From Octopus bimaculoides (Eukaryota): a DNA stretch of 64,000 bases. This document shows positions 1 through 64,000 of the stretch, one piece after another. The notes under the pieces were generated by a model. The model was not told the DNA's origin, searched no databases, and worked only from the letters and a program-made list of their open reading frames with translations. The stretch's first letter is position 1. Every line of letters starts with the position of its first letter. The position numbers and the translations under genes are program-made. The DNA is taken from positions 148,175,523 through 148,239,522 of the forward strand of contig NC_068982.1 of assembly GCF_001194135.2 (NCBI RefSeq). The letters are read 5' to 3'.

Positions 1-844
1 TGATAATAAAAAGACCCAAAGGAGGTCTGCAACGAAATAATTTTACTCAACACTTTGCAAGTGAATCAGTGGAGGCAAAGATGCGTCTCATTTACTTGAC
101 AATTTATGCACCACATTGCAGAAATCACAATGAAAGTATATCTGAAAGGGTAGTCTTACACTGTTGTACCGTTGAATTACAAATAACGCTCATCTGTTAT
201 GTTCGGGTTAAAATTTCATCAACATCAAAAATATATGAATTTTCATGGGAGTTATGGCCGTTATACATAGAATATAATTTCCAAATTTCATAAAGATCCG
301 TTCAGTACTTTTGACGTAGTTTGGATAAGAAAACAAATGACTAATGTGTGTGTTTGTGTGCATGTGTTTGTGTGCATGTGTGATGGGTAGTAAATGACTT
401 TTGCAACAATAGATAAATATTTCAAGAAAAGAAATATTAGAATCAATATCCATCCTCCTAATGTATGTCGGCGAACTGACAGATTCGTTAGCACATCAAG
501 CAAAATACTTATAGGCATTTCACACATCTTAACGTTCCGAGTCCTAAGTCGACTTTGTTTTTCATTTTTTTATTTTTTCGTGGTCGGTAAAATGAATACC
601 TTTTACACACTGAAGTAGATATATTCGACTTACTCCTCCGTCAAAACTGATCAGCTTGTGCCAAAATTTGAAAGCGATATTCATTGGTAAAATATTTTAC
701 TTTTTGTATGGGGTAGTCTATCTCATAATCAGCCGGAACATTGAGCAAAAGTCATTTACTAAGTATAATAATGCTCGGGTTTTATCATGAAAAGCATGCA
801 TTTTATGATAAAATTTTTCAAAGACAAAATCCGTACAAACCTAC

Positions 845-964
845 CGGTTGCTATATATCGCACAAAAGATCTCCTTCCTCTTCTTTCACACATGTAATAC
901 GAGCAAGGTCTATTTGAGTTTACTTTTGATCCATATTTCCAGCAAACCCCGTTCATCAAGCAAC
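845..964 (-). CDS. Gene 1 module exon (type A): GCLMNGVCWKYGSKVNSNRPCSYYMCERRGRRSFVRYIAT(G)
   Basis: Acceptor ttcttttaacttacag|GT TGC, donor ACC G|gtaggt. 120 bp, phase 1-1, open frame, 4 Cys; paralogous to exons at 35381, 61700 and 63613. Confidence 0.9.
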
Positions 965-1872
965 CTGTAAGTTAAAAGAAATACGATAGATTTTGTTTAT
1001 ATCAGAAACTGTCTGTGATATATATTGTAATTATAGCACAACAAATGTATATCTTTATCTATCTATCTATCTATCTTTCTGTCTGTCTATATATAGATAT
1101 AAATCTATCTATCTCTCTATAAGATTAAATTTTATTTTAATTGTGTATATTGGTATATGCTAGAGTTTTTTAGAGTGAATTTATTAAGAACATTATCATC
1201 ATTATTATTGTCATGTAAGTGTGTCTTTATTTTAGTCTAGTTTGAATGTTATATTTTTTTTAAATTGTTTTCTACGGCATGATTTCTTTCTTTCTTTCTT
1301 ACGTTCTTTATTTATTTATTTATATATTTATTTTGATGATTATTACTCTAACGGATTTTATAGCGTTCTAAATTGAACAGTAAATGAAATTATAATATAA
1401 AATTTTTAGGTTTAGATTTGAGGAAATTTACCGTTTGCTCGTTCATTGCACATTTGGGATGGAAAGTTGTGTGCCATCTATTACTTTTTCATCCTGTTTT
1501 GTATATTTTCATGGGTCAACTATGAAAATTAGATTTGAATGGTTCCTGTTTTTTTTGGATGTGTATTGCTAATAATAATGACGGTGATGAGAGCAATAAT
1601 AATGGGACCCTGAGGAGATGGAGTATCCTATATTTTATAATATTTTATGATATGTATTAATCATTCTGGATGTTCTATCGAAATGATCTATTTATTTGTT
1701 ATTATTATTGTTATTATTGTTATTGTTGCTGCAATAAAGTATTTTCAACAGATTAATTTTGAGCTCTATTTAAATTTGATATATATTCAAAGACTCAACT
1801 GTGAGTTTTCTGCTAAGATTGTTAACAGATACTATATTTTTTACCAATTTTTTTTGGTTAAAAAAATATATA

Positions 1873-1911
<39 letters not shown>

Positions 1912-1912
<1 letters not shown>

Positions 1913-2830
1913 TAGCAGTGTAACCCGACCTTGTCCGGGTGTGACTTATTACGCCATCTACGATAAGTCTTGCTAGGTGAAAATCAACTAAAAAAGAAAG
2001 CCTTACAACGAAAAAACCCTTGTGAAGTAAATATGTTCATAATTCAAAAGACGATGAAATTAATAGGGAAAGTCTGAAGGCTGTTTTTGTTACATTATTA
2101 AGCGTACGTAAATTTCATCCGTCTAATTGGCTATAGAAATGCTTGTGCAAAACAACTTTTTGCGCTGCCCTGATTATACATAGCAGGAGGTAGGACGGTA
2201 ATTTGTGATGAAGCAATTGCTGGCGAACTGATGCTACACAGTTTTGCCAGAATTCTATCAGATTAGGCAGATGTTAATGCACCATTTTGCATTATGTTCA
2301 AAGTAGCTTCTGGAATGTGGTGAATTGCTGCAGTCTGTTACTGTCATTTTAAACCGGTTGTTTTCTTTCCCCCAGCAAACTCTCTTCTTTGGAGGCATAA
2401 TCTATGTATATATTAAACATAGCAACAAAAGTTATAATAGATGGCAGGGTCGGTAATTTTCACATTTCTGTAATTTTTCAGATTAACATCCGCACGATTA
2501 CCTAACCCTAAAACTCTAAACCTAACCGTAACACCAACCGCAATACTAACCCTAAACCCTATCCCTAACCTTAAAACCCTAACCCTAAAACCGTAACCGT
2601 AACACTAACCCTAATCCTAACCCTAAAACCCTAACCCTGACCCTAAAACCCTAACCCTAACACCCTAGTGAAAATCGTGGTATATTTACCAAACATTGAC
2701 GAACATGAGTTATATTGTAGTTAATGATTGTGTGTACAGGTAGAAGGGAAGAAATATAAAAGTTGCTAGAAACAACAGCTAAATCTCCCTTAAATCACAC
2801 TAAGTAAACGGAATTTTAAAATTTTTTCAT
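1912..2830 (-). mobile_element. Helitron-like element with internal telomere-like repeats
   Basis: Minus strand ends ACCCGGACAAGGTCGGGT hairpin + ACACTG-CTAG, next to a (TA)n tract, which is the typical Helitron 3' end. The 5' boundary is approximate. Confidence 0.55.
2500..2665 (+). repeat. Degenerate (CCCTAA)n telomere-like array
   Basis: Repeated ccctaa/accctaa/ccgtaa units visible directly. Confidence 0.9.
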
Positions 2831-2952
2831 CAATGGAATTTTTTCGATGTGAACTTTCCAGTGCAGTAATTACGCGCTCAACATATAGGAGAGAGAGGGA
2901 GAGAGAGGGAGAGANNNNNNNNNNCTCAACATATAGGAGAGAGAGGGAGAGA

Positions 2953-2998
<46 letters not shown>

Positions 2999-3399
2999 AA
3001 ATGATACATAAACCATAACACTAACACCCTAGTGAAAATCGTGGTATATTTACCAAACATTGACGAACATGAGTTATATTGTAGTGAATGTTTTGTGAGA
3101 GAGAAGAGAGAGAGGAAGAGTGGGGAGAGCTGATTTTTAATTCTCAATCGCAGAATAATGCTAATAATATAGCCTGAACAGGATAAACTATCCCTATTTT
3201 GCAGAGAAAAGTGTAGGTGACTAGCTGTGGACTCGAACTCGAATTAAAAATCACCTCTTTAACTTTCTATAAAAAAAGACATCTCAACGCTTCTAAAAGC
3301 AAGCTTCGCTTGTTTATTTACGTTTGTCGTAATTTGAATTTAACATATGAGAGCGTCTCATAAAGCGAGATTTATATATCTTAATTTGCAGAGAAATTT

Positions 3400-3580
3400 G
3401 TAGTGGGTAGTTTAGTTTAATCGGCAAAAGCATCGTCACATGTAATGACGGGATGTGAGTTCGAGTCCACAGCTAGCCACCTACACTTTTCTCTGCAAAA
3501 TAGGGATAGTTTATCCTGTTCAGGCTATATTATTAGCATTATTCTGCGATTGAGAATTAAAAATCACCTCTTTAACTGCT
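3400..3580 (+). mobile_element. tRNA-derived SINE head, part of which is also present in inverted orientation at 3131-3240
   Basis: A-box-like agtttagtttaatcggcaaaagca and B-box-like gagttcgagtcc. Confidence 0.5.
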
Positions 3581-4079
3581 TAAAAAAAAAATATATATAT
3601 TTACAAGATATAATTTTTGCCTCTTTTTATGGAGACAAAAGGGTTTATAAGACTGCAAAAAAGGAGTGCTCAAATGAAATCGAAACAAAGATAAAAAAAA
3701 ATCATTGATTGGACAACAAACATCAAAGTCGAGTCAACGACTTTATATAAAACCTCACTTTCATACATTTGATCGTATATAAATATTACCATAGCCTTTA
3801 ACACACAAAGAAAACATATACAAAACACTGAAGGTAAAAAAATATATATGCAATTAAAAATACAAATATATAGAACGGCCTATCAAGAATGTGTATACAA
3901 TTGACTAAAAATTCTAAAAGGTATCATGCGACTAAAAATTTAAATAAAATAAAATATCAATCGATTAAAAAATTTCTTACTACAATTAAAAATATATTAA
4001 AACAGTTTATTTCATAAAGATCAAGGAAGGTTGGACTTCAGGAGCGTAAAAAGTTCCACAAAATCAAGTCAAACACACC

Positions 4080-5100
4080 TATGGCTATTTCGGAAGTTCA
4101 CTGCTGCCGTTCGATTATGAGTTAAGGTGCATCTCGACAATGACCCCCCCCCCTCATCAGGATGAACAGGAATTTCAACAATTAGTCGTCCGACTAATTT
4201 TGAACGACTTATATGTATAGCCTTTATGGAAATGAGGGACATATACATCTGTGTTCATTTGTGTGTTTCCTTTCTTTTATGTTTTAGTTAAATTCGTGGG
4301 GAATTTATGTATGCATGCGGTGTGTATAGGGATATAATATGTGTGGGAGCTTATATTGGGGATGTTGGAAAAAAGACTATTGAGTAGTTGACCTCTTTGC
4401 TGGGTTATGTATGTTTGTGAGTGAGTTAGTCTATGTCCTGGTCGAACTCTTTGAGGGACTCCTAGGTATTGGTGGAGGGGCGAAATTATATTAATAATGG
4501 GGCTCACAGTTATGATAGGATGTACCTCTTTCCATGTGGGCAAGGATTTAAGATTTCACTTGTACTATTCAGGTAATTGCCTAGGAACTGGGAGCTCTTT
4601 AAATTCGCTCTTTCCTCGTTCATACATAATCTGCACTGGCTGCTGGTATTGAAATGCGCTTTACATTTTTCCGGAATTTTCCACTGTATGCTGTACTCGA
4701 TGGCGCTTTTTTTAAAATGACCATACGTGTTTGACCAGGGTTGTGGCGTTACATCTCCCCAGGAGGTTATTATAGTGGATTCTGAAGGAGCCTTCCGTTG
4801 CTTCCACGTACTTTCGCACGTTTGGTTGCCAGTTTGGTCCAATTGCTGTTACTTATGTCTCTTGTACGACGGTTTCTGTGTTACAGTGGCCTCTGTCTCA
4901 AGTATGGGTCAACTTACTAAAATATTTTTTACATTAGGTGCACAGCCAAATGAAATCCTCAGGGTGTGCCAATTAAATATTTTGCTGAAGCTATTTGTAC
5001 AGGGAAAGTGCTTATCTGTGAAGTGCAAGAAAATCTCATCTTCTTGGGTTTTAACACTTAAAGAGAAGAGTGGCTCTTTCTCTTAGAGAGGATAGGTTCT
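4080..5100 (-). mobile_element. Decayed Penelope-like retroelement (GIY-YIG endonuclease end)
   Basis: ORF 4510-4842 contains YSIQWKIPEKCKAHFNTSSQCRLCMNEE...LNSTSEILNPCPH, matching the C-terminus of Penelope-like endonucleases. Confidence 0.75.
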
Positions 5101-6139
5101 AGCATTTAACTAATTATATCCATGAAACCGCTGGATATATATAAATATAAGAATTCCGGCCATGATGAAATACCACAACGTATAGAAAATACGTATTCGC
5201 CTTTATATATTTAATCATTTATATTGAACACTCAATATTTCATCTATTCAATAAGACATATTCCATATATTCAATAAGACATTCAATACTTTATTTCATT
5301 GTACCATCCATTTTTATTTTATATTATATATTGTATATTATATTATATATTGTATATTCCATATCCCACATTGGTTTTGCAGGAATATAAATAAAACATA
5401 AAAAACAGACAGTGTTGGAACTCTTTTAAACAAAATAATATATTCCTCTATACACAATCATACAAAACCCCCTTTTTTGTATTTATTTTTACTCGCATAT
5501 ATATATATATATATATATATTAACACACTTCAAATTTACAGAAAACAAAGGACGAAAACAAAAGAAGGAACAACAAACAAGTGTATTAGTTTAACGCTCG
5601 GGAAGAATGGTAAAGTCTTTGGCGTTTCGAGCCTACGCTCTTCTATGTATACATTAATCAGTGTATTTATATCTGTGTATAGTAAACACATGAATATTAC
5701 AAATTCAAAGATAATAATTACACAAATATTCATATGTTGCAAATATTTGTGTGATTATTTTTGAAATTGTAATGTTCATGTGTATACTATGCACAGGAAA
5801 TATTTCGAATACTATCATTCGTCGTTAAGGTACTATTACAAATTTCTCATCTCTAATTTTGCTGGGTCTCATTAACTGGTCATTTGCATTTAATTATACA
5901 ATAATTGATGTTTTCATGGTTTATAGATTATAAATTACAGATATTTCTTCCAGAGTAAAAGAGAGCTAAATATGTAGCGATAATAAGAAATATGATGCAG
6001 ACTAAAAGGGTAAAGACTCCCTTCGGTCATGAATAACCGTGGGATTGCACCTAGATAGTCATCCTCTGAAATACAAGTCCGGGTAAGATTGTTTTTCTGA
6101 AAGATCAGCAGTAGCCCCTGCATATTGCCTCTCCTCTCC

Positions 6140-6350
6140 ACGCCACTGATGTTATCTAAGGGAGAGGCAAAGACCGATACAGTTTAGAACCAGTGATGTA
6201 GCATCTCATTTCAACAGCAAAGGGAACTGGAACAACGTGCAGTATAGTGTCTTTCTCAAGAACACAACACACAGACCGGTCCGAGAATTGAACTCATTAC
6301 CTCATGATTGTGAGCCGAAGCTCTAACCACTGAGTCATATGCCTTCAAGA
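6140..6350 (-). mobile_element. tRNA-derived SINE, degenerate
   Basis: Minus strand reads ggcatatgactcagtggttagagcttcggctcacaatcatgaggtaatgagttcaattctcgg (A and B boxes). Confidence 0.65.
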
Positions 6351-6375
6351 AGATTAATTATGTAAAAATACTTAC

Positions 6376-6435
6376 CCTTCATCCTGAAATTATTGCTCGA
6401 TCCAAAAGGTACATTAACCGTACACTGTTTTGTCA
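6376..6435 (-). CDS. Gene 1 short one-Cys exon (type B): (V)TKQCTVNVPFGSSNNFRMK(G)
   Basis: Acceptor tatatttttgcag|TG, donor AAG G|gtaagt. 60 bp, phase 1-1; paralog at 36355-36417 with alignable flanks. Confidence 0.85.
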
Positions 6436-6976
6436 CTGCAAAAATATAAAGAGTTGGGAAACACTGGTCTCATTATATCATTTAAATAACATTTTTATGC
6501 TTAAACACATTTATTTATACTTAACATTATTTCATTTCAATATTCTTTCTAATTTTAGCATAAGGCCAGAAATTGGCTGGGAGCGGGGAAGTTGATTAAA
6601 ATGGCCTTAGTACTGAACCGATACTGATTTTATCGGAAACGAAACGGAGATGGGCAAAATTTATTTCGGCTGTATTTGAACGCAGAATGTAAATTGCTGT
6701 AAGAAGAATTTCAATATCGATAACTCTTACAATGTAGAGGTGTTTACGTAGATCGTAAAAGAACAGTCACAACATTCCCATATGAAATATTAATTTCGAG
6801 TGACCTCCTTTAAAATTTCCATTTTATAGGAAAGGTGTAAATGTAAAGTTATGATATTTAACTGCTCCCACGATTATAAGAATTATTAGTGAAATCAGCT
6901 CGAGTTTTCAAGGTAGAATTAGGGAGAAAAATTTACACGTTAGCACCAATATTCTCTTATATCCCCTCTCTATCTG

Positions 6977-7017
<41 letters not shown>

Positions 7018-7019
7018 AT

Positions 7020-7880
7020 AAGAGTGTAATGATAGATGGTGTTCGATCAAGCGCAGCAAGAGTCATCAGTGGAGTCCCACAAGGTACTGTATTTGGCCCA
7101 CTTTTCTTCATTATTTATATCAATTGCATCATTGAAGTTCATTAATTGCAATATTAGAACTTTTGCGGATGACTAAGATTGTGAAGGTCATCGACCGAAC
7201 AGGAGATCGGACAAATCTCCAACCGGTTCACCTCGATAATTATCCGACGGGCAGTTAAACACAATGTGCAGTTAAACAAAAATAAATTTTAATTAACCCA
7301 CTCCCTTAAAGAGACTGCGCTTAAGCTATTATATATTCTTCCCTCGAGGGAAAACCTCGTGACACCAAACACCTCTAGGATCCTCGACAACAACTGAAGC
7401 TGGAGGACCCACATAAACAGCAAATTCGACACTACTCGCAGGGCGAGCTCCTGGAACCGCAAGACCTTTCAGTCTAGAAACTCTGCTACATTATCCTTCC
7501 CTTCTCCATCTTTACCCGCCCTTATCTTGAATACTGCTGCCTGCAGACTAATCGCAAGGAAAATACACATGGCAGGTCTTGGTTATTGTGATCGCCTGGA
7601 GAAATACAAACTTTGTTCCCTCTAGCACTGCCGTGAAGACTATATCATTTCTATGATGTGGAATATACTCTAACAGCACTGCACAATTGATAATGACATC
7701 AGCTTAAAAAGACAATCAAGGCTTGGACCCTATTCCAACTATATTATCATGCTCGCGTTACACCACAACGCTGAAACACAACTATTTCACCTCAACTAGC
7801 CCTGCTCTCTTAAACCTCATACCAAGACACATAAGGGAACAAGAAAAAGATCTCATAATATTCTAAAGCCAACAACTGAT
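7020..7880 (+). mobile_element. CR1/L2-like LINE reverse-transcriptase fragment with stops
   Basis: Translates to SGVPQGTVFGPLFFIIYIN followed by FADD. Confidence 0.8.
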
Positions 7881-8376
7881 GAAGAGCCATTTTCTATGTT
7901 ACTTGTCCTGTTTTCCATTTGTCTCTCCTGTTGTTTGCGTATTGAACTCATTTGTTTTCGTATTTCATGTTGTTTAGTTGGTGACGTCCTGTAGTCATAT
8001 ATGCACATATATATATATATGTGCATATATGACTACAGGACGTCACCAACTAAACAACNNNNNNNNNNNNNNNNNNNNNNNNNNNNNNNNNNNNNNNNNN
8101 NNNNNNNNNNNNNNNNNNNNNNNNNNNNNNNNNNNNNNNNNNNNNNNNNNNNNNNNNNNNNNNNNNNNNNNNNNNNNNNNNNNNNNNNNNNNNNNNNNNN
8201 NNNNNNNNNNNNNNNNNNNNNNNNNNNNNNNNNNNNNNNNNNNNNNNNNNNNNNNNNNNNNNNNNNNNNNNNNNNNNNNNNNNNNNNNNNNNNNNNNNNN
8301 NNNNNNNNNNNNNNNNNNNNNNNNNNNNNNNNNNNNNNNNNNNNNNNNNNNNNNNNNNNNNNNNNNNNNNNNNNNN

Positions 8377-8419
<43 letters not shown>

Positions 8420-8578
8420 CGATAGGATTCTTTCAGTTTCTGTCTACCAAATCCACTCTGAAGGCTTTGGTCGGCCCGAGGCTGTAGTAGAAGACACTTG
8501 CCCAAGGTGTCACGCAGTGGGACTGAGCCCGGAACCATGTAGTTGGTAAGCAAGCTACGTACCACACAGCCACTCCTA
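8420..8578 (-). mobile_element. tRNA-derived SINE (ggagtggctgtgtggtaag family)
   Basis: Reverse complement closely matches the copies at 9372, 12418, 13366 and 14998. Confidence 0.9.
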
Positions 8579-8580
8579 AA

Positions 8581-9235
8581 ATTCTGGACGGTTTCCTTGT
8601 TTAAGCTGGTGAATGCTGCCATAATCCTTGCCTTCAGTTTGTCTTTAGTGTTATAAAGAGTTTTGTTGGTCTCTCGGTCAACTACGCCCCACACATAATA
8701 ATCAAATATTTGCAGTCTGGGGAGTTAGGTGGCCAGATGTTATGGGTGATGTTGTCGCAGAAATTGTCTGACAACCATCTGCTTGTGTGGCATGGTGCAG
8801 AGTCCTTTTGTCAGACATAGGGTCTTCTAGCAGGCACCCTCTTGATCCAGAGCAGTGCTACCTCCTCCAGGCACTCGATGTAGGCTACCATATTGAGTGT
8901 GGAGCTGTGTAGGAAGATGAATGGAGGCATAAAGCCGTCATCACAAGTGATTACTCCAAACACTATGATGTTGACTGAATGTTTGATTTTATCATTCTCA
9001 GTACATGATATTTTGGGACACGGCAATCCAACGGTTGTTCTGCGTGTTCACCATCTGTTCGTATTGACGATTCCAAATTTCTGCTAGACTGAAGAGTGTC
9101 ATGGTGCTGTTTTTCTCACAGACGGTGCCCAACTGACCCTAGTATACTATGTAGTCGACAAAATCAAAAACAAACAATGCGCATGCACGAAATTAAAAAT
9201 ATAAAATGGCGACAATTGACCCATTGCACCCTGTA
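8581..9235 (-). mobile_element. Tc1/mariner (maT/DD37D-like) transposon fragment
   Basis: Minus frames give WIKRVPARRPYV, NIWPPNSPDC and WGVVDRETNKT...LKARIMAAF; terminus ...ccattgcaccctgta. Confidence 0.75.
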
Positions 9236-9281
9236 CATATATGGACATGTATGTATACATATATATGTATAGCAACAGATG

Positions 9282-9316
<35 letters not shown>

Positions 9317-9371
9317 CACAGTGATATATATATATATATGTATATATGTGTGTATATATATATATATATAT

Positions 9372-9537
9372 AGGCGTAGGAGTGGCTGTGTGGTAAGTAG
9401 CTTGCTTACCAGCCACATGGTCCCGGGTTCAGTCCCACTGCGTAGCAACTTGGGCAAGTGTCTTCTACTATAGCCTCGGGCCGACCAAAGCCTTGTGAGT
9501 GGATTTGGTAGACGGAAACTGAAAGAAGCCCGTCGTA

Positions 9538-9588
<51 letters not shown>

Positions 9589-9897
9589 NNNNNNNNNNNN
9601 NNNNNNNNNNNNNNNNNNNNNNNNNNNNNNNNNNACACACACACACACACAACACAGTGATATATATATATATATGTATGCGTGTTTGTGTGTCTGTGTT
9701 TGTTCCCCCCAACATCGCTTGACAACCGATGCTGGTGTGTTTATGTCCCCGTAACTTAGCGGTTTGGCAAAATAGACCGATAGAATAAGTACTAGGCTTC
9801 CAGAGAATAAGTCCTGTGGTTGATTTGCTCGACTAAAGGTGGAGGTCCAGCATGGCCGCAGTCAAATGGCTGAAACCAGTAAAAGAGTAAAGAGTAT
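9372..9897 (+). mobile_element. Full-length SINE with internal microsatellite/gap
   Basis: Head ggcgtaggagtggctgtgtggtaag, body caacatcgcttgacaaccgatgctgg and tail gtaaaagagtaaagag, shared with 12418-12832, 13366-13820 and 14998-15737. Confidence 0.9.
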
Positions 9898-10837
9898 ATG
9901 TATATATACATACATACATGCATACATTTATACTTTTAATATGCATACATAGGTATATATACATATATATGCCTGCTAATCTTTACAGCCCGTTACATCG
10001 GAGCATTTTTCATCACTTTGTAGCGGTTTGTAGATAAAACATCACACAAATACCTCGTCTGTACATCTAATGCATTGGGACGAATATATTCAGCAGGCAG
10101 CATTCAGCACCCTCACGCATACACTTAGACAAGCTTTGTCATGCACATTTACCTACATTTTGTTTGTAATAAACTCTTTAAACTTCCCATAATATTATCG
10201 GGTAAACCGGACGGTTGCATCAACTTAGGGCATGCATTCTATTTTAGGTTGATTATTTCTTTCACATAAGCTATGACATGCTGAAATTTACGTGTGTGGT
10301 ATCAAATTGTTTGTTTCAATCGTTACTTAACATTCGTTAAATATTATCACTAATACTACCAATATCGATTTTTAAAATTGAAAAAATTTCTAGTGACCCA
10401 AACAAAAATAGAAATAATATATTATATATTATATTGGCGTTATTACAGAGTCAAACAGCACTATCATCTGAAGCAGATAATATACACCCAGAAAAATAAA
10501 GAAATAAATTTTGATCAAGCTATTCTTTATTAGGGCACTTATATACTGAATACCATTAGTTATTTTTAATGTCCTCATATTTTCAGTACACAAAGTGTCA
10601 TGATTGCCAATGATTTAAATATATGATAAATTGATAAATATTAGAAAAGATTTCGGTTAGTAATTGATAAATAGGAATGAGTTAACTTAAAACTTCAAAA
10701 ATAAACATCTACATATTTGAAAAACTGACTCACAAAATAGAAGTGTGTTATCTTTTTTTTTTAATTTTTTTTTTTTTTTTTTTTGACCAAGTAACAAATT
10801 TCTATATTTATTTTTCCCTAATTTAACGTGAATGGAA

Positions 10838-11060
10838 GGCAGTGAGCTGGTGGAATGGTTTTCACCCCGGGCAAAATGCTTAGTGGCATTTTCGTCCGGG
10901 TTTACATTCTGAGTTCAAATTCCGCTGAGATTCACTTTGCCTTTCATTCTTTCGGGGTCAATAAAATAAGTACCGGTTGAGCCCTGGGATCGATGTAATC
11001 AACTTAAACCTCCTCCGAAATTGTTACCCTTGTGGCGAATTTTTGAAATCAATGTTTTAA
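10838..11060 (+). mobile_element. Second SINE family (ggcggtgagctggcagaa head), central box resembling the MetaSINE domain
   Basis: tRNA-like head plus tttgcctttcattctttcggggtcaataaaataagtacc. Other copies lie near 12900, 24525, 24750, 25065(-), 35080(-), 37470, 37915 and 63865. The Meta assignment is from memory. Confidence 0.8.
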
Positions 11061-11877
11061 AGTGAAAGGAATAATTTTATGGGAATTAGCATTCCTTATT
11101 TCTAATACTATGATTTAAGTAAATCTAAATACCAAGTATTGAACAAGGCAACAAGTTAATAAAAGTACCAAAACATCACAACATTTAGTAATATTTCAGT
11201 AAATCGTTATATGTAACTTTTCTGCCCATTTTAACAGAAGTCGTTAAATACGGATATTGCATTCTTATGGTGTATTTCGTGATTGCATTTGATTTGTAAT
11301 GTGTTTTATGGGAGACTGTGTATTGTGAGTGCCACTTTTGTATTTTGTTGGGATCAGTTTGTGAAATAAATTAAAATACACGCACTGGATGTAATTCACT
11401 TTTTACAGCTTTTTACAAATTTGTTAGAAAATTTTCGTTATAAGACTGTGGTCTTAGTAATAACATATAAACCCACCAATATTTTACTTTTATTTTGTTT
11501 TTTTTTTATGTTATGTAGCTTGTGCTTGTGTTTCTTGGTGTAATATCGCGTTCCTCTTATGTGTTTTTAATTTTCTATGTTTGTATACATATGTTTTTTC
11601 ATTTGCTTTTATTTTTTCTAGTGCAGAAATAAGTAAACAAATGAAACATGTGAAATATTTATGGGCGCAATGTAAACAAAAGAGTAACAAGACAGCATAT
11701 AACACGCTGATACCTGTTTATAAACGAATGAAAGATATACAATTGGACATTGAGGATATATAAGTATGACGACATATATGTATGAAGTTGCTACACTAAA
11801 TAGGAACTTGAGTTTATACACTGTACACAGATTAATGCTTGTATGGAGGAATACATAGGAGGATAAAATTTACTTAC

Positions 11878-11938
11878 CTTGCGAAAATGCTTGTATGTAC
11901 ACTATACAAAAACTGCTTAAAAGCAGAAAATACCTCAT
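11878..11938 (-). CDS. Gene 1 signal-peptide exon: MRYFLLLSSFCIVYIQAFSQ(G/V)
   Basis: Acceptor aattatttcag|GAAAAAC ATG, donor CAA G|gtaagt. 61 coding nt with a hydrophobic core; 54/61 nt identical to 38350-38410. Confidence 0.9.
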
Positions 11939-12417
11939 GTTTTTCCTGAAATAATTATGATTAGAGTTTGAACGAGAAAAATATATGTATATCAATACCA
12001 CAATCAAAAGAAGAGTAACGAAATTCGGTGTTCCTTTCTGAGTTACCTGAACCTGCTATGGGAAATGAAGTGATACATAACACTATAGACCTGGTCAGTA
12101 AATAAAGGCCCAAATAATGGTGTTGCATTTGGCGAATGCATTATAATTACCCATTCATCACCGAAAATCTACACAAAATCCTTGTGCATAATTACACAAA
12201 TATGACTTGCTCCTAACCATAACTATTGTAGAACATGCACTCTCAGTCTTCTTCATTGCGGAGTCAACACATTACTTTTAATTTCTTAAGAACGGGGCCA
12301 TGTTTAAGCTAAGTATATAATTATTAGAAGAAAGTGATACTACAGTGAAATAACAGGACATAATGTAATTCAGAGAATAAGATTCGCAAAAGTACATGTG
12401 TTTAAAACATTGGCATA

Positions 12418-12832
12418 CAGGCGCAGGCGTAGCTGTGTCGTAAGAAGCTTACTGCCTAAAAACATAGATCCAGGTTCAGTCTTACTGCGTGACACCTTGT
12501 GCGAGTGTCTTCTACTATAACCTCAGGCAGATAAAAGCCTTGTGAATGGAATTGGTAGACGGAAACTGAAGGAAGCCCGCCTTATATATATATTATGCAT
12601 ATATCTATGTGAGCATATCTTTGTGTTTGTGTTTGTCACCTCACCATCGCTTGACAACCAATGTTGATGTGTTTACGTTCCCGTAACATAGCGTTTCAGC
12701 CAAAGAGAATGGTAAAAGTACTAGGCTTTAAAAAAGTCATAGGTTCGATTTCTTCGACTAAAACTCTTTAAGGAGGTGCCCCAGCATTGCTGCTGTCAAA
12801 TGGTTGAAACAAGTGAAAGAATAAAAGAATAA
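12418..12832 (+). mobile_element. SINE (ggagtggctgtgtggtaag family), diverged copy
   Basis: Same head, body and tail as 9372-9897. Confidence 0.85.
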
Positions 12833-13365
12833 ATACACCGATAATCCATATGACATTATTAATAAAATTTAAATACATACAATAAATAGATACAATAAAT
12901 GCTTAAATGCGCGAAACGCTTAGCGGTATTTCGCCTGTTTTTATGTTCTGAGTTCAAATTCCACCGAGGTCGACTTTGCTTTTCATCTTTTCGGGGTTGA
13001 TAAATTAAGTACCAGTTGCGTACTGGATCAATCTTATCAACTGGCCCCCTCCCCAGAAATTTCGGTCCTTATGCCTAAAGTAAAAAAGAATCGTTAGCTC
13101 GGCGCGGCATTTTATCTGTCTGTGCATTCTGAGTTCAAATACTGCCGGGATGGTAATCTACCTTAGAGAAAGAAATCCTCCAAAGTAAAACCTGAGGTCT
13201 TGGAAGTTCCCGGTTTTGTCAATTCTCATGTCACAGCGGTGAAAATTTTCTTGGACCAATTGGTGAGCGTAATGCAGTACAACTTACAACCACCGAAAAT
13301 TATTTATCTGCACAGGTACTTCTTGGACACCGAATTTTAGTCAAATCATTGAATGAATGTATGTA

Positions 13366-13820
13366 TAGGCATAGGTGTGGCTGTGTGGTAAATAGCTTGC
13401 TTACAAACCACATGATTCCGGGTTCAGTCCTACTACGTGACAAATTAGGCAAGTGTCGACCAAAGTCTTGTGAGTGGACTTGGTAGACGGAAACTGAAAG
13501 AAGCCCATCGTATATATGGTTCCAGTATATATGGTTCCGACGACAATGGTTCCAGTTAATCTGACCAACAGAACAGCCTGCTCGTGAAATTAACGTGTAA
13601 GTGGTTGAGCACTCTACATGTGTGTATGTTTGTGTGTCTGAGTTTGTCCCCAACATCGCCTGACAACCGATGCTGGTGTGTTTACGTCTCCGTAACTTAG
13701 CGGTTCGGCAAAAGAGACCGATGAAATAAGTGCTAGGCTTACAAAGAATAAGACCTGGGGTCGATATGCTCGACTAAAGGCGGTGCTCCAGCATGGCCAC
13801 AGTCAAATGACAAACAAATA
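13366..13820 (+). mobile_element. SINE (ggagtggctgtgtggtaag family)
   Basis: Same head, body and tail as 9372-9897. Confidence 0.85.
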
Positions 13821-13857
13821 AATGGGCAAATGAGTGTGTATGTATGCATGCATGCAT

Positions 13858-13900
<43 letters not shown>

Positions 13901-14083
13901 GTGTATATATCCACATATATGTAGATAGGCATATATAGATATACATATGTGTGTGTGCGTGCATATGCATAAATCGAAATGGCTCATATTCTGTATAAGT
14001 GTATGTAAAATGAAATCTGGTTAGGAAGGAGCTTCTGTAGTTTGATAAAATAAAAGTAGGAAGCAATGAAACTTAAAACTTAC

Positions 14084-14175
14084 AGGTGTAAATTGAGTCG
14101 TAAATACAAACACACACCTACAAAAGGGCAGTGGCAACTGAATATATTCGGTTACGCCAGTCAGTCATATATAAG
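14084..14175 (-). promoter_or_regulatory. Gene 1 putative core promoter (TATA ~14173, Inr TCAGTT +1 ~14139) and non-coding first exon ending 14084
   Basis: Minus strand reads CTTATATATG...TCAGTT...TTTACACCT|gtaagt. The same layout and spacing occur at 39946-40040. Confidence 0.65.
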
Positions 14176-14997
14176 CATGTGCATACGTACACAGTCTGTT
14201 TATTGATCCATTTCTGCTTCTTTGTATCTGCTGCAGATACTTTTTCTTGACCTGTATGAATGTGTGTGTATGCGTTTGTATGTGTGTGTGTGTGTGTGTG
14301 TGTTTGTGTGTGTGTGCGTGTGTATGCGTGTGTGTGTGTGTGTCGGTGTTTTAAGCGAGAGGACACACAAAAAACATAGTAAGTGTGAAAATACTGTCAA
14401 AATTTAGCTGCTTTCACAGTAATACGAGCATTACATGACATTAATCATAACAAAATCTTCGTTTATATAAATAAATGTCATTGTTGTGAAGGATCAATTT
14501 GAATATTTTGCGCTTTTGCTTTACATTTTCCACAAATATTCAATATTTTGATTTCTACGAAAGAAGTTTCTGAGAAAAATTCCTTTCTCAACCCACCCCA
14601 ACCATCCACACACTCACTCACTCACTCAGTCATTGTTCTCTTAAGGGTGAAGAACTTTGAAAAAAAAATAGAATGAGAAACTACGGTAGCATCCACAGAT
14701 TTTTGACACTTTCCAGTATAACATTTATTTTCATGTCTAATCTTGTTTCTACCATCTTTGTATCTTTATATCGATTTGTACAATTTAAAAAATATTTTTC
14801 AACGAAAATATATAAAATAATCACTGTTCGTGAATTCTAATTTGAATTCTATCATGCAAGATAAAAATGAAGTTGGTTTGTGATATAACGGAAATAACTT
14901 TTCTCTGAGAATTGATTCAATATTTCGAAACTGATTATCGCTTTATGTTCATTGATTTAATCAGCAGGCTAAAGATTTGGTAAATAACTAAACAACA

Positions 14998-15496
14998 TAG
15001 GCGCAGAAGTGGCTGTGTGGTAAGCAGCTTGCTTACCAACCGCATAGTTCCGGGTTCATTCCCACTGCGTGACACCTTGGGCAAGTGTCTTCTACTATAG
15101 CCGCGGGCTGATCAAAGCCTTGTGAGTGGATTTGGTACACGGAAAATGAAAGAATCACGTGGTATACATATATATATATATATATATTATTTTGCTTAAA
15201 AGAGTTCCAACACTGTCTGTTTTTTATGTTTTATTTATATTCCTGCAGAACTAATGTGGGGTATAGAATATGGAATATACAATATATAATATAATATACA
15301 ATATATAATATAGAATAAAATAAAAATGGATGGCACCATGAAATAAAGTATTGAATGTAGATGAAATATTGAGTGTTCAATATAAAGGATCAAATATATA
15401 AATATATAAATATAAATATATATATATANNNNNNNNNNNNNNNNNNNNNNNNNNNNNNNNNNNNNNNNNNNNNNNNNNNNNNNNNNNNNNNNNNNN

Positions 15497-15528
<32 letters not shown>

Positions 15529-15737
15529 TGTGTCTGTGTTTGTCCCCCCAACATCGCCTGACAACCGATGCTGGTGTGTTTACGTCCCCGTAACTTAGCG
15601 GTTCGGCAAAGGAGACCGATAGAATAAGTACTAGGCTTACAAATAATAAATCCTGGGGTCAATTTTCTCGACTAAAGGCAGTGCTCCAGCATGGCCACAG
15701 TCAAATGACTGAAACAAATAAAAGAGTAAAAGAGAGT
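14998..15737 (+). mobile_element. SINE copy with an internal AT-rich insert
   Basis: Head at 14998; body and tail at 15530-15737. Confidence 0.8.
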
Positions 15738-16506
15738 AAGAATAATATGGTTCTTAAGTCTATTTTATCCTAAACAAACCTGTACTTTGCTTTACTGCTG
15801 AAGCAAAAAAAACAAAACAATTTAAAGGAGTTCCAAATATAAAAAAAAATATGTCTTTGCTGTCATTTAACTTCTAAATTTGTTCAGTAATTCTTCATCG
15901 AAATCCCATTATTTTATTCCCTATTCTTTCGCTTCCGTTGTTATACTTCTTTAGTTCGAAATTTGTACCGCATGGAAACATTATCGCGGTTCCCCTATTT
16001 TCAGTATGTGCTATATGTGACTTAGATCCCAGATGGCTGAGTCTATATGTTTGGAATCCACGTGGTCACATGCTATAGAGGTTTGCACACACACACGAAC
16101 CACCGTCACACAGTCTTAGGAGACACCCGATTCATTCGACTGGATGATAAGAAAAGAACTTCCATTGTAGTTTCAGGAGACGATTTCCCATCTTAGTTCA
16201 AACGACTTGATTTTACATATCGAAAAGGCAAATATTTTCAACTGCCCGTTTAAACCTTGAAAAGCAAAGCTTCACCCACGATCAGCTTTACGTTGGATGC
16301 TGAAGAAGAGAAATAAAGAAAAATCTTTAGATCTATAATCTAAAAGAAACAAAAAAAAAACTTCGTTTATCGAGACATAACGCCCAAATAATGCAGCAAT
16401 CCCTCCTGATGAAAACGCCTAACCACCGGCAAGGCATAGAATAAAAAATTGAAATAAAAGCATTCTATAAAAAAAATTGATCGGACACTGATGGTCTACT
16501 CTGCTA

Positions 16507-16541
<35 letters not shown>

Positions 16542-17839
16542 ATATAGTCATGAGCTACTAAAAATTTCATACATTGGCGATGGTATTTTGGCAGGCTTTG
16601 ATAACGCACCCACTGTCTCCAACCAATGTCAATCACTGAGCTCATGGGCCTATACAAATCAGGAGAAGAGAACAAAAGGAATCATGAGATAAAAACGAGA
16701 GGAGGGTGAATACAAAAAGTGGATAGGGGGGAAAACACAGAAAAAGAACAGAAAGAGAATGAGAGCCTTATCCCCGAATCGGTTTCGATTTCTGGATTAA
16801 TCCAAAAAGGATTTTTCCTTTATCAGCGAGGAACACAAAATGAAAATTAATGAAATAAGACATACCCACGGAAAGGCAAATGCAAAGTCATTAATACATT
16901 TAAGTACCCCAAATATATCCAAATGGGTGTGTCTAAGTATTTCATTTATTTTCATTTCTTGTTCCTCACTGAAGAAAGAAAAATCCTTTCTGGGATCTAT
17001 TTTAAAACGGGGGCCACAGTATTTTCTTAACGAAACACTTTGAAACTTGGAACACTGGTAGAATGTGTCATATAAAACATCTTTTTCTCTTAGTTTTCTT
17101 TAAAAAAANNNNNNNNNNNNNNNNNNNNNNNNNNNNNNNNNNNNNNNNNNNNNNNNNNNNNNNNNNNNNNNNNNNNNNNNNNNNNNNNNNNNNNNNNNNN
17201 NNNNNNNNNNNNNNNNNNNNNNNNNNNNNNNNNNNNNNNNNNNNNNNNNNNNNNNNNNNNNNNNNNNNNNNNNNNNNNNNNNNNNNNNNNNNNNNNNNNN
17301 NNNNNNNNNNNNNNNNNNNNNNNNNNNNNNNNNNNNNNNNNNNNNNNNNNNNNNNNNNNNNNNNNNNNNNNNNNNNNNNNNNNNNNNNNNNNNNNNNNNN
17401 NNNNNNNNNNNNNNNNNNNNNNNNNNNNNNNNNNNNNNNNNNNNNNNNNNNNNNNNNNNNNNNNNNNNNNNNNNNNNNNNNNNNNNNNNNNNNNNNNNNN
17501 NNNNNNNNNNNNNNNNNNNNNNNNNNNNNNNNNNNNNNNNNNNNNNNNNNNNNNNNNNNNNNNNNNNNNNNNNNNNNNNNNNNNNNNNNNNNNNNNNNNN
17601 NNNNNNNNNNNNNNNNNNNNNNNNNNNNNNNNNNNNNNNNNNNNNNNNNNNNNNNNNNNNNNNNNNNNNNNNNNNNNNNNNNNNNNNNNNNNNNNNNNNN
17701 NNNNNNNNNNNNNNNNNNNNNNNNNNNNNNNNNNNNNNNNNNNNNNNNNNNNNNNNNNNNNNNNNNNNNNNNNNNNNNNNNNNNNNNNNNNNNNNNNNNN
17801 NNNNNNNNNNNNNNNNNNNNNNNNNNNNNNNNNNNNNNN

Positions 17840-17897
<58 letters not shown>

Positions 17898-18339
17898 TAT
17901 GCACTTGCATAGCAAGTGACCTGATCTGAGATCGTGTACTGGATGGGCTACCTGGTGTTATCCACGGTTGGGTTATATTTCCCCTGGGTCTACTTCAGGA
18001 ATTAGTTGAGATAGTAATATTTGATGAAGGTTGGAAAATAGATTTGGTACCAGTCTTTATTCAGTACGACGATTGTTTCGAATCATCCTGCAAATGTCCT
18101 GTATGGGTAGGATTTTGTGCATCTAAATATGGTGCACCAGTCTGTGCAATTTGTGTTACATCAGGTACGTGCATAAAGAAGGGGATGTTCCAGTAAAGAA
18201 ACTGAGATGTCCTAGGTATGTTGTTCCTGCTTGCTGAATCTTGGTTATGACTGGCTAACGGCTTTCCGTGGGTTTATAAAGTATGAAGCAAAGTGATAAA
18301 ATATAGAGAATACAATTTAATAAAGAAAGATTAGATTTT

Positions 18340-18717
18340 GGTTAACGGGGAAGGTGTGCATTCCCGATTATGAACACACACTCACACAAGCGTACAGATA
18401 CACACACATTCACCTACACACCACGCACGCACATCGTAAATTACAGACACATAATTGTAGAAGAAAGAGAGTAAAATTGTCAAACAAGATTACATTAAGA
18501 TTAAGGGGCAGAATTCTACGTTCATTGGGCATATACACATATATAGGGAGAATTCACAAAAGAAAAACAAAAGACGAAGACAGGTGGTGTAGACAACAAA
18601 CAGATGTATTAGTATAACGCTCGGGGTGTGAAAAGTCTTTGACATTTCGAGCCTACGCTCTTCTGCAGAGAGGAACACAGGAAGAAACAAGGAGAAAAAA
18701 TAAAGAGAGATGTAGTG

Positions 18718-18720
<3 letters not shown>
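18340..18720. mobile_element. Penelope-LTR-like dispersed repeat (related pieces at 5560-5645 and 56150-56315)
   Basis: Shared tgtattagt(a/t)taacgctcggg...tttcgagcctacgctcttc block. Confidence 0.55.
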
Positions 18721-18760
<40 letters not shown>

Positions 18761-19149
18761 TGTGTGTATCACCCCTATCTTTTATCTCACATCCCACTGC
18801 AAAGTAGGATCAGTTGCAGATAACCACTCTCTGGTGGCGGGTGTTAGCAGACATACACACATGTACACTGGAATTTTTATGTATACACAAAGCCGCATAT
18901 ATATGCATATGTACATTTAAGCATTCATTTGTTTATCTATTTTTGTATCTGTTTAATCTTAGTGGCATGCTGGCGTTCTAATGTAGGGCACTGTAAAATA
19001 GTTGTTTGCATTTGCACGTTGACGCATTCGTATGCGTATTTCCTCAGTGCATTCAAAACATCCATTTACACGAGAGCCCACTGGTGGTGGCCAATATTAC
19101 AGGTGTCGCTCTGCATCTTATAAAGAGTATTTATGTATCTATCCATTTA

Positions 19150-19666
19150 TTACATGAAAAAATGCGAGCATGAAAAGTAATATTCTTAAGATTATTAACC
19201 TGGAAACGTACAGGACAAGTTATTACACCTGGAAAAGTATCGGAGAAGCTGTTACTTCTAGTAAAGTAAAGAATAAGAAACTATTGACTTAAAATATTGC
19301 AGCAAAGAATGCCAGTTCTTCTAATTTATCATTCTTTACTGTTCTCATTTTTTAAATTTATTGTTCAAAACTGTTCATCTAATTTGTAAGTTTGCGTAAT
19401 TAGTCACTTTTTCTCTATTTAAGGTAGTAAATTAGCAAAATTCTACTTAATTAAGTATAGCATTATTTGTAAACTATAATAAATGAGTTTTAATATTCAA
19501 ATTTTAACTTTAGCTGCAATATTTTAATTAAAATGTTTCTTATTCTTTACTTTACTAGAAGTAACAGCTCCTCCCATACTTTTCCAGGCGTAATAACTTG
19601 TCCTGTACTTTTCCAGGTTTATAATCTTATGAATATTACTTTCCATGCTCGCATTTTTCCATGTAA
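19150..19666. mobile_element. MITE-like foldback element with long terminal inverted repeats
   Basis: ttacatgaaaaaatgcgagc...gtaaagaataagaaac is mirrored by gtttcttattctttac...gctcgcatttttccatgtaa (arms about 145 bp or more). Confidence 0.85.
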
Positions 19667-20482
19667 TCCATGATTTTTCCAGGCATTTCTGTTATAAGAT
19701 AATTAATAATGTGTCAATTAATAATTTAAGATTTTACCTTATAAAATACTGAAGGATATTTCAATTTTTCCATGTAAGTGATGATAATATTTTAATTTTT
19801 TTCGTGTTTAATTTAAATATATGTTGTTATTGAATTATTTGATGTTACCCATCCACACCAAACTAATGGCAGGGATTTTTACCATGTTGTTGGTTGCGCC
19901 ATGGCTCACCAAAAGTTACAAACAACAAGACCCCAAGACCATCAGTTACCAGGCTCACCTTAAGTAACCTAATTTTGCAATATTAGGAGGTCACAGGAAT
20001 TCATCCAACAAAATAAACTTCCATTGATTCCGGGATTGTAATATGCATAAATATCATCGGCAGAAGTTAGAGAGTTTCGTGTATTGGCAGTTATCAAACA
20101 CGAATTTGTCCATTGTCACTCAGTAACTTCTGACGAAATAACGTCTAAAATACAAAATTTTGTCAAAAACGTTAAGAGTAAACCCACTTCTATGTGACAC
20201 ATTCTACCAGTATCGGAAGTTTGAAAGTGTTTAGTTAAAAAAAAAAAATAATTAAATAATCTGTACGTTAAAGCCGACCTCGGCGACATTTGAACTTAAG
20301 AGACAAACGAAACACTACTAGGCATTTCAACTGGTGCACTAACGTTTCTGCCAGCTCGCCGCCTTAGAAGGGAAAGCATTCATTTTAGAAATATATTCTT
20401 TATTCTTATTGCTTAAGCGTTACTCCCTTACTGACATTAAATTTCGTCGCATTTTACCTCATAACTGTTTTACTACTAATTT

Positions 20483-21010
20483 TTGTTCAATCTGACTAAC
20501 GATTCTGGCCGCCTTCCACATCATGCTACCCTTAACAAGATGATTAAGCATTGCCTATACGCCGCAGACTTCCCTTCCCAGCTCGAACCAGTGGGACTAG
20601 ACCGAGGGCACGGTAGAAGGCCGGACGATATGACAATTTTCCAGTTCCGTGGTGGTACTGCCCTCATCTGGGAGGTCACATGTTGTAACAACTTCTATAG
20701 CGGCAACTTGGTGTTGTCAGCTACCAGCCCAGGCTCTACTGCTTGTCAGGCTGAGATAATAAAAAAAAAGACTGTCCAGGCATCGGCTACTCTCCGACAG
20801 GTTTATTGTCAATCCCATGGAAGAGACCTCCGGCGTTCTTGTCCCTGGACCATATCTCTACTCGCAGCTATTGGGGCAGAGATTGCTGACCGTAAGAGTG
20901 AGCCTTGTGAGTCAGAGTGGCTGTTTCAGCACATCTTCGCCATCCTCCGGGGCAACGCCTTGTTCATTTTGTCTCCTGGTGCCATGAGAAATATTTTCAT
21001 ATTGTGAGAG
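20483..21010 (+). mobile_element. Non-LTR retrotransposon C-terminal fragment with restriction-like endonuclease (CRE-like)
   Basis: LEPVGLDRGHGRRPDDMTIFQFRGGTALIWEVT matches the EP..L...DG.RPD...P...G..L.WD.T pattern. Confidence 0.7.
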
Positions 21011-21438
21011 GTAAGGTTCTCCGTTCAGTGGAATAACATCTGATAAGGCTCTGACGACGTTATCTGCTAAATAGTTATTTTCTTTAGAAATATGTAAGCT
21101 TAAACAAATACATACATACACACAATGATCCAAGCTGAAGTCATTAATTAGGTTATAGATAAGTGGGTAACTTAATTTGTATATTCGAGCAGAACACAAC
21201 GTAAATAAAATCCGAAGTAAATTTAAATATTATGAATGTTCACTGTGGAATAAGAATGCGAACTCATTTCTTCTATACTATTGAATTTTGTCAAAGAGTG
21301 GGAGTCTCACGACTTATCAGTGACATTGATCGAGAAAAGAAGATCAGGAAGTCTTCTGTAATGAACGCTCAAGAAATTGTAAAATTCTTCTTCGACGATG
21401 CCTTTCTATTTTTGCACTTCCATAATGTAGCAGTACTA

Positions 21439-22580
21439 TACGAAGTAGTATTAAAAAGTTCCCGGACTAATTCTGCTGCGCACCAACAGATGGCAGTAGA
21501 CGGCTGTGTGCGCAATAAGACCTAGCGGGAACCTTGATGGGGCATTGTGTCAAGTGACATCGCTGTGTTTACTTCCTAACTTGTGAAAGTTGTGCTTTTC
21601 TAACCACGTGTATGCTGTAGTCTGCAACTTTTGTCATGGACAATAAGTTGGAGCAAAGAGTCAACGTGAAAGTTTACATTAAGCTTAGACATTGAGCATG
21701 CTTCGGCAAGCTTACAGCGACGAGGCAATTGGTTGTACGCAATGTTTCGAGTGGTACGGGCGCTTCAAAAACAGAAGATCCTTGGAAAGCGATGAGCGAT
21801 CTGGAAAACCTGTCACGAGCTTCACCCCCAGAAATGTGGAGAAAATTCACCAGCTTGTGCATGAGGACCGTCGGAGGACAATCAAAGACATTGCTAATGA
21901 TGTTGGCATATCGTATAGGTCCATGCAGGCAATATTAACGTCTGGATTCTTCACCCCGTCACCGAGTTTTCCTGTCACGGAACTTTCCTCATTCGTGAGT
22001 TTCGGTGCCATGTCTTTTTGTCAAACGTCTTTTCGTCCGACGTCTGTTTTTCCGATGATTTTTTTTGTTCAACGACAAATCCTATCAATAAAATTGTCAA
22101 TGATTATTTGATTTTGATGTTCACCTTGTTTTCTAAAGGGTTTATTTAAAATTGGACAAGAATTCTTTGGACAAAAAATCATCGGACAAAATGACTTCGG
22201 ACCAAAAGACGTAGACGAAGTGACATTGAACAAAGTGACATCGGACGAAAAGTTGGGTCACGGTGACGTTCTCGCTAAAAACGTGGTATCGCTTCCGCAT
22301 CCGCTCTATCCGCCGGATTTAACGCCTGCGGACTTCTATCTCTTCCTCAAGATGAAAAGGCAGCTCAAAGGTGTTGATACCGTTCTGAAGATCAAGAGCG
22401 AATCGCAGAAGGTCACGACTAGCTTACAGAAAACGACTTCCTGGTCGGATTTCAAAAGTAACAGGAGCGCGGGGACTGGTGTATTGCTGAGCAATTTCGA
22501 AGGAGATAATATTAAAACTTAGGTAAATAAATAATTTTTTTATTAAGCATAACTAGTCCGGGAACTCTTTGGAACTTCCG
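21439..22580 (+). mobile_element. Internally deleted mariner transposon
   Basis: TIRs aaaaagttcccggact / agtccgggaactcttt. HTH region FEWYGRFKNRRSLESDERSGKP and catalytic-end HPLYPPDLTPADFYLF. Confidence 0.85.
21951..22266. mobile_element. MITE with subterminal repeats nested in the mariner
   Basis: Ends ccgtcaccgagttttcc / gaaaagttgggtcacgg, with repeated tttcgtccg- and cggacgaaa-like units on opposite arms. Confidence 0.65.
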
Positions 22581-22729
22581 CATATATTTAAATGCATACT
22601 TACTCTCCTTCACGTACTGGAAACGATTTATATTATTTAAATTGACACCCACTTATGCCTTTACGCTGTGTGTGTGCGTGCGTGTGTGTGCAAGTGTATG
22701 TGTGCGTGTGTGCGCGCGTGTATTATGTG

Positions 22730-22962
22730 GTGGCAAGTGGCTTAGTGGTCAGAGTTTTGCATTCATGATTGTAAGTTTGAGGTTTCGAAACCTCGACCGG
22801 GCAATGCGTTGCGTTCTTAAGCAAAATACTTCGTTTCACGTTGCTCCAGCCCATTCAACAGGCAAATATGAGTTACCCTACGATGGACCAGCGACCTACC
22901 AGGAGGGGAATGTATACGCCTCAGATTCCAAGAAACCGGCTTTAAGACCCGATGGCTCTTGA
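22730..22962 (+). mobile_element. tRNA-derived SINE, degenerate (related copy 51425-51700)
   Basis: gtggcttagtggtcagagt...ggtttcgaaacc head. Confidence 0.6.
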
Positions 22963-23491
22963 ACATTGTAGGTTAAAACATTAACATTTATTAAATATGT
23001 TCATGTTTTAATCTACAATATTAAATTTTATCTTAAATATATATGAAAACCTTTATATTTTTCTTAAACTCAGTATATGATATATATATATCTTTGAATG
23101 TTTCGCTCGGGGAAATATCTTCTCCCCAATTAGCAGCTATTATAGGATGGAGTTTCCTGCTGTAGACGACAAATGCATCTTCAGCAACGTTTTAGCCTCA
23201 AAACTTGCACTGGTCATTTGTTTTTGTGATCAAATGATTGTAATGCACATTGGCTCACTTTCTCCTTCAAATTGACATTGCCTGAGATCGCAGACTACAT
23301 CGAGGTTGTTGTTATTATTATTGTAGTTCTGTATTCTGCCGTATTCCATTTAACGTCCAAAGTGCCTAGCTACAGTCATTTGTCTCATTAACTAATACAA
23401 AATAAACAGCATACATTTTATTTGTTTAATTAACGATAAAATCAAATTTCCTGAATAAAATTCAACTATCGTAATGATTGAAATACTCAAG

Positions 23492-23513
23492 TTTATTTTC
23501 AATATAATTTATT
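23492..23513 (-). terminator. Tandem AATAAA polyadenylation signals of gene 2 (putative)
   Basis: Two tttatt on the + strand (23492, 23508), conserved in an alignable block at 47118 and 47134 behind gene 3. Confidence 0.55.
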
Positions 23514-24185
23514 AAGCATTGATGATATTTTCACAACTATAAAAATATAAAAATAACAAGTTAAGTGTGTTGTTTCCTACAGAAATAAATTGGTTAGGTG
23601 TGTTGTTATCTTTCGCTTATACACTTATTGACTGAACATTGCACACTCACATTTTGGTCATTTGAAACTACGTAAAGCGGACCCAATTGTTTCATGCACA
23701 GTTCTTTAAGAAGTTATTATCATGCTACGAAGATTATTGCAGTTGTCATTTTATTTTAAATAACATTTAATGAAACAACTAAATTCACAATAACTCTATG
23801 TACTGATATGAATTAGAAGCATCTCGAAGTATGTAAACAAAATCGAACACACATGCACAAGGTGTGTGTGCTTTTAGTTCGTGCGTTGGCTGCATTTAAG
23901 GCTTAAGGGAAAATATTCTCAATGCGCTAGGTGTTTTTACTTTCAGGTGTTTTGAACACCTGGCGCATTGAGAATGTATTCCCTAGCAGCCGAACTACGA
24001 ACTAACGACACACCCTGTGTATATGCGTTCGATTTTGTCTATGTCCTGAATACTCATACATATCTTCAATCCTCGTTTTAATTTACGTTCACGCGCTCCG
24101 TGTATATTTTAAAACTGGTGTTAACTTGATTATTTGGACTCGTACCTATCTCTAGGTTCAAATATGGTGCATCAACGTTTTCATA

Positions 24186-24193
24186 TTAGCAAC
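24186..24193 (-). CDS. Gene 2 terminal coding exon: (G)C-stop, then 3' UTR
   Basis: Strong acceptor tttcttttcttttatctctctag|GT TGC TAA; paralogous to 47580-47590, and the downstream UTR is alignable. Confidence 0.8.
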
Positions 24194-25728
24194 CTAGAGA
24201 GATAAAAGAAAAGAAATAAAACATACTATTAATAATTGACAGTGAAATAGAGACTTCGGTTCAAACAATCAAATGTATGGCATGAAATGAATTAAATCAC
24301 ATATTAATGTAAAATATTCTTTTTTTTATTTTTGTAAAATGAAAATAAAACAAAAACTTATCTATAGTTCTATCAAGAACAGAAATGCGTGAGTAAGAAT
24401 CTTAACAAAGTCAAGCATAACATTAACACGTCATTAGTAATTTGTGAGTTATGCTCGGATAAGATAGCAATGAAAACTTCTCACTAACTATGTATCATCA
24501 TTATGTTAATATTTCATCTTCGCAAGGCGTCGCCTTGGCAGAATCGTTAGCACGTCGGGCGAAATGCTTAGCGGTATTTCGTTCTGAGTTCAAATTCCGC
24601 CGAGGTCGACTTTGCCTTTCATCCTTTCGGGGTCGATAAATTAAGTACCAGTTACGCACTGAGGTCGATGTAATCGACTTAATTCCGTTGCCTGCCCTTT
24701 ATTGTCCCCTCTATGTTTAGCCCCTTGTGGGTAATAAAGAGACAAGAATCGTTAGTACGCCGAGTAAAATGCTTAGCGGTGTTTTGTCCATTTTAAAGAT
24801 CTGAGTTCAAATTCTGCCAGAGTCAACTTTGCCTCCTTTTTTTTCCAGCTCAGTAAAACAAGTATGATTTGAGTATTGGAGTTGATGTAAGCGACTCACT
24901 CGCGTCCCCGAAAATTTCTGGCTTTGAACCAAAATTCGAAACCAACATTTCCTCTAGATTTGGGATCATCATGCAAACAAATCCAAATACTCGAATTATT
25001 GAAAATGTAAGTATTAGTGAAGTACTTCATTCATCATAATACTGAATATTTTTTTCTAGTCTAGGCACAAGGCTCGAAATTTTGGGGGAGGGGGCCAGTC
25101 GATTAGTACGACTCCAGTACGCAACTGGTACTTAATTTATCGACCACGAAAGATTTAACGGCAAAGTCGACCTCAGAGCAATTTTAACTCACAACGTTAA
25201 GACAGCCGTGCAACGTAAAGACAGTCGTACCAACGTTTCTACCAACTCACTACCTTCATAATACTGAATATTGATAAGGGACAGAAATTGATAAGCAGTT
25301 GTTAATTATTCAAAATATAGGTATGGATGATTCTACATTATATTTAAAAAGATTTGTTGGTTTAAAAAAAAAATGGATTTGCTTTTCCTTCGTCAGTATG
25401 CTTCAGATTAAACAGACAACAGTATATAAAGTTACCATGTTTGCAATTATCACAAAGACGTCTTTTTTTTTAATGCCTTATGACCATAAAATATTTTAGT
25501 GGTGAAGAGCATTATCTTAATGCATTTTCATTGAATATTGAATGACAGGCATATAGGTACTTGCAAAATGAAATTAATAAGGGAACGAGGTTAATGTAAG
25601 TGATTTCCAGTCTTTAATATCCTATCCAAAATCAGAGCACTTTAAATCGAAGAAAGGCTCATCTAACATCCTTGCTGTTAGAAACAAATTACAAACATAA
25701 TGCGCTAAAGTAATCCATTTCGTCATAT

Positions 25729-26626
25729 ATGTATTTTGATCAATAAGTATCCGGACTGTTGCTATAGTAACAAGGCTAAAGCACAGAGAGTAAAGCTGCT
25801 TAGCAAAAATTGACCGTGAACTCTGCTGTACATGCGCACTAAGTTTTAACGTTTTAGTTCACTTCTGCTGTTTACAGAAGTGCTTGGAAACAAAGTGTGT
25901 ACCATGTGATCGTCGCATTGAGCATGACAGAGAAAGTTGAGCAAAGAATTTACATCAAATTTTGTCAAAATCTTGGCGATACCTGTTCAGAGGCCTACAC
26001 AAAGTTTTCAAAACGTTCTCATCGTTCTACACACAATCAAGAAGATATTGCGCAACTGAAACCCGAATGTGCTTTTGTTCAACTGAAAGCAGTTTTGGCA
26101 CAAACTTGGCAGACACGCATCTCATACCCAAATCTTCAGGGATAATGGACTGGACTGAACCATAACTAATCTGCACATCCTCTGATAACTCACGGATGGT
26201 GATTCGACGATTTTCCCTCACAGCTACACACAGTTCTGCGATGTTTTTCTCAGTTGTGCTGGTTGCTGGTCTCCCAGGACGTTCGTTAATAACGATATTT
26301 TTTCGGCCATCTTGGAAATGTCTGAACCACTCGTACACTTGTGTGCTACTTATTCACTCCCCTTCATACACTTTCTGCAACCTTGCGTAAGCCTCTGAGC
26401 ATGTATCGGCATGACAACTTTCCCTGTCATGGTCAATGTGACGATCAAATGCTACACACCTTCCTTCCAAGCACTGCTTCAAACAGTGGAAGTGAGCTAG
26501 AACGTTAAGACTTAGTGTGCGTGCACAGCAGAGTTCAAGTTCAATCTGTGCCAAGTGGGTTTACTCTGCGTACTTTAGCTTTGTTACTATGTCAACAGTC
26601 CAGATACTTATTGATCAGACCTTGTA
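25729..26626. mobile_element. Palindromic mariner derivative made of two inverted 5' halves
   Basis: TIR tgatcaataagtatccggactg / cagtccagatacttattgatca. Transposase N-terminus on + (MTEKVEQRIYIKFC) and on - (YEWFRHFQDGRK...RITIRELSE). Confidence 0.8.
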
Positions 26627-26877
26627 TGTGTAAAACATAAAATTTTTGATGCACTGATAAATTCTCAGATAAATTAAACGGTCAATTTGTTTATACGAAT
26701 TAAAGATATAAATAAATAAACAATATAATTTATTTTTCAGCGTGTGCCGGGAATACTTTAAGAAACCATTAAACAGTTTGCTCAACCTTAACGTAAGAGA
26801 CATTCAGTTGCTTGCATTTTACAAATAATGACGTTATAATGATTATATTTTCTTTATTATTTCTTGTCTATATATCT

Positions 26878-27192
26878 ATGGTGGAGGCGCAATGGCCCAG
26901 TGGTTAGGGCAGCGGACTCGCGGTCATAGGATCGCGGTTTCGATTCTCAGACCGGGCGTTGTGAGTGTTTATTGAGCGAAAACACTTAACGCTCCACGAG
27001 GTTCTGGCAGGGGATGGTGGCGAACCCTGCTGTACTCTTCCACCACAACTTTCTCTCACACTTTCTTCTTGTTTCTGTTGTACCTGTATTTCAAAGGGCC
27101 AGCCTTATCACTGTGTCACGCTGAATATCCCCGAGAAGTACGTTAAGTGTACACGTGTCTGTGGAGTGCTCAGCCACTTTCACGTTAATTTC
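26878..27192 (+). mobile_element. tRNA-derived SINE running into an assembly gap
   Basis: ggaggcgcaatggcccagtggttagggcagcggactcgcgg...ggtttcgattc head. Confidence 0.75.
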
Positions 27193-27918
27193 NNNNNNNN
27201 NNNNNNNNNNNNNNNNNNNNNNNNNNNNNNNNNNNNNNNNNNNNNNNNNNNNNNNNNNNNNNNNNNNNNNNNNNNNNNNNNNNNNNNNNNNNNNNNNNNN
27301 NNNNNNNNNNNNNNNNNNNNNNNNNNNNNNNNNNNNNNNNNNNNNNNNNNNNNNNNNNNNNNNNNNNNNNNNNNNNNNNNNNNNNNNNNNNNNNNNNNNN
27401 NNNNNNNNNNNNNNNNNNNNNNNNNNNNNNNNNNNNNNNNNNNNNNNNNNNNNNNNNNNNNNNNNNNNNNNNNNNNNNNNNNNNNNNNNNNNNNNNNNNN
27501 NNNNNNNNNNNNNNNNNNNNNNNNNNNNNNNNNNNNNNNNNNNNNNNNNNNNNNNNNNNNNNNNNNNNNNNNNNNNNNNNNNNNNNNNNNNNNNNNNNNN
27601 NNNNNNNNNNNNNNNNNNNNNNNNNNNNNNNNNNNNNNNNNNNNNNNNNNNNNNNNNNNNNNNNNNNNNNNNNNNNNNNNNNNNNNNNNNNNNNNNNNNN
27701 NNNNNNNNNNNNNNNNNNNNNNNNNNNNNNNNNNNNNNNNNNNNNNNNNNNNNNNNNNNNNNNNNNNNNNNNNNNNNNNNNNNNNNNNNNNNNNNNNNNN
27801 NNNNNNNNNNNNNNNNNNNNNNNNNNNNNNNNNNNNNNNNNNNNNNNNNNNNNNNNNNNNNNNNNNNNNNNNNNNNNNNNNNNNNNNNNNNNNNNNNNNN
27901 NNNNNNNNNNNNNNNNNN
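27193..27918. other. Assembly gap inside the last intron of gene 2
   Basis: Run of N; it could hide a further module exon. Confidence 0.95.
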
Positions 27919-28155
27919 GTCTTTATAAGAATTTATCAAGTAGCTAGCGTGAAAAAACCTCATAAGGGAAAAATCCATAATTTATTCCCTAAAATAAATT
28001 TATTTATATAAGGGCATTACATGAATGCCCCACGCTAAGAGGGACTCTAGGGTCAAAATACTATAATAAACACATTTATATATATATAACAAGTTTAATG
28101 AATATTGCTTAATTTTCTATTGGCATATCGACTGAGCATATGAATTTAAGCTTAC

Positions 28156-28275
28156 CGGCTGCTTCAGTGTAATGTCCAAATCCTTTCCCCATTCTGTCAC
28201 AAACACTCACAATACATCCATCTTCAGACTTTATTCTCGTTCCAGCTTCCTGACAACTACCGTTTATTCTGCAAC
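28156..28275 (-). CDS. Gene 2 module exon 5: GCRINGSCQEAGTRIKSEDGCIVSVCDRMGKGFGHYTEAA(G)
   Basis: ttttttcacttcaag|GT TGC ... GCC G|gtaagc; 120 bp, phase 1-1, 4 Cys. Confidence 0.9.
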
Positions 28276-29187
28276 CTTGAAGTGAAAAAACAAATTTGTT
28301 TCGTTGCATCAGTACCTGTATCTATGAAATGTATATTCAATTATTTCGACTAAATCACATTGTGTATTGTCAGTGTATTAAAACTATAAAATATTAACTA
28401 AACCTTCAAATATCAATCGTAGCATAAAACTTACATGTCGTATCGAAAGTAAGTTTGTTTTAATATATCGTTTCCTTACACATAATGAAAGTAAAAGTAA
28501 TACATTGACTTACAACTGTTTATAATATTGCATGAATAATTTGATTGAGCATTTTATTCAAAAGTTAGATTTTCTTATATATTTTAAATAGAAGTATCTC
28601 ATCAGGGCGCTTTATATGTTAGTACCATGTCATAGCAGTACTCTATTTGACAATGTGCACTATCACTTGAAATATAATGTAGGATATGTATTTTTAAAAA
28701 CATATTTTAATCTTGTTGTGAAAAGAATTCAAACTGAGCCATAGAGCCGAATTGTTACTAGTCACTGCCCTTTCTTTGTTGTATCGTTATTTAGCAGAAT
28801 TAGCATTTAAGAATGACCATTATAAATTGTGTTCATAATTTCTAACTGATCAAAATCAGATATCCTCAAAATAAATCAGATTATTGTAGGAGATTTTAGT
28901 ATATGAATCTGGCTATTTCTATTTTAGCGGAGACGTATTTGTTACCCCGAGAAAGTTTTTACGTATTATGTATTTTGAATGGTTAAGGCAAAGTACGATA
29001 GTTATGCCAAATTAAATTCTAAACGTTTTATAATTATTGAGTGAAATATATATCACGAAATAACATTCCGTTTTCAATATGAAATTGATTTTTGTTGGTG
29101 TATAACCTGTAATATTTTGTAGTTCATAAAATACATACCTGAGTATCTTATATAAGGGACATTTTATAAAAAGATTTACAAACTTAC

Positions 29188-29307
29188 CAGTGCGGTTAGT
29201 GTAAACTTGATATCCATTGTGGTCCATTTTACAAATTCTTACAGCACAAAGATTTTCTGAATATACTTTCTCTCCAACCTTCCGACAAGCACCGTCTATT
29301 AAACAAC
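29188..29307 (-). CDS. Gene 2 module exon 4: GCLIDGACRKVGEKVYSENLCAVRICKMDHNGYQVYTNRT(G)
   Basis: tttttttacatcaag|GT TGT ... ACT G|gtaagt; 120 bp, phase 1-1, 4 Cys. Confidence 0.9.
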
Positions 29308-30889
29308 CTTGATGTAAAAAAACAAATAGTTTTCTTTTATTTCAAGAAATGTGGATTGCCTCTTGTCAATATATTTATACCTAAGCAATATTAACAACTC
29401 TTCCAAAAACGAGTATTCCTTAAAGATTTTGTCACATTTCAAATATAATGCGTTAGTCAATAAAGTCATTCTACTAATTGTGATACTAAATATGCAAGGC
29501 ATTTTGCTAATGTTTAATGAAGGCAGAGGCAAAAGGATTTATTTATAGCTAATTAGAGATTGTTACATGATTAATTAAATAAACTATGGTATTCAAAATC
29601 AATTTTCTAATATACATCTTTGCTGAAAACGTCATATCAGAATTCTTTATGCGTTTGCAATGCGTCATAGTGTAATATAATTTGGAATATATTATATGAT
29701 ATACATTTTCAGATACCTATTTTAGTTTCCAAGTGAAAAGAAAATCAAGAAATTGCAGTATACAATTTTGTTTCACATTTTATCTCTCCCTAGTCAGAAG
29801 ATATGGTATCAATATGACTAATTTTAATGATTACTCAGTGGTTACTTAATGAGTACTTTATAATTGCTTAAAACTTACCTAAAAATGAAAACACATAATG
29901 AGTTCATAGGAATATTTATAAAATGTGCAGAAACAAGTCTTAAACCTAGCTGCTGAGTCAAATTTCAAACGCTGGCAACGTGTAATGATTCGTTTATTCC
30001 TAAGACAGTACACAGTGTTGGCGGGTAGATTGAATTATAATGTGTGATACACTTTTTTTGTTAAATATACAATGATATACCCGTTCAGGCAATCAAACAA
30101 ATCTGATCGATCAGATTAATTTCTACTACAGTCTCTTAGATCGAAACCCCCTACTCTCCAATCGAAACTCAAGATGTAAGAACAATTCTATGTGAATCTC
30201 GATCTTGAACAATGCAGATTATCATAAAATTAATTACAATATTACACTCGAAATTAATTCAAAGAAATGATTTAGATAGAAGATTCAGATTAAGCATCTT
30301 ATAGTAATTACTATCGTCACTTTGCGCTTAAACTTCAAATCGAGCTGGAACTATTGTGATTACCCTGACAAACAAGTCTACAATATATTTATCAATGATC
30401 CAAGTTTTGATTCCGTCGTTTATAAATTGTCTCTTGAAAAAAATAAATTCGATGATTATCACATTTCTATTGTCTAAAATATTTGATGTCTTTCACATTT
30501 CCATTTGCCAAAATATATTCTTCTGAAATAGTGTTTTTCCAAACTTCTGACAAAAATAATATAATAGTGTTGTTGTTAATTAAAACTAAAGATACACTGA
30601 GGTTTAAAGAATGATTAGTAGTGATCATGACACGCGCTTTTTATTTTCATCCATTCAACGATCCCCTTCACCGATTTATTAATAGAGAAGACAATACATA
30701 CAATATTACAACATTCAATTTGTGCATTTCAACCTCAATACATGCGTATTGTTATTATAACAAAATTATTCAAGGAAAGCGTTTTTGAAATTAATAGATA
30801 TTGTTAAGACATTTATACTTGTTATTTTAATTTAAATATTGAATGCAGTTGAACATTTTCAACAACAAGTATCAATATCTGAAACTTAC

Positions 30890-31012
30890 CGTCAAGTTTT
30901 CCTCGCCATCCAATATACGATGGATACATATGTGTGCAAAGTATAGAATAACAAGGGTCCCTTGTTTGTATTTTCGTGCCAACACTGTGACATATACGAT
31001 TTAGTAAACAAC
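30890..31012 (-). CDS. Gene 2 module exon 3: GCLLNRICHSVGTKIQTRDPCYSILCTHMYPSYIGWRGKLD(G)
   Basis: ttcttgtttgtag|GT TGT ... GAC G|gtaagt; 123 bp, phase 1-1, 4 Cys. Confidence 0.9.
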
Positions 31013-33034
31013 CTACAAACAAGAAAATAATTACGATAAATGTAGGAGAAACTTCTCAGTTATGTCAAGGTATTGTCTCCATAAGAAGACTAAGATATTT
31101 ACTCAGGTATGCACAGAGCAAAATTTCAGTGATGTTTACTTCATACATACATACATACATACATACATACATGTGTGTATGAGTGTGTATTAATGACCTA
31201 TGACATTGCTAACTGGATGGCTTCTCATAAATTATCCCAGGTATCGAAACTATAATGATGTTAAATAAAGTATAGGAATAAATATATCCCGAGTCTAGTT
31301 TTCTGGCTTATTACATATATTACAGCAATTATAATCTTATTTCATGTCAAACTATATAGAAAAATACAATCAGTTTGATAATTCCAGTACAATTTAATCA
31401 TTTGAAATAAATGTTGTTTCATTATATGGTCAAATTCATTGAAAAAAACGTGAAAATTTGATATAAACCACCCTAATGGTTATACATCTAATCATAATGT
31501 AATGCAATTTACAGTATTTAATTGCAGACGTTTCTCCAAGAAAATGTCTTTAAAAAATCAATCTGTGTCCTGCGTGCGAATTTGTGCCCATATTACATGA
31601 TTTAATTAACTAAAAGCATTTTTCCTGAATATGCACTGCTGAAATTGAGGTGCGACTAATATTCCTGAGCGTCTTTTACGCCATCAAATCTCTAAGAAAA
31701 CGAAAATCCTTGATAATTGTCAAAATATTCCTATTTCAAGATATAGAGAAGTTTTGCGATATTTGCAAAGCACATCAAATCTGTGTACAAATAAAGCAAT
31801 TAAACTACATTATACTTATTTCTATTATATTTGCCCAATATTCGAGTGGCTTTTTCAAAAAGTTTGCTACCTTATTGGTACCTCTTAAACTTACGTTATG
31901 TTAGCTTATGATATTTTAACAGAAGACTGGTGACTAATTATTTGCATCGAAGTTCTTCATCAATGTTCCACAATGAAAGAATAGTATAGACATGTATATA
32001 CATAACGCTATCTGTAGCAAAGTATTTCAGCATTAAACAATATTGTACATAAAATATCCTATGTATTATCAGTGAGTTACAATTAAATTATGGCGGAAAT
32101 CACCTGGCTCATAATAGCATTGAGTTATTATCGCCCATGCAAGCTTGGGTATATTGTATCAGTATGTTCTTATTTATGTATCTACACATTTTTTTATAAT
32201 GAAAACGCTTTATCATTCTTCATCAGAATTTATTTCTAAATAAATAATTGTTGAATTTAATCATACGTTTAAATCAGAAAATTCTGTTAGGAATCTAATA
32301 ACATCTGATTAAATTCACCTAAAATAAAAGGATTTTTTATTACTATTTAAGTAAGAGTATTGGAAAAATTCTTCATGGTAATCAATTATTAGTTACGGAT
32401 ATTACTTTCTTATTTTAAAAAAATATCGAAGCCAATTTAACATTTCGTTTCGTCGGAACCGATAAAATACATTATAGTCAAGCACTGAGTTCGTTTTAAT
32501 CAACTCTGCACGTCTTTATCTAGCTTATTGCATCATCTTTCATTTGTCGGAATAAATCACAACAGGAAGAGTAGTACTTAAAACACATTTAATCTAAATA
32601 CAAGAAACTGGCAACGTAAGAAAATTCATATGTATTACATTTCTGATAAATGTTGTGAATGTCAAAAGAAAATATTGAATCCCATACGTTACGTTAATAA
32701 AATAGAAAATAAAGTTTTATTTTAGAGAAGTATCACTATAAATGTATACATTTCACTTACTGCATATTGGTATTGTTGTTTAACTACTGGCAAACACTAA
32801 TCGAACATAATTATGATTAACGATATTGCAGTCCTTCATTTTTTATAAAATTGTAGTGTAGTTTTATTGAGGTATATCTGCCATTTCTACCTGGTTGAGC
32901 GAACGCACTACGTATTTTTGTCCCTAATTAGCTACGTATTTTATTGCTACGACGGTACTGAATAATAGATTTTACTCATATTTAATTATTCAATTATTAA
33001 ATTTTCAATAGAGTAAAAGAATATTTTAACCTAC

Positions 33035-33157
33035 CAGTATATGTCGCTCTCCACACATATCTTCCGTATGGGGTACGCATGCAGGTATGGTACATACATC
33101 TGCCTCTTTCTGTAATTCTCTGTCCTTCTTTATAACAAACACCATCCCGGTAACATC
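33035..33157 (-). CDS. Gene 2 module exon 2: GCYRDGVCYKEGQRITERGRCMYHTCMRTPYGRYVWRATYT(G)
   Basis: cgcaacttctag|GA TGT ... ACT G|gtaggt; 123 bp, phase 1-1, 4 Cys. Confidence 0.9.
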
Positions 33158-33417
33158 CTAGAAGTTGCGAATATACACAATTTGTTATTTTCAAAACTAT
33201 AGGTCAGGAAGAATAGAATTCTTTTCGAAAATAGCCCATATGCAATTCATGCAATTTCATTTACATCTAATTAAGATAGAAATACTTGTCTTGTTTTAAT
33301 GACAATGACCCAGCATAACCACACCAACGCCTTAAAATAAATCAAAGGGAGATTGAAATTCGCATCCATTAGGCAGCGTGTAGGTCGCACTCATCACATG
33401 TGCACAAAACTCCATAC

Positions 33418-33458
<41 letters not shown>

Positions 33459-33720
33459 TTTCATATACGTACATATAGAAATGTTGAGACTGAAAACCAT
33501 CCACTGCTGCAATGTGTAAAAACGAAGGGAAAATCATTTGAAAAAATGTGATATTTAATTTTATCATTAAATCTTAGCCTACTATAAATTGTATAGACCA
33601 ATTTCTAGTTAACTCAAGAAAATGTTCATAACACTACATGCAGTTTACAAAAAAAAAAAAAAGAATCGAGAGAACTTAGTTCAATGTTCCGACTGATTCT
33701 GAGATGCACTACCTCCTACA

Positions 33721-35036
33721 TACAAGATGGAACATAACGATCTCCCACATTTAAAGTGGGCACTGTGCAGGCTGTAATGGCGGTACAAAGGTGTCGGACT
33801 CATTCGGTAGGCTAGGCTCTACAATTTTCATTCTTTTTCATCAATTATTTTAGCAATTTCTCTATCAATGATCATAACCTTTTCCTAATCACTTTCAGAA
33901 GGCATCACGTGTTGAACTGGTGAACATCATGGCTTTGTTGTTCAAGTGTATTTGAAAGCAACCGATCTGTAACAGTGACGCAACGAGCATTCCGCAGACG
34001 ATCGATAAACGATTTTGCTTTGGATTTCTAATCTTCAGGCAAGTGGACCCACACTGAAAAGAAAGTCACCTGGCAGACCCAGGACCGTTAGAACTCCAGA
34101 AAATGTAACAGCATTAAGAGCATCCATTCAACAATCACCAAAGTGTTCCGCTCGTAAGTATAGCATAGCACTAGGGATATCAAGTCGGAGTCTGAGGAGG
34201 ATTCTGCATGCCGGTCTGAAACTGCATTATTACAAAATGATGTTGGTTCAAGAATTAACTGAGGCAGATCATATCAACCACAGAGCCGTATTTGTGAATA
34301 TTCTTGCAAAAGTTCCAACTGTAACTGTTCCTCTGAGTACCGATGTTACTTACTTCCATACCAATGGGATCAACATACTCCTCATGGACTCCACCAACGA
34401 CCGCGTCACTCTCCTTGCGTAACTGTTTGGTGTGCAGTGGCCGACTTTGATGTGATCGGCCTGTGCTTTTTTGAAGGTGGGGAAACAATAACTGTTACTT
34501 CCGGCCGATACATTAAAATGTTGGAGGCTTTTCTGCACCCTAAACTGGGCGATTTGGATAAGAACATGTGTGGTTTCAACAGGACAGGGCCACGGTTCAC
34601 GCAGCCAGACGTTTGTTCGGAGTGTTGAAGGAAATGCTTCCTGGTCGTTTTATCTCTTTAAGTGGGTACGTGGGGTTGCCGGCAAGTCCACCAGATTTAA
34701 GCCTTTGTGAGTTTTCCATTTGGGGATACCTAAAGGAAAAGGCTTTCTGACATCGTCCTCGTACTCTTAAAGATTCGAAGGAAAGAGTCAGAGGAAATCG
34801 ACGTATTTCAACCTGAGATGAGGCGGAGATTCATGCAGAACTTCTGTGAACGACTCCATTAATATATTGCCAACAAAGGCTGCTATTTGTTTAGTATAAT
34901 TTTTAAACCCCTCTAAAACAAAACTATATTTTATTTGCTTTTAGAACTATAACCAGCTTTCTTCTGAATAGTTGTGTTCTTTTTTTTTATATATATTTCC
35001 ATTCAAAATGTGGGATATATTTATGTCCACCCTGTA
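33721..35036 (+). mobile_element. Near full-length decayed maT/DD37D-like transposon in an intron of gene 2
   Basis: Ends tacaagatggaacata...cccacatt / aatgtggga...tatgtccaccctgta. Motifs PGRPRTVRTPENV, WFQQDRATVH and SPPDLSLCEFSIWGYLK, with frameshifts. Confidence 0.85.
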
Positions 35037-35380
35037 TAGCACGTTATTTAAATAATGAATATTGCTTTCAAATGTTGGCACGAAGCCAGCAGTTTTGGTG
35101 GAGGATTAAGTCGATTCCATCGACTCCAATGTTTAAGAGGTGCTTATCTTATCGACGCAGTCGACATCAGCGCAAGTTGAACTCAAAACGTTCAGACGGA
35201 CGAGACGCCGCTAAGAATTTTCCCCTAGTATAATAACGATTCTACCAGCTTACAAGCTTACATCTAAAGGATGACTATTGCTTGTAATATTTATTTTCTT
35301 GATATATTAATGTATTGTTGCAAGTTCTGGCATGCGTTTTATAATATAGTTTTTGGAAGATAAAGTCCGTACAAACCTAC

Positions 35381-35500
35381 CGGTTACTTTATGTCGCACG
35401 TAACATCCATGTCCTCTTCTTTCAGAAATATAAGTCATACAGAATGGAGTTGCTTCTACTTTTCTTCCATATTTCACACAAACGCCACGTATCAAGCAAC
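35381..35500 (-). CDS. Gene 2 module exon 1 (type A): GCLIRGVCVKYGRKVEATPFCMTYISERRGHGCYVRHKVT(G)
   Basis: tctttcaactcatag|GT TGC ... ACC G|gtaggt; 120 bp; counterpart of 845-964. Confidence 0.9.
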
Positions 35501-35582
35501 CTATGAGTTGAAAGAAAATTAATACATTTTGTTTATATCAGAAACTCTTTATGAAATACATCATTATATTTAAAACACTACA

Positions 35583-35725
35583 AATGGTTGAAGCTTTTCA
35601 TGTGATGCAAACTTACTAAGTTTAAAGTTGATATTGAAACAAGAATCATCACTGAAGGTGACACTCATCTTTCTACATATGGTTATTGATATTAACTCAT
35701 TTAATATAAATTAACAATGAGTATA

Positions 35726-35770
<45 letters not shown>

Positions 35771-35865
35771 AGTAGAAAGATGACCGTCACCTTCAGTCAC
35801 AATTCTTCTTTCAATACCAGCTTTAAACTTAGTAAGTTTGTGTCACATGAAAAGCTTCAACCATT
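35583..35865. repeat. Inverted repeat (about 94-bp arms) around a (TA)n core
   Basis: aatggttgaagcttttcatgtg...catctttctac is mirrored by gtagaaagatg...cacatgaaaagcttcaaccatt. Confidence 0.85.
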
Positions 35866-36354
35866 TCTCAGGCCTACATGGTTGAGTGTTAAATTATATT
35901 TACTCCACACACACACACACACACACACCTTCGCTCATGTGTGAGCCAGTTATATATTTACTTGTATGTGTGTGTGTGTGCGTGTATAATTACACACACA
36001 CACACACATTTATCATTGTATTTTGTACGTCTGTATAGTATACAATAGTACATTATCCATTCAAAAATAATAATTACACAAATGTTCATATGTTCCAAAC
36101 AGCACAGACGAAGTCGAAGTATAAAAGTTTCGAACAGCACCTAGCACTTTCTTCAATATAATATCACAAATTGTTAATCTCTAATTTTGCTAGGTCTCAT
36201 TATCTGTTCATTTACATTTAATCATACAATCGTTGATGCTGTCATGGTTTATAGGGTATAGATTATAGATATAATTTCTTCCAGAGTAAAAGAGAGCCAA
36301 ATATGTAGCAAAATAAAGAAATATGATGAAGACTAAATATGTTAAAATATTTAC

Positions 36355-36417
36355 CTTCCTCTAAGATATAATATTTCGATCCAAGAGGTATTTTCTGCTG
36401 ACACGGTTTTGTTATCC
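36355..36417 (-). CDS. Gene 2 short one-Cys exon (type B): (G)ITKPCQQKIPLGSKYYILEE(G)
   Basis: tacatttttgcag|GG ATA ... GAA G|gtaaat; 63 bp, phase 1-1; paralog of 6376-6435. Confidence 0.85.
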
Positions 36418-36888
36418 CTGCAAAAATGTAAATATAACTTGTGTTATAAAAATATAACACTAGTTCTCGTTATATTCTTTCTGCTATAGACACAATGCCT
36501 GACATTTTCTGGTAGGTGGCTCGTTGATTATATCTACCTCGGAACTTATCTCGTGCTCATTTTATCGAGCCCGAAAGGATGGAAAACAAACATGATTTCG
36601 ACGAGATTTGAAAATAATGTAAATATCCAGAAGAATTTATTCCGGTATTGATAACTCTAGTACAGTGTAGAGGTGTTGACATAATCTTTGACAGAACAGT
36701 GATCCGATATTAAAATGAAATATTAATTTCGAATGAGCTCCTGCAAAATTTCTATATTATGCGAGTATAAATATGGATTTGTGGTGTTTAACTACGCACA
36801 TCATTATTTGAATTACAGGTGAAATTAATTCAAATATTCAAGGCAAAATCAAGGGGAAAATTGTCACGCTAGAGCTGATATTCTCTGA

Positions 36889-36943
<55 letters not shown>

Positions 36944-36956
36944 AGAAATATATATA

Positions 36957-36995
<39 letters not shown>

Positions 36996-38349
36996 GTGTA
37001 TGTATATGTGTGTATGTGTATCTGTGTGTGTATGAGCAATGAAAGCACACTGTTGACAATTCCCAGATGAGACTGTGCAGTCCAATGTTCTAGCTTTGCT
37101 TTGTTCATGGGGCAGTTATCTACCCTGTCAGTTTATATGAATGTGCTTTTTCGCAACTATAAGTAGTTTAACTCTTGCTTCTAGCAATATATGTGCTTTA
37201 CAGTACGTTGCATCAGTGCATTGTTCATCTTTTTGTAGCAGTTTGTAGATGAAACTTATTAGTATCTAGTTTGTACATCCAATGCATTGGAGGAGATATT
37301 TTCAGCAGGCACCATTCAGCACTCTCACACATACACTTACGCAAGCTTTCTTATGCACATACACCATTTTTTTTTGTTTGTTTGTGATAAACTCTTTAAA
37401 TTTCCCATACTATTATAGAGTAACTGGACGATTACATCATCTTAAAGCATACATTCTATTTTGGGTTGAAGGTGGCGAGCTGGCAGAAACGTAAGCACGC
37501 CGGACGAAATGCCTATCGGTATTTCGTCTGTTTTTACGTTCTGAGTTCAAATTCCGCCGAGGTCGACTTTGCCTTTCATCCTTTCAGGGTCAATAAATTA
37601 AGTACCCCTCCCCAAAAATTTCGGGCGTTGTGCCTAGAGTAGAAAAGAATATCCTGACATTTGCAGTATACATAATATCATGATTGACAATAATTTAATG
37701 ATATGGTAAAGTATTAGAAATTAGAAGAGTTCTGAAGCTAGTTACAGGTTAAAGAGAATTTAAATGTTCAAAAAGAGACAACTAGAAAGATGAATCCCAT
37801 TTCCCTCAAAAAGAGAAAAAAAACCATCTTATTTACTTAGAGATCAAGTAACATATTTCCTCAGCATTTTCTGGGTTTCACTATTTCAAAGTTAATGTAA
37901 GAAGGTGAGTTGGTAAGGCGGTGAGCTGGCAGAAACGTTAGCACGCCGGGCGAAATGCTTAGTGGTATTTCGTCTACCGCTAAGTTCTGAGTTCAAATTC
38001 CGACGAGGTCAACTTTGCCTTTCATATTTTCAGGGTCGATAAATAAAGTACCAGTTACGCACTGAGATCGTTGTAATCGACTTAATCCCTTTGTCTGTCC
38101 TTTCTTTTTCCCCTCTATGTGGGCAATAAAGAAATAAGAAACGTTATTAGCATTTTTCCCGTCTTTGTGAGTTCAAATGCTTTCCCTTTCAGGGTTGTTA
38201 AAATAAGTACTATCTGGTCATTGGGGTCTATATAATTGACTTGCTCCTCTCCCGAAATTGCTGGCCTCCAACAAAATTTGAAAACAATGACACTCTTCAT
38301 AGATTAATGCTATTATGGAGGAATACATAGCAGGCTAGACGTTACTCAC

Positions 38350-38410
38350 CTTGCGAAGTTGCTTGTTTGTACGTTATACAAAAACTGATTAAAAGCAGAA
38401 AATATCTCAT
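38350..38410 (-). CDS. Gene 2 signal-peptide exon: MRYFLLLISFCITYKQATSQ(G)
   Basis: aattgtttcag|GAAAAAT ATG ... CAA G|gtgagt; 61 coding nt. Confidence 0.9.
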
Positions 38411-39945
38411 ATTTTTCCTGAAACAATTACAATAAAAGTACAAACGAGTTAAAATAAATTTATGTATATTAATGGCTCAATCAAAAGAAGAGCAATGCAT
38501 TTCAATATTTCTTTCCTGGTATTCGAAATGAAGAAAGAAACGAGATGATTAAATTGTCGTTATAAAACTGTAGACCTGATCCGATTCTCTGCAACATAGT
38601 AGGAGTAGAGACTATTCCAACAGCAATATTAAATAAATACTTGTTTCATATAACTAAATAAAATCCTATCATTTAATGGAAATAAAAAATAAAAATGAAA
38701 AATGTGAAATTTGGACTAAAGGTTCACACAGTGCTACATTGGATAACGCATTAAGCTTACCCAGTTACCACTAGTGGAAAATGATTGTCCTTTCACCGAA
38801 AATTTACACGAATTCCTTCAACTTAATTACACGTATAAGTCTTGCTACCAACCATAACTATAGTTGAACATGCACTCTCAGTCTCCATTACTGTGGGGTT
38901 CAACGCGTTACTAGAAAATCCTTAAACGCACGATTACATTTACGCCAACTATTCAGTTATTAGAAGAAAATGATAGCACAATGAAATAACAGGACATGTA
39001 ATTCAAGGAATAAAATTCACAGAAGTACATATTTTTAGAATGCGCCTATAATCTATATGGCATTATCAATTAAATTTAAATAGATTTCATGTAACTAAAT
39101 AATATAGCGTAATTTAATTTTTAAAAAAATAAACTGAAAAACAGAGTACATCATTTCAAAGGATTTTAAAGTTATTCCCTCTCCCTTTCAATGTAACTCT
39201 ATAAAAATATATAATATATATTATATATGCATATAATCTGTCTATCTATCTATCTATCTAACAATCTATCTATCTGTCTGTCTGTTTGTCTGTCTGTCTC
39301 TATGTCTGTCTGTCTTTCTGTCTATCTGTCTGTCTATCTGTCTGTCTGTCTGTCTGTCTTATATTATTTTATGGCATGTTATATTTCTAATGTAAATAAA
39401 ATGTTAGTTTGTCAATTGTATTTCTCTATTTCATTTAATATTTGTATATATATATATATATATAAAGTTGTGTGTGTGAGTGTGTGAGTATGTCTGTGTG
39501 TATTTATATGCATATTCTTTAGTCATTTGACTGCGGCCATGCTGGAGCACCGCCCTAAAGGATTTTAGTCGGAGAAATCTCCCCCCACGCCAGGACTTAT
39601 TCTTTGTGAGCTTAGTATATATCTTATGTGTATATAAATATATATATATATATNNNNNNNNNNNNNNNNNNNNNNNNNNNNNATACGCATGCATGCATAC
39701 GTTTATATATATATACATATATATATATACACACACACATATTAACACATACATCATACATACGCATGCATGCATACGTTTATATATATATACATATATA
39801 TATATACACAAACACACACACACACATATAATAATCGAAACGGCGTCAGTTCTGTAATAAATGTATTTAAAATAAGATTTGGATAGATGCAGGTTTCTAC
39901 AGTATGAGAATGTAGACGTAGAAAGCAATGAAAATGAAAACTCAC

Positions 39946-40041
39946 AGATGTAATTTGAGTCGTAAATACGCACTCACACTCATATATACACTTCTAGTGG
40001 CGATTGATTATATTCGATTACGTCATTCAATCGTATATAAG
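39946..40041 (-). promoter_or_regulatory. Gene 2 putative core promoter and non-coding first exon
   Basis: CTTATATACG...TCAATC (+1 ~40005)...TTACATCT|gtgagt; same TATA-to-Inr spacing as gene 1. Confidence 0.65.
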
Positions 40042-41189
40042 CATGTGCCTATATACCTGTTTATTGATCTTTAGTGTTCTTTTTCTACTTCCTTGCATCT
40101 ATCGTATATACATTTTCTGGTGCTGTATGTAAGTGTGTGTGTGTGTGTGTGTGCGTGTGTGTGTATGTGTGTGTGTGTGTGTATGCACCTGTGAATTTAT
40201 GTGTGTAGGTATGTGTGTGTTTGTATATCTCTATGTTTCACAGGAAAGGACATAGAAGAAATACGTAAGTGCGAGATTACTGTCAAAATTCAGTTGCTTT
40301 CACTGCAATACCAGCATTGCATGACATCAATCATAACAAAATAATCGTTTATATAAATAAAATTCCCAGTAGTGAAAGATCAATTAGTTGGAAAATTTTG
40401 CGCTTTTGTTTTACATTGTTGACAAACATGCAATATATATCACCAGATTTATTTTGGTTTTCTGCGAAAGAAGCTTCTGAGAGATATTTCTTTCTCACAC
40501 GTAGACGCACGAACACACACACACATACACACACACACACAAACAACCCACGCTGATATGCACACATACACACACAGGGGCCCACACACAGAGATATACA
40601 GACACACACACACATACGGACGGAGACACACACACACACACACACACACACACGAATACACACACACACGGTCACACANNNNNNNNNNTTTATGCTAGCA
40701 TCTACAAATCCTTGCTTTTCTGGTTTTCATGTTTTCCAGGATGCCATTTCTTCTGATGTCTGATCTTGTTTCTGCCACCTTTGCACCTTGATACCGATTT
40801 GTACAAGATTTCTAATGCTTTTGTCAACGAAAATATATAAAACACTTACCGTTCGTGAATTCTAATTTCACTTCTATCATATAAAAGAAAAATTAAGTTG
40901 GTTTATGGTTATCGTAAGTGACTCTTCTCGGAAAATTGATTCAATATTTGGTAACTGATAATCACTTTATGATCATTAATTTAGTCGAGAGGTAGGAAAT
41001 TTGATCAATAGCAAAATTTCCTCTGAGTGGAATCTTACGCTAAACTAACATCTAGTTTGCTTTACCTCTGAAACACATACACAATTTAAAGAAGGTTCAA
41101 AAATAATAATTTTCTATCCTTACTGTCACCCAGTTTTCAAATACATTCAATAATTCCCCAACTAAAATCCTTGCTACTTTATTCTCCAT

Positions 41190-41320
41190 TCTAAAATTAA
41201 GAAACTCACATAATGTGGATGTAGATGTCTTCAAAAAGGAATTGGACATCCTCCTCTCCACAATGCCGGATAAACCGGCGACCCGGCATTAGGTACAGAC
41301 GAGGGCAGCGGAATCAAATT
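41190..41320 (+). mobile_element. LINE 3' end fragment (CR1/L2-like)
   Basis: Reads VDVDVFKKELDILLSTMPDKP, which resembles a CR1 ORF2 terminus. Confidence 0.5.
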
Positions 41321-42639
41321 CAAAGTTGTTGTCTAATCCGTTGGAACTATTAGCGAAATAATCAATAAAAGCGGATATAACATTATAAAATATTTCAAAA
41401 GAATTTATATTTGAAAGAATAGAAGCATTGACTTTTGTTACCTGGTAATTTATTATGATTAAATTTATTTTTAGATTTAGTTCAAATTTTGGTAATATGG
41501 GGTACCAAACCAAATTCTTAACGACATACCTTTTTTTCTTCGAATATATTAGTCCTCGGTTTGTTGCAGCGTATCCGTATATCAAATAGGCCAATACTTG
41601 GAACAAAGGTACGCACGGGAGTGGCGATGTGGTGACGTGAATAGCCCCTTTTTTCTTTGAATGTATTAGTTCTCGACTTGTTGCGTCGTATCCTTTACAG
41701 GACACCGGTGTTATTGACGAATAATTCCTGTTTTCGGAGCAGCTTTAATTAAAACTTATCCATCTTTCTCTTTATAGTATTAGAAATTGAAGTTTAATTG
41801 TTAGAAGCTAAGTTTTAATAGATCTAATTTTCAGAGGTTAACATGGCAGATACAAGACATAAAATACTCAAGCCCCACAAAATTCAAAATAAACCCCAAC
41901 CTTCTCACTTGATAGTAGAGACAAACTTGATTGTTTATTAGCCGTAAATCACTAAAGGAGATGAGCTAGCAGAATAGCTAGCGCATCGGACAGGATACGT
42001 TTCTGTATTCATTCTGGCTCTTTCCATTCCGATTTCAAGTCCTATGAGGAGAAATTTGCTTTTCGTGGTCGATAATAGAAAGTAGTAGCCAAATAGTGAT
42101 TATATTGGGATGACTTTGTTCCTAATTTAGAGACAATTATTTGTCGTAAACTTATTTAATATTTATGATGTATTAAATCAACGACCACAGTATAACCAAG
42201 TATGATATTTTTACTATTTCTAATTCACTTCTCCCTTAATGAATGGAAATTTGTCAACTGAATCGTTATGTCGAAGTATTGAAAGTATGCATATATGTGT
42301 GTATAATATGTGCGAGAACAGTATGTTCCAGATGGTGCTATTAAGTTAGACGTGGCCTGGGATAATCATAGACAAATCTGATCTAAGTTATGCTTGTATA
42401 TCACGCACACACATATATGTTTTAAAAACTTAATGTCTCAAAAAAAAATGTGTTTTGCTACTTTCTATCTCCACCGGAAAAAAGTATTTTGATTCTATAA
42501 GCGCAGTTTCACCGTTATTTCAGAATATATTTTTGTAAAATCCCAACGTTTGAAACGAGTGTAATTCATAACAGTCTAATCAAAGTACTTTCTCCAAGAT
42601 GTGGATGATTTTTATAATAATGATGATGATGATGATGTA

Positions 42640-43030
42640 ATATCAGGCACTCGTTCTCATGAGCTTCTGATCTTAACTGATTGGAAGTGATATCATGTGC
42701 ATGTTTTGTCTTCGTACAGAAGATGGGATACAGCAAATATTCTCAGATTTGCTCGTCACTTGTTTGACCTTAACCATTTGAGCATGTCCCTTAGTGGCTG
42801 ACGATATGTGCATCTCTGATCACAAGGAGAAATAGTTGGGAACATCATAGCCATATGTTGACAGGAATTCATGTGTTGATAGGAATTCTGGAAATATAGG
42901 TATTTCGTTCGACATCTTTAAACAATCATTATTCAGAGGCCTTTTGAGCGGGTTGGACTACTCGACCTGAAGAAAATTCTAACTGGGTCTCACCTGGAAG
43001 TTCATGCTGTATTTACCTTGATATGAGATC
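42640..43030 (+). mobile_element. Dispersed SINE/LINE-tail repeat (inverted relative at 55130-55400)
   Basis: Shared ctcgacctgaagaaaattctaactgg / ccggttaggatttcttttcggtcgag block after an (ATG)n tract. Confidence 0.55.
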
Positions 43031-43199
43031 ACCATGTCACGCACATATTGTTGTGACGCATGTGCCCGGTGTACCCTTATAAGACAGGAAGTCATGATGG
43101 TTATATTAGTCTTCATGTTCACAAATGTTTCTTTCATGGCATGCGCTGTTCTCTCACTCAATACCAGCTGCGGATCTCTAAATCAACAGTTGCAAGAGT

Positions 43200-43620
43200 C
43201 TGAATCAGCAGCTACGGGGCTGTGAATCACAAGCTGTGAAACTCGGAATATTGGGTTGGTACCCAGGGAAGGATAGCTCACTTAAATTTCTCTGGGTAGG
43301 ACCCCTGAACCCTTTACTCTGCATGAAAATAATGAATAATAGAATTAACACAAACAACGGCATGAATGAGGATGGAACTACAGGTGATGGACATCTCCCA
43401 GCAGGTGCCCTGTGGGTGAGCAGCACAGGCAAAATGGACTAAAACGATGAATACAGCTGTCATGGAATGTTATGTTATTTTTTGAGTAGACTAATGAAGG
43501 GACACCCATAAGAGGAGTGCATGTCATCCCAGTAGCTGTAGGGGTACTTGGAGAACTAACAAACAAGTTCGAGAATATGTTAGAGGAATCGGAATTGAGA
43601 TGCGAGCAGAACAAGTCCCC
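43200..43620 (+). mobile_element. Non-LTR element fragment, restriction-like endonuclease end
   Basis: HVIPVAVGVLGELTNKFENML matches the V.P..VG.LG terminal motif. Confidence 0.55.
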
Positions 43621-43789
43621 CCCCCCAAAAAAAAACTGTATTAGTTTGGAGTTGGGTTTTCGAATCCCCGAGGAAGCATGCTACTTAAAATTTTCGATTC
43701 ATATCTGTTGCTTCCAGTCGTTTTTCGTGAATAAATTCGGTATTTTTTCTGTTTGGTGCGTTATTATAACATATCTAGTTGCAGTTTAT

Positions 43790-44290
43790 ATTTTTAATAA
43801 AAAGTTTTCCTTATTTAATCGAAATTGTGTTGAAGTGTTTCTGGTCCATTGATAGAGGGAAAAATCTGATATTTCGGATTTTTGCAGAGCATTGAGCTAA
43901 ATGTTTACTTACGCGAATTTTCCTGGTCGTGGAGTCTCGAATCTGTTGCCTGCGTACCGACAGTCTGTCCCTCAGGGTCAATATCGTTTGACCTATGTAG
44001 TCCCCACCGCACCAACCACATTTGATATCATAATCTTCAATGCACATGAGAAACGACATTTTATGGTGAATATTTGACCTTGAATTCTAATGTTGATCCT
44101 TCCAAAAGGTTGATGCAAGTTCCAAAGTTAGGGCAATTGCATTTTTTGACTAGAGTGGGAAGTTGTACTTTTGATGGGTAATTTGTCCGTGGTAACCTTT
44201 TTAAAGATGTAGATTGTCTTTTACTTTTAATAATTTTATGTGCTTCGAGTGCTTTTTTCATTCGCATTCACGATTCACTGCGCAGTGTGT
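43790..44290 (-). mobile_element. Penelope-like GIY-YIG endonuclease fragment
   Basis: IKCGWCGGDYIGQTILTLRDRLSVRRQQIRD...VSKHLAQC. Confidence 0.75.
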
Positions 44291-44311
44291 TTTGACACAT
44301 ATCATCTAGGA

Positions 44312-45010
44312 CAGTGGTTCTTACCTAAGGGTCGTGACATCTGGGTGGGGAGAAGGTCATTTGAGGTTTCTTAGTTGGGTCACTGAGGGTTTGGGAAAAA
44401 GTAATTTATTTCATGTGTTTGAAGTATTGCATTGCGGCTTTATTGCTGTATTGCAGTATCATGTATCGCAGCTGCAAGTTATATCATAACTTCATATGCT
44501 TTGTTCCTGCTTTCTGACTCCCAAGACACAGCTTTCTCCCTTCAGATGACAAATTTCCTGGATTCTATGACAGAAGCTAAATGTAGTTCCCGTGAAGAGA
44601 TCTCAGCTTATCTTCTGGCAGTGGATGACGCCATTGAATGTTACTTCACAAGATTGGATGACCGCTGTATTTGCAAACCCTCTGAAGTGAAGGAGAGTAC
44701 CATCAGTGATACTGATGGTACTACGAAGGTGGAATTTCTTCAAATTTGTGAGGATACTTAGTTGAAAGTCGATTTTTCTGAACAGGAACTTCCGACATTT
44801 TGGGCGAAACTGAAAGATGACTATCCTCTTCTTTCGATGCGTTCACTGATCATGCTGTTCTAGTCCCCCTCGACCTCCCGCTGCGAGGCTAGATTCTCAG
44901 CAGTGATGTCTCTGAAAACGAATGCATACAGTAGGCTTGTGATTCACGCCGACATGAGGTGTTGTCTCTCGCTTTGATGTACTTATGGTTGCAAAACAAT
45001 ATCAACCCAC
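44312..45010 (+). mobile_element. hAT (Buster/Charlie-like) transposon remnant
   Basis: Starts cagtggttctt. Dimerisation-domain motif FWAKLKDDYPLL...STSRCEARFS...KTNAYSRL. Confidence 0.7.
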
Positions 45011-46796
45011 TGAGTCAATAAGTAGGTTTTGTAAAATGTTCAGTAGTTACATACGTTTCTTTATCACTTGTAGCATTTTCCAATGTCTTTTATTTGTAAC
45101 AGTTTCAATAAATTAGAATCTTCATATAGTTTTGTTTTATCTTAGTTTTACACAAAGGTCATCATTTCAAAATGGTCCTTTAGGCTCGAATGCACATGGC
45201 TGGCCTTATTTGTAAAACTGTGGAAAGATGCTAGCCTATGAGAAAACACGAGGACGGGTGTGAGGAAGGTTAATGCAAATGGTGGAATGAGAAATTGTAG
45301 ACAAGAAATAAAAGCGGTAAAAAAAAAGACAGGAAAGATTACCAAGAGTAGCGTCCTCTTTTGTCCATCGAAATCCTTATTAGTATAGTAAGGGTAGAAT
45401 AATTTAATAGGCAGGAGGCCGAAGCCTTTGAGAGAGCATACTTAATACGGTGAGGGTGGTTTCCTGCTCTTTGACAAAAGAAATTTACCCAGTAGCCTCA
45501 AACATAAGATATCTTACAACTCATCTTTTGAAAATATGAAACTTAAAAAATAGACCCAGGAAAATATCATCGTTCACCCCACCCATCCTTTTCTTTGAAT
45601 GTTAAGACTAATACTGGCAAAAATTCATCCTGAAAAGCATAAATGCAGGAACATTTTAATATATATATTCAGTAAAAATTTCGTGCAGTTGCTGCCCCAA
45701 TATTAAGACCATCATCACTCGCAAGTCACACCAACAGACTACTGCTAGTTGTAATCACTGAAACCCAGAAGGTTGTCCAGTTTATGAAACTGAAGTCACA
45801 GCAGTACTCCGACAATTTTAAAAGAAGATACGCGAACCACCAGCCATCTTTCGGACACATGGACAAAAATAAAGCCACAAAGTATGTTAGCGATATATAG
45901 GATCTGAAGGCCAATTGCACACCGCATATAATCAAGTGGAGCATTGTTAATTAATCCACGCCACAGGTAAATTGATTAAGGAGATGCAAGTGATTTGTAG
46001 CCGAAAGATTTCACATTCTTGATAGTTGTAAGGATTCCCCCACACTAGTTAATTCCAGATCCGAAATTTTTAACAAATGCAAGCACATGGACAAATTTCT
46101 TCTCTCCGACCGGTGGACACCACCCTCTTTAGATTAAGCATATTTTCTTACAGGCTTCGGCTTCCTATCCGATGAATTATCCTGCAGTTACTATTCTAAT
46201 TATGATATCGATAAAAAAAAAGGACGCAACACTGATTTCCTTTCCGTTCTTTCTGTTTCCGTTTTTATTACTTTTAGTTTTTTCGTCTTTGTTCATTTCA
46301 TTCCACCTTTTGCATTTACCTTCCTCTCACCTTTTCCCATTCTTTCTCATGGACCAGTATTTTGTTTTAGTTTNNNNNNNNNNNNNNNNNNNNNNNNNNN
46401 NNNNNNNNNNNNNNNNNNNNNNNNNNNNNNNNNNNNNNNNNNNNNNNNNNNNNNNNNNNNNNNNNNNNNNNNNNNNNNNNNNNNNNNNNNNNNNNNNNNN
46501 NNNNNNNNNNNNNNNNNNNNNNNNNNNNNNNNNNNNNNNNNNNNNNNNNNNNNNNNNNNNNNNNNNNNNNNNNNNNNNNNNNNNNNNNNNNNNNNNNNNN
46601 NNNNNNNNNNNNNNNNNNNNNNNNNNNNNNNNNNNNNNNNNNNNNNNNNNNNNNNNNNNNNNNNNNNNNNNNNNNNNNNNNNNNNNNNNNNNNNNNNNNN
46701 NNNNNNNNNNNNNNNNNNNNNNNNNNNNNNNNNNNNNNNNNNNNNNNNNNNNNNNNNNNNNNNNNNNNNNNNNNNNNNNNNNNNNNNNNNNNNNNN

Positions 46797-46857
<61 letters not shown>

Positions 46858-47579
46858 TGTGTGTGTGTGTGTGTGCATGTGCGTGCGTGTGTAAAAACAT
46901 AACTTCGTGATGGAGTGCGCGTACGCGTGTGTGCATATGTGTGAGTAAACAATAACAAAGTTATTCTTCGGTCGGTATTTGAAATATCTATTTCCATCAG
47001 CCAAGTGATATTTGTTTGTTGTGTAGTCCTATGTGAGTCTGGTTGATCGATGAACAAAAGTGTCTCATCGAATTTCATGGTAAAACTTTATACTTTTAAT
47101 GATTAAAAATATACAAGTTTATTTTAAGCGTACTTTATTAAACATTAACATTGTTTGAAAATAAATAAGAATATAAAACTTTTATACAAATATACAGAAG
47201 AAAATCGAGTTGCTGTGTTGTTATTGTCTTCCAGTTGTACATTTATCGACTGACGATTGTACATTGAACATTTAAAATCTTAATGAAACGGACCCAAGTA
47301 TTTTCATTGACGGATGATTAAGAAGTTATCTTGTCACAATAGCTATTACTTTTGTCGTTACTGCTTGTTAAGCGTGTAACCTAATGGAATTGCCAAAATT
47401 GTTGTCCACAATAATAATTATTATTAACACTTAGGTTACAGAATTTTTATACAAAACTTCAACCTCAATCTGATGTACAAGTTCAAGCACTCTGTGTAAA
47501 TTTTACAACTGATATTAACTTGTTCTTGTGGATTCCTACGTATCTCTACGTCCGAATATATTGGTGCATCCGCCTTTTC

Positions 47580-47590
47580 TTAAGAACAAC
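47580..47590 (-). CDS. Gene 3 terminal coding exon: (G)CS-stop
   Basis: tttcttttctttaactatctag|GT TGT TCT TAA. The 3' UTR (47100-47580) aligns with 23480-24185. Confidence 0.8.
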
Positions 47591-48265
47591 CTAGATAGTT
47601 AAAGAAAAGAAATAAAGCAACTTTTAATAACTGGTTGTAAAATAAAATTTTGCTCAATATAATGAAAGTAAGTAAATCAAATATTGAATTAAAATTGAAG
47701 TAAAATCAAAATTAAAACGAAAATGCATTTATAGTTCTGTTGAAAAGTATGTGAGTAAACATCTTAATAAACTGCTGAGCAGCATTAACATAGAAGTAAT
47801 TTGTGAATTATGCTTGAATAGGTTATCAAACTTAGTACTGAATGTAATATCACTATGTTCGAATTACATTAAGGTATGTGATCGGCAAAAAGCAGATCTC
47901 CCATCCAAATTATTGAAAACTTAAGTATAAGTCAAAAATCTGATAAATCATAATATTCAATATTGAAAACAGATTGAAACTTTCATGTTAAGTGGCTGTA
48001 GTTTATTCAAAACATCAGTATGGATGATTCTGCATCATATCGATAGAAATCGTTGTTGAACAAAAATAATTTGTCTATCTTTACAATATTTTAGATTAAA
48101 CAACTGACAATAAGCAAAATTACCATCAATGAAATTATCTTAGAGAAAGAGCTTTTTTTTTCATTCGTTTTGGCTATTTACATCAATGGCGTCGGAAAAG
48201 TAATGTTATTTTGATTGCTTACATTAAAAATGCACATACATACGTACGTACACACATGTACGTAC

Positions 48266-48296
<31 letters not shown>

Positions 48297-48362
48297 TGTA
48301 TGTATGTATGTATGCATGTATGTATGTATGTATGTATATATGTATATATATGTATATATATA

Positions 48363-48396
<34 letters not shown>

Positions 48397-48765
48397 NNNN
48401 NNNNNNNNNNNNNNNNNNNNNNNNNNNNNNNNNNNNNNNNNNNNNNNNNNNNNNNNNNNNNNNNNNNNNNNNNNNNNNNNNNNNNNNNNNNNNNNNNNNN
48501 NNNNNNNNNNNNNNNNNNNNNNNNNNNNNNNNNNNNNNNNNNNNNNNNNNNNNNNNNNNNNNNNNNNNNNNNNNNNNNNNNNNNNNNNNNNNNNNNNNNN
48601 NNNNNNNNNNNNNNNNNNNNNNNNNNNNNNNNNNNNNNNNNNNNNNNNNNNNNNNNNNNNNNNNNNNNNNNNNNNNNNNNNNNNNNNNNNNNNNNNNNNN
48701 NNNNNNNNNNNNNNNNNNNNNNNNNNNNNNNNNNNNNNNNNNNNNNNNNNNNNNNNNNNNNNNNN

Positions 48766-48796
<31 letters not shown>

Positions 48797-50689
48797 AAAG
48801 AAAGAAAATCGAGAACAATGAATGTATGAATAATTTATTTGTATATAAAGATGTTGATATTTTTAAAAAACATAACAGTAAAAATAAATTATAACTTGGA
48901 AAGCTAAAAAAATGTGAAAAACCTACATATATGTTTCAGTTCTAAACCCTAGTTGGTATGCAATTCTAAGAATTTGGTTATATGCTAAGAAAGGTATAAT
49001 TGTTTGTCTGTGTGGGGTAGAACTTCTTCAAGGTCATGTGCTTATCCGTGGATCTAACTTCTTCGAATTGACTGTATATATATATAATATGTGTGTGTGC
49101 GAGAAAGAGAGAGAACAAAATATATATGCATATATAATGAAATAAACTACTAGCTGCAATTTGAGAATAATAAATATTACTTAATATTGCATTAATGGAT
49201 CAAAACAGTTTGATGCAAATTCATTTGTACTCCGAATTTCAAACGTCGTGCTAATCTTAAGTCATTGAGAATTCCCAACGGCTACAGATTAGCATCACTC
49301 GGAGTACCAACGAATTTGAATCAAACTGTTTTGATTCGTACATATAACTTCCAGTAAATGTGTCGAGTACCCTTCTTTCGGTTGTCCAGTCACTCTATAA
49401 TATTGAATTAAGTAATTTAAAGGTCTCGAACAGTATGTACTTCCTTTATTAAATAAAACACTTGAAAATTCCGGTGCTCACCCTTATATTTAGTTTCGAG
49501 GATAGCCCCAAACCGTATTTTTCGACAATATAAATCAAAACAATTGAATCGCTTTCTTGTTCCAACGGGTAAACACTGATCATTTATTGGACAACCTGCC
49601 AGAATAAAAAAAGTAGTTTATTTTTAAATCAGTTATTGCTTCTGTGAAATATAAAGTTTTATTTTCGTTTTCTTAGATATATACATTATGCATTCGTAAA
49701 CAATTAAATAATAATCGATAGTTGATTGATTGATTTCTTCACTCATGCATTACATCACATAGAGAGAAAGTTTGAAGAGTAAAAGAGAGGTGCAGAGAAA
49801 GTTACAGTAAGAGGTGCAGAATGAGTGCTTAGATGGAGGAATAAGACATGAGTGCTAAATACACAGTGAGAGAGAAAAGTTCATACAGACAGCAGTAGGA
49901 AATAAGTAAATGACAAAGTAGTTATGGAAAATACATGCATGCATGTGTGAAACGAAATACGTCAGTTACTGCATACTACAGACCAACAGTTTAAAATAAT
50001 TTAAATTATGGTACGCATACATATACATGAAGTGTATATACTTTAGTAAACAAGTACTTAGGAAAAATAATTTAGAATTTATTCCATAGTTCATATCCAA
50101 AATGTAAATGAACAATCAAATGCAAAATTATTCACTGTGTTCATTTTATATAATGAAAATTTACCCACACAGTATATATATATATATGTATATATACTAA
50201 CACACATACAGGATTTAAATTCGATAATCTGACAAACTTGTATAGCATGCTGTGTATTGCCAAGCAATCTTTCAGGTTCAAACATGCAACATGGTTGGTC
50301 TTTTTTGAAAAAAAGTAAAGGAAGCCAGTTTGTTGGAAAACACGAAAATGTACCTTAGTCTTTCAGAAAAATTTTGTAGTTCTGTAGAGTTCTTAGATCT
50401 AAAAAGTATGAGATTTTTCGGCTAAACAAAACCTGCATTTCTTTGATTCATTAACCTATGGCGAGGATCGTTCCATGATGCTCCACTTGATTGTATGTGG
50501 TGTACAGTTAGCCTTCAGATCCCAGATATTGCTAACTTCGTGGCTATAGTATTATTCACGATCGAAAAGAAGGCAAGTAGTTAGTGTATCTTTTGCTAAA
50601 ATTTGTTCTGCCAATGCACTTTTTTCTGTTGAGTTTCCGTATTCTGGAACGCTACTGTCACTTCAGCTTCATAAAACACTGAAATAATC

Positions 50690-51080
50690 GTGCATGTTTG
50701 GCCGAGTGCGCGAGGAACTGAGTTTCGACAGCTACAACTAGGAGTGGACGCTTGGTATGACCTCTGAGTGATAATATTTTTCTTATTGGTTTATCAGCTG
50801 TATGTCCATTACAAATTTTGCTATTAACTGGAAATGCTTATCTATTAAGGCAAGAGATTTTCTACCTACGTCAGTCTTAACATTCAGAGGAAATGGGAAC
50901 CAACCATATAATCTTTTTGGTTTTGTAATTTTAATCATATGGTTGTAAGTTATCTTTTCTTTCAAGTCACTGTTAACCAGGGTGTGACTATAATAGGGTG
51001 CTTCCTTATCGATTGTTTCCTTAGAAGAGGAGAGTTTAGATATATTATTGTTGATATTGACTGTAAGGTTTTTGAACACT
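50690..51080 (-). mobile_element. Penelope-like element fragment
   Basis: KPKRLYGWFPFPLNVKTDVGRKSLALIDKHF resembles the WFNPP...V.TN.G..FL.L.DKHF motif. Confidence 0.65.
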
Positions 51081-51739
51081 ATAGTGGTACAATGTAGTAG
51101 GATTGTTTATGTAGATAACTCACTTTTTCATCGGGTTTATTTTGAGAAGGCACATTTAGGTCTTGGGTAGCATCTAAGAAATCGACTTTAGAGAAGTTAG
51201 TAATTACAGTAATTATGAGGTCTATTCGTCATAGAGTATTTATGAAATTCTTCGTTGATTTAACAAGACCATCATAGCCTATACTATTGTTATAGTATTG
51301 ACGAATGTCATGGTAGGGAAACTTAGATATTATCTATCTAATATAAAAAGACCTACTATCAGCACTGCCATATGAATCCATCGATTCATCAAATAATTCA
51401 TCTTTTTCAGACTTTATACATAAATGAAGCTGTGTGGCCCAGTGGTTACGGTGTTGCACTCACGATTCTAAGATCGTAGTTTCGGTTACCGAACTGGATG
51501 GTACATTGTGTTTTTGAGCAAAATGCTTCATTTCATGTTCCTTTGCAAATACTTCTCTGTTTGATGTGTAGCACATCGTGCACTCGTTCGGGTAAAGTCG
51601 ATTTGATGAAAGAAGTGAGTACATGTATACCACAGGATTTTGTTTATGATAAGCAAATCGTCTGTGCGGGTTAGTCAGCAAGATGTTGCAGAATCCTCAT
51701 CTGCAGTTTACAACAGGAGAGGCAAGCATATATACATAC

Positions 51740-51801
<62 letters not shown>

Positions 51802-52335
51802 GCTGAGAGAGGGGGAAAGAGAGAAAAGAAGCATGAATTTGGTATTCTTTTATTTCATCTGTTACACGTTTTTGAGTTCGATTATTTAAGATGTATTATA
51901 AAAGCAATTTACAAAGGCCTTTTAATCACTCCGGTTATGTCTTCAGGTCAGGTATTTATATAAGATGGTTGGATGTCTATGATTCGATGTTTGGTATGAT
52001 TAGGTGCTCTTTGCAAATTGCATTTATAATACATTCATAATTGAAAACTGAAACTTATGTAACAGATTAAATAAAGGAACAACAGAACACCAAATTCGGG
52101 CTTCATGTCTTTCTCTCCTTATATATTGCTTAATTATTTGTCAGGGCTATCATGCAAGAATGACCAGAAAATTCTTTATTTTGTATATGATTAGTAACTG
52201 ATGGAGATCAATAGATAAAAACGCATGACAAATAAAGTATTATTTTCTGTTAGTATATGAAGTACATATATTTTTGGCATGAATGTTTTAGCGTATTACA
52301 TGACAGACCTTCCTCCGAGTGATCTACAGGCTTAC

Positions 52336-52452
52336 CCATGAATTCTTTGAAAAAATTATATCCATTTTCGAGTTTCTTGCAAATTCCATAGCGACAGTGC
52401 TTGAGTTTGTATTTCTTTCCAGTTTTGTAACACACATTTTTATCTAAACAAC
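52336..52452 (-). CDS. Gene 3 module exon: GCLDKNVCYKTGKKYKLKHCRYGICKKLENGYNFFKEFM(G)
   Basis: tttttcccctcaaag|GT TGT ... ATG G|gtaagc; 117 bp, phase 1-1, 4 Cys. Confidence 0.9.

Positions 52453-64000: not shown

What the first reader, a model, noticed from the sequence alone, without database searches (positions are those of the whole stretch)
24186..36417. Frame-neutral and cysteine-neutral cassette architecture with an offset module boundary
Every internal exon is phase 1-1 and a multiple of 3, and every module exon starts by completing a Gly-Cys. The terminal exon encodes only GC-stop (gene 2) or GCS-stop (gene 3). Keeping a whole exon for one Cys suggests that the folded unit is Cys2-Cys3-Cys4 of one exon plus the leading Cys of the next. 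Any skipping, duplication or shuffling of 4-Cys exons would then keep both frame and Cys parity, giving a possible combinatorial system. Alternative splicing is not shown by the sequence.
Basis: partly seen in the sequence, partly recalled or inferred. Interest (0 to 1): 0.75.

Follow-up and report, generated by a model that had tools for sequence, protein, structure and literature searches.

The report
Octopus secreted finger-module genes, one exon each
This is a tandem cluster of Octopus bimaculoides genes for small secreted proteins built from fibronectin-type-I-like "finger" modules, one frame-neutral exon per module; that layout is the textbook one for shuffled extracellular modules, but here each module appears to be disulfide-linked to the next, and sister-species annotations show isoforms that drop whole modules.

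Summary
The exon pattern is real. All genes are on the minus strand. Gene 2 has a signal-peptide exon ending in phase 1, a 63-nt exon and five module exons of 120-123 nt. All are phase 1-1 and each module starts G|GN-TGY (Gly-Cys). It ends in an 8-nt terminal exon, GT-TGC-TAA. Gene 3 has seven such exons and ends GCS-stop.

The assembly gap lies in the last intron. In two other octopus species the matching 577-580 bp holds a sixth module exon, so gene 2 as read is probably one module short.

The window is Octopus bimaculoides. The 41-residue, 4-Cys module has no Pfam or PDB sequence match. AlphaFold2 gives a confident five-strand finger (pLDDT 90-91) whose best structural matches are tandem fibronectin type I modules. 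Relatives occur across molluscs.

Cysteine presence/absence patterns and predicted strand geometry suggest C1-C4 pairs within a module and C3 pairs with C2 of the next. The exon-2 Cys and the terminal Cys then cap the chain. This is inferred, not shown.

O. sinensis RefSeq isoforms differ by exactly one or two whole modules.

Verdict: ordinary class 1-1 module architecture, with an unusual inter-module disulfide variant. Interest is moderate.

The parts
38350..38410 (-). Gene 2 signal-peptide coding exon (MRYFLLLISFCITYKQATSQ + first base of a Gly codon). The donor is in phase 1.
   Evidence: Identical to the signal peptide of O. sinensis XP_036354653.1 (P0001).
36355..36417 (-). Gene 2 exon 2: 63 nt, phase 1-1, (G)ITKPCQQKIPLGSKYYILEE(G). 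It is an N-terminal half-module with one Cys exactly 16 residues before C1 of module 1.
   Evidence: In the AF2 model of the gene-3 orthologue, the paralogous peptide folds as a beta-hairpin that runs into strand A of module 1.
35381..35500 (-). Gene 2 module 1 exon (120 nt): GCLIRGVCVKYGRKVEATPFCMTYISERRGHGCYVRHKVT. C4 is replaced by Ser and a new Cys sits 7 residues downstream.
33035..33157 (-). Gene 2 module 2 exon (123 nt): GCYRDGVCYKEGQRITERGRCMYHTCMRTPYGRYVWRATYT. This module is absent from O. sinensis isoform X3.
   Evidence: 95.9% nt identity to O. vulgaris, pN 0.021 and pS 0.122.
30890..31012 (-). Gene 2 module 3 exon (123 nt).
29188..29307 (-). Gene 2 module 4 exon (120 nt).
28156..28275 (-). 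Gene 2 module 5 exon (120 nt).
26881..28078 (.). Stretch with no counterpart in other octopuses: 160 bp unique (27919-28078), the assembly gap (27193-27918, N) and 312 bp of a SINE-like repeat (26881-27192). It takes the place of the 577-580 bp that carry the module 6 exon in O. vulgaris and in a third species.
   Evidence: The module 6 protein has no tblastn hit anywhere in the window.
24186..24193 (-). Gene 2 terminal coding exon, GT TGC TAA: completes the split codon, then Cys, then stop.
   Evidence: Orthologous to L001 28120. Its surroundings are paralogous to the gene-3-type terminal exon (window 24223-24048 matches L001 6-184).
47580..63732 (-). Gene 3 (its signal-peptide exon and exon 2 lie beyond the window end). 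Seven module exons at 63732-63613, 62145-62026, 61819-61700, 58217-58095, 57831-57712, 52452-52336 and 49595-49482, plus terminal exon 47590-47580 (G-C-S-stop).
   Evidence: It matches O. bimaculoides A0A0L8HLW9 (P0031), which skips the intact exon 57831. Module exons were duplicated together with their intron flanks.
845..11938 (-). Start of gene 1 (LOC106869870): signal-peptide exon about 11938-11878, exon 2 about 6435-6376, module 1 exon 964-845. The rest lies beyond the window start.
   Evidence: Identical to XP_014771277.1 (P0004), which identifies the window as O. bimaculoides.

Best explanation
The window holds part of a tandem cluster of at least three paralogous Octopus bimaculoides genes. 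They encode small secreted proteins of about 200-280 residues.

Each protein is built as follows:
- a signal peptide;
- a 20-residue half-module (exon 2);
- four to seven 38-41-residue modules with four cysteines, consensus GC-x2-NG-x-C-Y-x2-G-x2-V-x5-C-x4-C-x5-G-x-Y-x-W;
- one final cysteine.

Each module is one exon flanked by phase-1 introns that split a glycine codon. This is the classic class 1-1 arrangement of shuffled extracellular modules.

Each module is predicted to fold, within its own exon, as a five-strand finger: an A-B hairpin over a C-D-E sheet. This resembles a fibronectin type I module or the first subdomain of a VWC domain.

Inferred, not shown:
- C1 (strand A) bonds to C4 (strand D) inside the module, as Cys1-Cys3 do in FN1.
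- C3, at the base of the D-E hairpin, bonds to C2 on the outer face of the next module's A-B hairpin. The fingers are thereby stapled into a chain.
- The exon-2 cysteine supplies the partner for C2 of the first module.
- The cysteine of the tiny terminal exon supplies the partner for C3 of the last module, like Cys4 of a closed FN1 module.

Every internal exon carries one acceptor (C2) and one donor (C3) of this chain. Duplicating, deleting or skipping an exon therefore keeps the frame, the cysteine count and the connectivity.

The family has grown by exon and gene duplication. In sister species it is annotated with isoforms that differ by whole modules.

The biochemical role is unknown. By analogy with FN1 arrays, the most likely role is extracellular binding of extended peptide or matrix ligands.
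For: Gene structure and phases.

Species and coding reality:
- Exact matches to O. bimaculoides proteins P0004 and P0031.
- Exons are more conserved than introns, with pN/pS 0.42.

Fold:
- AF2 of three modules gives pLDDT 90.1, and of a four-module isoform 91.3. Both are all-beta, with strands A-E inside each exon.
- Best Foldseek matches are tandem FN1 modules: 9a3y_B FNI7-9 (E 1.4e-3, prob 1.00), 9a3x_B, 2cku, 3ejh, 2rkz, 3cal. VWC-containing NEL also appears.
- PF23003 Fn1_2 is the commonest Pfam hit among relatives (14 of 60 windows, best E 1.8e-6), followed by SVWC and VWC.

Family:
- An exhaustive profile search finds multi-module relatives only in molluscs: scallop, limpet, mussel, Lymnaea, Plakobranchus.

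Inter-module disulfide:
- Among 198 module hits nearly all have all four Cys.
- The first module of 10 of about 13 arrays lacks C2.
- The only three internal modules that lack C2 (P0006 ~233, P0009 294, P0008 213) each follow a module that lacks C3.
- Array-terminal modules carry an FN1-like CxC...C cap.
- The NG two-residue turn puts C1 on the same face as the conserved core Tyr and C2 on the opposite face. C3 lies opposite the Gly that precedes the next C1 (strand registers).
- In the model, the exon-2 Cys sits at the base of its hairpin next to module 1, and the terminal Cys lies two residues beyond the residue opposite the last C3.

Cassette behaviour:
- Isoforms X2 and X4 differ by exactly 40 and 80 residues, which are whole modules.
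- Isoform X3 of the gene-2 orthologue lacks module 2.
- The four-module isoform folds with pLDDT 91 across the non-native junction.
- Exon duplications in gene 3 include 76-78% similar intron flanks.

Class 1-1 rule: PMC8001218.
Against: - I could not read model coordinates, so no disulfide was seen directly. The pairing rests on Cys presence/absence patterns and on strand registers.
- Two VWA-containing relatives (P0005, P0013) start with a module that lacks C1 but keeps C2. This needs a re-pairing under my scheme and fits a C2-C4 scheme better.
- The exon-2 Cys has the linear spacing of a C4, not a C3.
- Foldseek E-values are weak (1.4e-3 or worse), and no octopus protein reaches any Pfam threshold.
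- Cys counts are odd in P0001 (23) and P0031 (27).
- The isoforms are computational gene models. The O. bimaculoides and O. vulgaris models also differ in which modules they include, which could reflect annotation noise.
- No expression or binding data were found.
Confidence: 0.65

Rival explanations
1. The structural unit is offset from the exon: C2, C3 and C4 of one exon plus C1 of the next form a closed four-Cys domain. The pairing would be FN1-like 1-3/2-4 (C2-C4 and C3-C1') or C2-C3 and C4-C1'.
For: - The terminal exon supplies a Cys at exactly the C1 position, and exon 2 supplies a Cys at exactly the C4 spacing (16 residues before C1) in all three genes.
- The first modules of P0005 and P0013 lack C1 but keep C2, C3 and C4, as this scheme predicts.
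- C2...C3-x4-C4...C1' loosely recalls the FN1 pattern C...CxC...C.
Against: - Strands A and B, which carry C1 and C2, form one NG-turn hairpin inside one exon, and all five strands of a finger lie in one exon.
- C2 points away from its own module's core.
- C4 lies opposite a residue six positions before C1', about 20 A away in the predicted hairpin.
- C3 and C1' fall on opposite faces of the sheet.
- Ten first-of-array modules keep C1 and lose C2, which is the reverse of what this scheme predicts.
- The co-loss of C3(i) and C2(i+1) would leave two unpaired Cys in different modules under C2-C3/C4-C1'.
Confidence: 0.15
2. All four Cys of a module pair inside that module. The lone N-terminal and C-terminal Cys are free or form intermolecular bonds, so the proteins dimerise or polymerise head-to-tail.
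For: - FN1 modules have only internal disulfides.
- One extra Cys at each end is what a cross-linking subunit would carry.
- Odd Cys counts occur in some products.
Against: - First-of-array modules with only C1, C3 and C4 would each have a free Cys.
- The C3(i)/C2(i+1) co-losses would leave two modules with unpaired Cys.
- C2 faces away from its own module's sheet.
Confidence: 0.12
3. The cassette layout is only a fossil of exon duplication. Each gene makes one fixed mRNA, and the module-number differences among database proteins are gene-model errors or species differences in exon content, not regulated alternative splicing.
For: - Class 1-1 exons are expected for any shuffled extracellular module, whether or not they are skipped.
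- The isoforms are Gnomon predictions.
- The O. vulgaris model P0002 for gene 2 is plainly wrong: wrong frame plus a poly-Lys/Glu tail.
- The O. bimaculoides model P0031 skips an intact exon that the sister-species models include.
Against: - Two isoforms of one O. sinensis gene differ by exactly one and two whole modules and are otherwise 100% identical.
- The skipped module 2 of the gene-2 orthologue is intact, has consensus splice sites and is under purifying selection, so it is used in some transcripts.
- NCBI normally issues X-isoforms only when transcript alignments support them (my own knowledge, not checked here).
Confidence: 0.3

Closest known systems
Fibronectin type I (finger) modules of fibronectin, tPA and factor XII (Pfam PF00039)
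   Same: - About 40 residues with four Cys and a predicted two-strand plus three-strand beta finger.
- A conserved aromatic motif, C-x3-G-x2-Y-x2-G-x2-W, seen in its pure form in the first module of each mollusc array.
- Tandem arrays, one exon per module, and phase 1-1 introns.
- The best Foldseek matches are tandem FN1 modules.
   Different: - The Cys positions differ: C-x5-C-x12-C-x4-C here, against C-x26-30-C-x-C-x10-C in FN1.
- There is no Cys in strand E.
- There is no PF00039 match.
- One disulfide is inferred to link neighbouring modules, whereas FN1 modules are closed.
- The host is a mollusc. Classical FN1 domains are described in chordate proteins (PMC4422808, and my own knowledge).
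Pfam PF23003 Fn1_2 ('MIG-18-like fibronectin type I domain')
   Same: - It is the Pfam family most often hit by the mollusc relatives: 14 of 60 three-module windows, best E 1.8e-6.
- UniRef names Mytilus members 'Abnormal cell migration protein 18-like fibronectin type I domain-containing protein'.
   Different: - The octopus proteins do not match it at all.
- In the whole-protein scans that reported scores, the hits in relatives were below the 27-bit gathering score.
- The model has 70 positions, about 1.7 of these modules.
VWC / SVWC (chordin-like cysteine-rich) domains
   Same: - The N-terminal subdomain of VWC is FN1-like (my own knowledge).
- There are weak SVWC and VWC hits in relatives.
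- VWC-rich NEL is a Foldseek hit.
   Different: These modules have no CxxCxC or CCxxC motifs and only four Cys, where VWC has ten and SVWC eight.
Class 1-1 symmetrical exon modules and whole-module cassette splicing (Patthy's exon-shuffling rule; EDA/EDB exons of fibronectin, FN3 repeats of tenascin-C)
   Same: - The exon equals the module.
- Both flanking introns are in phase 1 and sit in a Gly codon, and lengths are multiples of 3.
- A phase-1 intron follows the signal peptide.
- Whole modules can be skipped without a frameshift (the examples are from my own knowledge).
   Different: - Those classic modules are self-contained. Here the cassettes appear to be covalently chained, and a separate one-Cys exon closes the chain.
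- Splicing here is known only from gene models.

Membership tests
Class 1-1 exon-shuffled extracellular modules | Each module is encoded by one exon flanked by introns of the same phase (1-1), with a length that is a multiple of 3. | tested here: met
   All 13 module exons in the window are 114-123 nt and phase 1-1. The AF2 strands A-E of each finger lie inside one exon.
Class 1-1 exon-shuffled extracellular modules | A phase-1 intron lies at the boundary between the signal peptide and the mature protein. | tested here: met
   The gene 2 signal-peptide exon ends CAA G|gt at 38350. Gene 1 is the same.
Fibronectin type I domain (PF00039) | A profile match to the family model. | tested here: not met
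   There is no fn1 hit for the octopus proteins or for 60 three-module windows of relatives, at E up to 10 and 1 respectively.
Fibronectin type I domain (PF00039) | Four Cys spaced C...CxC...C, with 1-3 and 2-4 disulfides inside the module. | tested here: not met
   The spacing is C-x5-C-x12-C-x4-C. Only array-terminal cap modules of relatives show CxC...C. The disulfides themselves are not testable here.
Fibronectin type I domain (PF00039) | A finger fold: an A-B hairpin packed on a C-D-E sheet. | tested here: met
   This is met at prediction level only. AF2 pLDDT is 90-91 with that strand order. Foldseek probability is 0.77-1.00 to FN1 pairs and triplets, with weak E-values.
Pfam PF23003 Fn1_2 | A profile match at or above the 27-bit gathering score. 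| tested here: not met
   The octopus proteins give no hit. Whole relatives score 15.8-20.9 bits. Some three-module windows reach E 1.8e-6, so the wider family is probably related, but the octopus genes cannot be filed here.
VWC / SVWC | Eight to ten Cys, including the C2-xx-C3-x-C4 and CCxxC motifs. | tested here: not met
   These motifs are absent from all modules. There are only weak hits in relatives.
Mollusc tandem 4-Cys finger-module family (unnamed; defined here by profile A2) | Several consecutive matches to the 41-position module profile, with C1, C2, C3, C4 and the Gly after C2 conserved. | tested here: met
   P0001 scores 254.9 bits with 5 stretches, P0003 176.8 and P0004 116.4. Scallop, limpet, mussel and snail proteins score E 2e-15 to 1e-6 with 4-23 stretches. 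The Cys columns are 100% conserved in the alignments.

The most novel reading that the evidence does not exclude
Molluscs possess an undescribed family of chain-linked finger modules. Each exon-encoded FN1-like module is disulfide-stapled to the next, so exons act as interchangeable links. In octopus this has become a tandem gene cluster whose products are diversified by exon duplication and regulated cassette skipping. The result would be a combinatorial repertoire of secreted binding proteins, for example for recognition of microbes, mates or prey cues.
Probability: 0.15. Interest if true: 0.65.

Novelty: new variant of a known kind. Interest (0 to 1): 0.4.

Why it matters
- **An uncharacterised family placed in a known fold class.** These octopus and mollusc proteins are labelled 'uncharacterized', 'prestalk protein' or 'collagen alpha-5(VI)'. 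This work places them in the FN1/VWC finger fold class. That extends finger-type modules with class 1-1 exons well outside chordates.
- **A testable structural claim.** If the inter-module disulfide is real, each exon would be a fold unit but not a closed covalent unit, and a dedicated one-codon exon would cap the chain. I know of no described module family like this. It would explain why a gene keeps an 8-nt coding exon.
- **A tractable splicing case.** The isoform evidence offers a small case of whole-module cassette splicing in a cephalopod.
- **An assembly correction.** The O. bimaculoides assembly probably hides one exon of this gene in a gap.

Tried and rejected
- Pfam and PDB sequence searches of the octopus proteins found nothing useful.
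I re-ran it with A2.
- Locus look-ups for P0001 and P0032 failed because they are not on record. I therefore could not count module exons in the O. vulgaris or O. sinensis gene-3 orthologue, or see the O. sinensis gene-2 locus.
- I looked for module 6 elsewhere in the window by tblastn and found none.
- Sensitive blastn of the 160 bp next to the gap against both reference loci gave no match.
- ARAGORN found no tRNA in the SINE-like repeat.
- Literature searches for the locus names, for octopus cysteine-rich tandem families and for mollusc FN1-like repeats found nothing on this family.
- Pairing schemes rejected: both bonds internal (C1-C3/C2-C4 or C1-C4/C2-C3); C4(i)-C2(i+1); C2-C3 with C4-C1'. 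They conflict with the Cys presence/absence patterns or with the predicted strand geometry.
- The alternative terminal acceptor ag|GATGTTAG at 25670 is conserved in O. vulgaris and also gives Cys-stop. I judged it less likely than 24193, which has the stronger pyrimidine tract and is paralogous to the gene-3 terminal exon.

Full report
**What the window is.**
The sequence is AT-rich eukaryotic DNA with microsatellites, SINE-like repeats and twelve assembly gaps. All the exons of interest lie on the minus strand. A signal-peptide exon (about 11938-11878), a second exon (about 6435-6376) and a module exon (964-845) translate exactly to XP_014771277.1 of Octopus bimaculoides (P0004). Gene 3's exons translate to O. 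bimaculoides A0A0L8HLW9 (P0031). The window is therefore O. bimaculoides.

**Checking the observation.**
I scanned for acceptor|G-N-T-G-Y exons in phase 1 and read the sequence directly.

Gene 2 is laid out as follows:
- signal-peptide CDS 38410-38350 (donor in phase 1);
- exon 2 at 36417-36355 (63 nt);
- module exons 35500-35381, 33157-33035, 31012-30890, 29307-29188 and 28275-28156 (120 or 123 nt);
- terminal exon 24193-24186, reading GT TGC TAA.

Gene 3 has seven module exons between 63732 and 49482 (114-123 nt). Its terminal exon at 47590-47580 reads GT TGT TCT TAA.

Every module exon begins by completing Gly and then encodes Cys. Every one ends with the first base (G) of the next Gly codon.

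The exons are real coding sequence. Against gapless O. vulgaris DNA (L001) they are 90-97% identical, while the long colinear intron blocks are 85-89% identical. Overall pN/pS is 0.42.

**The gap.**
The run of N at 27193-27918 lies in the intron between module 5 and the terminal exon, so it interrupts no visible reading frame.

The orthologous O. vulgaris gene has six module exons. The sixth (L001 25227-25340, GCILNNKCYPPGWQHQESSCISFKCQSSYKEYYWEKII) starts 436 bp after module 5.

Colinear homology between window and L001 stops at window 28079 (L001 24865) and resumes at window 26880 (L001 25443). A contig from a third octopus species (L002, SRR11869391) breaks at the same two points and also carries module 6 in between.

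In the window those 577-580 bp are replaced by three things: 160 bp of unmatched sequence, the gap, and 312 bp of a SINE-like repeat. A copy of that repeat sits elsewhere in the O. vulgaris gene (L001 15804-16009).

Module 6 has no match anywhere else in the window. It is therefore most probably hidden in the gap, although loss in O. bimaculoides cannot be excluded.

In O. vulgaris and O. sinensis that exon ends in C|gt, so the protein ends Arg-Cys-stop (P0001). The frame is kept either way.

**What the module is.**
The octopus proteins hit nothing in Pfam or among PDB sequences. I ran an exhaustive profile search with 17 modules (alignment A2) against 1.84 billion representative proteins. It found 24 hits:
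- the octopus paralogues and orthologues;
- multi-module proteins from a scallop (VWA domain plus 23 or more modules), limpets, mussels, Lymnaea and a sea slug;
- a few spurious low-complexity hits.

Several relatives give sub-threshold hits to PF23003 Fn1_2, and UniRef names the Mytilus members 'MIG-18-like fibronectin type I domain-containing'. Of 60 three-module windows, 14 hit Fn1_2 (best E 1.8e-6), 6 hit SVWC and 2 hit VWC.

AlphaFold2 on three modules of the gene-2 orthologue used a 60-row alignment of sliding windows in which all Cys columns align perfectly. It gave mean pLDDT 90.1. Each module forms:
- a short A-B hairpin around an N-G turn;
- a short strand C;
- a long D-E hairpin that runs into strand A of the next module.

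Foldseek's most probable PDB matches are tandem fibronectin type I modules: FNI7-9, FNI2-3, 8-9FnI and 2F1-3F1. Probabilities are 0.77-1.00, but E-values are only 1.4e-3 or weaker. A second, independent model gives FN1 pairs (probability 0.96-0.97) and VWC-rich NEL.

So the module is a finger of the FN1/VWC type. It is not a member of PF00039 by sequence or by Cys pattern.

**Where the disulfides go (inferred).**
I could not obtain model coordinates, so this rests on two indirect lines of evidence.

The first is Cys presence and absence across 198 module hits in 18 family proteins (sequences):
- Almost all modules have all four Cys.
- The first module of 10 of about 13 arrays lacks C2 and shows the pure FN1/VWC motif C-x3-G-x2-Y-x2-G-x2-W/F.
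- The only three internal modules that lack C2 each follow a module that lacks C3.
- Arrays in other molluscs end in a cap module, C1-x5-C2-x20-CxC-x11-C, which is an FN1-type closure.

The second is geometry from the strand registers:
- The two-residue NG turn puts C1 on the same face of the A-B hairpin as the conserved core Tyr, and C2 on the opposite face. C2 therefore cannot reach its own module's sheet.
- C3 sits at the base of the D-E hairpin, opposite the Gly that precedes the next module's C1. This places it next to the end of the next module's strand B.
- C4 is about six residues (roughly 20 A) away from that junction.

Together these favour C1-C4 inside a module, as with FN1 Cys1-Cys3, and C3(i)-C2(i+1) between modules.

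In the model of a complete mature protein, the exon-2 peptide forms a seven-pair hairpin. Its Cys lies at the base, beside module 1, where a C3 would be. The terminal Cys lies two residues beyond the residue opposite the last C3.

The exon-2 Cys and the terminal Cys then cap the two ends of the chain. This explains the 1 + 4n + 1 Cys count (18, 22, 26, 26, and 22 for the visible gene 2). It also explains why a coding exon of one Cys is retained.

Points against:
- P0005 and P0013 begin with a module that lacks C1, not C2.
- The exon-2 Cys has the linear spacing of a C4.
- Two products have odd Cys counts (P0001 23, P0031 27).

**Cassette behaviour.**
Gene 3 contains duplicated module exons that share 76-78% identical intron flanks: 61573-61902 with 63487-63816, and 57630-57908 with 61940-62218 and 58063-58318. 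Modules have therefore been copied as exon cassettes.

Database proteins differ by whole modules:
- O. vulgaris P0032 has six modules (A-B-A'-B'-C-D).
- O. sinensis LOC115222431 isoform X2 (P0003) is identical except that it lacks A' (40 residues).
- Isoform X4 (P0033) lacks B and A' (80 residues).
- The O. bimaculoides model P0031 skips the intact exon 57831.
- O. sinensis LOC115232515 isoform X3 (P0001) lacks module 2. Yet that exon is intact in O. vulgaris and O. bimaculoides, 95.9% identical between them, with pN 0.021 against pS 0.122.

The four-module isoform is predicted to fold as confidently as the others (pLDDT 91.3, and 91 across the non-native junction).

These are gene models, not transcripts I could inspect. 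Alternative splicing is therefore supported by annotation but not proven.

**Comparison with what is known.**
The following features are exactly the class 1-1 module architecture that Patthy describes for exon-shuffled extracellular proteins, and that he notes is well suited to exon skipping (PMC8001218):
- symmetrical phase 1-1 exons of 3n length;
- introns inserted in Gly codons of linkers;
- a phase-1 intron after the signal peptide.

Whole-module cassette exons are also familiar from fibronectin and tenascin (my own knowledge). The frame-neutral part of the finding is therefore ordinary.

What is unusual:
- the family itself, which is unnamed and mollusc-wide, with an octopus branch invisible to Pfam;
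- the probable covalent chaining of exon-encoded fingers;
- the one-Cys capping exon.

**Verdict.**
A disulfide very probably crosses exon junctions, and module skipping is annotated. However, the fold unit is the exon, and the architecture is the standard one for shuffled modules. I rate it a new variant of a known kind, with interest 0.4.

Noticed in passing
window 35381-35500 (module 1) and 36355-36417 (exon 2): In O. bimaculoides, module 1 has C4 replaced by Ser and a new Cys 7 residues downstream (…CMTYISERRGHGCYV…). O. vulgaris and O. sinensis keep the canonical C4 (…CMTYVCERRGHGSFV…) but carry an extra Cys in exon 2 (PKCY against SKYY), which gives an odd Cys count of 23. This looks like a compensated shift of a disulfide partner in one lineage and an unpaired Cys in the other.
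   Followed up: partly
window 57712-57831: This is an intact module exon (GCRVNHKCYQSGETVAESECVLLTCTNLSITGYKWKREFT) with consensus splice sites. The O. bimaculoides protein model A0A0L8HLW9 omits it, although its orthologue is included in the O. vulgaris and O. sinensis models. The neighbouring exon 58217-58095 has no counterpart in those models.
   Followed up: partly
window 26881-27192 (+ strand), abutting the gap: A SINE-like repeat runs into the assembly gap. A copy with 83% identity sits at a different place in the O. vulgaris gene (L001 15804-16009), so it is a mobile element with species-specific insertions. ARAGORN finds no intact tRNA in it.
   Followed up: partly
window 26027-26338 (-), 34015-34422 (+), about 62300-63200 (-), about 59000-59900: The introns hold degenerate transposase-like ORFs. 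Their motifs (for example ...GRPxT...ENI...R.N.R.T.RE..) look like mariner/Tc1-type elements. I did not run them against Pfam.
   Followed up: no
window 25663-25670 (-) and L001 26658: A second possible terminal mini-exon, ag|GATGTTAG, would also give Cys-stop. It is conserved between O. bimaculoides and O. vulgaris in the last intron. Its acceptor is weaker than the one at 24193, and the protein sequence cannot tell the two apart.
   Followed up: partly
P0002 (O. vulgaris model for gene 2; L001 10001-68551) and P0001 N-terminus: The O. vulgaris gene model reads exon 2 in the wrong frame, keeps only modules 4-5 and runs into a poly-Lys/Glu tail across 58 kb. The O. sinensis isoform X3 starts with MCVCVCV..., translated from a TG microsatellite in an upstream exon, which is probably 5' UTR. 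Public annotation of this cluster is unreliable.
   Followed up: partly
window 62026-62145: Module B of gene 3 carries a fifth Cys (GCRLNRRCYECGK…). This makes the annotated O. bimaculoides product odd in Cys (27).
   Followed up: no
P0017 (hit, E 1.8e-4): This 776-residue protein has about eight repeats of the form CLIDGVCYKDGAKHPxxxCxxCDxxxSxxxWT, after a proline/lysine-rich low-complexity region and before a beta-propeller-like tail. It shares the C-x3-G-x-C-Y-x2-G start of the mollusc module but has a different second half. Its origin is unknown; it may be convergent or very distantly related.
   Followed up: no
L001 55994-77378 (O. vulgaris, downstream of the gene-2 orthologue): The next gene in the O. 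vulgaris cluster has at least six module exons. After a first, different module (GCMMNGIC…), the rest form a distinct subtype (GCFYSGTCYLPGS…YSWEK…), each followed by an (SL)n-coding microsatellite in the intron. This suggests recent serial exon duplication.
   Followed up: no
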